From Planctomycetota bacterium (GTDB lineage Bacteria; Planctomycetota; UBA1135; UBA2386): a stretch of DNA of 64,000 nucleotides. The position numbers and the translations under genes were made by a program. Positions 1-64,000 of this stretch are shown here, piece by piece (the first letter of the stretch is position 1; each line of letters begins with the position of its first letter). The DNA is taken from the NCBI GenBank assembly GCA_036376355.1, contig DASVAL010000028.1, positions 19,402-83,401 of the forward strand, in the 5' to 3' direction. The notes beneath the pieces are model-generated. The model was given only the letters and a program-made list of their open reading frames with translations. It had not been told where the DNA came from and did no database searches.

Positions 1-503
1 ACCGCACGCTGGCCCATCGCCTGCAGACGATTCGCCAGCTGCTGACGCAGGTCGAGGACCAGGTCCGCCGCGTCGCGCGCGAGATGCGCCCGCCGGTCCT
101 CGACGACCTCGGCCTCGTGCCTGCACTCGAGTTCCTGCGCGGCGAGTTCGAGCGGCGCAGCAAGCTCAAGATCCTCGTCCAGGGCCCGCAGGACCAGCGC
201 TTCCCCGAGGCCGTCGAGATATCGGTCTATCGCGTCGTGCAGGAAGCGCTGTCCAACGTGATCCGGCACGCGAAGGCCTCGAAGGTCGTCATCCGCCTCG
301 AGACCACGGGCGGGCGCCTGCTCTGTTCGGTGCGCGACGACGGAGTCGGCTTCGACACGACGTCGCGGGTACCGCGGCAGACCAGCAGCGGCTTCGGCCT
401 GCTCGGCATGAAGCAGCGGCTGCAGCGCATCGGCGGCGAGTTCGACCTTCACTCCGCCCCTGGGCAGGGAACCGAAGTGTGCCTATCCATTCCCCTGCGC
501 TGA
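1..503 (+). CDS. Sensor histidine kinase, C-terminal fragment (HisKA_3-like H-box + HATPase_c); 5' end lies outside the window
   Basis: The frame is open from nt 3: RTLAHRLQTIRQLLTQVEDQVRRVAREMRPPVLDDLGL is an H-box/dimerisation region. GFGLLGMKQRLQRIGGEFDL is a G2-box ATPase motif. A NarL-type regulator gene follows. Confidence 0.8.
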   Translation, partial: RTLAHRLQTIRQLLTQVEDQVRRVAREMRPPVLDDLGLVPALEFLRGEFERRSKLKILVQGPQDQRFPEAVEISVYRVVQEALSNVIRHAKASKVVIRLETTGGRLLCSVRDDGVGFDTTSRVPRQTSSGFGLLGMKQRLQRIGGEFDLHSAPGQGTEVCLSIPLR

Positions 504-542
504 AACTGACTCTCTCGACTCCAACTGTCTCTCTCGATTCCC

Positions 543-584
543 GGTGAGAACTATGTCAACCACGGTGAGAACCATGTCAACACG
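543..584 (+). repeat. Tandem 21-nt direct duplication covering the RBS and start codon of the response regulator gene
   Basis: ggtgagaactatgtcaaccac (543-563) and ggtgagaaccatgtcaacacg (564-584) carry 19/21 identical positions (2 mismatches), each with GGTGAG + ATG. Confidence 0.7.
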
Positions 585-1212
585 CATCGTACTTGCGGAG
601 GATCACTTGATCGTTCGCGACGGCCTGCGCGCCGTCCTCGAGCGCGAAGGCTTCGAAGTCGTCGCGGAGGCTTCCGACGGCCTCGAAGCAGTCGAGCACG
701 TGAAGCAGCTGCACCCGGAGGTGGTCGTGCTCGACCTCTCGATGCCGAACATGAACGGCATCACGGCGGCCGGTGAGTTGCACAAGGTCGCACCGCGCAC
801 GCGCATCGTGTTGCTGACGGTCTACACCGAGCGCCAGTATGTGATCGGAGCACTGCAGGCAGGCGTACACGCCTTCGTCGCGAAGAGCCAGGCGGCTCGC
901 GACCTCGTGCAGGCGATCAAGCTCGTCATGCAGGGGCGGACCTATCTGAGCCCGAGCATCTCGCAGACCGTCGTCGACGCGTGCCTCGACGGCAGCAGCG
1001 CGGCTCCGGACCCGCTGAGCCCGCGCGAACGGCAGGTGCTGCAGCTGGTCGCCGAGGGCAAGACGACCAAGGAGGCCGCATGGATCCTCGGCATCAGCGT
1101 GAAGACCGCGGAGTCGCACCGCACGAGGATCATGGGCAAACTCGACGTGCACGACACGGCGAGCCTCGTCAGGTACGCGATCCGCTCCGGTGTCGTGACG
1201 CCGGAAGCCTGA
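574..1212 (+). CDS. NarL/FixJ-family response regulator (REC + LuxR-type HTH)
   Basis: MSTRIVLAEDHLIVRDGL...VVLDLSMPNMNG is a REC domain. PLSPRERQVLQLVAEGKTTKEAAWILGISVKTAESHRTRIMGKL is a LuxR HTH. The start is ambiguous among ATG 553, ATG 574 and GTG 544 because of a tandem 21-nt duplication. Confidence 0.85.
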   Translation: MSTRIVLAEDHLIVRDGLRAVLEREGFEVVAEASDGLEAVEHVKQLHPEVVVLDLSMPNMNGITAAGELHKVAPRTRIVLLTVYTERQYVIGALQAGVHAFVAKSQAARDLVQAIKLVMQGRTYLSPSISQTVVDACLDGSSAAPDPLSPRERQVLQLVAEGKTTKEAAWILGISVKTAESHRTRIMGKLDVHDTASLVRYAIRSGVVTPEA

Positions 1213-1338
1213 CGCAGCTGCAGCCTCGACCCGCACCGGCGTCGGGCGATCACCGCAGGTTCGCCCGGGGAAACCCCGGTGGCTCCCCCGTAGATCGCTG
1301 GATTGCCAGCGTTCCTGCCGCAGCGGAATCTTGCGGCG

Positions 1339-2079
1339 ATGAACCGCGACCGCTCCCTGCGATCCGTTGCCGCCGGCTTGCTCTGCGCCGCGCTCGCGGC
1401 GTGCGCGAGTTACGGCCGCCCCCTGTTCGAGATCGCGCCGGAGATCAATGCGACCCTGTACACGGGCCCGACGCTGATCGAACCGGGCGACGTGCTCGAC
1501 CTGCGCTTCGTGCGCAAACCCGAATGGAACCAGATCGCACAGGTGCGCGCGGACGGCCGCATCTCGTTCCCGGTCGTCGGTGAGCTGCGAGCGGCCGGCA
1601 AGACGATCGCGGAGCTCGACCGCCAGCTCGTCGCGACCTACGGCCAGGTGCTGGAGGATCCGTCGCTGCTGTTGAACGTCGGCGGCGACCGCGGCGGCGA
1701 GGGCCGCGACTCGCCGCAGGCAATCACGATCAGCGGTGAAGTGCGCACGCCCGGGGGCCTCACGATCGTCGGCGAGCGCATCACACTGATCGAGGCGATC
1801 GGACGCGCAGGCGGCCACCTGAAGGACACGGCACTGCTCGGCAACACACTGATGATGCGCAGGTCCCCGACGACTGGCTTGTACGCGTCATGGCGGATCG
1901 ATGCCCGCGAGGACCACTGGGAGAAGTCGCAACCGGTCTACCTGCAGCGTCACGACATCATCGTCGTCCCGAACACTCCTATCGACAACGTGAACATATG
2001 GGTCGATCAGTACATCAACAAGATGATACCCACGGGCCTGACAACGTTCGCTCTGGGTATCTTCGTCGCCGACCGCTGA
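1339..2079 (+). CDS. wza: Polysaccharide export outer-membrane lipoprotein, Wza/KpsD/EpsA family (Poly_export + SLBB)
   Basis: Lipobox LAAC after a basic N-region. PGDVLDLRF...ISFPVVGELRAAGKTIAELDRQL is a Poly_export motif. ITISGEVRTPG matches the Wza pattern. Confidence 0.8.
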   Translation: MNRDRSLRSVAAGLLCAALAACASYGRPLFEIAPEINATLYTGPTLIEPGDVLDLRFVRKPEWNQIAQVRADGRISFPVVGELRAAGKTIAELDRQLVATYGQVLEDPSLLLNVGGDRGGEGRDSPQAITISGEVRTPGGLTIVGERITLIEAIGRAGGHLKDTALLGNTLMMRRSPTTGLYASWRIDAREDHWEKSQPVYLQRHDIIVVPNTPIDNVNIWVDQYINKMIPTGLTTFALGIFVADR

Positions 2080-4352
2080 TCGCAGCGCCCGCGCGCACGT
2101 TTCCGGACACTGCCGACGACGACGTCGAGCCGCGCGCTTCCACGTACGTCTCCTCGGCGACGTACGTGCTGCTGCGGTACCGCAAGTTCATCGCCACGAT
2201 CGCGCTGATCGGCGCCGTCATGGGACTGCTGCTCGGCTTGATGAAGCCCAACTCGTTCACGTCGACCGGCACGCTGCTGCTGCGCGGCGGCGCGCGCGAG
2301 AGCGAGACGCCGGAAGCGGCCGTGGCCGGGCGCACGTCGCTGGCCCTGCGCCTGTTCGACGTCGTCGCGAACGAGATCGCGATCCTGTCCCACCGCGACA
2401 CGTTCCGCCGCGTCGTCGAGACCATCGGCGAGCACCGCATCCTCGAGGTGTACGATCCGACCGCGGAGGACACCGAGGAGACGGGTTCGCTGACGCGGCT
2501 GCTGCATCGGATCCAGGCATGGTGGTTCGCGCTGTCCACTGCGGAGCTGGTCGATGCCACGCCCGAGCACCGCACACGCTGCGCGCTCGAAACCGTGATG
2601 GACAGCCTGAGCCTCGGCGCGGCCGGAGGATCGCTGATCCACGTGCGCTACGAAGCGCACTCGCCGCAGCTCGCGAAAGAAGTCACCGACGCGTTCCTCG
2701 CGGCGGCAGAGGAGCACCACCGCCGCGTGTTCAGCAACCGCATGTCGCTCGAGCTGCTGTCGAGCATGTCGGAGAAGGCGCAGCGCGCGGAGGAGGCCGC
2801 GCGAGCCGCACTGGCGGCCTTCAAGGACGAGCACGGCATCTACGACCTCGACGCCCAGCGCACGTCGCTGGTGACGGAGATCTCGAAGCTCGAGACCCAG
2901 CTGGCGGCCGACGAGGAGGAACTGCGGTCGCTCGAGAAGCGCTTCGCCGAGCTGAACGAGTTGCTCGCGGGCGAGCAGCCGGTCCGCGACGTCGTGACCG
3001 AGCAGCCGCCCACCGCGAACCCCGAGTACACCGCGCTGCAGGACCGCATCACCAAGCATCACTCCGAGATCGCGACGATCCTGGGCTCCGCCGCCGACAA
3101 GTTCGAGAAGGAGAACCGCATCGCGGCCTTCAAGCGAGCGATCGCGGAGACCGAGGGGAAGTTGCGCGACGTGCGGCCGACCATCCCGGGGCCGAAGAGC
3201 AGCCAGACGCTGGAGAACCCGCGCTGGGCACGGCTGCAGACGCAGCTCGACGACGTTCGTCTGGACCTCGGTCCGACCCGCATCACGAAGGACCAGCGCG
3301 CCGAGCGACTCGCCCAGATGCGCAAGCAGCTGCAGCAGCTCGAGCAGCACCGATCGCGGCATGCCACGCTGCAGGCAAGCGTCCTGGCGTGTGAGGCGGA
3401 GGCGAAGCGGATCATCGAGAACCTGAAGGCCCAGGAGGTCGTGAACCTTCTCGACGAGAACAAGATCGGAAACCTCAGGACGCTCGAGGCTGGCGATCTG
3501 CCGATCCAGAAGACCGGACCGAACCGCTCGCGCTACCTGCTCGGCGGTGCGTTCGTCGGCCTCGTGCTCGGCTTCGGCTTCGCGTCGCTGCGCCAGCGGC
3601 TGGACCGATCGCTGCGGCGGCCAGGCGACCTCATGGCGACCGGGACCCCGTTGCTCGGCGTCATTCCGGAGCTGACGGGCAAGGCGGCGCGCCAACTCGG
3701 GCACGGCGGCGGCTTCGCGGACACGAAGGATGCCTCGGTGCGCCGTCTGCTCGACCGCCTGTGGATCGACCTCGTGCCGCCGGCACTGCCGGCGACGGGC
3801 TGCTTCACGCTCGCGCTGGTCGGCGACGGGAGGGGACGCGGCGTGACGTCGCTGTCGCTCTACCTCGCGCTGCGCTCCGCGCGACTGCTCGGCCTGCGGG
3901 TCCTTCTCGTCGAGACGAACTACCACGCGCCGGCGCTGGCGCGGCGCCTCGGAGTCGAGATGAACCGTGGCTTCGCCGATCTCGTCGCCGGCAAGGCGAC
4001 GCACGACGAGGTCGTGCGTCCGACCGGAGTGGCAAGCCTGCGGATCGTCTACGCGAGCTCGTTCGAGGGGCAAGGAGCGCTCGTCGTGCGCAGGCCCGAC
4101 GAGCTCGTGCGGTCGCTGCGCGAGGGCTTCCACCTCGTCGTGCTCGACGTGCCGTCCGTGGTCGAGCATCCGGAGTTCGTGCCGCTGCTCTCGTGCGCGG
4201 ACGCCGTCGTGCCCGTGCTCGCCGCGGGGATGACGACGCGTGCAGGCGCCGAGGAGCTGCTCGAGGCGGTGCGCTCCGCCGGCAAGGAGAGCCGCGGAGT
4301 GATCCTGAACCGCTGGCGCTCGGTGAAGCCGTTCTGGCTCCCGAGCGCGTGA
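1995..4352 (+). CDS. wzc: Polysaccharide co-polymerase / chain-length determinant (Wzc/GumC/EpsB family) with a C-terminal degenerate BY-kinase-like P-loop domain
   Basis: TM helix IATIALIGAVMGLLLGL, long coiled-coil periplasmic region, second TM YLLGGAFVGLVLGFGFA. The C-terminal domain has GDGRGRGVTS (Walker A without Lys) and HLVVLDVPS (Walker B). Start is uncertain: ATG 1995 overlaps the wza 3' end, or GTG ~2166. Confidence 0.7.
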   Translation, partial: HMGRSVHQQDDTHGPDNVRSGYLRRRPLIAAPARTFPDTADDDVEPRASTYVSSATYVLLRYRKFIATIALIGAVMGLLLGLMKPNSFTSTGTLLLRGGARESETPEAAVAGRTSLALRLFDVVANEIAILSHRDTFRRVVETIGEHRILEVYDPTAEDTEETGSLTRLLHRIQAWWFALSTAELVDATPEHRTRCALETVMDSLSLGAAGGSLIHVRYEAHSPQLAKEVTDAFLAAAEEHHRRVFSNRMSLELLSSMSEKAQRAEEAARAALAAFKDEHGIYDLDAQRTSLVTEISKLETQLAADEEELRSLEKRFAELNELLAGEQPVRDVVTEQPPTANPEYTALQDRITKHHSEIATILGSAADKFEKENRIAAFKRAIAETEGKLRDVRPTIPGPKSSQTLENPRWARLQTQLDDVRLDLGPTRITKDQRAERLAQMRKQLQQLEQHRSRHATLQASVLACEAEAKRIIENLKAQEVVNLLDENKIGNLRTLEAGDLPIQKTGPNRSRYLLGGAFVGLVLGFGFASLRQRLDRSLRRPGDLMATGTPLLGVIPELTGKAARQLGHGGGFADTKDASVRRLLDRLWIDLVPPALPATGCFTLALVGDGRGRGVTSLSLYLALRSARLLGLRVLLVETNYHAPALARRLGVEMNRGFADLVAGKATHDEVVRPTGVASLRIVYASSFEGQGALVVRRPDELVRSLREGFHLVVLDVPSVVEHPEFVPLLSCADAVVPVLAAGMTTRAGAEELLEAVRSAGKESRGVILNRWRSVKPFWLPSA

Positions 4353-4566
4353 GACGCGCGAGAACGCCGCGGGCGCCGTGCCGATGCGTCGTGCCGCGCG
4401 CCGCAGCACGCCCGCGTTCCGGCGCGGTTGCCGCTGGCCTCGTGCCGCGATGAGCGGTTGCGCATCGATCCGGTCGCGTCCCGCGCCGTGAGTGCGAGAG
4501 CGACGCGCACGCAGTGACGACCGCGCGCGCCGCGTGAGCTTCGCGGACCGGAGTTGTCACCGCGAT

Positions 4567-4584
4567 TGTCGATCCGGATCGACA
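4567..4584. repeat. 18-bp perfect palindrome TGTCGATCCGGATCGACA in the intergenic region upstream of beta-helix lipoprotein A
   Basis: Read directly: tgtcgatccggatcgaca equals its own reverse complement. Confidence 0.6.
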
Positions 4585-4845
4585 GCAAGCTCACGCGCAC
4601 GCACATTGCGCAGCGTGCACCACGCACTGTCCGTCGGCGCGAAAATATGTTCGATCCGCCGAGCCACGCATCGAACACCGGCTCGTAGGGACGCGTCTAT
4701 GCCTAGGGTGTTCACCTTAGATCTCAGCCAGGCCATCACCCGAGAGCGTTGCCGGGGTTTCACCCGAGCGAAGCTCGCGCCGAGAGACCTGCCACCCGTC
4801 ATGTCCCCCAGCACGCCGGTCGCCTGTCCGGCACGAGTCCCCAAG

Positions 4846-6519
4846 ATGCAGTCACTTCCATGCCCCGAGCCGGTGATCCGGCTCCTACCGCCCCGCTCTC
4901 TCTCGTCGACCCTCGCCTCCTGTGCCGCTGCGGCATTCTTCGTGCTTCTCTCCGGCTGCGACAGCTCGCGCTCCTCGGCGACTCCCGCCACGCCCACCGG
5001 TGGTGAGGACCCCACGCTGCCCGTCTCGTCGATCACCTGGACGCCGCTCGTCCCGCACCAGGACACGCGCAACGTGTACCTGAGCTCGAGCACCGGCAAC
5101 GACGGCCACAACGGCCTGTCGCCGCAATCGCCGAAGGCGACGCTCGGTGCCGCGCTGCAGCTGATGCGCAACGGGTATCCCGACTGGCTGCACATCCGGC
5201 GCGGTGATCAGTTCTCGGGCGGTCTCGGCGACTGGTGGCTCTCCGGCCGCGCGGAGGGCAAGCCGATGGTCATCACGACCTACGGCCCGTCCGCGAACCG
5301 GCCCGTGTTCAACTGCGGCAACGGCGACGGAATCAACCTCTGGTCAGGTCCCGTCCACGACGTCGCGTTCGTCGGGATCCACCTGCTCGCGAATGGCTAC
5401 AACGGCGTCAACGGGAATCCGTACGGGCTCACGATCCTGTCGCAGACGACGCGCGTCCTGTTCGAGGACATGAAGATCGAACGGTTCTTCACGAACATCC
5501 GCATGCAGGGCGCGCACGTGCGCGGCGTCAAGATGCGCCGCTCGGTCATCATCGACGCCTTCACGACGGGTTCGGCGCACGCCCAGGGCATCTACGTCGA
5601 GGGCCTCAAGGACCTCCTGCTCGAGGAGTGTGTCTTCGACCACAACGGCTGGAACGAGAACGTGCCCGGAGCCATCGCGACGATCTTCCGGCACAACTGC
5701 TACCTCCAGGGTGACACGAACAACTGCGTCGTCCGCGGCAACATCATCGCGCGCGCGGGGTCGCACGGCCTGCAGGCGCGATCGGGCGGCGTGGTGCACA
5801 GCAACCTGTTCCTCGGCAACTCGATCAACCTGCTCGTCGGCAGCAACACCGCCAACAACGGCGCGCTCACCGCGAGCGTGATCGGCAACGTGATCCTCGA
5901 TGGCAAGAACATCAGCCCCGGCGAACCGCGCGGCTGGAGCGCATCGTTCCAGTGCCTCGCGGCTGGCGAAGTCGCCTACAACATCGCCGCGCACCAGGTC
6001 ACGGGCACGAACCCGCAGAACTACGAGTTCAACAGCAACCAGGGCCAGGGCATCAGGAACGTCGACTTCCACCACAACGTCAGCTACCGCTGGGGCGCCC
6101 CGCTCGCCGTGAACGGCGGCAACTACTCGAACTTCCGGATGCACGACAACGAGCTGCAGGAGTTCGGCGGTAGCGACCTGGTCAGGACGATGTACGGCGG
6201 TGGCGGGTTCTACTCGGCGAACAACCGGATCTTCACGACCGCCTCGAGCAACGCGTGGATGAACCACCAGGGCTCGCTCGTGTCGCTGCCGACCTGGAAG
6301 TCGATGGTCGGCGACACGTCGTCGAGCTCCCAGCAGATGAGTTACCCGGCGGCATCACAGACGATCGCCGGCTACGACCTCACGGTCGGCGGCAGCGGCA
6401 GCCTCGCTTCCTTCCTCTCGCGCGCGCGGGATCAGTCACGCACGAACTGGGACGACCGGTTCTGCGGGACGCACGTCTCCGCGCACTTCCGCAACAACTT
6501 CGGCGTCGTCGTACCGTGA
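4846..6519 (+). CDS. Secreted right-handed beta-helix lipoprotein (pectate-lyase-fold; candidate polysaccharide lyase/hydrolase), paralog A
   Basis: Signal peptide + lipobox LLSGC. Parallel beta-helix repeats (RGNIIARAGSHGLQARSGGVVHSNLFLGNSINLLVG; VIGNVILDG; NVDFHHNVSY). C-terminal ...HFRNNFGVVVP. Alternative start ATG 4801. Confidence 0.7.
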   Translation: MQSLPCPEPVIRLLPPRSLSSTLASCAAAAFFVLLSGCDSSRSSATPATPTGGEDPTLPVSSITWTPLVPHQDTRNVYLSSSTGNDGHNGLSPQSPKATLGAALQLMRNGYPDWLHIRRGDQFSGGLGDWWLSGRAEGKPMVITTYGPSANRPVFNCGNGDGINLWSGPVHDVAFVGIHLLANGYNGVNGNPYGLTILSQTTRVLFEDMKIERFFTNIRMQGAHVRGVKMRRSVIIDAFTTGSAHAQGIYVEGLKDLLLEECVFDHNGWNENVPGAIATIFRHNCYLQGDTNNCVVRGNIIARAGSHGLQARSGGVVHSNLFLGNSINLLVGSNTANNGALTASVIGNVILDGKNISPGEPRGWSASFQCLAAGEVAYNIAAHQVTGTNPQNYEFNSNQGQGIRNVDFHHNVSYRWGAPLAVNGGNYSNFRMHDNELQEFGGSDLVRTMYGGGGFYSANNRIFTTASSNAWMNHQGSLVSLPTWKSMVGDTSSSSQQMSYPAASQTIAGYDLTVGGSGSLASFLSRARDQSRTNWDDRFCGTHVSAHFRNNFGVVVP

Positions 6520-6526
6520 GCCCGGT

Positions 6527-6562
6527 GCGCCGCCGCGCCTGAGCACGGCGGCGCCTTTTCTT
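6527..6562 (+). terminator. Rho-independent terminator after beta-helix gene A
   Basis: Stem GCGCCGCCG / CGGCGGCGC with a 10-nt loop, followed by CTTTTCTT. Confidence 0.55.
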
Positions 6563-6807
6563 CCGACGCGCGCACGCTGGGGAACTGCGGGCCGTCCGGG
6601 CAATCGAGGGATCCACCCGCCCGGGCACCAGCACCTACCTGATGCTGGAGGAACCGCGGCCGCGCCGAGGCGCCGCAGGGGCTTTCCCGGATTGCCGCAG
6701 CAGATCGCCCCGGCTAAGCCCACACGCCCTCGAACGAGGCACACGTGTCGGCATCGATCCGCTGGAACCAGGACATCCCCCACCGCTCGCGAGCCCGTCG
6801 CCGCTGG

Positions 6808-8376
6808 ATGCAGGCGGACGCACCGTTCGCGCTGCTGGCCCTGCTGCTGAGCTGCGGCACCGGATCACCGCCGGCGCAGGAGCCCGGCTGGACCGAGCAC
6901 GAACCGGCGCGTAGCACGCGGCGTGTCTACCTGAGCTCGAGCACCGGCAACGACACGAACGACGGCCTGACGCCCGATTCGCCGAAGGCGACGATCCCGG
7001 CGGCCACGCGGCTGCTGCGCACCGGCAACCCTGACTGGCTGCTCATCAAGCGCGGCGACGAGTTCCGCAGCGGGCTCGGCGAATGGGTGCGGTCGGGCGG
7101 CTCGAAGTGCGCGCCGATGGTCGTGACGTCGTACGGCAACGGCTCGGCGCGCCCGCTGTTCCGCTGCGGCGTCGACGACGGGCTCACCATGCACACGACG
7201 GCGATCCACGACGTCGCGTTCGTCGGACTGCACTTCGTCGCCGACGCGTACGACGGCGGCAATGGGCATCCGTACGGCATCAGCCTGCTGTCGCCGTGCA
7301 CGCGCGTGCTGATCGAGGACTGCAAGATCGAACGGTTCGGCACGAACATCCGCTTCCAGGGGGCCGACCACCGCAACCTCGAGCTGCGCCGGTCGGTCAT
7401 CGCCGACGCGTTCACGACCGGCAAGGCGCACTCGCAGGGCATCTACGTCGAGGCGCTCACGGGCTGCCTGATCGAGGAGTGTGTCTTCGACCACAACGGC
7501 TGGCGGCCGAGCGTCGACGGAGCCGTGCCGACGATCTTCCGGCACAACATCTACGTGCAGGGAGACACGAAGAAGGTGGTCATCCGCGGCAACGTCATCG
7601 CACGCGGTGGCTCACACGGCCTGCAGGCGCGATCGGGCGGCGTGATCCGCGACAACCTGTTCCTCGCCAACTCGATCAGCCTGCTCGTCGGCAGCACGAC
7701 CGGCAACGACGGCGCACTGCAAGCGAGCGTGATCGGCAACGTGATGCTCGATGGGCGGGACATCGACGCTGCCGAACCACGCGGCTGGGCAGCGCAGTTC
7801 CAGTGCCTCGCGTCGGGCGAGATCGCCTACAACGTGGCCGCGCACCAGGTCTCCGGCACGGCTCCGCTGTGCTTCGAGTTCAACAGCAAGGCTGGCGCGG
7901 GCATCAACAACGTCGACTTCCACCACAACGTCAGCTACCGCTGGGGCGGCGGCGTGAGCCTCTCGGGCACACACTTCTCCGCATTCGAGTTCCGCGACAA
8001 CGAACTCCAGGACTCCGGCTCGAGCGCGCTGATCCGCGCCGACTCGGAGAGTCCGCTCGCGGGGATCTCCACGGCGAACAACCGGCTCCACACCGGCGCA
8101 CCGGCTGGCGCGTGGATGTTCTTCAACGGTCGGCAGCTCTCGTTGCCGGCCTGGAAGACGCTCGTCGCGGATGACACGTCCGTCGCCCAGCAAGTCGCCT
8201 ACAAGAACGCGGACGAGACGATTGCCGAGTACGACCGCGCGACCGGAGGCAGCGGCAGCCTCGATTCGTTCCTCGCGCGCGTGCGCAACCAGTCGCGCGC
8301 GAACTGGAACGATCGGCTCGTCGGCACCAACGTGGCTGCGCACTTCCGCGGCAACTTCGGCGTCGTCGTGCCGTGA
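6808..8376 (+). CDS. Secreted right-handed beta-helix lipoprotein, paralog B (tandem duplicate of 4846-6519)
   Basis: Lipobox LLSCG. Collinear similarity to paralog A along the whole length (VYLSSSTGND..GL.P.SPKATI, FRHN.Y.QGDT, RGN.IARGGSHGLQARSGGV, NVDFHHNVSYRWG, ...HFRGNFGVVVP). Confidence 0.7.
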   Translation: MQADAPFALLALLLSCGTGSPPAQEPGWTEHEPARSTRRVYLSSSTGNDTNDGLTPDSPKATIPAATRLLRTGNPDWLLIKRGDEFRSGLGEWVRSGGSKCAPMVVTSYGNGSARPLFRCGVDDGLTMHTTAIHDVAFVGLHFVADAYDGGNGHPYGISLLSPCTRVLIEDCKIERFGTNIRFQGADHRNLELRRSVIADAFTTGKAHSQGIYVEALTGCLIEECVFDHNGWRPSVDGAVPTIFRHNIYVQGDTKKVVIRGNVIARGGSHGLQARSGGVIRDNLFLANSISLLVGSTTGNDGALQASVIGNVMLDGRDIDAAEPRGWAAQFQCLASGEIAYNVAAHQVSGTAPLCFEFNSKAGAGINNVDFHHNVSYRWGGGVSLSGTHFSAFEFRDNELQDSGSSALIRADSESPLAGISTANNRLHTGAPAGAWMFFNGRQLSLPAWKTLVADDTSVAQQVAYKNADETIAEYDRATGGSGSLDSFLARVRNQSRANWNDRLVGTNVAAHFRGNFGVVVP

Positions 8377-8456
8377 AACGGAGGGCCGCTGCACGCGGCT
8401 CGCTGCCGCGCGAAGCGGTTGCGAGTTCGTCCGGTGACACCCCCTGATCGATTCGG

Positions 8457-9626
8457 GTGACGACCCAATACGCGGGGCTCTCCGACATCTCTAGGGTTGT
8501 GCCGGTCGCGCAGCCGACCCGATCGCCCCCCACCACGCTGCGCACGAAACATCTCCTGCGCCTCGTCGTGAATCCCCTCGTGCTGATGCCATCGAAGCCC
8601 GTCACGTCGGCCCGCAGGCAACTGCTGAGCTTCTGTGAGAAGGCCCTGTTCCACAGCAACGTGCACCGCCTCTGTCGGATGCTGCAAGGTGACGGCGGCA
8701 CGACGATCCTGATGTACCACAGCGTGCCGGGGCCGGACGCCGCGCAGTGGATCGATCCTCGCGACGCGGTCGCTCCGGCTCTGTTCGAGCAGCAGATGCA
8801 GACGCTCGTGAAGCACTGCCACGTCGTGTCGCTGACCGAGCTCGTCGAAGCGATCGAGATCGGCCGGAGCCTGCCGAACGCCACCGTCGTGATCACGTTC
8901 GACGACGGCTACCTCGACAACTTCGAAGTCGCTGCGCCGATCCTGGCGTCGTTCGACCTTCCGGCCACGTTCTTCCTCGCAACGGGCTACATCGATCGCG
9001 AGTCGCCGCAGTGGATCGACGAGCTGTACTCGATCTACCGCGCGAGGTCCGCGAACGTCCTCCACGTCGGATGGCTGTCGACGCTGCCGTACGACCTGAC
9101 GCGACAGCACGACGTCGACGCGTCCTACACGGCCATCAGCGAGATCATGCTCGCGACCGACATCGCGGGCCGCAAGCGGCTCTTCGACGAGCTGACGGTG
9201 CAACTGCGTCCCACGAGGACGCCGCCGAGGCTGACCATGAACTGGGACGAGGTGCGCCGGCTGCAGGCGATGCACTCCGGGTTCGAGATCGGCGTGCACA
9301 CGCGCGACCACCTGAGCCTCCCTTGCCTCGACACGGAACGCATGGCCGTCGAGCTGACGCAGTGCATCGCCGACGTCCGGACCATGCTCGGCCTCGAACC
9401 ACGCTTCTTCTCGTACCCGTACGGGCGATCCTGTGAATGCGCGCGGCGCCTCGTCGCGAACCGCTTCCGCGCTGCGGTCGCGACGGATCCGCCGGCACTC
9501 GTGCGGGCCGGGGCCGATCTGTTGGCACTTCCGCGAGTTTCTCCGCCGGACGATCCGGCGCTCTTCAGGCTCTACACGAGCGGCGCCCAACCAGACATGG
9601 TGCGGCGACTGCTACGAGGCGCATGA
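8457..9626 (+). CDS. Polysaccharide deacetylase (carbohydrate esterase family 4, NodB-homology domain)
   Basis: NodB motifs TVVITFDDGYLDNF, ATFFLATG, FEIGVHTRDH. The true start may be internal (MPSKP at 8586). Confidence 0.75.
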   Translation: MTTQYAGLSDISRVVPVAQPTRSPPTTLRTKHLLRLVVNPLVLMPSKPVTSARRQLLSFCEKALFHSNVHRLCRMLQGDGGTTILMYHSVPGPDAAQWIDPRDAVAPALFEQQMQTLVKHCHVVSLTELVEAIEIGRSLPNATVVITFDDGYLDNFEVAAPILASFDLPATFFLATGYIDRESPQWIDELYSIYRARSANVLHVGWLSTLPYDLTRQHDVDASYTAISEIMLATDIAGRKRLFDELTVQLRPTRTPPRLTMNWDEVRRLQAMHSGFEIGVHTRDHLSLPCLDTERMAVELTQCIADVRTMLGLEPRFFSYPYGRSCECARRLVANRFRAAVATDPPALVRAGADLLALPRVSPPDDPALFRLYTSGAQPDMVRRLLRGA

Positions 9627-10564
9627 ACAACACGCTGCACAACCCACCACCGGTTACTGCAATCGTCGTGAGCTACCAGTCGCGGGAGGCGACTGCGCGC
9701 GCGGTCTCGAGCCTCGCGGTGGCATGGAAACGCGGACTCGCCGACTGCATCGTCGTCGACAACGCGAGCAGCGACGGCACGGTGCGGCACCTGAAGGAAC
9801 AGCATCCGTGGGTCACCGTGATCGCGAACGCGCAGAACGTCGGCTTCGGCGTCGCCTGCAACCAGGGAATCGACAGGGTGCGGTCTCCATACGTGCTGCT
9901 GCTGAATCCCGACGCGGTCCTGTACGAGGACCCGCTCGAGGTCCTGCGCACGTTCATGGACAGGACGCCGGCGTGCGGCATGGCCGCTCCGGCGGTCGGC
10001 ATGCCGAACGGCATCTGGCAGCACGCGGGCGGGATGCCGACGCCGATGCAGCTGCTGACCCAGGCGATGTGGCCGAGCTGGCAACCGCCGCGCACGACCG
10101 TGATTCCGGGCAGTGACCCGTTCGAGACCGACTGGCTGTGCGGCGCCGTGCTGCTGCTGCGCCGGTCGATGCTCGAACAGATCGGCTACTTCGATCCGCG
10201 GTTCTTCCTCTACTTCGAGGAGACCGACCTGTGCCGGCGTGCGAGGACGCGCGGCTGGCAGCTCTGGGCCGTCGGCCGCGCCGTGGCCGAGCACGTCGGC
10301 GGCGTTAGCGCGCGCGCCACCGGCACCGCGCTGTTCCACGGCTGCCTGGCCGAGCATTACTACCGCAGCCGGTTCCTGTACTTCGTCAAGCACCACGGCA
10401 TGGCGACGGCGTGCATGACCGAGCTCGCGGAGCTCGCGATCATGAGCGTCATGTCGTCGGCCCGGTGGGCAATCGGACGCGACGTCACGTCGTTCCGCTT
10501 GCGGCTCCGCGCGCCGATCCTCGGGCTGACCCCCGCGGGCCGCAGCGCCGCGATCCAGTCATGA
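9623..10564 (+). CDS. Glycosyltransferase family 2
   Basis: VTAIVVSYQSRE...IVVDNASSDGT is the GT2 N-terminal fold; DxD-like LLLNPDAV. ATG overlaps the deacetylase stop (ATGA). Confidence 0.8.
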   Translation: MNNTLHNPPPVTAIVVSYQSREATARAVSSLAVAWKRGLADCIVVDNASSDGTVRHLKEQHPWVTVIANAQNVGFGVACNQGIDRVRSPYVLLLNPDAVLYEDPLEVLRTFMDRTPACGMAAPAVGMPNGIWQHAGGMPTPMQLLTQAMWPSWQPPRTTVIPGSDPFETDWLCGAVLLLRRSMLEQIGYFDPRFFLYFEETDLCRRARTRGWQLWAVGRAVAEHVGGVSARATGTALFHGCLAEHYYRSRFLYFVKHHGMATACMTELAELAIMSVMSSARWAIGRDVTSFRLRLRAPILGLTPAGRSAAIQS

Positions 10565-11700
10565 AGGTCCGCGTCGTATCGGCAGCCGATCTGTCGGCCG
10601 ATCTGCTCGCGGTCTGGAACGGCATCCTGCGCCGCGACGAGAACCTGGCCTCGCCGTACTTCACGCCGGGCTACTTCGCCGCCGCAGCCGCAACGAGGCC
10701 CGGAGTCCGCGTCGGCGTGCTCGAAGACGGCGGCGAGCCGTTCGGGTTCATGCCGTTCGAGCGCACTCGCTTCGGCATCGGCCAGCCGGTCGGAGGCCGG
10801 CTCTCCGACTTCCAGGCCGTCATCGCCGCCGGCCGCGACGACTGGTGCGCGAAGGACCTGATCGCCGGCTGCGGCCTGCGCATGTGGCGGTTCGACCACC
10901 TGCTGTGCGAGCAACCGCAGTTCGCGTCGTTCCACGACTCGACGTGCGGCTCGCCGGCGCTGGATCTGCGCGGCGGGTTCGGTAGCTACCACGCCCGCCG
11001 GCGCGATGCCGGCAGCACGCACATCGAAGGCGTGAAGCGCAAGACGAGGATGCTCGCGCGACAGGGCAACATCAGCTTCGAGTTCGACGCCCGCGATCCA
11101 CAGGTCCTCGAGCAGGTGATCCACTGGAAGCGGCACCAGTGCAGGCGGACCGGCGTCGTCGACTTCTTCGCCGAGCGGCGCAACGTCGACCTCGTGCACA
11201 CGATCCTCGACACCAGGACCGAGGACTTCGCCGGAGTGCTGTCCGTGCTGCGCGTCGGCCGCCGGCTCGCCGCGGCGCACTTCGGCATGCGGACGCGACG
11301 CACGCTGCACTACTGGTTCCCCGTGTACGAGAGCGACCTGTCCCGCTGCTCACCGGGCGCCGTCCTGCTGATCGAGCTCGCGCGTGCAGCCGCGGAGCGC
11401 GGCATGCACACGCTCGATCTCGGCAGGGGAGACGACGAGTACAAGCGGCACTTCGCGACGCATCGCACCCCGATCGCGGAGGGTTCGGTCGTCGTCTCGC
11501 CGGCACTCGCCGTGCTCCGGCGATGGCATCGTTCGGGTATGGCGTTCCTGCGATCGTCGCGCGTCACTGCACCGCTGCGGGAGCCACTGCGTGCTCTGCG
11601 CCACCGCCTGCGGCGCCACCGCATCCCGAAGACCCTCGGCCCCATGGCGCCGGCAGCCCCGCGCACGCCGGCGCGATTCGGAGGCAGCGTCACTCCATGA
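10561..11700 (+). CDS. GNAT-fold acyltransferase, CelD/BioF2-like (Acetyltransf_6-like; FemAB-related, EPS-locus type)
   Basis: C-terminal LDLGRGDDEYKRHFATH. Overall similarity to the second copy at 45073-46116. ATGA overlap with both neighbours. Confidence 0.65.
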   Translation: MKVRVVSAADLSADLLAVWNGILRRDENLASPYFTPGYFAAAAATRPGVRVGVLEDGGEPFGFMPFERTRFGIGQPVGGRLSDFQAVIAAGRDDWCAKDLIAGCGLRMWRFDHLLCEQPQFASFHDSTCGSPALDLRGGFGSYHARRRDAGSTHIEGVKRKTRMLARQGNISFEFDARDPQVLEQVIHWKRHQCRRTGVVDFFAERRNVDLVHTILDTRTEDFAGVLSVLRVGRRLAAAHFGMRTRRTLHYWFPVYESDLSRCSPGAVLLIELARAAAERGMHTLDLGRGDDEYKRHFATHRTPIAEGSVVVSPALAVLRRWHRSGMAFLRSSRVTAPLREPLRALRHRLRRHRIPKTLGPMAPAAPRTPARFGGSVTP

Positions 11701-12671
11701 GCCACCGCTATCTGCTCGTCTCGCCTTGCCGGAACGAAGCTGCGCACTGCCATCGCACGCTGCAGACCGTCGTGGGGCAGTCGATCAAGCCGGCACTGTG
11801 GGTCATCGTCGACGACGGCTCCTCGGACACCACGCCGCAGATCCTCGCCGAGTACGCGCAGAGCCATCGGTTCATCCGCGTGCTGCGCGCACCCGACCGC
11901 GGCACACGCAGCGTCGGACCCGGCGTGATCGAGGCGTTCAATGCCGGCTATGCGACCGTCGACGCGACGCAGTTCGACTTCGTGTGCAAGCTCGACATGG
12001 ACCTGGCGCTGCCGCCAACGTACTTCGAGCAGCTGATGCGGCGCATGGCGCTCGAGCCGCGGATCGGAACCTGCAGCGGCAAGCCCTACTTCCTGACCTC
12101 GGGCGGCGCGCTGGTCAGCGAGGCGATCGGCGACGAGATGTCGGCCGGCATGACGAAGTTCTACCGGCGCGAGTGCTTCGAGGAGATCGGCGGCTTCGTG
12201 CAGGGTGTGATGTGGGACGGGATCGATTGCCATCGCTGCCGCATGCGCGGCTGGATCGCGTGCAGCTGGGACGATCCCGAGCTGCGGTTCCTGCACCTGC
12301 GCCCGATGGGATCGAGCCACCGCGGCATGTGGACGGGCCGCAAGCGTCACGGCCAGGGGCAGTGGTTCATGGGCACCGGACTGCTGTACATGCTCGTCAG
12401 CGCCGCGTACCGGATGTCGCGCCGGCCGCGCGTCGTCGGCGGCCTCGGCATGCTCGTCGGCTATCTGTCCGCGATGCTGAAGCGCCTGCCGCGATACCCG
12501 GACCCGGAGTTCCGCGACTTCCTGCGCAGCCATCAGTGGCGCTGCCTGCTCTACGGCAAGCGGCGCGCGACCGCGCTCATCCACGAACGGCTGGGCGGCT
12601 CGCCCACACGCGACCACGTCGAGGGACCATCATGCGAACGAGCGACGCAGTGCAGTCGATCCATGCCCTGA
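11697..12671 (+). CDS. Glycosyltransferase family 2 (membrane-anchored)
   Basis: YLLVSPCRNEAAHC...WVIVDDGSSDTT; DMDLALPP resembles a DxD region; C-terminal TM GLLYMLVSAAY. Confidence 0.8.
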   Translation: MSHRYLLVSPCRNEAAHCHRTLQTVVGQSIKPALWVIVDDGSSDTTPQILAEYAQSHRFIRVLRAPDRGTRSVGPGVIEAFNAGYATVDATQFDFVCKLDMDLALPPTYFEQLMRRMALEPRIGTCSGKPYFLTSGGALVSEAIGDEMSAGMTKFYRRECFEEIGGFVQGVMWDGIDCHRCRMRGWIACSWDDPELRFLHLRPMGSSHRGMWTGRKRHGQGQWFMGTGLLYMLVSAAYRMSRRPRVVGGLGMLVGYLSAMLKRLPRYPDPEFRDFLRSHQWRCLLYGKRRATALIHERLGGSPTRDHVEGPSCERATQCSRSMP

Positions 12672-13432
12672 TGCCGATCGTGGACCTGATGGGCTTCCCG
12701 ATCCACGCGATCCGCGAGTCCGCGTGCGTCGAGCACATCATGACGTGCGTCGCGCGTGGACAGGGTGGCTGGATCGTGACCGTGAACCTCGATCATCTGC
12801 GCCGCATGGTCCACGAGCCCGGCTACCGCGAGCTGTGCGAGGGCGCAACGATGCTCGTGCCCGACGGCATGCCGCTGATCTGGGCCAGCCGATTGCGCGG
12901 CACACCGCTCCCCGAGCGCGTCACGGGCTCCAACCTCGTGTCGTCGCTCAGCAAGGCAGCCGCGCAGGCGAGCGTGCCGATCTTCCTGCTCGGAGGCAAT
13001 CCCGGCGCCGCGCAGGGTGCCGCCGCCATCCTGACGCGCCGGTACCCGGCACTGCGGATCGCCGGCACCCACTGCCCCGAGTTCGGCTTCGAGGCCGATC
13101 CGGCGCGGATCGCGTCCATCACATCGCAGCTGCGCCGCTGCCGGCCGGGCATCGTCTACGTCGCGCTGGGCTCCCCGAAGCAGGAGGTGCTGATCGACCG
13201 GCTGCGCGGCTGCCTGCCGTCGGCCTGGTGGGTCGGCGTCGGCATCAGCTTCAGCTACCTGACCGGGGAAGTGCCTCGCGCGCCGCGCTGGATGCAGACG
13301 ATCGGCATGGAGTGGCTGCACCGGCTGTGGCAGGAGCCGCAGCGCCTCTCGCGCCGGTACCTGCTGCACGATCTGCCGTTCGCCGTGCGCCTGCTCTTCG
13401 GCAGCGCCTGCCAGCGCTGGCCTTCGCGATGA
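12632..13432 (+). CDS. WecB/TagA/CpsF-family glycosyltransferase (GT26)
   Basis: VTVNLDHLR, LVPDGMPLIWAS, IFLLGGNPG, YVALGSPKQEVLI are GT26 signature blocks. Confidence 0.75.
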   Translation: MRTSDAVQSIHALMPIVDLMGFPIHAIRESACVEHIMTCVARGQGGWIVTVNLDHLRRMVHEPGYRELCEGATMLVPDGMPLIWASRLRGTPLPERVTGSNLVSSLSKAAAQASVPIFLLGGNPGAAQGAAAILTRRYPALRIAGTHCPEFGFEADPARIASITSQLRRCRPGIVYVALGSPKQEVLIDRLRGCLPSAWWVGVGISFSYLTGEVPRAPRWMQTIGMEWLHRLWQEPQRLSRRYLLHDLPFAVRLLFGSACQRWPSR

Positions 13433-13453
13433 TCGGCGCGAGCCGCGCGCGCG

Positions 13454-13924
13454 TCACTTGTCCGTCGCAGCACTGATGCCGCTGCCGGGCACGACGCACG
13501 CCACGTCGAGACTCGCCTGGCGGTGGAACGTGATCGCGTTGAGCACCGACACCACGCCGAGGTGCTCGCCACCGGCAGATGGACACGTGGTCGCGTCGAT
13601 CGCGAGCTCGATCCTCGCGCGCTGGCCGCCGAGCACGACGCCGTTCGCAGCGCCCGAGAAGCTCAACCACGGCACGTTGCTCTCGAGCACGTACGGGAAC
13701 GCGAGATCGCCCGAATTGGTCAGCTCGAGCACACGCGGCGTCTCCCAGTACACGACGCCCGGAGACGTGCGCCACGCGACGGCGCGCCCCGTGGGCAGCA
13801 GCACGAGCTCGAAGGCCGCCGGCACGCCAGGGTCTGCGGGGGCGGCTGAGCAAGCGGCGAGGCCGCCGAGCAGCAGCCAGTAGCAGCCATGACCCCGCAG
13901 TCGCGTGCGACGACACTGTTCCAT
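13454..13924 (-). CDS. Small secreted lipoprotein, hypothetical
   Basis: The basic N-region + LLLGGLAACSA lipobox is the sole evidence. It is convergent with the wecB-like gene. Confidence 0.4.
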   Translation of the reverse strand: MEQCRRTRLRGHGCYWLLLGGLAACSAAPADPGVPAAFELVLLPTGRAVAWRTSPGVVYWETPRVLELTNSGDLAFPYVLESNVPWLSFSGAANGVVLGGQRARIELAIDATTCPSAGGEHLGVVSVLNAITFHRQASLDVACVVPGSGISAATDK

Positions 13925-14315
13925 CTGCTCGCTCCTCGATGTTGCTTCAGGAAGGGAACGCGTCGCGCCGGCTCTGGATGCGACGCAGTCATCTTCGGCC
14001 GTCGGCTACGACACGCAACCGTGAGTTCGTCGGGTGTTCACCCGAACGACGCGAGCCGTGTGTCCGGTACGGTGCCTTCGACGTCAGCGAAGTCCGTTCT
14101 TCGGTGCGCCGGCGAACATCGAACCCCAACACATCGGACGGACGACAATGGCAAGGCGACCAGCGAATGCGCGCGCACGGCACGGAGTGCGGCGGCTCGA
14201 GCTCGTTGCCCACAGCGCTGGCGAGCCGGAGCCCGCGGCGGGTGATGCAACTTCACGGTCGCCGGCGGATTCCGCTGCTTCGGCGCTGCCGCCGGGCGGT
14301 CTGCGACAAAGGGCC

Positions 14316-15599
14316 ATGCGCGGCTCCGCGTGGACGATCGGCGGCCACGCCGCGAGTCAGATCCTGCGGTTCGCGAACAACATCACGCTGACGTACCTGA
14401 TCGCGCCCGATCTGCTCGGACTGATCGGCATCGTGCACGTGCTGCTCGCTGGATTGCACCAGCTGTCCGACTTCGGCGTCGGACCGGCGATCATCCAGAA
14501 CAGCGGCGGTGACGAGCAGAGCTTCCGCGACACCGCCTGGACGCTGCACATCGTGCGCGGCGCGATCCTCTGGGCGCTGACGTTCCCGCTCGGGCCGCTG
14601 CTCGCCTGGTTCTACGCGAACGAGCCCGGCGCCGAGCAGCTCACGTGGCTGGTTCCAGTCGTCGGCCTGTCCGCGCTGCTGACCGGGCTGCACTCGATGG
14701 CGCCGTACGCGCTGAACCGCCAGCTCCGGTTGCGACCCCTCGTCATGCTCGACGTCGGCACCCAGCTGCTCGGCTGCGGCGTCGGCATCGTGTGGGCCGT
14801 GCTGGATCCTGGCCTCGCGGCCCTGATCGCCGCGGTGCTCGTTGCCCAGGTCGTCTACACGATCGGCAGCCACTGCCTCGGCATCGAGTGCCACCTGCGC
14901 TGGGACCCGTCCGCGGCGGCCGTCCTCGTGCGGTTCGGCCGCTGGGTCTGGATGAGCACGACGCTGACGTGGATCACTTCCGCGATCGACCGCTTGCTGA
15001 TGCCGACGATGGTGAGCTTCGACGGGCTCGCGATCTACCAGGTCGCGCTGATGGTGGCCGCCGCGGGTCCCGAGGTCGCTCACCTGCTCGGATCTCGCGT
15101 CCTGTTCCCGGCGTTGTCCGCCCTGCTGCGGCGCGGGGATCCGGCGTTCCACGACAAGCTGCTGCGCGCGCGCATCGCGCTGCTCCTGCCGACCGTCAGC
15201 GGGCTCTTGCTGTTGAGCCTGTGCGGCGAGTGGTTGATCCACCTGATCTATCCTGCCGCGTTCGACGATGCAGGTTGGATGCTGCGCCTGCTCGCAGCCG
15301 CCGCGATCCCGCAGATGCTGATTGCGTCGAGCTGGTACGTGTTCCTCGCGTTGGGCTTCCCTGCCGTCATGATGGGGCTGCAAGCCGCGAAGCTGCTGTT
15401 GAAGGGCAGCGCGATGCTGCTCGGCAATCACCTCGGCGGGCCCTACGGCGTGATCGTCGGCCTCGTCGTCGCGGAAGCGCTGCACTATCCGTTCGTCGCG
15501 ATCGCGCTGCACAAGTGCGGCATCCTGCAGCTGCGCCTCGACCTGCCGGTGGTGATCGTCAGTGGGGCCGTGCTGGGCCTCGGCTTCGCGCTGTGGTGA
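14316..15599 (+). CDS. wzx: Polysaccharide flippase, Wzx-like (MOP superfamily)
   Basis: About 12 predicted TM helices throughout. The N-terminal pattern ILRFANNITLTYLIAPDLLGLIG is typical of the Polysacc_synt family. Confidence 0.7.
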   Translation: MRGSAWTIGGHAASQILRFANNITLTYLIAPDLLGLIGIVHVLLAGLHQLSDFGVGPAIIQNSGGDEQSFRDTAWTLHIVRGAILWALTFPLGPLLAWFYANEPGAEQLTWLVPVVGLSALLTGLHSMAPYALNRQLRLRPLVMLDVGTQLLGCGVGIVWAVLDPGLAALIAAVLVAQVVYTIGSHCLGIECHLRWDPSAAAVLVRFGRWVWMSTTLTWITSAIDRLLMPTMVSFDGLAIYQVALMVAAAGPEVAHLLGSRVLFPALSALLRRGDPAFHDKLLRARIALLLPTVSGLLLLSLCGEWLIHLIYPAAFDDAGWMLRLLAAAAIPQMLIASSWYVFLALGFPAVMMGLQAAKLLLKGSAMLLGNHLGGPYGVIVGLVVAEALHYPFVAIALHKCGILQLRLDLPVVIVSGAVLGLGFALW

Positions 15600-16617
15600 G
15601 ACGGAGCCGCCGCGCGAACTGCAGCACGCCGAGGAGCTCGGGCAGCTTCCCCGCGACGCAGGCGAACGCGTAGAAGCAGCTCTCCGCGCGGACACGTCCG
15701 CGGCGCCTCGCCAACCGGTACGCGCCGCGCGCAGGCCACGCTGCGGCAGCGGCAACCATCAGCCCGGGCACGCCGTACGCGGCGACCGCACCGAGCGCCA
15801 GCGCCGGAGCGAGTGCGCCCCAGACGACCATGCGCGCGACCTCGCGCGCGCGGAACCTCTCGGGACCACCGCGATGCCTCCACCACGACTCGGCACAGGC
15901 GCGGCCGTTGCGCATGCTGCGCGCCCACCATTGCCGCCAGCTGTGCATCGCGGCGTCGTGCCGCATCATCGGCGCGGCCAGGCACTGCAGCCGCCACCCG
16001 AGCCGCCGCAGGCGCAGGCAGAGCTCGGGTTCCTCGCCGGCCGCGAACGTCGCGTCGAAGCCGCCGGCGGCCACGAGCGCGCTGGTCCGGAACATCGCGA
16101 CGCCGCCGCATTCGTCGATCGCGCCAGCCGGCACGTCGAGCTCGATGTCGCAGAGCAGGTTGTACGGGGAAGCAGCGGGCACTTCCTCGCGCGACCGCCC
16201 CGTCACGACGCCGAGCGCCGGATCGCGCTGCAGTGCCTGCGCCCCGGCCTGCAGCCAGCCGCTCGCGAGACAGCAGTCGCCGTCGACGAACTGCGTGCAG
16301 AAACCGTCGCCGGCATCGCGGCGGCGCAGCAGCGCGAAGCCCTCGTTGCGCGCGCGCGCGGCCGAGAACGGGGTGCCGCGATCGAGCTCGAGCACGTCGA
16401 CGCCGAGCCGCTTCGCGATCGCGACGCTCCCGTCGCTCGATCCCGAGTCGACGTAGACCACGCGCCTGCACTGGGCGAGCACCGACTGCAGGCAGGCCTG
16501 CAGGCGTGCCGCCTCGTTCCTGCCGATGACCACGCATTCGACGCCGGCTACCGCGCTCGCACCTTCGCGCTGGCCCGCAACCGCCGCACCGGTCGTCGTG
16601 TCCGAAGCAGTTCTCAT
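15559..16617 (-). CDS. Glycosyltransferase family 2
   Basis: VECVVIGRNEAARLQACLQS...VVYVDSGSSDGS; DGDCCL; C-terminal TM region. ATG overlaps the stop of the upstream Wzy-like gene. Confidence 0.7.
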   Translation of the reverse strand: MRTASDTTTGAAVAGQREGASAVAGVECVVIGRNEAARLQACLQSVLAQCRRVVYVDSGSSDGSVAIAKRLGVDVLELDRGTPFSAARARNEGFALLRRRDAGDGFCTQFVDGDCCLASGWLQAGAQALQRDPALGVVTGRSREEVPAASPYNLLCDIELDVPAGAIDECGGVAMFRTSALVAAGGFDATFAAGEEPELCLRLRRLGWRLQCLAAPMMRHDAAMHSWRQWWARSMRNGRACAESWWRHRGGPERFRAREVARMVVWGALAPALALGAVAAYGVPGLMVAAAAAWPARGAYRLARRRGRVRAESCFYAFACVAGKLPELLGVLQFARRLRLTTARSRGPARPH

Positions 16618-17978
16618 GACCAGGCGTGCATCCGATCCCGCACCAGCATGGTCGATCGCGCTTCGCCGGCGCGGGACGTGACGCCCGACGCGAGCGACAC
16701 GAGGCCGCCGACGACCACCGTGTAGATCGGATTGATCATCGCGTTGAACATGCAGTCGGCGACGAAGATGCAGACGACGGCGACGAGCGCTGCAACGCCG
16801 GCCATGCGCGGGTGCGCCCATCGACGCTGCGTCGTGTGCCGCAGCAGCGACGTGATCGGCGCGTAGTGCACCACGAAGAACAGCGTGAGCCCTATCAGGC
16901 CGAAGCAGGTCACGGTGATCAGCCAGAAGCTGTCGAACGCGTAGGTCAGTGGCTCCTCTTCGGGGCCCATCGGCGGCGTGAAGCCCCACGCCGACCATCC
17001 GAGCAGCGGGTGCTCCCAGATGCCCGACATGAAGGCCTCTTCGGAGCGGATCCGGAACGCGACGGAGCTCGCGCGCTCGGGTGCGTGCTGCCCGATCAGC
17101 TCTACCACTTCCTTCGCTTGCCAGCCGCCGAGCACACGCGCACCGACGAACACCGCGGGAACAGCCATCAACGTGTAGCCGGGCAGCGCGCCGCCGGTCC
17201 GGCGCAGTGCAACGACCGCCGCGATGCCCACGCCCATCAGCACGAGCGCGCCGAGCGACTTGCACAGCACGGTCGTGCCGCCGAGCAGCAGCAGCAGCGG
17301 AAGGACCGGCATGCCGAACAGGCGGCGCAACCCGCCGTAGCGCCACAACGAGAAGCCGGCGATCGAGGCGGCCGCCATCCACAAGCCGACCATCAGGCCG
17401 TGCTCCATGAACACGAGCGGCCGGTAGCCGCCCCCGCGCATGTGCTGGTTGAAGCTGTGCTGCGCGAAGCCATAGACCGTCGCGTGCAGCTGCGGACTCA
17501 TGCGCACTTCGTAGAGACAGAACGGCACGTAGACGAGTCCACCGATGAACAGACCGCGCGCGAGCTTGTCGATCCCGCCGAGGTCGCGGAACAGCACGCG
17601 CCCGAACAGGTACGGCAGCCCCCACTCGACGGTGGAGCCCAGCGTGACCGAGACCGCGTCGTACATCGGATGGCCGTTCGCGTACGAAGACGCTGCCGGC
17701 ACGAGGCACCACGCGAGCATCGGCAGGTCGCACCAACCGAAGCGCGCAGTGTCGAGCCAGTGCCCCGCGTAGAAGAGCATGCCCAGCGCCGCACCGAGGA
17801 CGATGGCGAAGCCCTTCGTGTAGTCGGGCAACCCTGGCATCGGGTACGCGGTCGTCGGCAGGAACAGCCAGCCGCCGATCACGACCAGCAGCACCGCCTT
17901 GCGCGCCGGCAGCATCCTGAACGCGAGGATGCCGAGCAGCGGCCAGCCGAACATCGCGAGGTGGACGAGGAACGTCAT
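16614..17978 (-). CDS. O-antigen ligase / Wzy-like polymerase family membrane protein (Wzy_C domain)
   Basis: Polytopic membrane protein with a characteristic large loop RIRSEEAFMSGIWEHPLLGWSAWGF...YAFDSFWLITV. Confidence 0.7.
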   Translation of the reverse strand: MTFLVHLAMFGWPLLGILAFRMLPARKAVLLVVIGGWLFLPTTAYPMPGLPDYTKGFAIVLGAALGMLFYAGHWLDTARFGWCDLPMLAWCLVPAASSYANGHPMYDAVSVTLGSTVEWGLPYLFGRVLFRDLGGIDKLARGLFIGGLVYVPFCLYEVRMSPQLHATVYGFAQHSFNQHMRGGGYRPLVFMEHGLMVGLWMAAASIAGFSLWRYGGLRRLFGMPVLPLLLLLGGTTVLCKSLGALVLMGVGIAAVVALRRTGGALPGYTLMAVPAVFVGARVLGGWQAKEVVELIGQHAPERASSVAFRIRSEEAFMSGIWEHPLLGWSAWGFTPPMGPEEEPLTYAFDSFWLITVTCFGLIGLTLFFVVHYAPITSLLRHTTQRRWAHPRMAGVAALVAVVCIFVADCMFNAMINPIYTVVVGGLVSLASGVTSRAGEARSTMLVRDRMHAWS

Positions 17979-18181
17979 TGCCGATCGGGAGGGGTCTCTT
18001 GGCTCGCACCCGCGCCGCCGGCCAGCGAACGGAGCGCAGAGTCAGGAAACTCGACTGCGGTACGCCCCTGCGCGCGCTCGGGTCATCACCTCGCTGCGCT
18101 GCGGAACTGACCCCATGTGGCGCGTGCGGCGGCGGACCTAGGGAGGAGCGCCGCTTGCCCGAAGCGCATCTCGGAATCGCC

Positions 18182-19225
18182 ATGGCACTCTCGTACGAAC
18201 CAGACCCTTCCCTGTGGGACGAATACGTCGGCGCCCATCCGCACGGCCATCACGAGCAGACCTCGAGGTTCGCGGAGATGCGCTCGAGGAGCGGGTTCCG
18301 CTGCCTGCGCGTCGCCGTGCTCGCGCCCGGTGGTCACATCGTCGGCGGCGCCCAGGTGCTGCTGCGCAGCGTTCCGGTCGCCGGAACGCTGGCATGCGTG
18401 ACCCAGGGGCCGCTCGTGTCCGCAGGCATGGGTGATGCGGCGATCGAGCTGCTGCACGGCCTCGACGTGCTCGCGCGCAACCACGGCATCACGCGCATGC
18501 GCCTGATCAACTACTTCGGCGACTCGTTCTGGCAACCGTTGCTCGAGCAGGCCGGATACCACAGGAGCGGCTATCAGTGGGCGGAACGCGACACGCAGCT
18601 GCTGCGATGCGACCGCACCGACGATCAGCTGATCTCGGGCATGCACGACACGTGCCGCCGCAATCTGCGCAGCGCGCGGAACAAGGGCGTCTCGGTCCGC
18701 GTGGCCGGGGAGGAGGACATCTCTACGGTCCACCAGCTGCTGCAGGAGACCGCGCAGCGGCGCGGCTTCCCGATCTTCCCGCTCGAGTACTTCCAGCGGA
18801 CCTGGCGGCTGTTCGCGCCGCGCGGCAAGCTGCGTGCGTTCCTCGCCTACAGCGACGACGTGCCGCTCGCAGGCGTCATCACGACGGTGATCGGCGACCG
18901 CGCGTGCGACGGATGGGCCGGCATGTCGATGCTCAAGTCCAACACGAACGCGAACTACGCGGCGCACTGGGCGGCCATCCGGTGGGCGCGCGGCGTCGGC
19001 TGCGGCTACTACGACTTCTCGGGCGGCACCGGCGACGACGGCCTCAGCGTGTTCAAGCAGAGGTGGGGCAGCGAAGCCGTGCCGTATCCCGATCCGTTCG
19101 ACAAGTTCTACGGCCTCGCTTCGGGCCTTCGCCGGTCCGCAACGGGGCTCGTCTGGCGGTCGAGGCACTTGAGGAGGATCGTCAACCGCATCGGCAACCG
19201 GCTGCACGCCCGCATGCCGTACTAG
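18182..19225 (+). CDS. FemAB-family (GNAT-fold) aminoacyl/peptidyl transferase-like protein
   Basis: FemAB-like blocks: CRRNLRSARNKGVSVRV, YFQRTWRLF, AYSDDVPLAGVITT, NYAAHWAAIRWARGVGCGYYDFSGG, LSVFKQRWG. Its stop codon TAG coincides with the first 3 nt of the IS inverted repeat. Confidence 0.65.
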   Translation: MALSYEPDPSLWDEYVGAHPHGHHEQTSRFAEMRSRSGFRCLRVAVLAPGGHIVGGAQVLLRSVPVAGTLACVTQGPLVSAGMGDAAIELLHGLDVLARNHGITRMRLINYFGDSFWQPLLEQAGYHRSGYQWAERDTQLLRCDRTDDQLISGMHDTCRRNLRSARNKGVSVRVAGEEDISTVHQLLQETAQRRGFPIFPLEYFQRTWRLFAPRGKLRAFLAYSDDVPLAGVITTVIGDRACDGWAGMSMLKSNTNANYAAHWAAIRWARGVGCGYYDFSGGTGDDGLSVFKQRWGSEAVPYPDPFDKFYGLASGLRRSATGLVWRSRHLRRIVNRIGNRLHARMPY

Positions 19226-20680
19226 CACTACTTTGTCAGGAGGCGCTCGTGCGTTTCGCGCGCACAAACTTGTACGCGTACTGACGTTGTGGTACGAGGC
19301 GGGCGTTGCTGCGCAGCGACGTCAACCGACTGAAGCGACTAGCGAAGTTCTTGGACGGCTTCGCTGGTTCGTTCGTGCGCGAAGGGCAGTCGGGGAACGC
19401 ACACCGCTACGTGCGCGGTCTGCTGAGCGACGCGAAGCGGAAGAACATGGAGGGCATGCTGCAGCGCCTCAGCGATCCGGGGCAGTACCAGACGCTGCAG
19501 CACTTCATCACGCACTCGACTTGGCGTGCCGAGGCGATCTGGGAGCAGCTTCGAGCGCAGACACCGGATCGACGCGGACTGTTGCTGGTCGACGACACGA
19601 GCATCCCGAAGCAGGGCCGAGAGTCAGCTGGCGTTGCTCATCAGTACTGCGGGGCCCTGGGAAAGGTCGCCAACTGCCAGGTCATCGTCACGACAGCGCT
19701 GCGCGCCAAGCGTGCCGTCTGGCCATTGAGCATGGAGCTGTTCCTCTCGAAGGACTGGTGCGATGACGAGGATCGCCGCGAACGCACCCACGTGCCTGAA
19801 GGACTGCAGCACCGGACCAAGCTGCAGATGGCGATCGACCACATCGATGCCGCGCGACGAAGCGGGATCGAGATCACCTGTGTGCTCGCCGATGCCGGCT
19901 ACGGCGATTCGGTCGAGTTCCGCGAGGCGCTTGTCAGCAGGGGCCTCGCATACTCCGTTGGCGTGAGCAAGTCGACGAAGGTCTTCGTTGGTGAACCACG
20001 CTTCGCAGCGCCTCGAAGAGCACGGATGGGCCGTCCGAAGACTCGGCCGCTGCTTGCAGCGAAGTCTCCCCGCGCGGTCTCGCTTGATGCGATCACCAAG
20101 AACGCGCCCGCCTCCGCATGGCGGCGCATCGCATGGCGCAGGGGCACCAAGGGACCACTGGCTGCCGAGTTCCTGCTCCTCCGAGTCACTCCCGCGCACC
20201 GGTGGTACCGCGGAAAGACCCTCGACCAGCTTTGGCTGATCTGCGAGCGCACTCTGGGCAAGGACAGCGTGCGCAAATTCTACCTCTCCAACCTGCCCGC
20301 AACGATTGACGCGAGGCGACTCGTCGCGATCACGCACGAGCGCTGGGCCATCGAGCAGCACTACCGGGACCTGAAGCAGGAGACCGGTCTCGATCACTTC
20401 GAAGGACGTTCCTACCCGGGCCTCCATCGCCACATGGCGCTGACCGCGCTGGCCTACACCTTCATCGAGGCCGAACGACAGCGCGCCAAGGCCGATCCCA
20501 TGCTCAGCATCGGCGCCGTCCGCGAAGCCGTCACCGAAGTCGTCGTCTTCATGCTGTTCGCGCTCGGAGAGCGGTTCGCGACTAGGGCGGCTGCCTTCAT
20601 TCGCGACCCGCCGAAACTCTGATCCCCTCGCTCTTTCGCAAGTCGATCCGTCAGTCCCTGCGGGTGACAAAGTAGTGCTA
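19223..20680 (+). mobile_element. IS701-family insertion sequence (1458 bp) with 16-bp perfect terminal inverted repeats
   Basis: IRL TAGCACTACTTTGTCA (19223-19238); IRR TGACAAAGTAGTGCTA (20665-20680). A single DDE transposase ORF lies inside. No clear target-site duplication seen. Confidence 0.8.
19306..20622 (+). CDS. IS701-family DDE transposase
   Basis: LLVDDTSIPKQG...HQYCG, VLADAGYGDS, ERWAIEQHYRDLKQETGLDHFEGRSYPGLHRHMALTALAYTFI are conserved in IS701/IS4-like transposases. Confidence 0.85.
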   Translation: MLRSDVNRLKRLAKFLDGFAGSFVREGQSGNAHRYVRGLLSDAKRKNMEGMLQRLSDPGQYQTLQHFITHSTWRAEAIWEQLRAQTPDRRGLLLVDDTSIPKQGRESAGVAHQYCGALGKVANCQVIVTTALRAKRAVWPLSMELFLSKDWCDDEDRRERTHVPEGLQHRTKLQMAIDHIDAARRSGIEITCVLADAGYGDSVEFREALVSRGLAYSVGVSKSTKVFVGEPRFAAPRRARMGRPKTRPLLAAKSPRAVSLDAITKNAPASAWRRIAWRRGTKGPLAAEFLLLRVTPAHRWYRGKTLDQLWLICERTLGKDSVRKFYLSNLPATIDARRLVAITHERWAIEQHYRDLKQETGLDHFEGRSYPGLHRHMALTALAYTFIEAERQRAKADPMLSIGAVREAVTEVVVFMLFALGERFATRAAAFIRDPPKL

Positions 20681-20764
20681 GGAAGCCGGCGATTCGGCGG
20701 GGTCGAGCCGCCTGCGTTGGAGCCGACGCCAGCAGCGGGCGCGGCTCAACGGCCATCACGCGGC

Positions 20765-22702
20765 TCAGACGGACGCGCGGTGCTCGCGCGCCCACCACGC
20801 GAGCACGAACAGGGCCCAGACCCTCGACCAGTAGAGGCCTGACGCACGCGCGCGGAAGGAGTCCCAGAGGTTCCCCACGACGCGCGCGTCGAGACCACAC
20901 GCATCGCAGAGCCCGCGGTCGCGCAGGACGCCCTCGACCTCCTTCGCGAGCCGCTGCCGCAGCCAGACGTCGAGCGGCAGCACGAAGCCCGCCTTCGGCC
21001 GGTCGAAGAGCGCTGCGTCGAGCTCGGGCATCGCGAGCTGCCGCAGCAGCATCTTGTTGCCGAGCGGCTCGAACCGCTCGCGCTCGGGCACGTTCGCGAC
21101 CGCCTCGACGACGCGGTGATCGAGCAGCGGCACGCGCGTCTCGAGCGACGCCGCCATGCTCGCGGCATCCGTGTCGCGCAGCAGCCGTTCGCCGACGAAG
21201 TTCGCCATCTCGAGGACCGACACGGCGTGCGGCGTCGCAGCATCGCCGGCGAGGTCCTGCAGCTCCTCGAGGCGATCGAGCGGCATCCCGCAGCGCTGCG
21301 ACGGGGCATCGTCGCGCACTACGAGCTGGCGCGCGAACTCGGCCGAGAAGAGCCCGTAGCATGTCTGGTAGAGCTCGACGAGCCGGCCGCGCGTCGCGAG
21401 CACGTCGGCGACCTTGCCCCAGCGCGTCTGCGGTGGAACGGCGCGGCGCACGCCGTACCTGGCCCGCAGCAGGCCGCGCGCGAGCATGCGCAACGCACCA
21501 CCCGGCACCACCCGGGCCAGGCGGGCGAAGCGCGCAGCGCGCGGGATGTCGCGGAAGCTGCGGTAGCCGCCGAACAGCTCGTCCCCGCCCACGCCCGACA
21601 GCGCGACGGTGATGCCCGCGTCGCGCACGGCGCGGCTGACGAAGTACGTGTTGATCCCGTCGAACGTCGGCTGGTCGATGCTGCGCAGCGCCGGCTCGAG
21701 CAGGTCGAGGAAGCGCTGCTGGGTCAACCGCACCTCCGCGTGATGCGTGCCGAGCGCCGCGGCGACGCGGTGCGCGTAACGCGTCTCGTCGTACTGCTGC
21801 TCGTCGAACGCCACGTGGAACGTGCGCAGACGGCCGGTCGTCGAGCCGGCTCGCGCGGCCAGCGCGGCGACGGCGCTCGAGTCGATGCCGCCCGAGAGGA
21901 ACACGGCGAGCGGCACGTCGCTGATCAGGTGCTGGCGCACGACCGTGCGCAGCTCGTCCTGCAGCTTCGCGACGCCGTCGGCGGCCGGCCGCGACGAAGG
22001 CAAGCGCCAGTACAGCTCGGTGCCGCTGCACTCGCCGCGCGCGTTCAGCGTCACGACGGTCGCCGGCGGCAGCATTCGCACGCCCTCGATGATGGTGCCG
22101 GGACCGGTCACGAAGCCGTTCCAGACGTAGCGTGCGACGGCCGCGCGGGCGAGCCGCCGCGGCACGAGTCCGGTCGCGAGCAGCGCCCGCAGCTCCGACG
22201 CGAAGAGCACGGCGCGGCAGCCTTCTGGCTGCGTGACCTCGCAGAGGTAGAGCGGCTTGATGCCGAGCCGGTCGCGCGCGAGGACCATGCAGCGGCGGCG
22301 CGCATCCCAGATCGCGAACGCGAACATGCCGCACAGCCGCGACAGCGCACGCACGCCCCAACGCGCGTACGCCTGCAGCACGACCTCCGTGTCGCCACGC
22401 GATCGGAACGTCGCCCCGCCGGCCTCGAGCTCGCGCCGCAGATCGTGGAAGTTGTAGATCTCGCCGTTGAACGCGATCGCGTTGCCGGTGACCGGGTCGA
22501 CCATCGGCTGGTGGCCATCCGGCGACAGGTCGATGATCGCGAGCCGGCGGAAGGCGAGCACGGCCCCGTCCTGTCCCGGCCCACCGCTGAGCCACGTACC
22601 CGCGTCGTCGGGGCCGCGATGACGCTGCGCGCTCGCGGCAGCCTGCACGGCCCGGATCAGCTGCGGCCCGATGGCGCCGATCGACCCAGCGAAGCCGCAC
22701 AT
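20765..22702 (-). CDS. asnB: Asparagine synthetase (glutamine-hydrolysing) family amidotransferase, EPS-locus type
   Basis: N-terminal MCGFAGS (Cys2 nucleophile), GATase-2 domain, PP-loop SGGIDSS, 645 aa. ATG overlaps the stop of the upstream GT4 (TGATG). Confidence 0.85.
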   Translation of the reverse strand: MCGFAGSIGAIGPQLIRAVQAAASAQRHRGPDDAGTWLSGGPGQDGAVLAFRRLAIIDLSPDGHQPMVDPVTGNAIAFNGEIYNFHDLRRELEAGGATFRSRGDTEVVLQAYARWGVRALSRLCGMFAFAIWDARRRCMVLARDRLGIKPLYLCEVTQPEGCRAVLFASELRALLATGLVPRRLARAAVARYVWNGFVTGPGTIIEGVRMLPPATVVTLNARGECSGTELYWRLPSSRPAADGVAKLQDELRTVVRQHLISDVPLAVFLSGGIDSSAVAALAARAGSTTGRLRTFHVAFDEQQYDETRYAHRVAAALGTHHAEVRLTQQRFLDLLEPALRSIDQPTFDGINTYFVSRAVRDAGITVALSGVGGDELFGGYRSFRDIPRAARFARLARVVPGGALRMLARGLLRARYGVRRAVPPQTRWGKVADVLATRGRLVELYQTCYGLFSAEFARQLVVRDDAPSQRCGMPLDRLEELQDLAGDAATPHAVSVLEMANFVGERLLRDTDAASMAASLETRVPLLDHRVVEAVANVPERERFEPLGNKMLLRQLAMPELDAALFDRPKAGFVLPLDVWLRQRLAKEVEGVLRDRGLCDACGLDARVVGNLWDSFRARASGLYWSRVWALFVLAWWAREHRASV

Positions 22703-24045
22703 CAGCGTTGTGCGCTCTTCAGGTTGCCGTGCGCCGCGACGAGCAGTGCTTCGAGCTTGTCGATCTCGGACGCCGGATCGTGACGCTCGCGCACGCGCCG
22801 AGTGCCGGACTGCCCCATCCAATCGAGCCGTTTGCCCGTGGCGCAGACGGCCTCCTCCATCGCCTCGGTCAGCGCCTCGACACTGCCCGCCGGGACGAGC
22901 CATCCCTCGAGGTGCTCGCGCACGAGCTCCGGGATGCCGCCGACGTACGTCGCGATCACCGGCCGGCGCATCGCCATGGCCTCCATGATGGCGACCGGCA
23001 GTCCCTCGACGAAGCTCGGCAGGACCAGCGCGCGCGCCTTCAGCAGCAGGCTGCGCACCTCGCGCTCGTCGATCCACCCCGTGATCGTGACGAAGCGCTC
23101 GAGCCCGTGCGCGCGGATCGCCTTCTCGATCTGCGGACGCATCTCGCCGTCGCCGGCCAGGACCAGACGCGCATCGACGCCGCCTTCGCGCAGGCGCGAC
23201 ATCGCCTCGATCAACAGCATCTGCCCCTTCTGGGCCGTCAGCCTGCCGACGCTCACGAGCGTGCGCGACTGCGACGGAACCGGCTCGGAGCCGTCGAACA
23301 CGAACCGATCGATCGTACACCGCACGACGTGCACCTTGTGCCAGTCGGCCGGCTCGGCCCAGCGGCGGATCTGCGCCGCGCAGAAGCTGCTGATCGCCGC
23401 GACGAACGAGGCGTCGGCGACCTTGTCGCGCAGCGCGAATCCGCGCGGCGAGTCGAACTCGTCGGGACCGTGAACGGTCATGCTGTAGGAGAGTTCGCGA
23501 CCGCTGAGACAGCGCATCAGGCGCGCAACGGCCGCCGCGTTCGTGCCGAAGTGCACGTGCACGTGTCGAATGCCGTGGTCCTGGCAGATGCGCAGCAGCA
23601 CGGCCGCCTCGGCGACGTAGGCGAAGTGCCGCAGGAGGCCGCGATCGCTCGCGCGGCTCATGCGCAAGGCCATCCACAACGCACGCATCATCGCGCGCGG
23701 ACGCGTGACGGCCATCAGCATGGTCGCCAACAGGATCCGCGCCATGGACTGCTGAAGGCAAGTGATCGTCTGCGCGACCTCGGCGCGATCCTGCGGGTGC
23801 ACGAGCGCCGAGTCGCTGCGGCGGATCGACAGCCGCAGCACCGAGTGGCCACGCTGCTCCAATGCCGCGATCTCGCGCCGGATGAACGTGTGGCTCGCCT
23901 TCGGGTACTCGGTCGTCAGGTACGCGACACGCAGCCTGGCCCGCCCCGGAGGCAGCACCGGAGCGATCGGGTCGGACCGGGTCGATGTCGACTCCGGGAG
24001 CAACGTGGACGTCGTCGGGAGGGTGATGTTCTTGAAGGTCGTCAT
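22702..24045 (-). CDS. Glycosyltransferase family 4 (GT-B fold)
   Basis: EGLPVAIMEAMAMRRPVIAT is the GT1/GT4 motif. Sugar-transferase-like N-domain LRVAYLTTEYP. N-terminal start uncertain (24045 or 24114). Confidence 0.75.
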   Translation of the reverse strand: MTTFKNITLPTTSTLLPESTSTRSDPIAPVLPPGRARLRVAYLTTEYPKASHTFIRREIAALEQRGHSVLRLSIRRSDSALVHPQDRAEVAQTITCLQQSMARILLATMLMAVTRPRAMMRALWMALRMSRASDRGLLRHFAYVAEAAVLLRICQDHGIRHVHVHFGTNAAAVARLMRCLSGRELSYSMTVHGPDEFDSPRGFALRDKVADASFVAAISSFCAAQIRRWAEPADWHKVHVVRCTIDRFVFDGSEPVPSQSRTLVSVGRLTAQKGQMLLIEAMSRLREGGVDARLVLAGDGEMRPQIEKAIRAHGLERFVTITGWIDEREVRSLLLKARALVLPSFVEGLPVAIMEAMAMRRPVIATYVGGIPELVREHLEGWLVPAGSVEALTEAMEEAVCATGKRLDWMGQSGTRRVRERHDPASEIDKLEALLVAAHGNLKSAQR

Positions 24046-24194
24046 TTGGGCAGGTCCAGGGCCGCGCGGCGCGGGGTGGCTCGCACACCGGGGCCAATGA
24101 TCGTCGCCGCGCACGGGGGGAAGCTGACGCGGGCAAACACCTGAGACCCCGGCAGGGTCTTCACCGCTTCGACGCGTGATCGCGCCGGGGCACG

Positions 24195-25514
24195 ATGTCC
24201 GCGATGCGCGTACTGCTGATCGCGGAAGCGGCGAATCCCGAGTGGACGAGCGTTCCCCTGGTTGGTTGGTGTCAGGCCAAGGCGATCGCGAACTCCGTCG
24301 ACACGCACCTGGTCACGCAGGTGCGCAACCGCGAGGCGATCCTCCGCGCCGGCTACCGCGAGCCACAGGACTTCACGGCGATCGACTCCGAACGCGTGGC
24401 CGCGGGCGTCTACCGGTTCGCGACGTTCCTGCGCGGTGGCTCCGACAGGGGATGGACGACGGTCACCGCGCTCGAATCGTTGTCGTACCGGTATTTCGAG
24501 CGGCTCGTGTGGCGGCAGTTCGAGGCCCGACTGCGAGCGGGCGAGTTCGACCTCGTGCATCGTCTCACACCGCTGAGCCCGTCGATGTCGAGCTACATCG
24601 TGGGCGGGCTGCAGCGCCTCGGCGTGCCGTTCGTGCTCGGCCCGCTGAACGGCGGCCTGCCCTGGCCGCGCGGATTCGGCGCCAGGCGGTGGCAGGAAGG
24701 TGAGTGGCTGTCGTACCTGCGCGGCGCACACCGGCTGCTGCCATCTCATCGCGCGACCCGCAACGGCGCTGCTGCGATCCTGATCGGATCGCGCATCACG
24801 TGGCAGGAGATGCCGGCCCGCCACCACGCCAAGTGCGTCTACATGCCCGAGAACGGCATCGACCGCGCGCGCATCGACCCTGCACGCGAGCCGCTGCACC
24901 TGCCGCCGCTGCGCGTCGTGTTCGTCGGCCGGCTGGTCCCCTGCAAGGGCGTGGACATGCTGATCGACGCGGCGGCGCCGCTGGTCCGCGACGGCAGCGT
25001 CGTCGTCGAGATCATCGGCGACGGCCCGCTGCGCGGCGACCTCGAGCGCCAGGCGCGCGAGCTGCACATCGCGGCCGGCGTGACCTTCACCGGCTGGGTC
25101 GAACACGCGCTGCTGCAGAACCGGCTGCGCGGTGCGCACGCGTTCGCATTCCCGAGCATCCGCGACTTCGGCGGCGCGGTCGTGCTCGAGGCCATGGCGT
25201 CGGGGCTCGTGCCGGTCGTCGTCGACTACGGCGGCCCACCCGAGTCCGCGGCGGGCGACGCGGGCCTCCGGGTCCCGCTCGGCTCGCGCGAGGAGATCGT
25301 CGCCGGTTTCCGGACCCACTTCGCGGAGCTGGCGGCGAGTCCACAGAAGCTCGCGCAGTTCGCGGAACGTGCACGCGCGCGCGCGATGCTGTTCACCTGG
25401 GACCACAAGGCCGCCTGCTTGCGCGAGGTCTACCGCTGGGTGCTCGGACAGCGCGACAAGCCCGACTTCGGCCAGCCGTTCGCGCCGAAGGAATCGGTGC
25501 TGTCCGCGTCGTGA
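24195..25514 (+). CDS. Glycosyltransferase family 4
   Basis: MRVLLIAEAANPEW...; FGGAVVLEAMASGLVPVVVDYGG is the GT4 E-x7-E region. Divergent from the GT4/asnB operon. Confidence 0.8.
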   Translation: MSAMRVLLIAEAANPEWTSVPLVGWCQAKAIANSVDTHLVTQVRNREAILRAGYREPQDFTAIDSERVAAGVYRFATFLRGGSDRGWTTVTALESLSYRYFERLVWRQFEARLRAGEFDLVHRLTPLSPSMSSYIVGGLQRLGVPFVLGPLNGGLPWPRGFGARRWQEGEWLSYLRGAHRLLPSHRATRNGAAAILIGSRITWQEMPARHHAKCVYMPENGIDRARIDPAREPLHLPPLRVVFVGRLVPCKGVDMLIDAAAPLVRDGSVVVEIIGDGPLRGDLERQARELHIAAGVTFTGWVEHALLQNRLRGAHAFAFPSIRDFGGAVVLEAMASGLVPVVVDYGGPPESAAGDAGLRVPLGSREEIVAGFRTHFAELAASPQKLAQFAERARARAMLFTWDHKAACLREVYRWVLGQRDKPDFGQPFAPKESVLSAS

Positions 25515-25565
25515 GACGAGTGGCTGCCGGATCCGCGTGCGCGGCACTCGATCGAGCGGCCTCGA

Positions 25566-25979
25566 TCAAGCCGTGTAGACCTCGAACCTCGGCGGTCCTT
25601 GGTGGCCTGCAGCCTGATTGCAGACTTCTTCGGCAAACCGCTGTGCACCGTCGCGACCCGTGAGCGGCAGGATCAGCGCAATCCGGTCCGCGGTCAGCCA
25701 GCCGGCCTCGTCGCCGACTCGGGCTCGCCGCCTGAACACCATCAGCAGTCGGAGCGCCTTGTGGGCGCTCTCGGCCGGCGACCCGACGTCGACGACGACC
25801 ACCGAGAACGGCGGCCGGCCGCGGTCGCGCAGCGCTTCCTGGCGCCGGATCAGGCCGAGCGTCTGCTCCGGGCTCGGCAGGCTCGCGAGCGGCGAGACCG
25901 TGCGATGCAGCGTCGTTCTGGGCCGTAGTCGTCCGTTCCCGAACCACCACGAAGACAACCGTCCACTGGGAGTCACCAT
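25566..25979 (-). CDS. Small cytoplasmic protein resembling a degenerate GGDEF C-terminal half; paralogous to the N-terminal domain of the adjacent sugar transferase
   Basis: AAGGAA RBS 9 nt upstream of ATG 25979. FSVVVVDVGSPAESAHKALRLL...RVGDEAGWLTADRIALILPLTGRDGAQRFAEEV aligns with YSVLVLELPEPKDLVAAKRLV...LLPGDDLGWLDDGRLALSLPLSDAAAAKAKAERL of the sugar transferase. Confidence 0.45.
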   Translation of the reverse strand: MVTPSGRLSSWWFGNGRLRPRTTLHRTVSPLASLPSPEQTLGLIRRQEALRDRGRPPFSVVVVDVGSPAESAHKALRLLMVFRRRARVGDEAGWLTADRIALILPLTGRDGAQRFAEEVCNQAAGHQGPPRFEVYTA

Positions 25980-26460
25980 GGCTTCCAGTTCCTTTCTTCT
26001 TCTGCTTGTCCGTCAATCGATCCGTCGATCGTCGAGACCGCAGAGACAGCCTCTGCGGCCCGTTTCACTGCAAGTCGCTACCCACTGTCGTTCCATTGCG
26101 TCCCATCCGGTGAATGCCCGCGAGTTCGCACGAGGTTCACCGGAGGGCGGGCCCACTCGTCACCGACGGGGGGGCCGCGGGCCGGGGGTGGGTTCGCTCC
26201 CTCGGGCTGCATCACGCAACCGACGGAGGCACGTCGGATCGCGGGTGCAGGTGCAGCGGAGATGCGTGCACGGGACGACACCGAAGCATGACGCTTCTCG
26301 CGGCCCGCGATGGCACCACCGAGTCGATCGATGAGACGAACACGTTCCGATCCCGGCCAGGGACAATCGAGCACCGCATGTGCGCAGCCGGTGAACGCCA
26401 CACACCGCGCGGGCGCGGCCGAACGGCCACGCAACCACATGGCGTCCGGGCGCGGCATGT

Positions 26461-27597
26461 TCACACGGCCCCCTTGCGCGACAGGACCGCGGGGACCGTC
26501 GCGCCGAGCAGGCGCAGATCGACCAGCGGCGACCGCTGCGCGATGTAGCGCAGATCCATGCGGACCCAGTCGTCGAAGTCGACGCCCTCGCGCCCGGACA
26601 CCTGCCAGAGGCCCGTGATGCCGGGGCACACGTCGAGGCGGCGCTGATGCCAGGACCGGTATGCTGGAACCTCGTCCAACGTCGGCGGCCGCGGTCCGAC
26701 CAGCGACATCTCGCCGCGCAGCACGTTCCACAGCTGCGGCAGCTCGTCGATGCTCGTCGCGCGCAGAATCCGGCCGACCGGGGTCACGCGCGGGTCGTTC
26801 TTCATCTTGAAGACCGGCCCGGACCGCTCGTTGAACTGCTGCAGCGCGGCCTTCATCGCCTCCGCGCCGTTCACCATCGTGCGCAGCTTGAAGAGCACGA
26901 ACGGCGTGCCGTGCAGGCCCGCACGCCGCTGGCGCAGGATCGCGGGCCCCGGCGACGTGAGCTTCACTGCCAGCGCCGCGGCGAGCAGCACCGGCAACGT
27001 GAGCAGCAGCGCGAGGCCAGCGCCCACGATGTCGACGCACCGCTTCCAGCGCGGCAGCGGGTCGAACAGCAGTTCCGCCAGCGGCCGCGTCGCGGGCGCA
27101 TCCACGGCCTGCGGCCGCGGCGACTGCACGTAGATCGTGTAGCGCACCAGCACCGTTTCGGCAGCGAGGCGCTCGGCCTTCGCCTTGGCGGCGGCGGCAT
27201 CACTGAGCGGCAGCGATAGCGCGAGCCGGCCGTCGTCGAGCCAGCCGAGATCGTCACCGGGCAGCAGCACGTTGCGCGCGAACGCGACGAGCCGCTTCGC
27301 CGCCACGAGGTCCTTGGGCTCCGGCAGCTCGAGAACGAGCACCGAGTAGTCTTGCGCCGCGCGGTCGGCCAGCGTCGCTTCGCGCTCGATCCGAGCCCTG
27401 ACCCACGCGGGCGTGAAGACGTCCTCGCTGCGGTCCGGGGCGGGCTCGTTGACCTCCTGCCGCCGCTCCTCGGGTGCGCTCGCCTTCTGCGATGCCGACC
27501 GCCGCGCTACGGGGCGCCCCTCGGCGGGCGTGCCCAGGGCACCGCGAATCGAGAGGTGCATCGCACTGAAGGACAGGTCCTCGGGCGGGTGATACAT
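26461..27597 (-). CDS. Polyprenyl-phosphate sugar-1-phosphate transferase (bacterial sugar transferase domain, PglC/WbaP-C-like) with an N-terminal degenerate GGDEF-like domain
   Basis: The TM CVDIVGAGLALLLTLPVLLAAALAV is followed by LTSPGPAILRQRRAGLHGTPFVLFKLRTM...FKMKNDPRVTPVGRILRATSIDELPQLWNVLRGEMSLVGPRP, the Bac_transf signature. Confidence 0.8.
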   Translation of the reverse strand: MYHPPEDLSFSAMHLSIRGALGTPAEGRPVARRSASQKASAPEERRQEVNEPAPDRSEDVFTPAWVRARIEREATLADRAAQDYSVLVLELPEPKDLVAAKRLVAFARNVLLPGDDLGWLDDGRLALSLPLSDAAAAKAKAERLAAETVLVRYTIYVQSPRPQAVDAPATRPLAELLFDPLPRWKRCVDIVGAGLALLLTLPVLLAAALAVKLTSPGPAILRQRRAGLHGTPFVLFKLRTMVNGAEAMKAALQQFNERSGPVFKMKNDPRVTPVGRILRATSIDELPQLWNVLRGEMSLVGPRPPTLDEVPAYRSWHQRRLDVCPGITGLWQVSGREGVDFDDWVRMDLRYIAQRSPLVDLRLLGATVPAVLSRKGAV

Positions 27598-27775
27598 CGG
27601 CTGCTCTGTGGGGTCGTTGGTTCGGGGGCGCCGCCTTGCGAGATGCGGTGTTGGAATCCGACCGTGACGCGGGCTTTCCAGGAATCAGGTCAATCGCCGC
27701 TCCCGGCCGCGGGAAGACCTCAAAGCAGCCCCGGTCGCATCCTCGATCCCGAGATCGTGAGTGTGAAGGAGTTAC

Positions 27776-28816
27776 GTGCTGCGTGAATTCCTCGCGCCGA
27801 AGGCGAAGACCGCGCACCGACGCGCCGGGATGAAAGCCCGGAAGCCGTCGCACGAACGTCCCTGGCATGATTCCCGCATGCCGCATGCGCACCGTTGCAT
27901 TCTCACCGTCAAGCCGCCGTTCGAGCTGCCGCTGGTGCTGTGTGGCCACGGCTGGTTTGCACTGGCTCCGCACGAGTGGGCCGGCGGCACCTTCTCGACG
28001 ATCCTGCGCGCCGACGGCGAACCGGTGCGCGCCGAGGTCCGCGCCGCCGCGCGCGGCCTCGCCGTGACCCTGCACTGCACGCGTCGCCTCGCGAGCCGCA
28101 CGGTCCAGGCACTGAAGCAGCAGCTCGCGCACATGCTGCGGCTCGACGACGACCTCGCGGCGTTCTGGCGGCTGTGCGCTGCACACGAACGACTCGGCTG
28201 GGTCGCGCAGCGCGGCGGAGGACGCCTGCTGCGCTCGGCGACCGTGTTCGAGGATCTCATGAAGCTCCTGCTGACGACGAACTGCACGTGGTCGTTGACC
28301 GAGATCATGGTGCGCAACCTCGTCGCGACCGCGGGCCCGCCTGGCCCCGACGGGAAGCGTGCGTTCCCGAGCGCTCTCGAGTGCAACCGCGGCGAGCGGT
28401 TCTTCCGCACGAAGGTCAAGGTCGGCTACCGCGCGCGCGCCGCGGCGGCGCTCGCGCGCCAGTTCGCGCGCGGCGAACTGCGTGACGAGCACTTCCTCGC
28501 GCCGGAGCTGCCGACCGAGGAGCTGCGCGAACGCGTGCAGGCACTCGACGGCTTCGGCCCGTACGCAGCCGGCCAGGCGCTGCGCCTGTTCGGCCGCTAC
28601 GACGACCTCGCGCTCGACTCGTGGTGCCGCGCGCGCATCGCCCAGCTGCTCGGGCGCCGCCGCGCGCCCGCCGACGCGACTATCGCACGGCTCTACGACG
28701 CGTTCACTGGTTACCGCGGGCTCGCGATGTGGTGCGATCTGACCGCGGAGTGGCACGGCGAGGGGACCAGGCCCGGAGCTGGTGGTTTGCGCGGAGCCGA
28801 CGAGTCGACGGCGTGA
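27776..28816 (+). CDS. HhH-GPD DNA glycosylase, AlkA-like (3-methyladenine DNA glycosylase II family)
   Basis: The HhH-GPD motif LDGFGPYAAGQALRLFGRYD matches the consensus. N-terminal AlkA_N-like region FEDLMKLLLTTNCTW. Start ambiguous (27776/27830/27878). Confidence 0.6.
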   Translation: MLREFLAPKAKTAHRRAGMKARKPSHERPWHDSRMPHAHRCILTVKPPFELPLVLCGHGWFALAPHEWAGGTFSTILRADGEPVRAEVRAAARGLAVTLHCTRRLASRTVQALKQQLAHMLRLDDDLAAFWRLCAAHERLGWVAQRGGGRLLRSATVFEDLMKLLLTTNCTWSLTEIMVRNLVATAGPPGPDGKRAFPSALECNRGERFFRTKVKVGYRARAAAALARQFARGELRDEHFLAPELPTEELRERVQALDGFGPYAAGQALRLFGRYDDLALDSWCRARIAQLLGRRRAPADATIARLYDAFTGYRGLAMWCDLTAEWHGEGTRPGAGGLRGADESTA

Positions 28817-29794
28817 TCACGCGCCGGCGCCCGACGCGGCGCGGCTGTGCCGCCGCCACGTCGCGGGCGGCATGCCGAACTCGCGCTTGAACGCGCGATT
28901 GAACGCCGCCTCCGACTCGTAGCCGACGTCGTCGGCGATGCGCAGGATCGGCTCGTTGCCCTGCTTCAGCGCGCGCGCCGCGAGCGCGAGCCTCCAGCGC
29001 GTCAGGTACTGCATCGGCGGCTCGCCGATCAGCAGCGCGAAGCGTTCGGCCAGCGCCGAGCGCGAGATGCCGGCCTCGCGGCCCAGCTCGTCGACGGTCC
29101 ACGGCCTTCCCGGGTTGCCGTGCAGCAGCTGCAGTGCACGGCTGACCTGCGGATCGCGCAGGCCCGCGAGCCAGCTCCGCTGGTCCTCGGGAATCGACTC
29201 GATGTGGCAGCGCACGGCCTCGACGAACAGCAGCTCCGACAGTTTCGCGAGCACCGCGTCGGTGCCCGCGCGCGGCGCACGCGACTCCTCGGCCGCGTGC
29301 TGCAGCGTGCTGACCAGCCACGACGCACCGGCCCGCCCGCTGAACGACACGCGCAGCATGCCTGGCAGCGCGCCGAGCATCGGCCGGCAGAGCCGGCTGT
29401 CGCAGGCCATGAACCCGCAGACGAGCCGCGTGCGCGCGCCGCCGCCGCCGTGCGTGATGCGGGCCGGGCCTCCCTGCGGCGACGGTTGCACGAGCGTCTC
29501 GGCACCGATCGGCTCACGCGACACGTCGCTGCCGAGCATGTGCCCATCGCCGTGCGGGAACATGATCAGGTCGCCGGCCGCGAGCTCGACCGGCGGGCCG
29601 TCCGGCAGCCGCGCGCGGCACGCACCTTCGACGACGAGGTGATAGATCGCGACGTGCTCGGCGCTCGGCAGGATGTGCAGCACGTCGTCCTTGCCGGGCG
29701 CGGAGTCGATGCACCAAGGCGCGGTGAACTCGGCCTCGAGGAAGATCCCGCTCTCGAGCCGCAGCGCCTTCAACACCTCCGAGAAAGCGTCCAT
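28817..29794 (-). CDS. AraC-family transcriptional regulator with N-terminal cupin domain
   Basis: C-terminal HTH_18: WTVDELGREAGISRSALAERFAL...YLTRWRLALAARAL...ILRIADDVGYESEAAFNRAFKREFG. The N-terminal cupin carries GDLIMFPHGDGH. Confidence 0.8.
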   Translation of the reverse strand: MDAFSEVLKALRLESGIFLEAEFTAPWCIDSAPGKDDVLHILPSAEHVAIYHLVVEGACRARLPDGPPVELAAGDLIMFPHGDGHMLGSDVSREPIGAETLVQPSPQGGPARITHGGGGARTRLVCGFMACDSRLCRPMLGALPGMLRVSFSGRAGASWLVSTLQHAAEESRAPRAGTDAVLAKLSELLFVEAVRCHIESIPEDQRSWLAGLRDPQVSRALQLLHGNPGRPWTVDELGREAGISRSALAERFALLIGEPPMQYLTRWRLALAARALKQGNEPILRIADDVGYESEAAFNRAFKREFGMPPATWRRHSRAASGAGA

Positions 29795-29998
29795 CTGGCG
29801 CCACGATCAACTGCGGCGGCGTGACGATCAAGAGCGGCGCACAGTTCCGGCGCCGCGCGCAAGAACGGCGGCGCTCGGGCCAAGCAAGGCCTGGTGCACG
29901 CTGGCTACGGTCCTCGCAGGAATGAACAGCGCAGGGAACCAGGCCGATCGCGTTCGAACGGCCGCCCTCGCGCCGGTTCCGATCCGAGGAAACCACCA

Positions 29999-30943
29999 AT
30001 GACCGCAGTGCAATCGACCACTTCCGACCGCCCCCACAACCGCTACGCCCGGTGCATCGACGCGTCGAAACGCGTGCGCTGGGACATCGACCGCGACGTG
30101 ATCCGCGGCCGCGAGTTCGACTTCGCGAAGAAGTTCCTGCCCGACGGCCTGTCGCGCGTGCAGGAGCTGACGTTCCTGTCGGCCGCCGAACAGCGCCTGT
30201 TGAGCCAGGTCCAGGGCCGGACCTACGCGAACATGTTCGGGCTCGTCGAGCGCTTCATCGGCGCCAAGATCCTCGAGGTCAGCCGCGACCACTGGCTCGG
30301 CGACCAGACGGCACTCGAAGCGCTCGTGCGCTTTTCCGACGAGGAGCTGAAGCACCAGGAGCTGTTCCGCCGGCTCGAGCGCATGGTCGCGGCCGGCATG
30401 GCGTCCGGCTACGAGTTCGCGCCGCAGCCGAACGACGTCGCGGGCGCGGTGCTCGGGGCGTCGACCTGGGCCGTGCTCGCGCTCACCTGCAACATCGAGC
30501 TGTTCACGCAGGCGCACTACCGGCAGAGCATCGAGCCCGACGCGGAGCTCTCGGAGCTGTGGAAGGACGTATTCCTCTACCACTGGCGCGAGGAGTCGCA
30601 GCACGCGATCCTCGACGAGCTCGAGTGGGTGCGCGAGGACGCGAAGCTCTCGGCCTCGCAGCGCGACGCCGGGGTCACGGACCTGATCGCGCTCGTGGGC
30701 GCCGTCGACGGCATCCTGCAGGCGCAGGCGAAGGCCGACGCCGGGTACTTCGCCGGCGCATGCGGCCGCCAGCTGACCGCCGAGCAGGCCGCAGCCGTGC
30801 ACACGACGCTGCTGCGCGCCTATCGCTGGCAGTACATCGGCTCCGGGGTCAGCGACACGCGCTTCCAGAAGATCCTCGGCGGCATGATCGACGAGAAGCA
30901 GATGGCGCGCATCGGCGCAGCCCTCGCACCGATCCTGCAGTGA
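29999..30943 (+). CDS. Ferritin-like / di-iron carboxylate protein (AurF-like putative oxygenase), hypothetical
   Basis: GAGGAAA RBS. Two E...ExxH-type elements (DEELKHQELF; REESQHAILDE) plus conserved Glu residues in helical context. Divergent from the AraC gene. Confidence 0.4.
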   Translation: MTAVQSTTSDRPHNRYARCIDASKRVRWDIDRDVIRGREFDFAKKFLPDGLSRVQELTFLSAAEQRLLSQVQGRTYANMFGLVERFIGAKILEVSRDHWLGDQTALEALVRFSDEELKHQELFRRLERMVAAGMASGYEFAPQPNDVAGAVLGASTWAVLALTCNIELFTQAHYRQSIEPDAELSELWKDVFLYHWREESQHAILDELEWVREDAKLSASQRDAGVTDLIALVGAVDGILQAQAKADAGYFAGACGRQLTAEQAAAVHTTLLRAYRWQYIGSGVSDTRFQKILGGMIDEKQMARIGAALAPILQ

Positions 30944-30959
30944 CGGCTCGACGCGCGGC

Positions 30960-31325
30960 TCAGCGCTCCTTGTCGAAGACGTGCTGGATCGGCAACCGCT
31001 CGCCGCAGTAGAGGCAAGCAAGGCGCTTCGCGTTGCTCTTGCGCTTGCATCGCGGACAGAGCTGGGCGGCGGTCGAGATCTTCCCGTCGGTCCGGCCATC
31101 GCGCGCGTCGATCTCCTGCATCTTCTCGAGCAGGGCTTCGTCGCGCAGGCCGGTCTGCGCGCAGATCATCTCCCACATCGCCTGGCAGGCGAGGGTCAGC
31201 GCATCGGCCTTCCGCTGCAGGTCGCTGATCTGCGACTGGGATTGCGTGGTCGCGCTCTTGGCCTGCTGCGCCGTGTTCTGCGCGTCGTGGATCCAGCTCT
31301 GCTGGAAGAGGTCGATGAGGTCCAT
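30960..31325 (-). CDS. Hypothetical protein with coiled-coil and a C-terminal zinc-ribbon (CPRC...CLYC)
   Basis: CxxC-x11-CxxC near the C-terminus is the sole domain evidence. It lies immediately downstream of the SPFH gene on the same strand. Confidence 0.35.
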   Translation of the reverse strand: MDLIDLFQQSWIHDAQNTAQQAKSATTQSQSQISDLQRKADALTLACQAMWEMICAQTGLRDEALLEKMQEIDARDGRTDGKISTAAQLCPRCKRKSNAKRLACLYCGERLPIQHVFDKER

Positions 31326-31442
31326 GCGTGTTCCGCTCCGTTGCGCCCCATCGTCGTCTGCTCGAGCGAGTGCGGCAAGTTCGCCCCCCGAGGTGCGCAC
31401 GCCACTGGCAACGGCACGCGGCGGCGGGGAGACCCGCCGCCG

Positions 31443-32558
31443 CTACGACTCCGGTGCTGCAAGCATCGAGCGCACCTGCTCACCGAGGTTGCCCGGCGCG
31501 AACACGAAGCTCGCCTTCGCGCCGCGCAGGATCGACTCGAGAGCCTCGAGTTCCTTCATGCGCAACAGCACCGGGTTCTCGGCCAGCAGCTTCGCGGTGT
31601 TGGCCTGGCTCCGTGCCGCCGCGGTCTCCTCGCGACGCCGGATCAGGTTGGCCTCCGCCTGCTTCTGTGCCTCGATGACCTGGTTCAGGATCGTCTTCAT
31701 GTCGCCCGGCAGCACGACGTCGCGGATGCCGACGCCGGTGACCGACGCACCGTACTCGCCGGCCCGCCGTGCCACCGTCGCCCGCACCTCGTCGGCCACC
31801 GCGTCCTTCGACGTCAGCAACGTCTCGAGATCGCGCGCACCGACCGACGCCCGCAGCGCGAGCTGCGCCTCGCGGTAGACCGCCGTGGCCGCGTTCTCGA
31901 CCAGCGTGGTCGCCGCCACCGGGTCGGTGACCTTCCAGGTCACGACCAGGTTGAGGCGCAACGTCACCTTGTCGGCGGTCATGATCTCCTGACCGGCGAC
32001 GTCGGCGACCTGCTCGCGCAGCTCGACGGCCTGCCAGCCGATCGACGCGGCCCGGTTCCAGAACGCATGGCGTCCGGCACCGAGGTCGGCGATCAACTCG
32101 CCGCCGCGACGCACGAGCAGCCGCTGGTGCGACTGCACGTCGACGCTGGACAAGAAGGCACGCGCCGCGGGATGCGACAGCACCGCGTTGAGCCGGGGAT
32201 GCTCGAAGCGGACGTCGCTCTCGCGGAACGTCTCGATGTTCAGCGCGAACGGCTTCTGCCAGTACGCGTGCCGGCCGGGCCCGATGACCTCGAACAGGCG
32301 GTCGTCGCGCCAGACCAGCGCGCGCTGGTCCTCGGCCAGGTTCACGACCAGGAGCCGCTCGCGCACCGCGGCATCCTGGACGAGGACGTCCAGGAGCCGG
32401 TGCTCGAAACGCGTCTCCAGCGTGTTGACGAGGATCAGCTTGTCGGTGCCGGTCAGGGTGCGGGGAACGAACCAGTCGCCGGGACCGAGCAGGCGATGGA
32501 AGTCGCCGCGCCGGAACAGGAGACCGACCTCGTGTTGCTTCACGTGCTTGCGGATCAT
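31443..32558 (-). CDS. SPFH/band-7 domain protein (slipin-like)
   Basis: TADKVTLRLNLVVTWKVTDP...LTSKDAVADEVRATV...ASVTGVGIRDVVLPGDMKTILNQVIEAQKQAEANLIRRREETAAARSQAN is an SPFH core with a flotillin-like tail. Confidence 0.75.
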   Translation of the reverse strand: MIRKHVKQHEVGLLFRRGDFHRLLGPGDWFVPRTLTGTDKLILVNTLETRFEHRLLDVLVQDAAVRERLLVVNLAEDQRALVWRDDRLFEVIGPGRHAYWQKPFALNIETFRESDVRFEHPRLNAVLSHPAARAFLSSVDVQSHQRLLVRRGGELIADLGAGRHAFWNRAASIGWQAVELREQVADVAGQEIMTADKVTLRLNLVVTWKVTDPVAATTLVENAATAVYREAQLALRASVGARDLETLLTSKDAVADEVRATVARRAGEYGASVTGVGIRDVVLPGDMKTILNQVIEAQKQAEANLIRRREETAAARSQANTAKLLAENPVLLRMKELEALESILRGAKASFVFAPGNLGEQVRSMLAAPES

Positions 32559-32989
32559 GAGAACCTCCTTCGGGAGGTGAGCGATGTGAGTGTGAGGAAC
32601 GTGTGGTTGTCGGAGCCGCGGCGCGCCGTTCCCGATCGCGTCGCGGCCAGAGGTCGTCAGTGAGTCTGTGTGCGTCTTGTGTGCGTCTGTGTGCGAGAAA
32701 TGAGTGGGTCCGCCGGCGGGCGGCGGCCCGGATCCTGGTCGTTCGCGGAAGGCCGCGGGTTCCGGACGAGATCGCGACGCGGGCGCACGGAACCGCGCAG
32801 GCCGGTTGCATTGCGCCGTTGTCGCGACCGCGTGTCGGTCGCGTACGGACTTGCAGGCGTTCCCCCAGTTCCGCGCCGCGGCGATTGCTCGCCGCGGTGC
32901 GGGATCCGGAGCCGGTCGCTGCCGGCGGACACACGGTCGTTGCCCCCGTTGCCCGGGGGGCGCGGGTCTAACGAGCTTCCAAGGCTCGA

Positions 32990-33058
32990 GTCGAGGCGGG
33001 ATTCGAACCCGCTACCCGGAGTAGGTCTCCTGCTCTACCAATGAGCTACACGACAAGT
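32990..33058 (-). ncRNA. tRNA-like sequence with defective anticodon arm (possible tRNA pseudogene or tRNA-derived remnant)
   Basis: Reverse complement reads TGTCGTG-TA-GCTC-ATTGGTA-GAGC-A-GGAG-ACCTA-CTCC-GGGTA-GCGGG-TTCGAAT-CCCGC-CTCGACT-C. The D-arm and T-arm are canonical. The anticodon arm has only a 4-bp stem and 5-nt loop, and the acceptor stem has 2 mismatches. Total ~68 nt. Confidence 0.3.
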
Positions 33059-33195
33059 GTGCCGACGCCGGGTGAACCCGGGTCGCGGAACGCCGCATGG
33101 GAACCAGGCAATGGCCCTGCGGCGCCGCCGGACGACGTCGGTTGAATGCGGTTTGGTTGTCTGGGTTCATTGCTCCTTCCAGAGTGGGTATGGAA

Positions 33196-33236
33196 ACGAA
33201 AAAGCCCCGCGCGGACGCATCCGGCGGGGCTTTCGC
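33196..33236 (-). terminator. Rho-independent terminator (stronger on minus strand) downstream of the DUF1801/MORN gene
   Basis: AAAAAGCCCCGC-gcggacgcatccg-GCGGGGCTTTCG; the minus strand reads stem + TTTTTCGTTT. Confidence 0.5.
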
Positions 33237-33451
33237 GGCCGAGCAGCTGCTCAGCCGGGTCGCCGCGCCGGCGATGTGTCGATGCCGGACGTGAGCCGGT
33301 TCAGGCTCACAGTCAGGCTGGCTTTGTTGGCTCGGCTCGGGAATGTCATTGCAGTTCTCGCGTGAAGGCGCGGCAGGGTAGCTGCGATCTCACGCTTGTC
33401 AAGGCCCCTGATTGTCGTGCTGCTGACAGCGGGGACAGCTCGAAGAAACAC

Positions 33452-34012
33452 TCAGAGCTCCGTCTCGGTCACCAATCGACCCTGGCGATCGAACGTCCGC
33501 CACGTCCCACTCTGTTTGCCCGACGTGAACGAGCCCGAGCGCATGAGCGAGGTGTCCTTGCGAAAGAACTCCCACTTGCCGTGCATCTTGCCGTCCTTGT
33601 AGCCGCCTCTCGAGGCCACGACGCCGTTCTCGTAGTACGCGGTGACGCGGCCGTTCTTCTTCGGCGCTGACGCCTCGGCGAGGCGCGCCTTGATCAGCTT
33701 GCGCAGCAGCGGCGCGCCGAGCGGTAGGTCGATCGGGAACTTCAGCGCGCCTTTCGAGGCCTGCAGCTTCCCGAGCTGCGACTTCAGCTTCGTGAGCACG
33801 GTCCCGCTCATCGGGAAGTAGCTGCAATGCGTGGACGCCGCGGCGAAGGCCGCGACCGCCTTGCCGTCGACGAGGAACGCCGGCGCACCATACGAGATGC
33901 CCTCCTCGGCACCGGGCAGCAGTTTGCGCAGCGTCTTGCGCACCGTGTTCAGCGTCGACCGCTGCGGCTCGGAGGTCTTCTTCAGGTACGCATCGATCTG
34001 TGCGGAGCTCAT
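33452..34012 (-). CDS. DUF1801 (YdhG-like) domain protein fused to MORN/YwqK-like repeats
   Basis: N-terminal EEGISYGAPAF...AFAAASTHCSYFPMSG is DUF1801-like. C-terminal YYENGVVASRGGYKDGKMHGKWEFFRKDTSLMRSGSFTSGKQSGTWRTFDRQGRL has MORN-like repeats. Locally lower GC than the neighbourhood. Confidence 0.55.
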   Translation of the reverse strand: MSSAQIDAYLKKTSEPQRSTLNTVRKTLRKLLPGAEEGISYGAPAFLVDGKAVAAFAAASTHCSYFPMSGTVLTKLKSQLGKLQASKGALKFPIDLPLGAPLLRKLIKARLAEASAPKKNGRVTAYYENGVVASRGGYKDGKMHGKWEFFRKDTSLMRSGSFTSGKQSGTWRTFDRQGRLVTETEL

Positions 34013-34059
34013 GCACGAGGCGTAACCGGGCGCGTGCTCATTCTCCAGCGGTTGACGTG

Positions 34060-34953
34060 TCAGGCGCGCACGAGCCGCAGCGAACGCTGCGCACAGCTGA
34101 CGCGCAAGCGCGTGCCATACGCGAACTCGAGGCGATCGGCCTCGATGCCGTCGCCGAACACGACGCCGCCGTCGTCCATCTCGCTGTTCACCTGCAGCAC
34201 CGCGCCCTCGCCGAGCAGTCCCTCCTGCATGTCGGTGCCGGTCACCTGCGACGGGAATGCCTCGCGCACGAACCAGGCGAGCCGGCGTTCGACCGGTGCC
34301 GGCAGCCGCAGCCGCGAGTGGCGCATGCCGTGGATCGAACGCGCCCAGCCCGAAGCTCCGGTGCCGCTCGCGACGACGACGCCCGACGACGACTGCCGCT
34401 CGACCTGCTCGCCGGCCGTGATGCGGTAGCGCGCCGACTGGTGCGTGACGTGGCCGACGAACACTTCGTTCAGCGCGAGCAGCTGCTGCCCGTCGTCGAG
34501 CCGTGCTGCGAGCATCGTGCGTTCCTCGCAGCGCGCGCGGCCCGCGGCGGCGGCGCGCACGAGGTCGGGCACGGCGTCGACGTGGTGCGGCACGAGCACG
34601 CCGTCGAACCAGTCGGGGCTCGGATTCGCGCCGACGACCGGCTGGCCGTCGAGGTACTTCGCGAGGTTCGCGACGAGCCCGTCCTGGCCGACCGCGACGA
34701 CTACGTCGTCCTGCTGGAACAGGAACCGGTCGAACTCGGCGCGCGTGACGCGCGCGCGGCGCCAGTCGCGCGGGGCACTGCTGTCGATCGCGGCGACGGC
34801 GTCCTCCTGCTCGGAGTGGCGGCGCTGCAGGTCGGCGAGCGACTGGCCGCGCTGCTCGAGGAAGAAGCGCGCCTGGCCCGCGGTGCCGTGCCGCGCGAGC
34901 AGGCGCTCGAACGCGGTCGGGCGCGTCGCGAGCACGAGGCGCGGCGCGCTCAC
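34060..34953 (-). CDS. ATP-NAD kinase family protein (NAD kinase-like, variant GQDG motif)
   Basis: DVVVAVGQDGLVANLA...PVVGANPSPDWFDG...LALNEVFVG...SGVVVASGTGASGWARS follows the NAD-kinase block order (GGDG -> GQDG; NE/D; TPTGSTAY-like). Confidence 0.55.
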   Translation of the reverse strand: MSAPRLVLATRPTAFERLLARHGTAGQARFFLEQRGQSLADLQRRHSEQEDAVAAIDSSAPRDWRRARVTRAEFDRFLFQQDDVVVAVGQDGLVANLAKYLDGQPVVGANPSPDWFDGVLVPHHVDAVPDLVRAAAAGRARCEERTMLAARLDDGQQLLALNEVFVGHVTHQSARYRITAGEQVERQSSSGVVVASGTGASGWARSIHGMRHSRLRLPAPVERRLAWFVREAFPSQVTGTDMQEGLLGEGAVLQVNSEMDDGGVVFGDGIEADRLEFAYGTRLRVSCAQRSLRLVRA

Positions 34954-36077
34954 GACTTCGCCTCGCCCGCGGCGAGCCGCCGCGTGCCGGCCTGCAGCAG
35001 GTCACCGAGCAGGCCGCCGAAGCCGTCGCCGCCGAGGCTCAGGCGTTCGATGCGCGGCAGGTTGATCGCGAGCTCACGCAGCGCGAGCGCCGTCAGCACG
35101 GAGGCCGGCAGCTTGCCGAACGCCTCGAGCTTCGTCGCCTCGGCGCGGTTCTTCGCCTGCTCGACCAGCTCGATCGCCTGCGCCTCGGCCGCGCCGCGGC
35201 TCTTCGTCACGTCGGCGTCGGCCTCTGCTTCGAGGCGCCGCGTCGCGGCGCCGGCCTCGGCTTCGATGCGCTTCGCGGCGGCCGCCTCCTCGCTGCGTCG
35301 GCGCTGGTTCTGGCCTTCCTGCTGGATCAGGTTCTGCGCGCGGCGCGCGAGCTCGATCTTGTTCTGCAGCTCGTTCTCGGCGATCGCACGCTCCTTCTCG
35401 ACCGCGAGCGCGCGCCGCGCGAACGTCGCCTCGTCGGCGACCTGCTGCAGCTGCTCGCGCGTCGGCGCCTGCAGCGCCTTCTCGAGCTCGCTGGTCGGCG
35501 CAACCTTCGCGATGCGCACCGACACGAGCTCGACGCCCATGCCCTCGAGCTCGCCGCCGTCGCGCAGGAACGTCTCGATGCGTTCGCGCAGCTGCTGCAC
35601 ACCCTCCTGCAGCACGGTGCGCAGCGGCTCGTGCGCGAGGTAGGCGCTCGCGGCCTGCTGCGCGAGTTGCGTCACGATCGCCGCGAGCTGCGCGAGCGGC
35701 TCCTTGAGCCAGGTGCCGCGTTCGACGTGGATCGAGAAGTCGATGCGCTACGCGAGAACCTCGGGCTTGTCGACGCGATACGTGATCGCGCCCTGCACGT
35801 GCGCCTCCTGGAAGTCGACCGTGCGGCCCGTGAACAGGAACGCCTGCTCGCGGTCGTCGAGCGGGATCTCGGCGAGCTCGCCGAGGCGGAGGCTGACAAG
35901 AAGCGGACCGAGATGTACGCAGCGAAGCGCGAAGAGATGGTCGCGGGCAGCAAGCAGCGGCAGGCGCTGCAGAAGGAGCTCGATCCCCTGGTGCCGGGCC
36001 CCAAGCGCGAGAGCTGGGTGTGGCTCTACGAGAACGTCGGAGCCGAGGACGCGTCGGCATCGAAGTGATTCGTTCAC
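34950..36077 (-). pseudogene. SPFH/band-7 (flotillin-like) gene interrupted by an in-frame TAG (at 35748-35750); N-terminal region appears non-native
   Basis: The upstream ORF ends ...[31 protein letters not shown]. The same frame continues RIDFSIHVERGTWLKEPLAQLAAIVTQLAQQAASAYLAHEPLRTVLQEG... (SPFH core + flotillin-like coiled coil). Upstream of ~35880 the minus frame uses CTT-Leu heavily, which is antisense-like. Confidence 0.5.
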
Positions 36078-36156
36078 GCCGGAAGTCGCCGTCGTCGCGC
36101 ACGCTCGAGTTCACGGCGAGTTCAGGGCACGTGGCGTTGCGAGTGCCCGAGTGCCC

Positions 36157-36480
36157 TCAGTGCGGCAAGAGGGCGAAGCGCCCGTAGGCGACGAACGCCA
36201 CGAGCACCGCCATCACGATGCTCCAGACCAGCGGGGTCGTCGCGGTGCCCTTGCGCGAGTAGGGCGCATAACCGCGGCGGGCACCAGCGTCTCTAGCGTG
36301 AGCGCGGCGGCCGCGAGCGTGGTCACGGCCGGGACGACCAGCAGGATCCCCCCCACGATCTCGAGCACGCCGATTACGCGCCAGCCGCCGCGCGGGAGCG
36401 CGGTCATCGCTCCTGCCGGCAGAGTCGGTTGCGAAGACCGGGGCCGGCGTCGATGCTCTCGGCGCAATCCCATGAATCCC
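36157..36480 (-). pseudogene. DoxX-like membrane protein remnant, apparent frameshift between two ORF frames
   Basis: Frame A: WRVIGVLEIVGGILLVVPAVTTLAAAALTLETLVPAAVM (DoxX-like TM pair), then a stop. Frame B continues with TM LVWSIVMAVLVAFVAYGRFALLPH. The two frames meet near 36270. Confidence 0.3.
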
Positions 36481-39400
36481 GAACACGCCGGGGCCGACTC
36501 GCAACTCGACAGACCGGACCGCATCGGTCCATATCGCATCCTCGATACGCTGGGCGAGGGAGGCATGGGCATCGTCTACCTCGCAGAGCAAGAACACCCG
36601 GTGGTTCGCCGCGTAGCGCTGAAGCTCATCAAGCTCGGCATGGACACGAAGTCAGTCGTCGCGCGCTTCGCGCAGGAGCGTCAGGCCCTTGCGCTGATGG
36701 ACCACGAGGGAATCGCAAAAGTCTACGACTGCGGCGCGAACGAGCGTGGTCAACCCTACTTCGCAATGGAACTGGTAAAAGGCACTCCCCTCGACCAGTT
36801 CTGTGAGCAGCAGCGCCTTTCCCTCGGTGACCGACTCCGACTGCTGCAGCAGGTGTGCGCTGCCGTGCAACACGCACACCACAAGGGCGTCGTGCACCGC
36901 GACCTCAAGCCCAGCAACGTACTCGTCTGTGACGACGGCGGCAGGCAGCAGATCAAGATCATCGACTTCGGGCTCGCCAAGGCAATGGGCCCGAAGCTGG
37001 TCGAGGCGACGCTGTTCACGGAGGCCGGGCAAGTGATCGGCACACCCGAGTACATGGCGCCTGAACAAGCCGATCCTACCAATCACGACATCGACACCCG
37101 CGCCGATGTCTATTCGTTGGGAGTGATCCTCTATCAGTCCCTGGTCGGCGACCTTCCATTTCCAGCCCGCGAATTGCGGCGTGCGGGCCTGCTCGAGATG
37201 CAGCGTATTCTGCGCGAAATCGATCCGCCCAAGCCGAGCACGAAGATCACCTCGCTCGGCAACTGCGGTCTCGAGCTTGCGAGAGCCCGGCGAGTCAGCC
37301 TCGGGGCTCTGAAGAAGGCGCTGCGCAGCGATCTCGACTGGGTCGTGCTGAAGGCACTCGAAAAGGAGCGCAATCGCCGCTACGAGACTGCAAACGCGTT
37401 GTCTGCTGACTTGCAGCGCTTCCTCGACCACGAACCGCTGCTGGCAGGACCGCCCAGCGCCGGCTATCGCGTGCGGAAGCTGCTGCGACGTCATCGCGGT
37501 CAGGTGCTCGCGGCGGCTACGGTCCTGCTGACTGCCCTCGGTGGTACGGCCGTGGCCCTGCAATACGCGGAGAGAGCCACCGAGAACGCCGTCGCGGCGC
37601 GTCAGCGCGCAGACGACCTGGAGAGGGTGGTTGCCTTCCAGGCCGCGCAAATGACGAACATCGATCCGCAAGCCATCGGCGCGATACTGCGGACATCGGT
37701 CGTCGAGGCACGGCCTGAGGACCGCGAATCGGTCGAAGCGGCATTGACCGGAGTCAACTTCACCGACGTCGCCTTGGCTGGGCTGCGAGAGGGAGTCTTC
37801 GCGCCGACGCTCCACGCAATCGCCAAGAACTTCGATGAAAAGCCCCTGATCAAGGCCAGCCTGCTACAGGCGGTTGCCGACGCGCTGATGCACCTCGGCC
37901 TGCTCGACCTGGCAGGCAAGGCGCAGGACGAGGTCGTAGCGATACGCAGAGGCCTCCTCGGCAACGCCTCTCGCGAGACACTCCAGTCGATCTTCGCGGC
38001 GGGCGTGCTCATCGAGAAGAGTGGCGACCTCGCAAGGGCCGAGCCATTCTTCGAAGAGGCGTTGGCCGGGTGCAGGACGCTCTTTGGTGCGGATGACAAG
38101 GACACCTTGGCGGCCCTCAATGGGATGGGTTACCTCCGCATGGCGCAGGGCAGGCCGGCCGATGCCGAGGCCTGCTTCGCGGAGGCTATCGCGGGCAGGC
38201 GCCGCGCTTTGGGCCCCGAGGATGGCGACACGCTCGTCTCCATCAACAACATGGGATTCCTGCTCCACACGCTCGGCCGGCACAGAGAAGCGGAGCCGTA
38301 CTACCGCGAGGCACTGCGTATCCGGAATGACGACGCGACGAGGCTGAACACCATGAACAACCTCGGCTGTCTCCTCGGGCAAACGGGCCGCGAGGAGGAA
38401 GGCGAGAACATGTTGCGCGATGTACTCGACCAACGACGCGCCTTGCAGGGCACCAATCACTCTGACGCCCTGCGGGCAATCGCCAACCTGGGTCGCACGT
38501 TGTTGGAGCGCAACAAGGCAAGGGAGGCTGCATCGTTGCTCCAAGAGCACGTCAGTACACGGCGCCGTCTCTTCGGCAGTGACGATGGAGAGGCGTCAGC
38601 CCATCTCGACAACCTGGCCCTCGCATACCTTCGCCTCGAGGACTTCCACCTGGCCGAGTCGACGCTGCGCGAATGCCTGGCCCTGGCGCAGCGTTCTCGT
38701 GACGACGCACGCATGTGCGCCACCCTGTGCAACCTGGGGCATGCCGTCCTGATGATCGGCAAGATGGACGAGGCTGTGTCGTTGCTCGAGCAGGCGTTGG
38801 AGTTCGACAAGCGCCTCGGATACAGCGACAAAGGTGAGAACCATGCACTGTTCGTGAATCTCGGCGATGCAGCAGCGCGTCAGGGCAATGCCGAGAAGGC
38901 GATCGGATACTACCGGGAAGCACATCGGCGGTGCCTGGCGTCGCTGGGGCCTGATGATCCGGAAACCCTGCTGAGAACTCACAACTTCGCCTACTTCCTG
39001 AAGGAGCACGGCTCGCTGCAGGACGCAGAGGCCCTGTTTGCCGACGCTGTCACTTGCGGCCGTCGCGTCCTCGGGGAGGCTCACCCGGACTTCTTGACGA
39101 TCTTGGCCAGCTTTGCAGATCTGCGAACGAAGCAGGACAACCTAGCGGAGGCTGAAGTTCTTCTTCGTGAACTCGTGACGGGGAGACGTCGCCTCCTTGG
39201 CAACGACCATGTGGATACGGTTTCCACCATTGCTGAACTCGGAAACGTTCTGAGTTGGCGCGAGCAGTATCAAGAGGCTGAAGCGCTGTGCCGCGAAGTC
39301 GTTGCCGGCCGCACTCGTTCGCACGGGGAAGACGACGAAGCGACACTCACCGCACTGCACGACCTGGGTGCCTTGCTGTACCGCGCGGACAAGGTCGAGG

Positions 39401-40101
39401 AGGCTCATCGAGTCTTCACCGAGCTGCTGGCCCGAACGCGAAGAGCCTTCGGGAACGACTGCCTCGAGCTTCCGGATCGGTTGCTATGGACCGGCCTGCT
39501 CCTCATGACTCGCGAGCAACTGTCGGAGGCCGAGCCGCTGTTCCGCGAGGGTCTGGAACGCTCGCGAAAGCTGCCTGGCACTGACTCCCGGACAACCCAA
39601 ACGGCACTCACACATCTCTGCCGACTGCTGCATGCGCAGTCGAGGTTCGAAGAGGCCGTGCCGCTTGCAGAAGAGCTCCACAGCATTCTCACTGCCTCGT
39701 TGGGAAAGGAACACGAGGAGACGCTCGACGCAGGTCGTGCTCTGGGAGTGCTGCTCGTACGGGTCAGAAGGCCGAATGACGCACTGCAGCTCCTGGAGCA
39801 ACTCGAGCCATGCTGGCGAAGAAGTGCCCGCCCCGACTTGGCCATGTTCCTCGTGACACTGGGCAATGCCCATTCGGGGCTTGCTACTTCTTCCTCGCTG
39901 AAGCGCGCCGAAGCGTGCCTCGTCGAGGCACGCGGAATCCTGTTGAAGTCAGGTGAGACCTCCGCTGACGAGCGCCAGCGATGCGCGGACGCCTTCGTGA
40001 CGCTCTACGAGTGCTGGCATCGCGTGGAGCCCGGTGCCGCACGCGATCGCGACCTCACGCTGTGGCAGGAGCGGTTGCGCGCATCGAGATTGGACGAGTA
40101 G
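36472..40101 (+). CDS. Ser/Thr protein kinase with a long C-terminal TPR-repeat array (1209 aa)
   Basis: YRILDTLGEGGMGIVYLAEQ, VALKLIK, HRDLKPSNVLV, DFGLAKA, GTPEYMAPEQ are Hanks kinase subdomains. Then a TM, then >12 TPR units (LNNLGxLLxxxGRxEEAExxxRxAL-like). Confidence 0.85.
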   Translation: MNPEHAGADSQLDRPDRIGPYRILDTLGEGGMGIVYLAEQEHPVVRRVALKLIKLGMDTKSVVARFAQERQALALMDHEGIAKVYDCGANERGQPYFAMELVKGTPLDQFCEQQRLSLGDRLRLLQQVCAAVQHAHHKGVVHRDLKPSNVLVCDDGGRQQIKIIDFGLAKAMGPKLVEATLFTEAGQVIGTPEYMAPEQADPTNHDIDTRADVYSLGVILYQSLVGDLPFPARELRRAGLLEMQRILREIDPPKPSTKITSLGNCGLELARARRVSLGALKKALRSDLDWVVLKALEKERNRRYETANALSADLQRFLDHEPLLAGPPSAGYRVRKLLRRHRGQVLAAATVLLTALGGTAVALQYAERATENAVAARQRADDLERVVAFQAAQMTNIDPQAIGAILRTSVVEARPEDRESVEAALTGVNFTDVALAGLREGVFAPTLHAIAKNFDEKPLIKASLLQAVADALMHLGLLDLAGKAQDEVVAIRRGLLGNASRETLQSIFAAGVLIEKSGDLARAEPFFEEALAGCRTLFGADDKDTLAALNGMGYLRMAQGRPADAEACFAEAIAGRRRALGPEDGDTLVSINNMGFLLHTLGRHREAEPYYREALRIRNDDATRLNTMNNLGCLLGQTGREEEGENMLRDVLDQRRALQGTNHSDALRAIANLGRTLLERNKAREAASLLQEHVSTRRRLFGSDDGEASAHLDNLALAYLRLEDFHLAESTLRECLALAQRSRDDARMCATLCNLGHAVLMIGKMDEAVSLLEQALEFDKRLGYSDKGENHALFVNLGDAAARQGNAEKAIGYYREAHRRCLASLGPDDPETLLRTHNFAYFLKEHGSLQDAEALFADAVTCGRRVLGEAHPDFLTILASFADLRTKQDNLAEAEVLLRELVTGRRRLLGNDHVDTVSTIAELGNVLSWREQYQEAEALCREVVAGRTRSHGEDDEATLTALHDLGALLYRADKVEEAHRVFTELLARTRRAFGNDCLELPDRLLWTGLLLMTREQLSEAEPLFREGLERSRKLPGTDSRTTQTALTHLCRLLHAQSRFEEAVPLAEELHSILTASLGKEHEETLDAGRALGVLLVRVRRPNDALQLLEQLEPCWRRSARPDLAMFLVTLGNAHSGLATSSSLKRAEACLVEARGILLKSGETSADERQRCADAFVTLYECWHRVEPGAARDRDLTLWQERLRASRLDE

Positions 40102-40141
40102 CACTTCCTCGGGCCGTTGCTGGTGGCGGGCGTCATTGCCG

Positions 40142-41269
40142 CTACTCGAGACTCTCGAGGATGCGCAGGTACGAACCGTACCGCAGCTCGCTGATGCGAC
40201 CGGCCGCGACCGCGGCGCGCACGGCGCACTCGGGCTCCTCACGGTGCCGGCAGTCGGCGAACCGGCAGCGCCCCGCCGCCGCGAACTCGTTGAACCCCGC
40301 GCGCACGTCCTCGACGCGCAGTCGCTCCAAACCGAGCGAACGGATCCCCGGCGTGTCGATGATCCGCGTGCCGTCCGCGAGCCGCCGCAGGCTCGACCAC
40401 GACGTCGTATGGCGGCCCTTGCCGTCGCCGCGCACGTCGCCGACCGCGCGAGCGCCGTCCGGATCGAGCCCGTTCAACAGCGACGACTTGCCGACGCCCG
40501 AGTGGCCGACGAACACGCAGACCTTGCCGGCCAGATGCGCACGCAGCGGCTCGAGCCCCGCCCGTGTCGCGGCCGAGCACACGAACACGGGAACCTGCAT
40601 CGCGACGTAGGGCGCGACGACGCGCTCGACCGCGGCGGCATCGACTGCGAGGTCGGCCTTGTTCACGCAGATCGCGGGCAGGACACCGCTGCCGTCGAGC
40701 GCCAGGAGGAAGCGATCGATCAGACCCGGCCGCAGCGGCGGGTCGGCGACCGCGGCCGTGATGACGGCCACGTCGACGTTCGCGGCCAGCACGAGGTCGC
40801 GATGCACGTTGCCCGGATCGGGGCGGCGCAACGAGCTTCGCCGCGGCAACACGGCCTCGATGCGCGCGGGGCCCTCGGTCGCGGTGAAGGCGACCTCGTC
40901 GCCCACGGCGAGGTGGAACTCGGGGTCGAGGAACAGTCGGTGCGCGAGGCGCGCCGACTCGCCGTTGTCGAGGTCGACGCGGCCGTGATGCACCGCCGCG
41001 ACGATGGCGCGCGGCAGGCCGTCGACGCGCACCGCCGTGGACGCAGCCGGCGCGGACCGCTGCGCACGCCGCGACATCTTCTCGAACGCGACCTCGTCCG
41101 CGTCTTCGTCCAACTGCCGGCCGGGCCGGCGCCGTCCGTGCGGGCGCGCCGCACGCCTCGCCTTCGATTCCTGCTTGCGCCGCTGCTCTTCCTCACGATC
41201 GATCAGATGCCGCATCTGCCGCGCGGCCCGTTCGAGCATGCGCGCCTTGTCCTGCTCACTGCCTGCCAT
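40142..41269 (-). CDS. rsgA: Ribosome small-subunit-dependent GTPase A
   Basis: Circularly permuted GTPase: VCVNKADL (G4) precedes FVGHSGVGKSSLLN (G1) and DTPGI (G3). C-terminal zinc knuckle CRFADCRHREEPEC. Basic N-terminal extension. Confidence 0.8.
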   Translation of the reverse strand: MAGSEQDKARMLERAARQMRHLIDREEEQRRKQESKARRAARPHGRRRPGRQLDEDADEVAFEKMSRRAQRSAPAASTAVRVDGLPRAIVAAVHHGRVDLDNGESARLAHRLFLDPEFHLAVGDEVAFTATEGPARIEAVLPRRSSLRRPDPGNVHRDLVLAANVDVAVITAAVADPPLRPGLIDRFLLALDGSGVLPAICVNKADLAVDAAAVERVVAPYVAMQVPVFVCSAATRAGLEPLRAHLAGKVCVFVGHSGVGKSSLLNGLDPDGARAVGDVRGDGKGRHTTSWSSLRRLADGTRIIDTPGIRSLGLERLRVEDVRAGFNEFAAAGRCRFADCRHREEPECAVRAAVAAGRISELRYGSYLRILESLE

Positions 41270-41460
41270 GGGAACACTCCGTCTCGGGAACCTGGGGATC
41301 GACCAAGCCCGCACACGGTCCCTGCGCTCGATCGAGCGCGGACTGGCGGGCACACGGGATTGCCGGTCGCAACAGCGACCGGCAGGTTCTCAGGCGGCGG
41401 CGGAGTGGATCACCGCGCGGCAACGTAGCGCGCCGAGCGAGCCGGGCAAGGCCCGGGCAC

Positions 41461-43245
41461 TCACATACCGAGCGTGAGCTTCAGGCCGTTCGATACGATC
41501 GCCGGGAACGGCGCCGGCACCAGCACCGGCAGTACGAAGGCCTGCGCGAAGATCTCGAGGCCCATGAGCCCGGGGTTGTTCGGGATGCCGAGCGCGGCGT
41601 TGCCCGTCGGAGGCGCCGCCGGGAACGACAGGATCGAGGAGCCAGTCGGATCGATGTAGGCCATGCAACCGAACGGGAAGCCGATGATGCCGAGGTCGAC
41701 CCCGGTCGGCAGTTGGCCGAAGCTCAGCGCCATGAACCCGAAGATCGCCCCGGCCGGCACTTCCGTGACCGCCATCGTGAACACGCTGTTGAGCTGCGGC
41801 GAACTGCCGGTCGCGGCATCGAGGTCGAGCGGGACGGCGCCGGCGACGCCGACCGGGAGCCCGGGCACCGAGGCCGAGAGGTCGACGCTGCCAGGGTCCG
41901 CGGCATTGTTGCCCTCGGTGAAGCCGACGACCGTGATCTCGCTCGTGGTCGGATTCTGCGGATCGAGGCTCCCGTAGCTGAACTCGATGTCCCCGCTCGG
42001 GTACAGCTTGACCTGGAATGTGTTCCCCGGGGCCGGGGGAATCTGCAGCGGGAAGTTCGGCACGCCGACCCACGTCGCCATCGCGAAGCTCGGCGTCGTG
42101 TCCCAGTAGATCGCGCCGCCACCCGGCGCGTAGAGGTCGCGCCAGAACGGGGCGATGCGCGAGTCCTCCGTCAGGAAGTCGTCGATCACCGGGAAGTAGC
42201 TCGAGTACGGATTGCTGGCACCCCACAGGTAGCCATTCGAGGACAGATCGACCGTCGTGATCGTTGTTCCCGCGAACGGGAACGTGAAGCCGAGCGCGAG
42301 GCCCTGGTGGATCGAGTCGTCCATCACGCCCGGGATCGCGTTCAGGTAGCCGTTGTCGAAGCCGCCACCGGGCACGGCGACGTAGCCCGTGCCGATGTTG
42401 ATGAAGCGCACGCTGGAGTTCGCGAGGTCGACGTTGTTGACGAATGCCTCGTAGACCGTGCCGTTGCGCGGGCAGCCGGTGCCGTACTTCGCGGTCCTCG
42501 CCTGGCGGCACCCAGGTCGTTCGAAGATCAGGTAGCCGCCGGTACCGTTCGGGATGAACTCGAAGCTGCGGCCGCCGATGTCGTACGTGGACGGGCTGAG
42601 CGGGTCGAACATCTCGTAGGCCGTGGGGTTCGTGCCCGTGTTCACGGGACCACCCAACAGCGACATGAAGTTGATCGGGTTCGCAGTGGCGTTGTTGCCC
42701 TGCGTCACGCCGACGAGCGCAATGTGGCCCGTGTTCGGGTCGATGCCGTTGTTGACGTCGTGCCAGATCACGATCTCACCGGTGCTGAGCATCTGGATCT
42801 GGACCGTCTCGATCGGCACACCACCGTACTCGGGCACCTTGTACCAGGTGACGACTCCGCGACTCGGCGAGGTGCCGGTGCCAGGGATCGCATTGAAGAA
42901 CACGCCCTCGACCACGGGCGCCGCACCCGGAGGATAGAAGTCCATCCACATCGCGGCGATGCTCGCAGGATCGGCCAGGAACTGCTGTTCGTCGGCGCTG
43001 CAGCAGCGGTGGTCCGTGCTCGACGCCATCCAGACGAAGCCGTTCGAAGAGACCCAGACCTGGGTCGTGGGTCCGCCGGGCCCCGGGAACGTGAAGCCGA
43101 GTGACTGCGCTGGCGAGACCTGGTCGTCGAGCAGATTCAGGTTCGTGCCGAGGCTCGTTTCGAAGCAGGGTGCATTGGCCACCTGGGCGATGGCCGGCGC
43201 ATGGAGAAGGATCGCAGCCGCAATCGAGAAGCGGAGCAATTGCAT
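41461..43245 (-). CDS. Secreted protein with two NIDO-like (nidogen-like) domains, paralog A
   Basis: GGAGGT RBS and a signal peptide. NIDO-like blocks repeat twice: LGFTFP(G/F)xG...(V/L)SSNG(F/Y)(V/L)W, (R)IAPFWRDLYAPGGG, VTW..VP and NTFQVKLYPSGDIEFSYG. Confidence 0.65.
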   Translation of the reverse strand: MQLLRFSIAAAILLHAPAIAQVANAPCFETSLGTNLNLLDDQVSPAQSLGFTFPGPGGPTTQVWVSSNGFVWMASSTDHRCCSADEQQFLADPASIAAMWMDFYPPGAAPVVEGVFFNAIPGTGTSPSRGVVTWYKVPEYGGVPIETVQIQMLSTGEIVIWHDVNNGIDPNTGHIALVGVTQGNNATANPINFMSLLGGPVNTGTNPTAYEMFDPLSPSTYDIGGRSFEFIPNGTGGYLIFERPGCRQARTAKYGTGCPRNGTVYEAFVNNVDLANSSVRFINIGTGYVAVPGGGFDNGYLNAIPGVMDDSIHQGLALGFTFPFAGTTITTVDLSSNGYLWGASNPYSSYFPVIDDFLTEDSRIAPFWRDLYAPGGGAIYWDTTPSFAMATWVGVPNFPLQIPPAPGNTFQVKLYPSGDIEFSYGSLDPQNPTTSEITVVGFTEGNNAADPGSVDLSASVPGLPVGVAGAVPLDLDAATGSSPQLNSVFTMAVTEVPAGAIFGFMALSFGQLPTGVDLGIIGFPFGCMAYIDPTGSSILSFPAAPPTGNAALGIPNNPGLMGLEIFAQAFVLPVLVPAPFPAIVSNGLKLTLGM

Positions 43246-43410
43246 GGGATGTACCTCCGGACGAGGGTGGAGAGGTGCTGGACATTTCCTGCCCAGCAGT
43301 CGGCATTGTCGCGCCGGGTGGTGCTTGCACAATGTCTCGTCGCCCGATCGCGAGGCTCTTGCGCGCGAGAGCAACGAACGTCGCCCCCGCTTGCCCTAGC
43401 ATCCACGCAC

Positions 43411-45054
43411 ATGAACGCCGCGCGGGCCATCCGTGACTACCACGAGCGGACGCAGCACCACCGGCATCGCTTCGCCGCTGCCCTGGGTTACCTCGATTGG
43501 GCAACGCAGCCAGACCCGTATCGCCGTTACGAAGGAAGTGCACGCCAGCAGCTGCCGCTGGCGGCTCCAGACGGCACGCCGCGCTATCCGGCGCTGTTCG
43601 CGCCACCGGCGTCGACCGCGATCCGCGCGGCCGCCGTCGATGCAGCCTCGATCGGCCGGCTGTTCCAGGACAGCCTCGCGCTGTCGGCGTGGAAGCAGCA
43701 CGGCAACACACGCTGGGCGCTGCGCGTGAATCCGAGCAGCGGCAACCTGCACCCGACCGAAGCGTACTTGCTGACCGGTGCTTTGCCCGGCTTGTGTGCT
43801 GCGCCGATGCTGAGCCACTACGCGCCGGATGCTCACGCGCTCGAACGGCGCGCCGAGATCCCGCCGGCCCTGTGGCGATCGATCACCGCGGGCCTGCCCG
43901 AAGGCGCCGTGCTCGTCGGCTTGACCTCGATCGTGTGGCGCGAGTCCTGGAAGTACGGCGAACGTGCGTACCGCTACTGCATGCAGGACCTCGGCCACGC
44001 GATCGGCGCGCTCGGCTTTGCGGCCAGGGCACTCGGTTGGAGCACGGCGCTGCTGCACGTGCCCGACGCCGAACTGGCCGTGCTGCTCGGCATCGACGAC
44101 CAACGCGGCCCGGAGGCCGAGCATCCCGACGCGTTGCTCGTGGTGCACCGCGACGCCGATCCCGCGTCGCCGTGGGCGCGCGCGTTCGCCCTCGGCCAGG
44201 ACGACGTGAAGGCGCTCGGCGCGCTGCATCGCCACGGCAGGCCAGCCGTGCTGAGCCGCGATCACCACGACTGGCCGGTGATCGACGAGGCGATCGCCGC
44301 GACGCGCCTGCTGGTGAAGCCACCGGCACAGTTGTGGGATCACCTGCCCGCGCCGCATGGCCCCACGCCACCAGCACCCGATGCCGACAGCCGTGCCTTG
44401 TTCCACCAGCGGCGCAGCGCGGTCGCGATGGACGGGCGGACCGGCAGCGACGCGGAGAGCTTCTGTGCTTCGCTGCAACGCGCCGTCGATCCTGGTTCGC
44501 CGCCGTTGCAGCCGCTGCCGTGGCGCGGCCGCGTGCACCTGCTGCTCTTCGTGCACCGCATCGCGGGTCTCGAGCCGGGGCTCTACTGCCTCGTGCGCGG
44601 CGGCCAGGACCCGCAGTGGTTGCGCGCGCGCATGCGGCCCGAGTTCGTCTGGGAGCGACCGGACAGCGTCGCGGACGGGCTGCCGCTGTTCCTGCTGCTG
44701 CCGATCGACTGCCGCGAGGCAGCGCGCACGGTCAGCTGCGGCCAGGCGATCGCCGCCGATTCGGCGTTCGCGGTCGCGATGCTCGCCGAGTTCGCGCCGG
44801 CGCTCGATGCGATCGGGCCGTGGGGCTGGCGTTTGCTGCACTGGGAAGCCGGCGCGATCGGGCAGCTGCTCTACCTCGAGGCCGAGGCCAGCGGCCTGCG
44901 CGCGACCGGCATCGGCTGCTTCTTCGACTCGGCCGTGCACGACCTGCTCGGCATCGCGAGCGACGACCTGCGCACGATCTACCACTTCACGACCGGTGGC
45001 GCGGTCGAGGACGGACGCCTGCAGTCGCTGCCGCCGTACGGCGGGCGCCGCTGA
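43411..45054 (+). CDS. SagB/ThcOx-type dehydrogenase (tandem nitroreductase-like domains), stand-alone
   Basis: N-terminal AIRDYHERTQHHRHRF (YHExTKH-like SagB signature), PYRRY...P, two nitroreductase-fold halves. The second half carries ALFHQRRSAVAMDGR and GCFFDSAVHDLLG. Confidence 0.65.
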   Translation: MNAARAIRDYHERTQHHRHRFAAALGYLDWATQPDPYRRYEGSARQQLPLAAPDGTPRYPALFAPPASTAIRAAAVDAASIGRLFQDSLALSAWKQHGNTRWALRVNPSSGNLHPTEAYLLTGALPGLCAAPMLSHYAPDAHALERRAEIPPALWRSITAGLPEGAVLVGLTSIVWRESWKYGERAYRYCMQDLGHAIGALGFAARALGWSTALLHVPDAELAVLLGIDDQRGPEAEHPDALLVVHRDADPASPWARAFALGQDDVKALGALHRHGRPAVLSRDHHDWPVIDEAIAATRLLVKPPAQLWDHLPAPHGPTPPAPDADSRALFHQRRSAVAMDGRTGSDAESFCASLQRAVDPGSPPLQPLPWRGRVHLLLFVHRIAGLEPGLYCLVRGGQDPQWLRARMRPEFVWERPDSVADGLPLFLLLPIDCREAARTVSCGQAIAADSAFAVAMLAEFAPALDAIGPWGWRLLHWEAGAIGQLLYLEAEASGLRATGIGCFFDSAVHDLLGIASDDLRTIYHFTTGGAVEDGRLQSLPPYGGRR

Positions 45055-45072
45055 GCACGTCGCTGCGCGGCC

Positions 45073-46116
45073 CTACCCGACGCCCCACACGGGCCGCAGC
45101 AGCCACGCCTCGATGCGCGTCTCGACCTCGGTCCAGTGCCGCTTGTATTCCATCGCGGGTCCCATGTCGTAGCGCACGACTCCTTCCTCGGCCAACCATC
45201 GCACCTTCTCGACCTGCAGCAGGTTCCCGATCCCGAGGCCGCTCCAGTCCTCCGCATAGCTGAACTGCTGGCCGCGATACACGCCGCCGGCGAGCCCGCC
45301 GAAGATGAAGCCCACGTCCTGCTCGCCGCACCGCGCGAACATCACGCGCCCGTCCCGCGACACCGCGAGCCGCCGCAGCATGCGCGCGTAGAACTCCTTC
45401 GACGGCATCTCGGCCATGCCGCACCTGCCGAGGCCCTTCCAGCTCTTCTGCTCGACGGCGACCATGCGCGCATAGACCGCGTCCGCCTCGCCAGCGCTCG
45501 CGGGTGCACAGCGTTCGTAGTGGACCCCACTCTGCGAAGCCTTGCGCGCGGCGCTCTTGAGGTTGCGCCGCAGCCGCCCGCTGCGCCGCGAGAGGAAGCC
45601 ATCGAGCCCACCCTCGAGCGAGGCGCTGCACAACCTCGCGCCTTCGGCGACGCCGACTTCGAACCGCGTACGACACACCTGCACGAGGCTTCGCGCCAGC
45701 TGGCCGCCTGGCAGCACGCCGCTGACCAGCACGCACGGCAGCTTGCGTTCCGCGGCCAGCTCCTTGCGCAAGAACAGGTCGAGCAGGTGCACGGCGTTCG
45801 GACCGAGCAGCGGGCAGCCGAACAACCAGCCCGCCTCGACCGGTTCGAGCACGGGCCCGAGCCTCGGATCGAGTTCCTCCGAGAACGCGATCACGCTGCC
45901 GGCCCCTTCGCAGAGGTGCAGCGGCCGGCTCGGACAGAAGACTTCGTGGAACGACAGCTGCCACTGCGTGCCGCAGCAGAACGGATCAGCCTGCACGGTC
46001 CGCGCCGCGGCGCGGTTCCACGCCGAACCCGGTTCGTCGAGCTCGGCGGCGCTGCAGCGGCGCATCACGGCGCGCGGTCCCAGCTGCTGTCCAAAGATCT
46101 TCACGGCCCGGGCCAT
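45073..46116 (-). CDS. GNAT-fold acyltransferase, CelD/BioF2-like (second copy)
   Basis: C-terminal FIFGGLAGGVYRGQQFSYAEDWSGLGIGNLLQVEKVRWLAEEGVVRYDMGPAMEYKRHWTE parallels ...LDLGRGDDEYKRHFATH of the 10561 gene. Confidence 0.6.
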   Translation of the reverse strand: MARAVKIFGQQLGPRAVMRRCSAAELDEPGSAWNRAAARTVQADPFCCGTQWQLSFHEVFCPSRPLHLCEGAGSVIAFSEELDPRLGPVLEPVEAGWLFGCPLLGPNAVHLLDLFLRKELAAERKLPCVLVSGVLPGGQLARSLVQVCRTRFEVGVAEGARLCSASLEGGLDGFLSRRSGRLRRNLKSAARKASQSGVHYERCAPASAGEADAVYARMVAVEQKSWKGLGRCGMAEMPSKEFYARMLRRLAVSRDGRVMFARCGEQDVGFIFGGLAGGVYRGQQFSYAEDWSGLGIGNLLQVEKVRWLAEEGVVRYDMGPAMEYKRHWTEVETRIEAWLLRPVWGVG

Positions 46117-46354
46117 CTTGGCGACTCAGCTCGCAGTGCGCCAGTTCCCCCGGCGCACCAGCGCGCCAGCGCACCGGCGTCTCGCGGGCACGCGGCCGCG
46201 CCGGCCCCGAGCCACCGGGGGTTGACGCTCGACGCCGATGCTGGCTGCGATCCGCCTCGAGCGCGTTCGGGAAACGGCACGCGGCCTGCTCCGCCGTTCC
46301 ACTTCCGGCAATCCCTTCGGCCGCAGACCAAGGGTGCCACTGCGCGCTACGATC

Positions 46355-46370
46355 TGGCAAGCGAGTTGCA
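46355..46370 (+). promoter_or_regulatory. Candidate sigma54 (-24/-12) promoter upstream of the PAS histidine kinase
   Basis: TGGCAA-GCGAG-TTGCAT has exact GG-N10-GC spacing and a near-consensus TGGCAC-N5-TTGCA. It lies ~27 nt upstream of the TTG start at 46398. Confidence 0.45.
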
Positions 46371-46397
46371 TGGTGGCTCGCGATCCCCAGAAGCACC

Positions 46398-48652
46398 TTG
46401 AACCCCGACGTCCCCCAGGCCCACCCGGCCGCCCGCTGCGCAGCTGCCGACTTCCAGTCCCTCGCCGAGACACTGTCGTCGCTGATCGCCCTGATCCGCG
46501 GCACCAAGATCATCTACGCGAACCCCGCGGCCTGTGCGCTGATCGGCCGCCCGAAGGAGTGGTTCATCGACCGCGACTTCTGGGAGGTCGTGCACCCCGA
46601 CGACCGCGAGACCGCGATCGCCCGCGGGAAAGCGCGGGCCGCCGGCATCGCGCAGCAAAAGCGCATCCGCGAACGGCTCCTGCACGCCGACGGTCACGTG
46701 ATCTGGATGGACTACTCGATCGACGTCGTGATGTTCGAGGGTCAGCCGACGACGCTGTGCACGGGCCACGACGTCACCGAGCAGCGGCGCATCGAGGAGC
46801 AGCTCGCGCGCAGCGAGGCACGGCTCGCCGAGGCGCAACGCATCGGCAGCATCGGCAGCTGGGAATGGGACGTCCCGGGCGACAAGGTCACCTGGTCGGA
46901 CGAGATGGTCCGCATCTACGGCACCGGCCCGTGCGAGTTCGGCTCCTCGCTGCAGGACTACCTCGAGCTCGTGCACCCGGAGGACCGCGAGCTGGCGCGC
47001 ACCAGGATGGAACAGGCGCTGCGGCGCGGCGGCCCGTTCGCATTCGAGCATCGGATCGTGCGGGCCGACGGCCAGGTGCGCACGATCTCGGGCCGCGGCG
47101 AAGTGTTCCGCGACGCGTCGGGCGCGCCGGTCCGCGCCGCCGGCACGGGCCAGGACATCAGCGAGAAGCGGCGCATGGAGCGCGAGCTGCAGCAGAGCGA
47201 GGAGCGGTTCCGCAACCTGTGCCTGCAGGCGCCCGTGATGCTGATGTCGTTCGATCCCGAGGGACGCGTGCGCGACGTCAGCAACTTCTGGCTGCAGACC
47301 ACGGGCTACGCGCGGCACGAGGTCATCGGACAGCTCGGCTTCGGCTTCATCACGCCCGACTCGCGCGAGCGGCTGGAGCGCGCGATCGAGGAGAACCGGC
47401 GCCACAACGAGGTCGTGATCCGCAACATGCCGTTGCGCGGCATCTGCAAGGACGGCAGCACGATCGACCTGCTGAGCACGAGCGTGGCCGAGGTAGACGA
47501 CGCCGGCGAGCAGCGCGGCGCGATCTGCGTGCAGATCAACCTGACCGACCTGCAGCGCGCCGAGCAGGCGCTGCAGGAGAGCGCCGAACGCTACCGCGCG
47601 CTCGTCGAGCACGCGCCCGAGGCGATCATGGTCCTCGACGTCGAGCTCGACCGCTTCGTCGACGCGAACGAACGCGCCGAGAAGCTGTTCGGCTACTCGC
47701 GCGAGCGGCTGCTCACGATGGGTCCGCTGGACTTCTGCCCCGAGCGCCAAGCCGACCGCCGCGCCTCGTGCGAGGTCGTCGAGTGCGAGCACAACAAGGT
47801 GCTCGCCGGCGGCACCGCGGTCTTCGAGTTCACGCACGTCGACGCGGCCGGCCGCGAGATCGTCTGCCAGACGCAGTTGACGCGGCTGCCGGCCGCGGGG
47901 CGCCAGCTGATCCGCGCCACGATCACGGACATCACCGAGCTCAAGCAGCTGCAGGAGAAGGTCCGGCACGCCGAGAAGCTCGCGGCCGTCGGCGTCCTGG
48001 CCGCGGGCGTCGCCCACGAGATCGGCAACCCGCTGATGGCGCTGTCGATGGCGGCCCAGAGCCTCGAGCGTCGCACCGGCGACGCTTACACGCAGAACAA
48101 GCTGTCGCTGATCCGCGAGCACATCGACCGCATCTCGCGCATCGTGCGCCAGATGAGCGACCTCGCGCGCCCGCCGAACGGCCGCCGCGCCGACCACGAC
48201 CTGAACCGGATCGTTCGCCGCGCCGTCGAGATGGTGCGCTACGACAAGCGCGCGAGGAACGCCGAGATCGACTACCAGCTCGCCGAGCGCCTGCCGTCGG
48301 TCGAACTCGTCGAGGACGAGTTGACGCAGGTCTGCATCAACCTCGCGCTGAACGCGTTCGACGCGATGGCCGACAATCCGCCCGAACGGCCCCGGCGCCT
48401 GACGATCCACTCGATCGCCGCCCCCGGGATGCTGCGCCTGACGTTCCAGGACACCGGCCCCGGCGTGCCGCACGGCGTGCGCTCGCGGTTGTTCCAACCG
48501 TTCTTCACGACGAAGGACGTCGGCCAGGGCAGCGGCCTCGGCCTCTCGGTCAGCTACCGCATCCTGCAGGAGCACGACGGCAGGCTCGCGCTCGACGAGA
48601 GCGTGACCGAGGGCGCTGCGTTCGTGCTCGAGCTCCCGATCGGGGTGCGCTC

Positions 48653-48656
<4 letters not shown>
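46398..48656 (+). CDS. Multi-PAS sensor histidine kinase (soluble; >=4 PAS/PAC + HisKA + HATPase_c)
   Basis: Repeated PAS/PAC blocks (e.g. GSWEWDVPGDKVTWSDEMVRIYG; HRIVRADGQVRTISGRGEVFRDASGAPVRAAGTGQDISEKR). H-box VAHEIGNPLMAL. G-boxes DTGPGV, GQGSGLGLS. TTG start; no TM segments. Confidence 0.8.
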
Positions 48657-50026
<1,370 letters not shown>

Positions 50027-50064
50027 CCGCGCAGCACGGTGCCGGTCGAGCGCAAGGTCGCCAA

Positions 50065-50126
50065 GTGCTCGAGGCCGGCGTAACTTCGCTGTATCGCAAG
50101 CATCGGCGACCGGCCGGGAACGCAAG
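50065..50126 (+). repeat. Degenerate (~80% identical) direct copy of the last ~60 nt of the NtrC-family gene (HTH-coding 3' end), immediately downstream of its stop
   Basis: 49957-50013 ...ctcgggctcggcgtgacttcgctgtaccgcaagctcggcactgcgaccgcgaacgc vs 50065-50126 ...ctcgaggccggcgtaacttcgctgtatcgcaagcatcggcgaccggccgggaacgc. Confidence 0.5.
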
Positions 50127-50213
50127 ATGGGCGCCTTGCTCCGACCCGCAGCGCGGGAAGCGTCTGCAGTCGAAGCATCGTCCTCTCTCGTCAACCACTC
50201 GGACAAGGAACCC

Positions 50214-51944
50214 ATGCAACGCTCCTCCTCGCTGCTTCTGGCCGTGGCGCTCGCCACCACGGCGACCGCGCAGCTCACCCTCGTCACGCCGAACGGCTAC
50301 GCGAACACCGTCGGCAACTCGAACAACATCTACCCCTGGGGGCGCGACACGGCGAGCATGCGCATCCAGTTCCTGATCGACAGCTCGCACTTCACGAACC
50401 AGGGCGTCTCGAGCCCGATCACCATCCAGCAACTGCGCTACCGTCCCTGGGCCGGCTCCGTGACCTCGTGGTCCGGCGGTACGTGGCCGAGCGTGCGCAT
50501 CGACATGGCGACGAGCCCGCAAGACTGGGCTCTGGCGAGCACGGTGTTCGCCAACAATCTCGGTCCGGACCTCACGACGGTGCTCAACGGACCGGTCACC
50601 ATGAATGGCGGGTCGACCCTCGGCCCCGGCGTCGTGGTTCCCTGGTACATCACGATCCCGCTGACGACGCCCTTCCTCTACGACCCGACGTCGGGCAACG
50701 ACCTGACCATCGACATCTACCTCAACGGCGCAGGCTGGTCCGGCACTAGCCGCGGAGCGGACTTCGTGCAGGGCACGCCCGGCACGGGCGCCGCGGGCGG
50801 CTGCCGCGTCTACGACACGTCGGGAATCACGGGGTCATCGGGCACCATCACCACTGCCTACGCCCCGATCACCGAGTTCACCTACGTGCCCGCCGCGGGT
50901 TATGCGAGTGCAGCACCGTACGGCACCGGCTGCATCAACGTGCCCGACGTCTCCACGTACGAGCTCTTCGGCACGTCGGCCGCGTTCGACCTCGACAACA
51001 CGTCGATGTCCCTCGTGCCCACGGGCACCGGCTATCTCGCGGTCCCCGGCCTCACGAGCTTCGTGCCGCCCTCGGGCACGGCGACGACGCTGTCGCTGGG
51101 TGACGACACGGAGACGACGGTGACGCTGTCTGCTCCGATGCCGATCGGCTCGACGTCGACCACGCAGCTGACGGTCTGCTCGAACGGCTTCGTCTCCGCC
51201 GGCACCGGCAACGGGACCGCCTACACGCCGGATCCCACGGTGTTCCTGAACGGCCCGCGAGCATGGTGGAGCCTCGTCTGGCACGACTTGAACCCCGCCA
51301 TTGTGGGCAGCGGCCAGGTCAAGTTCGAAGAAGTCGGCGGCGTCGCGTACGTTACGTGGGATGGCGTCTGGGACTATGGCGGAACCTCTGTTGCGAACGC
51401 GAACACGTTCCAGGCCCAGTTCGACATCGCCACTGGCTTGGTGCACTACGTCTGGCAAACGGTGAGCAACTCCGGCAACGGCATCCTGACGGGCATCTCG
51501 AACGCCGGTCCTTCGCCGAACCCGGGCAGCATGGACATCTCGGCCGCGCTGCCGTCGACCTACATCGCCTCCACGTTCGCGACCCTGCCGCTGGCCCTCG
51601 CTTCGAGCGCCCGCCCCGTGATCGGCACGTCGATCTCGCTCAATTCGACGCAGGTGCCACCGGCTGGCTTGGTCGGCCTGCAGATCCTCGGCCTGACCGA
51701 GTTCACGGCCGGCATCGACCTGACCTTCCTCGGCATGCCGGGGTGCAACCTCCACACCACGCTCGACGCGACGGCAACGTTCTTCCCCGTGGGTGGCACG
51801 GGCAGCTCTCCCTTCGCCATTCCGGGCCTGCCGGCGCTGGCGGGCACGGTGATCAGGACGCAGTCGGCCGTGTGGGTCCCGGGCATCAACGCTTTCGGCT
51901 TCATCACGTCGAACGGCGTGCGGCTGACCCTGGACATGAATTGA
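50214..51944 (+). CDS. Secreted protein with NIDO-like (nidogen-like) domains, paralog B
   Basis: AAGGAA RBS and a signal peptide (LLLAVALATTATAQ). The second repeat TQLTVCSNGFVSAG...AWWSLVWHDLNPAIVGSGQVKFEE...VAYVTWDGVWDYGG...NTFQAQFDIATGLVHYVWQTV matches the NIDO block order. The C-terminal ...LTLDMN parallels ...LTLGM of paralog A. Confidence 0.65.
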   Translation: MQRSSSLLLAVALATTATAQLTLVTPNGYANTVGNSNNIYPWGRDTASMRIQFLIDSSHFTNQGVSSPITIQQLRYRPWAGSVTSWSGGTWPSVRIDMATSPQDWALASTVFANNLGPDLTTVLNGPVTMNGGSTLGPGVVVPWYITIPLTTPFLYDPTSGNDLTIDIYLNGAGWSGTSRGADFVQGTPGTGAAGGCRVYDTSGITGSSGTITTAYAPITEFTYVPAAGYASAAPYGTGCINVPDVSTYELFGTSAAFDLDNTSMSLVPTGTGYLAVPGLTSFVPPSGTATTLSLGDDTETTVTLSAPMPIGSTSTTQLTVCSNGFVSAGTGNGTAYTPDPTVFLNGPRAWWSLVWHDLNPAIVGSGQVKFEEVGGVAYVTWDGVWDYGGTSVANANTFQAQFDIATGLVHYVWQTVSNSGNGILTGISNAGPSPNPGSMDISAALPSTYIASTFATLPLALASSARPVIGTSISLNSTQVPPAGLVGLQILGLTEFTAGIDLTFLGMPGCNLHTTLDATATFFPVGGTGSSPFAIPGLPALAGTVIRTQSAVWVPGINAFGFITSNGVRLTLDMN

Positions 51945-52152
51945 GCCGCGCCCGCCGATGGGACCTGCGCGCGGCGCCCCGTGAAGGCGCCGCTGCAGGA
52001 CCCGCCCGCGCCGCGGCCGGGCACGCGGTAATGGCGTTCCGGGCCGCGAACACGCGCAGGCCCCCCCGTTCCGGATCCGGTGCGGAATCACGGGGCCGGG
52101 TGTGGCAGATGGCTTGCGCCCGGCACGGCACACGCCTTGCTCTCGGTACGGC

Positions 52153-53283
52153 ATGAGCACTGCCCCCATTTCGACCCGTCGACGCTGGATGGCTTCTGCG
52201 CTGCTGCTGCTCGTCGTGGTCGGCACCGGCGGCGGCCTCTTCGCCTGGAAGCACAACAGCCACGAGGCCAGGGCTGCCGAGAGCGCGGCCCAGCCCGAAC
52301 ACAGCGAGACGGTCGCTGCCGCGACCGCGGTCGCACGCGCTTACCGCCGCACGACGACGTCGATCGGCACCGTGATCGCGCTGCGCTCGATCACGCTGCA
52401 CAACGAGCTGGCCGGCAGCGTGCACTCGGTCAACCTGGTCCCGGGCGCGATCGTCGAGCCGGGCACGGTGCTCGTGGCACTCGACGTCGCCGTCGAGGAA
52501 GCCGAGCTGCAGGCGCAGCAGGCGCAGGCGGCCCTCGCCGGCAACGTGCTCGAACGCATGTCGAAGGCGATGGAGAAGGCCGCCGCGTCGGCGCTCGACG
52601 TCGACCGCGCGCGCGCCGAGCGCGACGTCGCACTCGCCCAGGTCGAGCGCATCAAGGCGGTCATCGCGAGGAAGACGATCAAAGCACCGTTCCGCGCGCG
52701 CGTCGGCATGGCGGACGTGCACGAGGGCCAGTTCCTGCGCGAGGGCACGCAGCTGACCACGTTGCAGGGGCTCGACGACCAGGCACACATCGACTTCATG
52801 GTCACGCAGGCCGTCGCTGCGGGACTGCAGCCCGGCGACGTCGTCGACGCGTTCCCCGTCGGTGCCTCGGCACCGGTGCCGACGAAGATCGTCGCGGTCG
52901 ACGCGCGCGTCGACCCGAACACGCGCAACGCGAAGGTCCGCGTCGCGATCGACAACGCGCAGCGCGGCGCGGCGCCCGGTGCGTCGGTGCGCGTGCAGGT
53001 GCCGGTCGGCCCGAAGCTCGACGTCGTCACGGTCCCGGTCAGCGCGCTGCGCAAGGGACCGGCGGGTGACCACGTGTTCGTGATCGCGGAGCAGGACGGG
53101 AAGACGCGCGCACAGCTGCGGCCCGTGCAGAGCGGCTCGATGCTCGGCGACGACGTCGTGATCCTCGACGGCCTGAAGCCCGGCGAACGCGTCGCGGCCG
53201 CGGGCTCGTTCAAGCTGTATCCGTTCGCGCTCGTCAACGTGAAGGACGAGAACGGCGCGACCCCGGGCGGCAGCCGCAACTGA
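52153..53283 (+). CDS. RND efflux periplasmic adaptor (membrane fusion protein, HlyD family)
   Basis: N-terminal TM ALLLLVVVG, coiled-coil hairpin (EEAELQAQQAQAALAG...ERDVALAQVERIK), beta-barrel / MP domain IKAPFRARVGMADVHEGQFL. Confidence 0.8.
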   Translation: MSTAPISTRRRWMASALLLLVVVGTGGGLFAWKHNSHEARAAESAAQPEHSETVAAATAVARAYRRTTTSIGTVIALRSITLHNELAGSVHSVNLVPGAIVEPGTVLVALDVAVEEAELQAQQAQAALAGNVLERMSKAMEKAAASALDVDRARAERDVALAQVERIKAVIARKTIKAPFRARVGMADVHEGQFLREGTQLTTLQGLDDQAHIDFMVTQAVAAGLQPGDVVDAFPVGASAPVPTKIVAVDARVDPNTRNAKVRVAIDNAQRGAAPGASVRVQVPVGPKLDVVTVPVSALRKGPAGDHVFVIAEQDGKTRAQLRPVQSGSMLGDDVVILDGLKPGERVAAAGSFKLYPFALVNVKDENGATPGGSRN

Positions 53284-53359
53284 CCGCCCACCCGACGCCC
53301 GCAACACTCCGCGCCCGCAACACCCGGCACAAAGGCGCAAACCGGCGAGGACTCCTCCA

Positions 53360-56300
53360 ATGCGTTCGTTCACCGATATCTTCATCCGCCACCCCGTACT
53401 CGCGGCGGTCGTCAACCTGGTCATCTTGCTGATCGGGGCCCGCGCGATCTTCTCGCTGCCGGTGCAGCAGTTCCCGCAGCTCGACAGCGCGTCGATCATC
53501 ATCAAGACGATCTACACGGGTGCCAGCGCCGAGAACGTGCGCGGCTTCCTGACGACGCCGATCGAGCGCGTCGTGTCCGCGATCGGCGGCGTCGACCACA
53601 TCGAGTCGGAGAGCCGCGCCGGCATCAGCACGATCACGATCCGGCTCAAGCTGAACTACAGCGCGACTGCAGCACTTGCGGAGACGACGGCGCGCCTGCA
53701 GCAGGTGCGCTCCGAGCTGCCGGCCGAGGCCGAGCCGCCGATGGTCGAGATCCAGCGCGCCGACCGCCCGTACGCGTCGTTCTACATCAGCTTCACGTCG
53801 CCGCACCGCGGCGTCGCCGAGATCACGGACTACCTGACGCGCACCGTGCAGCCGCAGCTCGCGACCGTGCCCGGCGTGCAGCGCGTGACGAACCAGGAGG
53901 GCGGCCGCCCGATCGCGATGCGCGTCTGGATCGATCCCGACCGGCTCGCGACGCACAACCTGGCGCCCGGCGACGTGTGGGCGGCGCTGCAGCGCAACAA
54001 CTACCTCGCTGCAGTCGGCCAGACGAAGGGCAACCTGGTGCAGATCAACCTGCTCGCGAACACCGACCTGCGCTCGGTGGCCGAGTTCGAGAACCTGATC
54101 GTCACCGACCGCGACGGCGCGCTCGTGCGCCTGTCGGACGTCGCCCGCGTCGAGCTCGGCGCCGAGGAGGCCGACCTGGTCGCGAAGTACAACGAGGAGG
54201 AGAGCGTCTACCTCGGCGTGTGGTCGCTCGTCGGCGCGAACGAGCTCGACGTCGCGCACCGCCTGAAGCAGGAGATGGCGAAGATCGAGCCGACGCTGCC
54301 GCAGGGCATGGCGATGCGGCTCGTCTGGGACGGCACCGTCTTCATGAGCGACGCGCTCTCCGAAATCAGCATCACGCTGATGGAGACGATCGGCATCGTC
54401 GCGCTCGTCGTCTTCCTGTTCCTCGGCTCCGTGCGCACGGCGCTCGTGCCGCTCGTCGCGATGCCGGTGTCGCTGGTCGGCGCCGTGATGGTCATGAGCG
54501 CGTTCGGCTTCAGCCTGAACCTGCTGACGATCCTCGCGATCGTGCTGTCGGTCGGCCTCGTCGTCGACGACGCGATCGTCGTCGTCGAGAACGTCGAGCG
54601 GCACGTGCGCCTCGGCAAGACGCGGCTGCAGGCCGCCACTGCCGCGGCACGCGAGCTGCTCGGCCCGATCATCGCGATGACGATCACGCTCGCGGCGGTC
54701 TACACGCCGATCGGCTTCCAGGGCGGCATGACGGGGTCGCTGTTCCTCGAGTTCGCGATCACGCTCGCAGCGGCAGTCGTCGTGTCCGGCCTCGTCGCGC
54801 TGACGCTGTCGCCGATCATGAGCGCGTGGTTCGTGCACGCGCACGGCAAGGAGGGCTGGCTGACGGCGCACGTCAACCGAGGATTCGAAGCCGTGCGTCG
54901 CGTCTACGCGTGGCTGCTCGACACGGCGCTCGGGATCCGCTGGGTGATCGTCGCGACCGCACTCGCGGTCACGGTGTCGGCGCTCTGGCTCTACCAGGGC
55001 AGCAAGCGCGAGCTCGCGCCGATCGAGGACCAGAGCCACATCTTCCTGTTCTTCGACGCGGCACCGGACGCGACGCTCGCGTCGGTCCACAACGAGTCGC
55101 TGAAGGTCGTCGAAGCGGTCCGCTCGTTCGACGACACGAAGTTCATGTGGTCGCTGGTCGGCAACTTCGGCGGCTTCGGCGGCATGGTGCACAAGTACTG
55201 GAAGGACCGCGAACGCTCGCCGCAGGACAACTACATGCCGCTGATGATGAAGCTGTCGCAGGTCCCCGGTCTGCGCGTGTTCCCGCGGCTCGACCCGCCG
55301 CTGCCGACGTCGGGCATCCACGACGTCGAGCTGCTGCTGCTCAGCAACTCGCCCGTGGAGCAGATGGCCGAGATCGCGGGCCAGCTCGTCGGCGCCGCGT
55401 TCGCCAGCCGCAAGTTCGCCTATGCGGACGCGGACCTGAAGATCGACCGGCCGCAGGCGCGCGTCATCGTCGACCGCGAGCAGATCGCGGACCTCGGCCT
55501 CGACCTCGCGGGCGTCGGCCGCGAGCTCGGCACGCTGCTCGGCGGCGGCTACGTGAATCGCTTCAACTGGTTCGACCGCAGCTACAAGGTCATCCCGCAG
55601 ATCGGCGACGCGGATCGCGCGACCGTCGGCCCGCTGCTCGACCTGAAGATCAAGACGCCGGGCGGCGACCTCGTGCCGGTGTCGACGTTCGTCAAGATCG
55701 AGCAGGGCACGTCGCCGCGCACGCTGAACCGCTTCCAACAGCAGAACTCCGTCAAGATCATGGGCGGCGTCACGCCGGGCGTGACGAAGGAGGAGGCGCT
55801 GACGTGGCTCGAGGCCGAGGCGAAGAAGCTCGTGCCGGCGGGCACGCTGATCGACTACGCCGGTGAGTCGCGGCAGATCCGGCACGAAGGCTCGGCGCTC
55901 ATGACGACGTTGGGCTTCGCGGTGATCCTGATCTACCTGGTGCTCGCGGCGCAGTTCCACAGCTTCCGCGACCCGCTGATCGTGTTGCTCGGCTCGGTGC
56001 CCCTCGCGATCTGCGGCGCTCTGGTCTTCACCTACGCCGAGCGGACGACGATCAACATCTACTCGCAGGTCGGCCTGATCACCCTCGTCGGCCTGATCGC
56101 GAAGAACGGCATCCTGATCGTCGAGTTCGCGAACACGCTGCAGCGGCGCGGGCTGTCGAAGCTCGAGGCGCTGCGCGAAGCGTCGCTCACGCGGCTGCGC
56201 CCCGTGCTGATGACGTCGGCGGCGACGGTGTTCGGCCACCTGCCGCTCGTGTTCGTCAACGGCCCGGGCGCCGCGGCGCGCAACAGCATCGGCATCGTGC

Positions 56301-56479
56301 TCGTCGCCGGCATGGCGATCGGCACGGTCTTCACGCTGTTCGTCGTGCCGGTCTTCTACTCGCTGATCGCGGCGCGCCACGTCGCGGTCCCCGAAGAGCC
56401 GGAGGTCGCACCGGCGACGCCGGACTTCGCACTCCCCGCATTCCCTCACCGCAGCGGCACCGCGGAGGCACTCTCGTGA
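53360..56479 (+). CDS. RND efflux transporter permease (AcrB/HAE1-like, 1039 aa)
   Basis: MRSFTDIFIRHPVLAAVVNLVILLIGARAIFSLPVQQFPQ is the classic AcrB N-terminus. 12-TM architecture with two large periplasmic loops. Conserved ...VGLVVDDAIVVVENVERH. Confidence 0.9.
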   Translation: MRSFTDIFIRHPVLAAVVNLVILLIGARAIFSLPVQQFPQLDSASIIIKTIYTGASAENVRGFLTTPIERVVSAIGGVDHIESESRAGISTITIRLKLNYSATAALAETTARLQQVRSELPAEAEPPMVEIQRADRPYASFYISFTSPHRGVAEITDYLTRTVQPQLATVPGVQRVTNQEGGRPIAMRVWIDPDRLATHNLAPGDVWAALQRNNYLAAVGQTKGNLVQINLLANTDLRSVAEFENLIVTDRDGALVRLSDVARVELGAEEADLVAKYNEEESVYLGVWSLVGANELDVAHRLKQEMAKIEPTLPQGMAMRLVWDGTVFMSDALSEISITLMETIGIVALVVFLFLGSVRTALVPLVAMPVSLVGAVMVMSAFGFSLNLLTILAIVLSVGLVVDDAIVVVENVERHVRLGKTRLQAATAAARELLGPIIAMTITLAAVYTPIGFQGGMTGSLFLEFAITLAAAVVVSGLVALTLSPIMSAWFVHAHGKEGWLTAHVNRGFEAVRRVYAWLLDTALGIRWVIVATALAVTVSALWLYQGSKRELAPIEDQSHIFLFFDAAPDATLASVHNESLKVVEAVRSFDDTKFMWSLVGNFGGFGGMVHKYWKDRERSPQDNYMPLMMKLSQVPGLRVFPRLDPPLPTSGIHDVELLLLSNSPVEQMAEIAGQLVGAAFASRKFAYADADLKIDRPQARVIVDREQIADLGLDLAGVGRELGTLLGGGYVNRFNWFDRSYKVIPQIGDADRATVGPLLDLKIKTPGGDLVPVSTFVKIEQGTSPRTLNRFQQQNSVKIMGGVTPGVTKEEALTWLEAEAKKLVPAGTLIDYAGESRQIRHEGSALMTTLGFAVILIYLVLAAQFHSFRDPLIVLLGSVPLAICGALVFTYAERTTINIYSQVGLITLVGLIAKNGILIVEFANTLQRRGLSKLEALREASLTRLRPVLMTSAATVFGHLPLVFVNGPGAAARNSIGIVLVAGMAIGTVFTLFVVPVFYSLIAARHVAVPEEPEVAPATPDFALPAFPHRSGTAEALS

Positions 56480-57894
56480 TCCCTTTCCCTTCCCTGCTCC
56501 GTCGCTCCTCGGCCGCCGTGTTGCTCGCGTTCGCCTCGGGCTGCACCGTCGGCCCCGACTACCAGCCACCCGAGGTCACGGCCTTGCCGGCCGCGTATCT
56601 CGAAGGCGGCACCGGCTTGACCGCCGACCCGGCCGACCTGACCACGTGGTGGAAGCAGCTCGGCGACCCGCTGCTCGACAAGCTCGTCGAGCGCGCCGCG
56701 AACCAGAGCCTCGACCTCAGGGAAGCGCTCGCGCGCGTCAACGAGCTGCGCGCGCTGCGTGGCGCGACCGCTGCCGAGTTGTGGCCGACCGTCGACGCCC
56801 GCGTCGGCTACCAGCGCCGCCAGGACAGCGAGAACACGCCGTTCGGCTCGTTCGCGACCGACTTCGACAGCTACACGGCCGGCCTCGACGCGTCGTGGGA
56901 GCTCGACCTGTGGGGCCGCGTGCAGCGTTCGATCGAAGCGGCCGACGCCGACCTGCAGGCCGAGGTCGAGACGCTGCGCGGAGTCCTCGTCAGCGTCATC
57001 GGCGAGGTCGCCGCGAACTACGTGCTGCTGCGCTCGCTGCAGGAGCGCGTCGCCATTGCGCAGAACAACCTGTCGCTGCAGGAGCGCACGCAAGCACTCG
57101 TCGAGGCGCGCTTCTCGTCCGGCCTCGTGACCGAACGCGACGTCGCCCAGGCGCGCGCGAACGTGTCCGCGACGCGCGCGCGCGTGCCGGCCCTCGAGAT
57201 CGAAGCACGCGCCGCCGAGAACCGTCTCGCCGTGGTGCTGGGTTTGGCGCCCGGCGCGCTCACCGCGGAACTCGCCGCCGCAGCGCCGATCCCCGTGCCG
57301 CCGGTGCGCGTCGCGGTCGGCGTGCCGTCCGACGTCGTGCGCCGCCGCCCCGACATCCGCGCCGCCGAGCGCCAGCTCGCGGCCGAGACGGCGCGCATCG
57401 GCGTCGCAGAGGGTGATCTCTATCCGCGCCTCTCGCTGTTCGGCACGTTCGGCTTCGAGTCGGACGAGGTGAAATCGCTGTTCGACTCGGGTAGCTTCAC
57501 GATGGGCGTCGGCCCCGCGATCAGCTGGAACGTCTTCGATGCCGGCCGCATCAGGAACCGTATCGAGGCGCAGGACGCGCGCACGCAGCAGGCACTCGCG
57601 CGCTGGGAGCGCACGGTGCTGATCGCGGTCGAGGAAGTCGAGAACGCGATGACCGGCTTCGTGCGCGAGCAGGTCCGCGTCGCGCATCTTCGCGAAGCCG
57701 CGACGCAGGCGCGCCGCGCCGCCGACGTCGCGTCGGCGCAATACACGTCGGGCCTCACGGACTTCCAGAACGTCGTCGACTTCGAGCGCGCAACCGCCGA
57801 GCTCGAGGACCAGCTCGCACAGAGTCGCGCGAGCATCACCACGAACCTGATCAGCCTCTACAAGGCGCTAGGTGGCGGCTGGGAGTCGGGTTAG
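56476..57894 (+). CDS. RND efflux outer-membrane factor lipoprotein (NodT/OprM family)
   Basis: Lipobox LAFASGCTVGPDYQPPE is the NodT-family signature. Two OEP repeats. 4-nt overlap with the RND pump stop. Confidence 0.85.
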   Translation: MIPFPSLLRRSSAAVLLAFASGCTVGPDYQPPEVTALPAAYLEGGTGLTADPADLTTWWKQLGDPLLDKLVERAANQSLDLREALARVNELRALRGATAAELWPTVDARVGYQRRQDSENTPFGSFATDFDSYTAGLDASWELDLWGRVQRSIEAADADLQAEVETLRGVLVSVIGEVAANYVLLRSLQERVAIAQNNLSLQERTQALVEARFSSGLVTERDVAQARANVSATRARVPALEIEARAAENRLAVVLGLAPGALTAELAAAAPIPVPPVRVAVGVPSDVVRRRPDIRAAERQLAAETARIGVAEGDLYPRLSLFGTFGFESDEVKSLFDSGSFTMGVGPAISWNVFDAGRIRNRIEAQDARTQQALARWERTVLIAVEEVENAMTGFVREQVRVAHLREAATQARRAADVASAQYTSGLTDFQNVVDFERATAELEDQLAQSRASITTNLISLYKALGGGWESG

Positions 57895-59036
57895 CCCAGG
57901 AACTCGCCGAGCGATGCCGCGAAGCGGCGCGCCGGCAGCACGTGCACGCCGTCGTCGAGCAGCGGCCGGTCGCCGAGGTAGACCGCGACCGCCTTCCGGA
58001 TCGTCTTCTGGCGCAGCAGCTCGCGCAGCGCATTGCCGCTCTCCGGCCGCCAGCGCTCGGACGCCTTCACCTCGATACCCACCGCGTGGTCCGGGCCGGT
58101 CCACACGAAGTCGACCTCGACTCCGCCGCCCGTGCGATACCACGACAGCTCGCCGCCGCACTGCGCATGCTGGATGTGCGCACGCAGCTCGTGCAGGACC
58201 CAGGTCTCGAGCAGGGCACCCTTCTCCGTGTCGTGCACGGAGGCACGCACGCGGTTGGTGACGGCGCGCGCGACGCCGGGGTCGAAGAAGAAGAACTTCG
58301 GGTGCGCGACCTCGCGCACCTTGAGTCGCGGCTGCCAGGCGGGCAACCACACTCCGATCAGCGTGTCGACGAGGATGTCGAAGTAGCGCTGCACCGTCGA
58401 GCGCGCGACGCCGGCCTCATTGGAGACATTGCTGATGTTCACGATCTGCGCGTTCAGCACCGCTGCGACGCGCAGGAAGCGCGAGAAGCCGGGCAGGTCC
58501 TTGGTCAACGCCTCCTGCTGGATTTCCTGGTGCAGGTAGTTCGTGGCGTAGGCTTCGAGCGTGTCGACTGCATTGTCGGGATCGGAGCGCACGCCCGGCA
58601 GCAGTCCGGTGCGCAGCACGTCGTCGATGGTTGCTTCCTTGCCGACCTCGGCCAGCGTCAGCGGGAAGAACGAACGGTTGACGACGCGACCGGCGAGCAT
58701 GTTGGCGTCCAGCCGCTTCAGCTTGCGCGCGCTCGAACCGCTGAGGGCGAAGCGGTAGCGCTTACCGTGTTTCTGTACGAGCGAGTGCACCTCGTCGAGC
58801 AGTGCGGGCACCTTCTGGACCTCGTCGACGACGATCCAGGTGTTCGCCGGCAGCGCCTCGACCTCCTTGCGCAGGAGCCCGGGCTCGTGCAGGAAGCGCA
58901 GGAAGGTCGCGTTCAGGACCAGGTCGCACCAGTGCGCATCGCCGAGCACCTGGCGCAGCCAGGTGGTCTTTCCCGTGGCGCGGGGGCCGAACAGGAAGAA
59001 CGAGGTCTTCGGCAGCTCGAGGAGGCGTGCATACAT
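57891..59036 (-). CDS. AAA+ ATPase, DUF4143-containing (COG1373-like)
   Basis: Walker A LFGPRATGKTT and Walker B WIVVDEVQ, followed by DUF4143-like region NYLHQEI...GFSRFLRVAAVLNAQIVNISNVSNEAGVARSTVQRYFDIL. Alternative start 59066. Confidence 0.7.
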   Translation of the reverse strand: MYARLLELPKTSFFLFGPRATGKTTWLRQVLGDAHWCDLVLNATFLRFLHEPGLLRKEVEALPANTWIVVDEVQKVPALLDEVHSLVQKHGKRYRFALSGSSARKLKRLDANMLAGRVVNRSFFPLTLAEVGKEATIDDVLRTGLLPGVRSDPDNAVDTLEAYATNYLHQEIQQEALTKDLPGFSRFLRVAAVLNAQIVNISNVSNEAGVARSTVQRYFDILVDTLIGVWLPAWQPRLKVREVAHPKFFFFDPGVARAVTNRVRASVHDTEKGALLETWVLHELRAHIQHAQCGGELSWYRTGGGVEVDFVWTGPDHAVGIEVKASERWRPESGNALRELLRQKTIRKAVAVYLGDRPLLDDGVHVLPARRFAASLGEFLG

Positions 59037-59137
59037 AGTGGGCATTTTGCACGACAAATTGCCCACGGTCTATGCAGCACCGCTTCCCGCGACGACGAGC
59101 AATGCCGCGGCGCGGCGCGCCGGCGCTGGGGCCGGAG

Positions 59138-59719
59138 CTACTTGGCGAACAGCTGGCAGGGGGCGGTCAGCGTGTGCTTGCCCCACGCGATCGTGAAGGT
59201 GCCCTTGCCGCCGTCTTCCGCCTTGGTGTCGAACGACATCGTCAGGTTGGCGGCGCTCTCCTTGGCGCCGTCCTTGGTGAACGTCAGCGGCGCCAGCACG
59301 TCCGGCTTGAAGTCGGCGCCCGGGAACACCTTCTCCTTCATCGCCTTCGTCGAGTCGAGCAGCGCGAGCCCGAACTTGCCGTCCTTGTCGCAGTGCAGCG
59401 CGCAGATGTAGGAGCCGGCCGCGATCTTCGCGCCGCCGATGTCCAGTTCACTGAACGTGATCAGCGTCGTGAACCCGTCCTTGCCGAGCCGGTTCATCTT
59501 GCCCTTCAGCGAGTCGAGCATGCCGGTGTAGTTGTCCTTCCACTGCGGCTGTCCATAGGTGACCGACACCATGCTGAAGGCGCTGCGGTCTTCGGCCATG
59601 ACCAGGAGGCGGGCTTCGCCGCGCTGGCTCGAGGCGGCCATGCCGTTGATCTTCTGAGCGGCAGCGGGAACGGTGAGGCAGAGCGCCGCGAACGCGGCAA
59701 CGAACAGAGGGAGTCGCAT
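59138..59719 (-). CDS. Secreted hypothetical protein (~190 aa; possibly DUF2911-like)
   Basis: Signal peptide MRLPLFVAAFAALCLTVPAAAQ. Lys/Gly-rich beta-rich sequence. The family assignment is tentative. Confidence 0.45.
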   Translation of the reverse strand: MRLPLFVAAFAALCLTVPAAAQKINGMAASSQRGEARLLVMAEDRSAFSMVSVTYGQPQWKDNYTGMLDSLKGKMNRLGKDGFTTLITFSELDIGGAKIAAGSYICALHCDKDGKFGLALLDSTKAMKEKVFPGADFKPDVLAPLTFTKDGAKESAANLTMSFDTKAEDGGKGTFTIAWGKHTLTAPCQLFAK

Positions 59720-59880
59720 GATGTTCTCTCGGATCGGGGGAAATCGTGTCGGCGCGAACGCGCCGCGCGCCGGCCGCGTGGCCGAGCGGGGGGAACACGC
59801 TACGGATCGGGCCGTGGCGCGCAACTCCCGCGACCCGCACGCGGGTAAACTGCCGCGCCTTGCCGTCCCCGGAGTCGTCG

Positions 59881-62160
59881 ATGCCGTTCGCTCGCGTGCT
59901 GTCGTTCGCAGCCGTCACCACCCTGCTCACCGCACAGTCGCCGGAGCCGGCACCCGAAGCCGGCGATCCGCTTGCCGTGCTCGCGGCGCTGCCGCAGCAG
60001 GAGGCGCCGGCGCGCGGCGTGCGCGTCGTCGTGCGCGACGAGAAGGGCGAACCCGCCGCCGGCGCCTCGTTGGTGTTCGTCGCATCCAGCGAGCCGCGCT
60101 TCGCCGACAGCCTCGCCGCGGCCAACAAGCGTTTTCCCGCCGACGAACCGAGCTACTGGGCCATGCGCGTCGCGAGCGGCGCACGCTACGCGATCGACGA
60201 CCGCGGCGTGGCGCGTGTACCGGCGACGGGCGGCCGCGTGCTGGCATGGCGCGACGGCGTGATCGCGACGAAGTCGTTCGCGGTCGAAGACGGCAGGCCG
60301 CTGCCGCGCGTCGAGCTCGACCTGAAACCGCCGCTCTCGTTCACGGCCGTCGTGGTCGACGCGAAAGGCAAGCCGATCGCCGGTGTGCTGCTGGGGATCG
60401 TCTCCGCTGCGCGTGGCAGTGCCTTCCCGAAGGTGACGACGGGCGCGCAGGGTGACGTCGCGTTCCGCCTGCTGCCGACGCGCACAGCCGACGCCCGCGT
60501 CCGCCTGTTGGCCGCGACCCAGGAACGCGTCGAGGTGCCGTTGCCGCCCGACGGCGGCAACGTGCAGTTGCAACTGCCGGACTGCGGCAGCGTGCGCGTC
60601 ACGTTCGCCGGCGAGCTCGTGCCCGGCACGGCGATCACGTGGAACCTCGCGCGCAACAACCGCTTCTTCGAGCCGACGGCCAAGGAAGACCGTGCGGCGG
60701 CGTTCGGTTTCGTCGAGGCAGGCTTCGAAGGCACTGCGCGTGCGACCGTCAATGGCGAGACGATCGAAGCTCCGGTTCCGGCGGTGACCGCCGGCGCCGA
60801 GACGCTGGTCGCGCTCGCGCGAGCCAGCGGGCAACGCGCTCTTGCGCTGCGTGTGCTCGATCCCGCCGGAGCACCGATGCGCTCGGCGCGGGTCAGCGTC
60901 ACCTGGCGCTACGACCAGGGCTCGTCTGGCTCCCACGCGGTGACCACCAACGAGGGCTGGCTCGACCTCACCGCCCCGCAGCACCTGTCCGGCGAGCTGA
61001 AGCTCGACCTCGACGTGCGCGGGCGCAGTTGGGACGACGCCGTCGTCGGCCGCATCCAACTGGTGCTCGGCAAGGAAGAGACCGGCCGCGTCGATCGCGG
61101 CGAGCAGCGCGTGGCGCCGGTGCCGGTGGCGCTCGCCGGCGTTCTCGTCGACGCCGCGGGCAAGCCGATCTCCGGCGTGACGCTGCAGGCGCCGCAACTC
61201 GGCTACGCGCGCGCGAAGTCCGGCGCCGACGGCCGCTTCGCGCTCACGATCGCCGGCGACAAGCCCGCGTCGCTCGACCTGGAGATCGCGTCGCCGGCGT
61301 GGTTCTTCACCGGCCCGAGCCGCAAACGCACCGTCGACACCAGCAGCGACGCGCGCTTCGTGCTGCAGCCCGCCGGGCGCATGCGCTTCCTGGCGCCCGG
61401 CTTGCCGGGCGAGTTCCAGTGCGACTTCGACCTGCGCCTCGAGCCCGCGAGCGGTGACGGCGAGGCGATCGAGCTCGACCGGCGGCTGCACGGCAGGGAA
61501 CTGCTGCTGCCCGCGGGTCACTGGCACTTCGTCGTGCTCGAGAACGGGCAGGAACTGCACCGCGTCGAGAACGTGCACGTCGACGCCGGCATCGAAGTGC
61601 ACGACGCGCGCTTCATGCAGTTCGATTGGCAGGCGTTCGCAGCCCTGGTCACGATCCGCGTCGAGGACAAGGACGGCAAGCCGTTCGACGCGTGCACCGT
61701 GTGGCACCAGTACGGCGGCCGCGGCAGCGGCAGCGGACCCACCGACGGTGTGATCCGGTGGCTCGTGCGCAAAGAGGGCGGCACGATGCGCGTCGAAGCG
61801 CATGACAAGTCGTACGCGACCGTGCAGCTCGGCAGGATCACCGGCGAGCACGTCGTGCGCCTCGGTGCCGGCCCGCGACTCGAAGCACGGCTCGCGGCGA
61901 TACCGCGCCTGCCGCAGGGTGGTGTGCTCGTCGCGTTCGTCACTGATCAAGGCGCAGGCGTCCCGTTCGACCAGCACGGCAAGCTCACCCTCTGGCTCGC
62001 AGAACCGGGCGGACATCGCCTGCGCTTCGGGTTGCGCCTCGGCACCACGACCTACGTGCTCGACGTCGCGACGCAAGCGTTCGAGGTCCCCGCGGGTGGC
62101 CACACGCTGCAGCTCGACCTGCCGGCAGGCCTGCAGGCCGCGATCGACAACGTGAAGTGA
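59881..62160 (+). CDS. Large secreted protein with carboxypeptidase-regulatory-like (transthyretin-fold) repeats, hypothetical
   Basis: Signal peptide MPFARVLSFAAVTTLLTAQS. Repeats VVDAKGKPIAGVLLGIV...TTGAQGDVAFRLLP and VLVDAAGKPISGVTLQAP...KSGADGRFALTI have the CarboxypepD_reg pattern. Confidence 0.5.
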   Translation: MPFARVLSFAAVTTLLTAQSPEPAPEAGDPLAVLAALPQQEAPARGVRVVVRDEKGEPAAGASLVFVASSEPRFADSLAAANKRFPADEPSYWAMRVASGARYAIDDRGVARVPATGGRVLAWRDGVIATKSFAVEDGRPLPRVELDLKPPLSFTAVVVDAKGKPIAGVLLGIVSAARGSAFPKVTTGAQGDVAFRLLPTRTADARVRLLAATQERVEVPLPPDGGNVQLQLPDCGSVRVTFAGELVPGTAITWNLARNNRFFEPTAKEDRAAAFGFVEAGFEGTARATVNGETIEAPVPAVTAGAETLVALARASGQRALALRVLDPAGAPMRSARVSVTWRYDQGSSGSHAVTTNEGWLDLTAPQHLSGELKLDLDVRGRSWDDAVVGRIQLVLGKEETGRVDRGEQRVAPVPVALAGVLVDAAGKPISGVTLQAPQLGYARAKSGADGRFALTIAGDKPASLDLEIASPAWFFTGPSRKRTVDTSSDARFVLQPAGRMRFLAPGLPGEFQCDFDLRLEPASGDGEAIELDRRLHGRELLLPAGHWHFVVLENGQELHRVENVHVDAGIEVHDARFMQFDWQAFAALVTIRVEDKDGKPFDACTVWHQYGGRGSGSGPTDGVIRWLVRKEGGTMRVEAHDKSYATVQLGRITGEHVVRLGAGPRLEARLAAIPRLPQGGVLVAFVTDQGAGVPFDQHGKLTLWLAEPGGHRLRFGLRLGTTTYVLDVATQAFEVPAGGHTLQLDLPAGLQAAIDNVK

Positions 62161-62191
62161 CGCCGCCGCCGTGTTCGTGAGCGGGCTCGCG

Positions 62192-63520
62192 TCAACGGGG
62201 CGCGATCTCGAGCACCAGCTCGTCGCCGTCGCGCTGCACGCGGACCGGCAGCACGCGGCGCTCGTCGACGGCGACGAGGTCCTGGTCCGCCGGCAGGCCC
62301 TCGACCGTGAACGAACCGCCATCGCCCACGGTCGCGCGCCAGAGCGGATTCCTCGGCCACTCCCGCAGCGCGATCTGCAACCGCCGCCCCGGCGCCATCC
62401 CGTCCCAGGTCCCGCGCGCGGGCAGCGAGTCCTGCAGCGGCAGCGTTGCGAGCTGCTGCGTCGCACCGAGCCTGACGTGCTGCCGCGCGAAGGCGCGCGT
62501 GACGCCGCCGGCGTCCACGAGCGAAGCGACGAGCAGCTTCTCGCCTGCGAGCGACGACACGGTCCTGGTCGCGCCCTCGGCCGTGGCCCACCGCTGCCAG
62601 ATCGACCTGCCGGAGGGCGGATCGATCACGTGCAGCTCGATCCAGCCGGCGCCACTCGAAGGACCGGTCACGTGCAGGGTCAGCTCACAGCTCAGCACGT
62701 AGTCGAGCGTCAGCTCGAGGAAGGCGCCCGCGACGAGATGCTGCGGTTCCGATCGCGGCTCGAGGAAGTACTGCATGCCGCCGACGCGGATGTCGAGCGG
62801 CGTACGTCCCTCGACCGCGACGAAGATGCCGGCTGCGGGCACGCCGTGCACCGCGACATCGACGCCGACCGGCACGTCCACGCGCCTGAGCAGCGTCTCA
62901 CCGCCGACCGGGAACTGCACCGCGTTCCGCCTCGGGCCCGATCCGATCACCAAGCCGATTGGTCCGCGGAGCCCTGCGTCGGCGAGCTCCTGGGGCGAGA
63001 ACACCCTGCCGCCGGGAAGCAGACGCGGCTCGATGCGCAGGCGCGCGGGCCGCGACGGCTCCGGAGCGAGGGCACCGAGATCCAGGTCCTGGCCCGGTGC
63101 GAGCTCGACTTCGCGGACCACGACTTCGAGGCGCGGTCCTCCAGCGCGCCAGGCGGCGCCGAGCCAATGCACGCCGGGCGGCAACCGCGGCACCGTGAAC
63201 GTGTAGCCGTCCGCCGCCTCGAGCGGGCGCTGGAATCCGTCGGTCGCCCACGACCCGGAACCCGGCTCGACGTCGGCGGGAACGACGAAGCGGCCGCGCA
63301 AGCGGCAATCGGCCGCGTCTTCGTCGGGCGGCGGAACGGCAACGCGATCGGTCCGCTCGATGCGCTCGTCGACATGCGCATCCGGCGGTGGAGCGGGCGC
63401 ATCGTCGCGAACCGCGGCTTCGAGTGCCGTGGGCGCATCCTCCACTGCAGGCCACAGCAGCGCAGTCGCGGCGGCTGCAGCGGCCAGCATCACGAACAGG
63501 ATCGACGTGCGCGCCGACAT
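62192..63520 (-). CDS. Hypothetical secreted/membrane-anchored protein
   Basis: N-terminal hydrophobic segment MSARTSILFVMLAAAAAATALLWPA is the only feature. No recognisable domain. Start chosen at the signal-like Met; the ORF extends to 63658. Confidence 0.35.
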   Translation of the reverse strand: MSARTSILFVMLAAAAAATALLWPAVEDAPTALEAAVRDDAPAPPPDAHVDERIERTDRVAVPPPDEDAADCRLRGRFVVPADVEPGSGSWATDGFQRPLEAADGYTFTVPRLPPGVHWLGAAWRAGGPRLEVVVREVELAPGQDLDLGALAPEPSRPARLRIEPRLLPGGRVFSPQELADAGLRGPIGLVIGSGPRRNAVQFPVGGETLLRRVDVPVGVDVAVHGVPAAGIFVAVEGRTPLDIRVGGMQYFLEPRSEPQHLVAGAFLELTLDYVLSCELTLHVTGPSSGAGWIELHVIDPPSGRSIWQRWATAEGATRTVSSLAGEKLLVASLVDAGGVTRAFARQHVRLGATQQLATLPLQDSLPARGTWDGMAPGRRLQIALREWPRNPLWRATVGDGGSFTVEGLPADQDLVAVDERRVLPVRVQRDGDELVLEIAPR

Positions 63521-63548
63521 TCCGGTAGCGTAGCTTGCGAGGTCGAAG

Positions 63549-63803
63549 ATGAAGACGATGCACCTGCCGTTGCTCCTGTTCGCATCCGCCTGTGCCTTGC
63601 CGCGCGCGCTGCACGAGAGGCAGTGGATCGACCTGACGCACACGTTCGACGGCAGCACGATCTACTGGCCGACCGCGGGCGGGTTCGAGTTGACGCGCGA
63701 CAGCAAGGGCATGACCCCGGGCGGCTACTGGTACGAGGCGAACACGTTCCGCACCGCCGAGCACGGCGGCACGCATCTCGACGCGCCCGTGCCTGCCCTC
63801 TGA
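63549..63803 (+). pseudogene. Cyclase-family (kynurenine formamidase-like) gene fragment, N-terminal 84 codons only
   Basis: Signal peptide, then HTFDGSTIYWPTAGGF...EHGGTHLDAPVPAL. A stop interrupts the DAPxHF motif region. No continuation in any frame. Confidence 0.45.
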
Positions 63804-63847
63804 ACTGTCACTGCGATCCGGCAGCGGGGCCGTTACCATCGCGCGCC

Positions 63848-64000
63848 ATGTCGGTCCTCAACCCCACGCCGCCGGAGCTGCTGGTCGATCCGCAGGGGCG
63901 TCCCTATTTCCTGTGGGACATGGACTCGACCCTGGAGCAATTCGTCCAGATGCTGCGCACGACCGATCGAGACGTGAGGGCGTATCTCGTGGGCAAGCTG
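63848..64000 (+). CDS. Hypothetical protein, 5' partial (runs off window end)
   Basis: ATG 63848, open to the window end (MSVLNPTPPELLVDPQGRPYFLWDMDSTLEQFVQMLRTTDRDVRAYLVGKL). No domain recognised. Confidence 0.3.
   Translation, partial: MSVLNPTPPELLVDPQGRPYFLWDMDSTLEQFVQMLRTTDRDVRAYLVGKL

Follow-up and report, generated by a model that had tools for sequence, protein, structure and literature searches.

The locus analysed here raises the question of what a GGDEF-like domain does on an enzyme that initiates exopolysaccharide (EPS) synthesis, and what a second, free copy of the same domain does beside it. Post-translational control of Wzx/Wzy-dependent pathways is incompletely understood, and control by c-di-GMP is well characterised only for synthase-dependent systems (a 2025 study, PMC12802240). 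In the window, the whole 64-kb stretch of DNA that was analysed, a phosphoglycosyl transferase (PGT) of 378 aa and a protein of 137 aa are encoded inside a gene cluster that is of the Wzx/Wzy EPS type as judged by its Pfam content. Both open reading frames were recovered with exactly the coordinates that the preliminary description had given for them, and both contain the peptides quoted there. A six-frame HMM search of the window (frames split into ORFs, --max) revealed two copies of the domain only, namely the small ORF and the N-terminal domain of the PGT. The features are collected in Table 1.

Table 1. Features of the PGT gene, the small ORF and their surroundings (positions are those of the window).
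Feature	Position	Strand	Basis or remark
Initiating PGT, 378 aa; small monotopic PGT core with N-terminal extension	26461..27597	-	PF02397, TIGR03025, AF2, Foldseek
PGT residues 1-51, predicted disordered N-terminal tail	27445..27597	-	pLDDT <50; varies among homologues; coding GC3 0.83-0.93
Fused mini-GGDEF domain of the PGT, aa 61-158	27124..27417	-	Fold as in the small protein
R79, alpha1 Arg retained in the fused copy	27361..27363	-
LPGD (L112-D115), RxxD position of the fused copy, Arg lost	27253..27264	-
DDGRL, GGDEF-equivalent of the fused copy	27223..27237	-
Predicted long helix, PGT aa 183-214	26956..27051	-	AF2 secondary structure; conserved P-x-WKR motif just before
D284-E285 in SIDELPQL motif, proposed Asp-Glu catalytic dyad	26743..26748	-	Invariant in 117-sequence alignment A2
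Spacer from PGT stop to small-ORF start, 481 nt	25980..26460	-
Perfect 8-nt inverted repeat in the spacer	26107-26143
Stand-alone mini-GGDEF protein, 137 aa	25566..25979	-	Soluble, without TM segment; ORF prediction
GGDEF-like core of the small protein, aa 35-136	25572..25877	-	alpha1-beta1-alpha2-beta2-beta3-alpha3-beta4
R53 in helix alpha1 of the small protein, aligned with WspR R198	25821..25823	-	Profile alignment to WspR GGDEF chain 9t28
RVGD (R87-D90), intact RxxD I-site motif of the small protein	25710..25721	-	Five residues before TADRI
TADRI, GGDEF-equivalent pentapeptide of the small protein	25680..25694	-
Adjacent EPS genes	20765..25514	mixed	Pfam
GT4 glycosyltransferase	24195-25514	+	Pfam
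GT4 glycosyltransferase	22702-24114	-	Pfam
Asparagine-synthase-like amidotransferase (AsnB)	20765-22702	-	Pfam

The catalytic part of the larger protein matched PF02397 (Bac_transf) over aa 185-372 with 205.4 bits (cut-off 27). Against TIGR03025 it reached 274 bits and stayed below the subfamily cut-off of 295.55 bits, because the N-terminal part of that model is absent from the protein. The AF2 model (pLDDT 86, pTM 0.80) matched PglC in a Foldseek search (E=5e-14, 35% identity, TMt 0.75-0.78) and WbaP at E=3e-10; independently of the PglC match, the full-length model also matched GGDEF structures. By analogy with PglC, the long helix of residues 183-214 is predicted to lie where monotopic PGTs have their re-entrant membrane helix. 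The Asp-Glu pair, which we take to be the equivalent of the catalytic dyad of PglC, suggests that the transferase itself is active. With the model match, the dyad, the fold and the N-terminal helix all in place, we assign the protein to the PglC-like monotopic phosphoglycosyl transferases. Large monoPGTs are defined by an N-terminal four-helix TM bundle and the PF13727 DUF (PMC10312794). The PGT is not of this WbaP/EpsZ type, as PF13727 is missing from it and no helices besides the GGDEF-like domain are found before residue 63. GC3 of the gene is 0.92, unbroken from the N-domain into the catalytic domain. In a word-indexed protein search, from whose database the window's own PGT is absent, the closest full-length match was 70% identical, and the first 186 aa alone as query returned no match; the domain family described below was gathered through full-length PGT homologues.

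The small ORF follows an RBS-like AAAGGAA and has a GC3 of 0.80 (0.87-0.97 across aa 20-90). Its AF2 model has a pLDDT of 89.8, with residues 1-34 poorly conserved and modelled at low confidence. Spurious ORFs are plentiful in high-GC DNA, and in a genome of 70% GC the small ORF might be a gene-calling artefact or the decaying remnant of a duplicated PGT gene, with no function of its own. The fall of GC3 over its final 30 codons would fit such an origin, as would the rarity of the stand-alone subfamily, which comprises five protein clusters and, in a search with the narrow stand-alone alignment A3, loci in two GTDB genomes. Against this, dN/dS is 0.175 compared with the closest homologue and 0.33 between the homologues of two related loci (L002 and L009). 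The five homologues are 48-100% identical (48-87% on other contigs), and across relatives at 48-87% identity the length, the start and the C-terminus (VYTA-stop) stay constant; the ATG and the first codons are also kept in the closest relative, L011. The order PGT, small ORF, GT4, AsnB recurs in L002, L003, L009 and the P0013 contig, hence on at least four independent contigs. Furthermore, the fold is predicted with confidence, no PGT-like sequence lies after the small ORF, and its stop is 52 nt from the convergent GT4 gene. A pseudogene remnant is largely refuted by dN/dS and synteny, and we regard a remnant or artefact as very improbable. Both the small ORF and the PGT gene are coding, and the conservation in related genomes on which the preliminary description had made its view of the small ORF depend was indeed observed.

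The small protein aligned with PGT residues 61-158 in BLASTP (E=2e-8, 38% identity over 64 aa) and is 28% identical to the N-domain over 108 profile-aligned positions, which confirms that the two are paralogous, as first proposed. The family profile in turn found diguanylate cyclases of known structure, with E=9e-13 for 3ign, 7e-11 for GcbC and 2e-9 for WspR. On the GGDEF chain of 3ign (177 residues) it covers residues 8-118, from helix alpha1 to alpha3. The AF2 models likewise show the alpha-beta-alpha-beta-beta-alpha-beta core of a nucleotidyl-cyclase (palm-like) fold; in the fused domain, DSSP assigned the modelled elements to H63-79, E84-90, H97-110, E116-121, E124-130, H134-147 and E152-158. 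The GGDEF relationship proposed for the two sequences is therefore real. The alignment to the C-terminal half of GGDEF was mistaken, since it is the N-terminal two-thirds that are matched and the C-terminal third (the alpha4-beta5 part) that is missing. A 9-residue deletion in the profile removes the GTP/metal loop FKxxNDxxGH (D-x-FKxxNDxxGH), and the position after beta1 is unconserved. None of the 266 family domains contains GG[DE]EF; the window proteins have TADRI and DDGRL at the equivalent positions, essentially the replacement by DDGRL/ADRI that had been described. Catalytic residues are thus lost in two GGDEF-fold modules, one fused and one free, within an EPS gene cluster, as had been claimed.

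Pfam models capture this family only in part. Neither window protein matched PF00990 in a Pfam model search, and among 73 family members PF00990 was matched by 19 and PF17853 (GGDEF_2) by 16 (E<0.1). PF17853 is likewise a degenerate GGDEF-like domain, but most family members escape it even at this threshold. The small ORF touches no Pfam family besides PF17853, which it matches at E=0.0096 (aa 42-125) and 16.6 bits, under a gathering cut-off of 24.5 bits. The GGDEF link of the window proteins is homology at the superfamily level, not Pfam membership. We conclude that both sequences belong to one undescribed family of catalytically dead domains of about 100 residues, termed mini-GGDEF here.

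While the catalytic residues are gone, the residues of the I-site are conserved. The Asp of RxxD is present in all 266 domains and the Arg in 248, with the canonical five-residue spacing; an Arg equivalent to WspR R198 (numbering offset 169, set by R73xxD76 = R242xxD245) is found in 260, and 244 of the 266 have all three. The domains without the RxxD Arg number 18, and 15 of these belong to the window's own PGT clade. The small protein has an intact RxxD, the fused copy does not. In WspR, R198 of a neighbouring domain completes the I-site, and RxxD and the alpha1 Arg sandwich a c-di-GMP dimer (PMC2270323). The preliminary description had left a c-di-GMP role and a protein-interaction role side by side, and this pattern makes the proposal more specific. 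Structural reasons may also underlie the conservation of the alpha1 Arg and of the RxxD Asp; the Asp is invariant even where the Arg is gone. The position of PleD R390 is, as we take it, occupied by Asp or Glu in mini-GGDEF domains, which counts against a c-di-GMP receptor.

The fusion is not peculiar to this locus. About 10^3 clusters at 50% identity, from Planctomycetota and Desulfobacterota, carry one to three tandem mini-GGDEF copies on PGTs, and the domain is present in almost every one of the 120 closest PGT homologues. One canonical member with a single copy (P0114) comes from the cultured strain Pla163. Most short matches of the representative search that consist of the domain only were counted as contig-end fragments and not as free proteins, because their tails resemble PGT linkers. 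Our literature search found no paper describing a mini-GGDEF domain on a PGT, Bac_transf or priming glycosyltransferase, although the monoPGT-fusion network of O'Toole 2021 (PNAS) may list the fusion. The architecture, which had been put forward as novel, is thus common and apparently undescribed. The domain also occurs on a WecG-type transferase and between REC and PilZ domains; in the latter protein, the mini-GGDEF domain could equally need a separate c-di-GMP binder.

Taking these observations together, both copies are probably switches that sense a signal and act on the synthesis of the sugar polymer. Our main reading, to which we assign a probability of roughly one half, is that mini-GGDEF domains form a c-di-GMP receptor module that gates EPS initiation and that is split between the enzyme and a free copy in the window's clade. 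Most members of the family have one to three of these domains at the cytoplasmic N-terminal end of a small monotopic PGT, and the receptors would gate the first membrane-committed step of the Wzx/Wzy-type pathway. As mechanism we regard as likely what crystals of WspR and PleD show: an intercalated c-di-GMP dimer binds to RxxD of one domain, and the alpha1 Arg of another domain completes the site. Two domains would thereby be cross-linked, which would change how the attached transferase oligomerises or what conformation it adopts, and may activate or inhibit it. The two or three tandem copies found on one PGT in family members are a hint of a multimer. In the window's clade the RxxD Arg is missing from the fused copy, which retains the Arg proposed to act in trans, and the free paralogue has all three residues. 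We therefore reasoned that the free protein would contribute the half that binds the ligand and associate with the N-domain of the enzyme, yielding a heterodimer. A dominant-negative partner, as first suggested, is one among several possible roles for it. More tentatively, and with somewhat less confidence than in the main reading, mini-GGDEF domains may be an unrecognised class of c-di-GMP receptors that controls Wzx/Wzy PGTs and some WecG-type transferases, with the enzyme and the free paralogue of the window's clade forming one composite I-site round a c-di-GMP dimer.

Several observations weigh against this proposal. No GGDEF, EAL or PilZ gene is present within the 64-kb window, although a PAS-GGDEF-EAL protein is encoded near the PGT of a relative, at a distance of three genes. 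With a gap of 481 nt between them, the two genes may or may not be co-expressed. Two loci depart from the split-receptor pattern: the L002 PGT has R-D-G-D and yet is accompanied by a free copy, and the L013 PGT lacks the RxxD Arg with no free copy within about 5 kb downstream. A rule by which loss of the Arg from the fused copy goes along with a free copy was hence downgraded to a tendency.

The domain might alternatively be a ligand-independent interaction or dimerisation module that joins PGT protomers or tethers the PGT to GT4 enzymes or the co-polymerase. The free copy would then compete with or bridge these contacts, and the conserved Arg and Asp would have a role in the structure or at the interface. 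Self-association is suggested by the tandem and split copies, WbaP-type PGTs function as dimers (PMC10312794), and EpsW has been proposed to promote dimerisation of EpsZ (PMC12802240). The absence of the C-terminal third of GGDEF and the Asp that persists in the Arg-less clade are also in line with such a module. However, the three most conserved polar positions are exactly the I-site residues of WspR at their canonical spacing, which would be a coincidence in a pure interface, and those degenerate RxxD-bearing GGDEF domains of EPS loci that are known so far have turned out to be c-di-GMP receptors (PssE, PMC4125290; PelD, cited in PMC12802240). We hence consider a pure interaction module rather unlikely. 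Still less probable to us is a sensor of another nucleotide, such as GTP, (p)ppGpp or UMP/UDP-sugar, that would exert feedback control over the use of undecaprenyl phosphate. A UMP-sensing regulatory role has been assigned to the accessory domain of WbaP (PMC10312794), and the GGDEF fold does bind nucleotides, with a PleD-ppGpp structure (9g85) among our fold matches. Yet the elements of the GTP-binding A-site are precisely those deleted, and the conserved residues correspond to the I-site for c-di-GMP, not to the A-site.

The c-di-GMP receptor module that we favour has counterparts among known systems. The preliminary description had named PelD and BcsE as precedents. BcsE binds c-di-GMP through its GIL domain and is for this reason a poor analogue; Pseudomonas aeruginosa PelD and Listeria monocytogenes PssE are closer. 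PssE is encoded within the pssA-E EPS operon and acts post-translationally on polysaccharide synthesis; it was predicted as a receptor from its degenerate motif, its RxxD and the EPS operon, and binds c-di-GMP with a Kd of 0.79 uM (PMC4125290). It shares with the mini-GGDEF proteins a degenerate GG[DE]EF, an RxxD five residues upstream and a gene inside an EPS cluster. The PssE construct (residues 107-285), however, is a full-length GGDEF domain and a measured binder from a synthase-type pathway, whereas the mini-GGDEF domain is a putative binder of about 100 aa that has an internal deletion and lacks the C-terminal third. It is joined to a monotopic PGT, or paired with one, in a Wzx/Wzy-type cluster. 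With WspR and PleD the family has the RxxD and the helix alpha1 Arg of a second domain in common, all three positions being conserved. In these proteins the I-site serves product inhibition of an active cyclase; the mini-GGDEF domain has no cyclase activity on which such inhibition could act, so that its output would lie in the attached transferase. Myxococcus xanthus EpsW is a small single-domain cytoplasmic protein that activates the initiating monoPGT EpsZ post-translationally, probably via a dimer (PMC12802240). There, too, the small partner is encoded with EPS genes, but the resemblance is limited to function. In M. xanthus a receiver domain that can be phosphorylated (EpsW) acts on a large monoPGT (EpsZ), whereas here a partner with a GGDEF fold meets a small-core PGT that bears a paralogous domain. 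The small protein has no Response_reg match in Pfam and its fold is GGDEF, so it is not a receiver of the EpsW type.

Under the more tentative of our readings, direct control by c-di-GMP would extend from synthase-dependent EPS systems to the initiation step of Wzx/Wzy pathways. A minimal GGDEF derivative that current Pfam models miss would also join the c-di-GMP effectors. A widespread, recognisable and soluble domain of 100 residues, three predicted ligand contacts and an enzyme with an established in vitro assay offer an entry point for testing. Some 10^3 protein clusters that at present bear no label other than 'sugar transferase' or 'hypothetical protein' would then be better annotated.

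The origin of the free copy was also approached by nearest-neighbour identity, which gave no answer (about 40% to the domains of the partner clade, about 37% to others). In the spacer between the two genes we found no Rfam match and no sigma-70 consensus, nor did scans for promoters and terminators turn up a usable signal on the gene strand. The spacer does contain a perfect inverted repeat, CCGGTGAA-N21-TTCACCGG, which together with its flanks is conserved in L011 only.

Codon-position GC shows that both open reading frames are coding in this window of 70% GC, which belongs to an uncultured planctomycete genome, and in the phosphoglycosyl transferase (PGT) the signal runs unbroken across the N-terminal extension and the catalytic domain. 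A spacer of 481 nt separates the two minus-strand genes, whose outer ends bound the interval named in the preliminary description. The small protein is 100% identical to the NCBI entry 'MAG TPA: hypothetical protein VF384_03710 [Planctomycetota bacterium]'. Homologues with 48-87% identity are present on independent metagenome contigs, and the ATG and first codons are kept in the closest relative, locus L011. Values of dN/dS were 0.175 (window versus L011) and 0.33 (between related loci L002 and L009), indicating purifying selection, and the gene order PGT, small ORF, GT4, asparagine-synthase-like gene is repeated in L002, L003, L009 and the contig of the homologue P0013. We therefore regard the small ORF as a real gene, and its conservation in relatives, on which the preliminary description had made its reading depend, was borne out. 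The PGT of the window is missing from a collection of 5.8 billion proteins (best match 70% identity), in which the adjoining small ORF is present; the NCBI record may leave the PGT unannotated or carry a flag on it.

Coordinates of features in the window and in the related locus L013
Feature	Sequence	Position	Strand	Type
Small mini-GGDEF protein, 137 aa	Window	25566-25979	-	ORF
PGT, 378 aa	Window	26461-27597	-	ORF
Inverted repeat in spacer	Window	26107-26143		
Histidine kinase, C-terminal end	Window	84-1212		
Receiver-GerE response regulator	Window	1303-2079		
No Pfam match at E<0.001	Window	1890-4352		ORF
No Pfam match at E<0.001	Window	16614-17978		ORF
No Pfam match at E<0.001	Window	27776-28816		ORF
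No Pfam match at E<0.001	Window	29894-30943		ORF
tRNA	Window	32988-33055	-	Gene
PAS-GGDEF-EAL	L013	805-2496		Gene
LuxR/GerE-type response regulator	L013	6252-6884		

The small protein and the N-terminal domain of the PGT are indeed paralogous (BLASTP E=2e-8, 38% identity over 64 residues) and are the only two copies of this mini-GGDEF domain in the 64-kb window. Their relation to GGDEF domains was confirmed with a family profile from an alignment of 73 domain sequences, which matches the diguanylate cyclase structures 3ign (E=9e-13), GcbC (7e-11) and WspR (2e-9). AlphaFold2 predicts an alpha-beta-alpha-beta-beta-alpha-beta order for the small protein (pLDDT 89.8); identical elements are predicted for the N-domain of the PGT (aa 61-158), which matched GGDEF structures independently. 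The matched part is not the C-terminal half of GGDEF, as the preliminary description had it, but begins with the helix that precedes beta1 and extends to helix alpha3, which corresponds to residues 8-118 of 177 in the 3ign chain. Compared with GGDEF, nine residues are deleted at the position of the FKxxNDxxGH GTP/metal loop and one short strand stands in place of the C-terminal third. In place of the GGDEF motif the small ORF has TADRI and the PGT has DDGRL, essentially as had been noted. With a score below the PF00990 gathering threshold, no GG[DE]EF motif and less than the full domain length, mini-GGDEF is a derivative of the GGDEF superfamily and not a strict PF00990 member.

Residues were counted in 266 domain instances aligned to the family profile. 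None carries GG[DE]EF, the equivalent pentapeptide being typically D-x-x-R-[ILV], and the position after beta1 that holds a metal-binding Asp in cyclases is unconserved; together with the deleted loop, this upholds the earlier view that the domains are catalytically dead. Exactly five residues ahead of the GGDEF equivalent lies an R-x-x-D motif (R in 248/266, D in all 266), and helix alpha1 ends in an Arg in 260 domains; all three residues occur together in 244. A HMMER alignment places the R-x-x-D opposite R73xxD76 of the WspR GGDEF chain, which is R242xxD245 of WspR, and the resulting numbering offset of 169 sets the alpha1 Arg opposite R198. In WspR, R242 and R198 bind c-di-GMP at the I-site, and since R198 comes from a neighbouring GGDEF domain, the intercalated c-di-GMP dimer bridges two domains (PMC2270323). 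Judged from these alignments, the catalytic half of GGDEF is gone from the family, and the residues that bind the product at the allosteric site remain.

The larger protein is an initiating PGT, matching PF02397 Bac_transf (205 bits, aa 185-372) and TIGR03025 (274 bits). D284-E285 of its SIDELPQL motif, presumably equivalent to the PglC catalytic dyad, is invariant in an alignment of 117 sequences. The model can be superposed on PglC (Foldseek E=5e-14, 35% identity) as well as on WbaP, and it has about 180 additional cytoplasmic residues in front of a small monotopic core. Neither the four-helix bundle nor the PF13727 domain that define large monoPGTs (PMC10312794) was found by Pfam or in the predicted model.

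This architecture is not confined to the locus: about 110 of the 120 best PGT homologues carry the same N-domain. When 1.84 billion representatives were searched exhaustively with the profile, 103 of them matched at E<=1e-30, a number that rose to 2,213 at E<=1e-10. Since by our score-to-E conversion the best canonical GGDEF in the PDB (51 bits) would land just below the latter line, we estimate roughly 10^3 clusters at 50% identity as an upper bound. Among the 145 best matches, which were classified, mini-GGDEF precedes Bac_transf in 68, and 14 hold two or three copies in tandem. Three copies occur in Desulfobulbaceae (P0128, 648 aa, with a Bac_transf PGT), two in a deltaproteobacterial MAG and one in a 'Proteobacteria' MAG, where the translated neighbouring ORF reads as a putative ExeA-like ATPase. 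Among planctomycetes, strain Pla163 and Pirellulaceae are examples of named members. Two copies also precede a WecG/TagA/CpsF-family glycosyltransferase (P0209, 532 aa), and P0240 (371 aa) joins a receiver domain, a mini-GGDEF with intact RxxD and PilZ, so that the domain is also tied to proteins of c-di-GMP signalling that are not polysaccharide enzymes. In databases the family's members go by 'sugar transferase' or 'hypothetical', none of the Pfam and NCBIfam models scores above threshold on the domain, and no paper mentioning the domain was found in literature that excludes the 2021 monoPGT-fusion network study. Mini-GGDEF is thus a minimal GGDEF-derived family, widespread but apparently unannotated, attached to initiating enzymes of glycan assembly, of which the window holds an uncommon split form.

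The surrounding genes encode a Wza-like exporter, a Wzx-type flippase, GT2 and GT4 transferases, a deacetylase, FemAB/GNAT-like proteins and an amidotransferase, and one end of the cluster holds a two-component pair. This content supports a Wzx/Wzy-type pathway. The histidine kinase and GerE regulator lie directly upstream of the Wza-like gene and mark the other end of the ~27-kb EPS cluster; the same regulator type flanks the small ORF in L001, a related contig. Four sizeable ORFs of strong coding signature lack Pfam matches (see table), and the one of 454 aa occupies the place at which a Wzy polymerase would be expected, since on the P0013 contig a gene with a weak Wzy_C match follows AsnB. 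The tRNA gene is the sole Rfam gathering-level match in the window.

We assign a probability of about 0.5 to mini-GGDEF being a c-di-GMP receptor module that gates EPS initiation through the PGT. The cytoplasmic domains would bind c-di-GMP at the I-site remnant and pair through the bridging ligand, either between molecules, between tandem copies or, in the window, free with fused copy. Pairing would shift the PGT into another oligomeric or conformational state, gating the pathway's first committed step. We infer the ligand identity, the heterodimerisation and the sign of the effect. In function, the closest parallels to the module are PssE and PelD, I-site receptors with a degenerate GGDEF encoded in EPS loci, and the EpsW-EpsZ pair, in which a small partner acts on a PGT. 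Listeria PssE was predicted to be an I-site receptor by the argument used here, from a degenerate motif with a retained RxxD; it was then shown to bind about two c-di-GMP per protein (Kd 0.79 uM) and to be essential for EPS synthesis (PMC4125290). Oligomer-based control of PGTs likewise has precedent, as WbaP is a functional dimer (PMC10312794) and EpsW, a receiver protein, is proposed to activate EpsZ by favouring formation of the EpsZ dimer (PMC12802240). A ligand-independent interaction module is a less probable alternative, and binding of a different nucleotide is improbable. That the small ORF is non-functional is most improbable, given its conservation. Should the c-di-GMP reading be true, a second messenger would control the initiation step of Wzx/Wzy pathways, and the finding allows a concrete, cheap test of this.

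The fused copy reads L112-P-G-D115, having lost the I-site Arg while keeping R79 of alpha1, and the free copy retains both R87-V-G-D90 and R53. Of 18 domains without the RxxD Arg, 15 fall in the window's own PGT clade, and free-standing genes were found only beside, or plausibly beside, PGTs of this clade (window, L002-L004, L009, the P0013 contig, probably L014 plus L001). These sequence features suggest a split receptor, in which the free protein would give the RxxD half and the enzyme the Arg in trans. The link between Arg loss and a free copy is only a tendency, however: the L002 PGT still has R-D-G-D, and L013 (PGT P0016) lacks both the RxxD Arg and a nearby free copy. Tandem copies of other lineages all have RxxD, except for a Lys in the first copy of P0136.

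In L013, the PGT has a PAS-GGDEF-EAL gene three genes upstream and is directly followed by a LuxR/GerE-type response regulator. The spacer of the window contains a perfect 8-nt inverted repeat, CCGGTGAA-N21-TTCACCGG, about 127 nt upstream of the small-ORF ATG, within a block of ~50 nt that is near-identical in L011; loci further removed lack it. The repeat may serve as a regulator's operator or fold into an RNA hairpin. The 3' end of L014 and the 5' end of L001, both from forest-soil sample ERZ1760231, overlap by 11 nt. Joined, they would read PGT, STAS protein, RsbW-like kinase, SpoIIE phosphatase, histidine kinase, GerE response regulator, small mini-GGDEF gene and GT4 genes, which would place a partner-switching and two-component cassette between the two paralogues.

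Follow-up and report, generated by a model that had tools for sequence, protein, structure and literature searches.

The NIDO domain of metazoans (PF06119), which occurs in the G1 region of nidogen-1/2 and in alpha-tectorin, MUC4, SNED1 and Mesh, is an extracellular all-beta module of ~160 aa with the motif order GDD, (S/T)NG, APFWxDxD-type WxD, GG, VTW..V..Y and NTFQ, and is combined with AMOP, VWD or EGF modules. To our knowledge, no biochemical activity has been established for NIDO modules in either kingdom. Strictly C-terminal beta-sandwich domains are found in the T9SS cargo proteins of Bacteroidota (catalytic-IgSF-CTD, e.g. gingipain RgpB; TIGR04183, Por_Secre_tail), where an N-terminal Sec signal and diverse heads, including proteases, are followed by a beta-sandwich adaptor and then by this terminal domain, and where dozens of cargo genes are present per genome. 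We know of no T9SS in Planctomycetota. The PEP-CTERM/exosortase, LPXTG/sortase and GlyGly-CTERM/rhombosortase systems likewise label many exported paralogues with a C-terminal tag restricted to certain lineages, namely a short motif with a transmembrane helix and a basic tail.

We analyzed two genes in a 64-kb window (the whole stretch of DNA under analysis) of a Planctomycetota MAG, which the earlier note had described as encoding paralogous, secreted proteins with tandem NIDO-like domains. Gene A (VF384_03785; 41461..43245, minus strand; 594 aa) and gene B (VF384_03810; 50214..51944, plus strand; 576 aa) are indeed real open reading frames, 100% identical to the NCBI proteins P0001 and P0076, respectively, and are preceded by the Shine-Dalgarno-like sequences GGAGG and AAGGAA ahead of their ATG codons. 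The gene order is RsgA, A, SagB-like, HK, NtrC, B, RND, and, as had been described, A is divergent from the SagB-family dehydrogenase gene (TIGR03605, 81 bits), while the start of B lies 187 nt beyond the NtrC-type gene. On balance, we favor the reading that A and B are ordinary members of a large family of Sec-exported, all-beta modular proteins with NIDO-like units and a C-terminal domain (CTD) that would act as a sorting or anchoring tail. Each protein of this family consists of a variable head and a conserved C-terminal cassette, which starts at (Y/F)GxGC, usually includes one NIDO-like unit, and ends in the ~125-aa beta-sandwich CTD.

Protein A comprises, from the N- to the C-terminus, a signal peptide, NIDO-like unit 1, two short beta modules, YGTGC, NIDO-like unit 2 and the CTD, and is all-beta in the AF2 model (pLDDT 91.6, pTM 0.82). 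Its translated N-terminus (residues 1-20; 43186..43245, minus strand) reads as a signal peptide with an AIA/Q site, MQLLRFSIAAAILLHAPAIA followed by Q, and the model places a low-confidence helix at residues 2-20. Unit 1 (residues 24-200; 42646..43176, minus strand), assigned by homology to unit 2, carries LLDD, SSNGFVW, a vicinal CC, IAAMWMD, VTWYKVPEYGG and VQIQ. It is followed by a short beta module (YEMF..YDIGGRSFEFIPNGTGGYLIFE) with a linker to the cassette (residues 201-253; 42487..42645, minus strand), recognized from AF2 strands at residues 209-213, 227-232, 238-242 and 250-254; an FDL..L.PN..GGY stretch similar to this region also lies ahead of the NIDO-like insert of an M36 peptidase. 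The cassette begins at YGTGC (residues 254-258; 42472..42486, minus strand), in which G257 and C258 are invariant in the A-family alignment A1, and continues with a prelude (YEAF..DLAN..IGTGY) and unit 2 (residues 259-458; 41872..42471, minus strand), the site of the Pfam NIDO match, with the motifs MDD, FTFPFAG, SSNGYLW, IAPFWRDL, GGG, ATWVGVPNF and NTFQVKL. The CTD body (residues 462-594; 41464..41862, minus strand), delimited by the CTD profile and by hhalign against the CTD of B, contains GFPFGC, IPNNPGLMG, a Q and the terminal SNGLKLTLGM. Units 1 and 2 are 32% identical (E 2e-21 by sequence comparison; hhalign E 1e-52), and the head of A is a second NIDO-like unit derived from an internal duplication.

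Protein B consists of a signal peptide, an N-terminal domain that we call BNT, YGTGC, one NIDO-like unit and the CTD (AF2 pLDDT 91.3, pTM 0.55). The translated signal peptide (residues 1-19; 50214..50270, plus strand) has an ATA/Q site, MQRSSSLLLAVALATTATA followed by Q, with a low-pLDDT helix at residues 3-13 in the model. The BNT beta domain (residues 20-228; 50271..50897, plus strand) is not NIDO-like, as hhalign gave a probability below 1% against the NIDO-like units, and heads of this type also occur on PKD proteins. The YGTGC motif (residues 236-240; 50919..50933, plus strand) aligns with that of A, and its G237 and C240 are invariant in the family alignment A2. The prelude (YELF..FDLDN..TGTGY) and the single unit (residues 241-446; 50934..51551, plus strand) were assigned by hhalign against the units of A (E 2.3e-44 with unit 2 and 1.6e-30 with unit 1), and the unit shows GDD, VCSNGFVS, WSLVWHDL, GSG, YVTWDGVWDYGG and NTFQAQF. 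The CTD body (residues 449-576; 51558..51941, plus strand), defined by hhalign and the CTD profile, bears GMPGC, IPGLPALAG, a Q and SNGVRLTLDMN at the end.

A and B are paralogous (BLASTP 28% identity over A244-594 and B226-575, E 2e-23; hhalign E 1e-74 between the family alignments), with a measured identity of 28-33%, towards the bottom of the ~30-40% that had been proposed. The description of both as tandem NIDO proteins holds for A, whereas B has one unit and an unrelated BNT. The C-terminal ~130 residues of each protein, unrecognized in the earlier note, constitute a separate domain common to both, the CTD (hhalign E 1e-41 between A and B).

The CTD, ~125 aa in length, had no match in Pfam, NCBIfam or PDB. 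With its profile, 10,386 cluster representatives were retrieved at E<=1e-3, of which 3,838 still matched at E<=1e-10. All relatives come from uncultured MAGs, and the family is very large and confined to uncultured Planctomycetota. At least seven paralogues are encoded in this MAG, and many loci contain tandem arrays of 2-5 copies. The domain was located at the C-terminus in each of the best 150 of the 10,386 representatives, in which it ends 0-5 aa from the C-terminus of proteins of 117-1046 aa, and 329 of 361 collected proteins terminate within 3 aa of the end of the CTD model, the last strand, SNGxxLxLG, lying 0-3 residues from the stop codon. The heads joined to it include subtilase, trypsin-like with GBD_T9SS_assoc, beta-propeller, Kelch and PKD domains, and a signal-peptide-like N-terminus was found by a crude rule in ~80% of full-length members. 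The (Y/F)GxGC motif stands 5-12 aa before the CTD when the NIDO-like unit is absent, and before the unit when it is present; GxGC was detected in 285 of 323 sequences, the remainder being mostly short proteins that are probably truncated fragments, and the CTD cysteine in 343 of 344.

From these features, we suggest how such proteins may work. The signal peptide would direct the protein across the cytoplasmic membrane, and the nested NIDO-like unit may be clamped to the CTD by a disulfide between the YGxGC and GMPGC cysteines, both of which are invariant. The unit itself, with its invariant GDD, SNG, WxD, TW and Q, would serve as a ligand-binding module or a structural adaptor. The CTD would be a module for targeting or attachment, by which various heads, such as binding domains, proteases and propellers, reach the cell surface or the outside. 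Such a sorting or anchoring role is suggested by the C-terminal position of the CTD, the diversity of the heads and the signal peptides, by analogy with known cargo tails. A further, tentative idea is that one uncultured Planctomycetota lineage has its own, so far undescribed route of sorting or secretion, for which the cassette could serve as cargo tag or surface anchor, with A and B as two of its cargoes. If so, many cargoes per genome would use this route, among them proteases, propellers, NIDO-like binders, and proteins with PKD or Kelch domains.

T9SS cargo shows the same layout, in that many proteins with signal peptides and different heads end in a beta-sandwich, and one CTD relative even contains the GBD_T9SS_assoc domain. 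However, the T9SS CTD models (TIGR04183 etc.) gave no Pfam or NCBIfam match at E<=1 for A or B, the A/B-type CTD is longer (~125 aa), with distinct motifs (YGxGC, GMPGC, IPNxPxLxG and SNG..L.LG), and no T9SS components (SprA/Sov, PorV, PorU etc.) were present among the annotated genes of the 64-kb window. The resemblance is an analogy of layout, not membership. We also considered A and B as PEP-CTERM substrates and rejected this assignment, since A ends in AIVSNGLKLTLGM and B in ITSNGVRLTLDMN, which are both predicted beta-strands (sequence and AF2 models), without a hydrophobic helix or a basic tail.

The CTD might instead be a ligand-binding (lectin/CBM-like) or oligomerization domain, or a PPC-like transient pro-domain, on proteins that are freely secreted by the general route, a reading that we consider rather unlikely. 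C-terminal accessory domains are common on protease heads, one relative also contains a galactose-binding-like domain, no candidate sorting machinery was found nearby, and no neighbor family recurred at the related loci beyond 6 of 78. On the other hand, CBMs and Ig-like modules are not normally limited to the protein end, whereas all 150 of the best representatives end at the CTD; in addition, the extreme C-terminal strand is conserved, and one type of tail stands behind very different heads. The NIDO assignment could be questioned in a comparable way, by supposing that an unrelated bacterial beta-sandwich has acquired the short motifs SNG, WxD, TW and TFQ by chance or convergence. Indeed, A passes the Pfam model only marginally (E 8e-6, 26.4 bits against a gathering cut-off of 25), with residues 335-384 covering profile positions 6-53 of 186 (48 positions), while B has no Pfam match at E<=1, and in its family matches at E<=0.1 are limited to 4 of 62 members (best 0.005). 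B follows the motif order, and its membership is transitive, through its homology to the units of A. Likewise, when the profile of 25 bacterial units was aligned with an N-terminal nidogen-1 sequence that itself scored as NIDO at 207 bits, hhalign returned E 2e-4 with a probability of 45%. Yet this alignment is collinear over 105 columns (GDD..SNG..APFxxDLD..VTW..NTFQ), including the GDD that stands upstream of the Pfam model, and 39 of 60 A-family members match PF06119 independently at E<=0.01 (best 3.1e-10), several above the gathering score. Different members match different parts of the profile in the correct order, the highest score, 40.2 bits over positions 3-151 of 186, being that of the relative P0009 in the region equivalent to unit 1 of A, and the canonical IAPFWHDL is found in a relative that is an M36 peptidase. 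The searches gave no confident match to another fold family, and the PDB search revealed nothing similar to them. Chance or convergence thus appears improbable, and the units of A and B are best regarded, at the level of sequence, as real but distant homologues of the animal NIDO domain.

In the model of the earlier note, A and B would function together as secreted NIDO proteins of matrix or adhesion type, with their expression under the sigma-54 two-component system that lies between them and linked to EPS production; we judge this model very unlikely. The pairing is favored by the conservation of the entire order from RsgA to RND in two relatives with orthologues of A and B at 71% and 79% identity, by the position of B on the same strand as the NtrC-type gene with no terminator-like site in the 187 nt between them, and by a 19-nt block upstream of B that is shared with the related locus L002. 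However, no -24/-12 element (GG-N10-GC, <=4 mismatches) was found upstream of A or B, whereas the kinase (HK) gene and the RND adaptor gene are each preceded by a conserved island with such an element, which has one mismatch and is identical in the window and L002. The synteny is absent in relatives at 41-60% identity; of 77 genome loci, only 3 have a sigma-54 activator within 10 kb, and 1 has a related kinase. The EPS genes, at ~6.7-27.6 kb, are more than 13 kb from A, behind unrelated genes, which argues against the proposed link to EPS as well. Most likely, the sigma-54 two-component system activates the operon that encodes it and, downstream, the RND efflux operon, but not A or B, whose position on either side of it is synteny of recent common descent and not a regulatory unit. 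Since the synteny is kept in two close relatives, it is possible from the sequence that A and B are co-regulated by another route, or that B is reached by read-through from the NtrC gene. Finding two members within 9 kb is unremarkable in a family that has at least seven copies per genome and often forms arrays. A matrix or adhesion role is a possible candidate function for both.

As members of the modular family, A and B also differ from metazoan NIDO proteins in that identity is very low, with most bacterial copies below the Pfam threshold, in the vicinal CC of many bacterial copies, in the prelude YExF..DLxN..PxGxGY before the unit, and in the predicted nesting of the unit in a bacterial C-terminal domain. 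Their export is predicted from AxA/Q signal-peptide-like N-termini, in line with the signal peptides claimed for both. The statement that bacterial NIDO proteins are rare did not hold for this Planctomycetota lineage, in which at least one NIDO-like unit is present in 92 of the 122 top CTD representatives (~75%), with a tandem like that of A in only 10; the apparent rarity arises because Pfam misses most of the units. The unit HMM also detected A/B-type units in giant adhesin-like proteins of 'Kiloniellaceae' MAGs (L077, L079 and L082; ORFs of >=1,753, 3,551 and >=2,198 aa), which, unlike A and B, have a single unit within a very long protein without the CTD or the YGxGC cassette. Finally, the activator next to A and B resembles the PEP-CTERM-box regulator family, with a score of 399.8 bits, below the cut-off of 502.6.

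A and B, the NIDO-like genes flanking the sigma-54 two-component system, encode two real, exported-type, paralogous all-beta proteins. Their products, of 594 aa (A, 41461-43245, minus strand) and 576 aa (B, 50214-51944, plus strand), are identical to the NCBI proteins VF384_03785 and VF384_03810 of a 'Planctomycetota bacterium' MAG. Shine-Dalgarno-like sequences precede both genes, and the translated N-termini are signal-peptide-like with AxA|Q sites, in agreement with the signal peptides assigned in an earlier note on this DNA; Cys27 of A was also considered as a lipoprotein cysteine and dismissed, since NAPC is no lipobox. The paralogy proposed there is likewise borne out, with 28% identity over ~360 residues (E 2e-23) between the whole proteins and E 1e-74 between the A-family and B-family profiles. 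AF2 gave confident all-beta models of A (pLDDT 91.6, pTM 0.82) and B (pLDDT 91.3, pTM 0.55). The tandem NIDO-like layout, which had been ascribed to both proteins, holds for A only. Units 1 (24-200) and 2 (296-458) of A are clearly related (hhalign E 1e-52; BLASTP 32% identity, E 2e-21), and the single unit of B (284-446) aligns with unit 2 at E 2.3e-44 and with unit 1 at E 1.6e-30, whereas the N-terminal domain of B (20-228) gave an hhalign probability below 1% against the NIDO-like units and is therefore unrelated to them. B consists of a head, one unit and a tail.

This tail, the ~125 final residues common to A and B, was overlooked in the earlier note. The C-terminal domain (CTD), whose copies in A (462-594) and B (449-576) align at hhalign E 1e-41, is shared, uncatalogued and strictly C-terminal, and is borne on diverse heads. 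It matched no model in the copies of Pfam-A and NCBIfam that were searched, and nothing in the PDB. A word-indexed homology search with the CTD alignment returned just 38 proteins, all short (83-221 aa) and apparently fragmentary, which revealed no architectures; the family counts were taken instead from an exhaustive search of 1.84 billion representatives, in which 10,386 proteins matched the CTD profile with E<=1e-3, 3,838 of them with E<=1e-10. Each of the 150 matches listed of the 10,386 stops 0-5 residues short of the C-terminus, and the proteins concerned span 117-1046 aa. Among the heads are subtilase S8, a trypsin-like peptidase with a GBD_T9SS_assoc domain, a beta-propeller, Kelch and PKD, and the N-terminal domain of B also occurs on PKD proteins at 76% identity. 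Among the 122 top CTD representatives starting with Met, on which the architecture counts are based, 92 contain at least one NIDO-like unit; 45 of these carry another, unrecognised head, 19 are B-type and only 10 are A-type tandems. A signal-peptide-like N-terminus was found in ~80% of the full-length family members.

CTD proteins without a NIDO-like unit carry (Y/F)GxGC 5-12 residues ahead of the CTD. In A and B, where YGTGC lies at residues 254-258 and 236-240, the NIDO-like unit and a prelude (YExF..DLxN..GxGY) are inserted between this motif and the CTD body. Of 344 sequences, 343 have the cysteine of the CTD (GMPGC); GxGC occurs in 285 of 323, and those without it are mostly short proteins, probably truncated fragments. 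From this pattern we infer that a disulfide may join the GxGC and GMPGC cysteines, Cys258 and Cys527 in A and Cys240 and Cys511 in B, and that the cassette would be a nested domain. By analogy with T9SS cargo, whose layout is catalytic-IgSF-CTD, the CTD would be a tail for targeting or attachment, and the NIDO-like unit a binding module or adaptor nested within it. The likeness to head, NIDO-like unit and CTD is one of layout; because the CTD of A and B matches no T9SS model, it is not a member of that system. The CTD appears to behave like a sorting or anchoring tail, and its strictly terminal position on such varied heads is consistent with this role; that it is instead a lectin-like, oligomerisation or pro-domain module is possible but rather unlikely. 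A literature search on C-terminal sorting domains of Planctomycetota found nothing relevant. The sorting-tail reading raises the testable question of which machinery recognises the tail, in a phylum whose outer-membrane protein export is poorly understood. The CTD is a large family, with 10,386 cluster representatives; the unannotated C-terminal cassette merits closer study, and recognising the tail would give thousands of Planctomycetota MAG proteins now called 'hypothetical' a better annotation.

The relationship of the units to the animal NIDO domain was compared with the Pfam model (PF06119), which A matched marginally (E 8e-6, 26.4 bits, cut-off 25) and only at residues 335-384, covering profile positions 6-53 of 186, but which B failed to match at E<=1; neither protein matched NCBIfam. 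Detectable relatives of A numbered only 75, every one from uncultured Planctomycetota. Of the 60 aligned A-family members, 39 matched PF06119 at E<=0.01 (best 3.1e-10). The stretch of the profile that was matched differed between members but always kept the right order; the related protein P0009 spans positions 3-151 with 40.2 bits; only four of 62 B-family members reached E<=0.1. As a comparison sequence we used the human nidogen-1 N-terminus, which scored as NIDO with 207 bits over positions 2-186. A profile of 25 bacterial units aligned with it by hhalign over 105 collinear columns at E 2e-4, with a probability of only 45%, and the alignment contains the motifs GDD..SNG..APFxxDLD..G.VYY..VTW..V.PY..NTFQ. 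The Pfam and hhalign results therefore argue for a real but distant NIDO homology in the A family and, judged from sequence, a transitive one in B. The PDB held nothing similar to the NIDO-like proteins, and no PDB sequence matched the A-family or CTD profile above chance level (P450 reductase, TssG; E 0.09-0.7). A resemblance without homology is very unlikely. Matches to Reg_prop (PF07494) in nine of the 60 A-family members were discounted, being short-repeat noise on SNGF(V)WLG. Our search for literature on bacterial NIDO proteins and on the lineage found nothing relevant. The animal NIDO domain has no known biochemical function. The bacterial relatives, many and confidently modelled, with invariant GDD/SNG/WxD/Q, lend themselves to work on structure and ligands and could help to trace where the domain came from.

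The earlier note had further read A and B as a sigma-54-regulated matrix pair tied to neighbouring EPS genes. The genes around A and B, confirmed with Pfam and NCBIfam, include a PAS histidine kinase (46398-48656, plus), an NtrC-type sigma-54 activator (48653-50026, plus) and, 3' of B, an RND efflux adaptor, pump and outer-membrane factor (52.1-57.9 kb); beyond A lie RsgA (40142-41353, minus) and a TPR-repeat Ser/Thr kinase (36472-40101). Two close relatives, L001 and L002, with A/B orthologues of 71% and 79% identity, retain the order RsgA, A, SagB-like gene, kinase, NtrC, B, RND, which is absent where the relatives are 41-60% identical. Within 10 kb, a sigma-54 activator was found at three of 77 loci and a related kinase at one; around 78 related loci no recurrent neighbour gene emerged, any family occurring in at most six. 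There is no conserved link between these proteins and sigma-54. Neither A nor B is preceded by a GG-N10-GC element within four mismatches of TGGCAC-N5-TTGCA. Two such -24/-12-like elements, each with one mismatch and on the plus strand, precede other genes: TGGCAAGCGAGTTGCA (46355-46370), which lies 28 nt ahead of the start of the kinase gene, and CGGCACACGCCTTGCT (52126-52141), just 5' of the RND adaptor gene. Both are identical in L002 (6169-6184 and 11835-11850), within conserved islands of otherwise diverged spacers, although the total in the window (16 found, 22 expected) is not above chance. Therefore, the two-component system most plausibly drives its own genes and the efflux operon. 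The EPS genes (6.7-27.6 kb) lie more than 13 kb from A. Despite the synteny in close relatives, a sigma-54-controlled matrix pair is very unlikely, and no meaning attaches to the 'bracketing' for which the locus had seemed special; the earlier observation was in part confirmed, and its interpretation is partly supported. Instead of forming a special regulated pair, A and B are two ordinary proteins of a big family.

Conserved blocks also occur at ~46261-46320 and ~52045-52085, 40-90 nt 5' of the two elements, with TTCCGG/CCGGAA-like half sites (GCGCGTTCGGGAAACGG..GTTCCA.TTCCGGCA and CGCGAACACGC..CCGTTCCGGAT.CGGT) that could be activator binding sites. Upstream of B, a 19-nt block, GC(A/G)(G/A)CGCGGGAAGCGTCTGC (~50148-50168), is conserved with L002 in a spacer otherwise poorly alignable. 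Scans of 41.2-52.3 kb gave no sigma-70 promoter and one terminator-like site, counts below the shuffled expectation and uninformative.

With one genome per species, 77 related loci were found, nearly all in uncultured Planctomycetota MAGs (one contig labelled Planctomycetota_UBA2386), and the source MAG alone holds at least seven paralogues: a massive expansion restricted to one lineage. Arrays of 2-5 CTD genes are common (e.g. L040, L042, L045, L051, L072, L076), and a mixed array (L006, 7497-14846) starts with a B-type gene, continues with two PKD-type genes that share its head and tail, and then has a Kelch protein; these arrays suggest birth-and-death evolution with domain shuffling. P0073 (1017 aa, metagenome), an M36 fungalysin-type peptidase without CTD, has a NIDO-like unit between propeptide and catalytic domain, 36% identical to unit 2 of A and with canonical IAPFWHDL. 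Giant ORFs in MAGs labelled Kiloniellaceae (L077, 735-5993, at least 1,753 aa; L079, 9221-19873, 3,551 aa; L082, 7772-14365, at least 2,198 aa) contain a single NIDO-like unit without CTD; they probably encode large proteins of adhesin-like type from a different phylum.

In the window (G+C ~70%), the SagB-family dehydrogenase gene (43411-45054, plus; TIGR03605, 81.1 bits, cut-off 78.4) is divergent from A, as in the close relatives; its 547-aa product combines two nitroreductase-type stretches with the dehydrogenase domain, and neither a cyclodehydratase gene nor a precursor gene is evident next to it. A GNAT gene (45073-46116, minus; Acetyltransf_6) between it and the kinase gene is missing from the otherwise syntenic L001 and L002. 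Two long ORFs with coding-like GC3 (1890-4352, plus, 820 aa; 4492-6519, plus, 675 aa) have no Pfam match, CTD or NIDO-like unit. The polysaccharide cluster (~6.7-27.6 kb) encodes a beta-helix protein, a polysaccharide deacetylase, a Wzx-type flippase, a GT4 glycosyltransferase and an initiating sugar transferase, and is followed by an AraC/cupin regulator (28817-29794) and a Band-7 protein (31443-32558).
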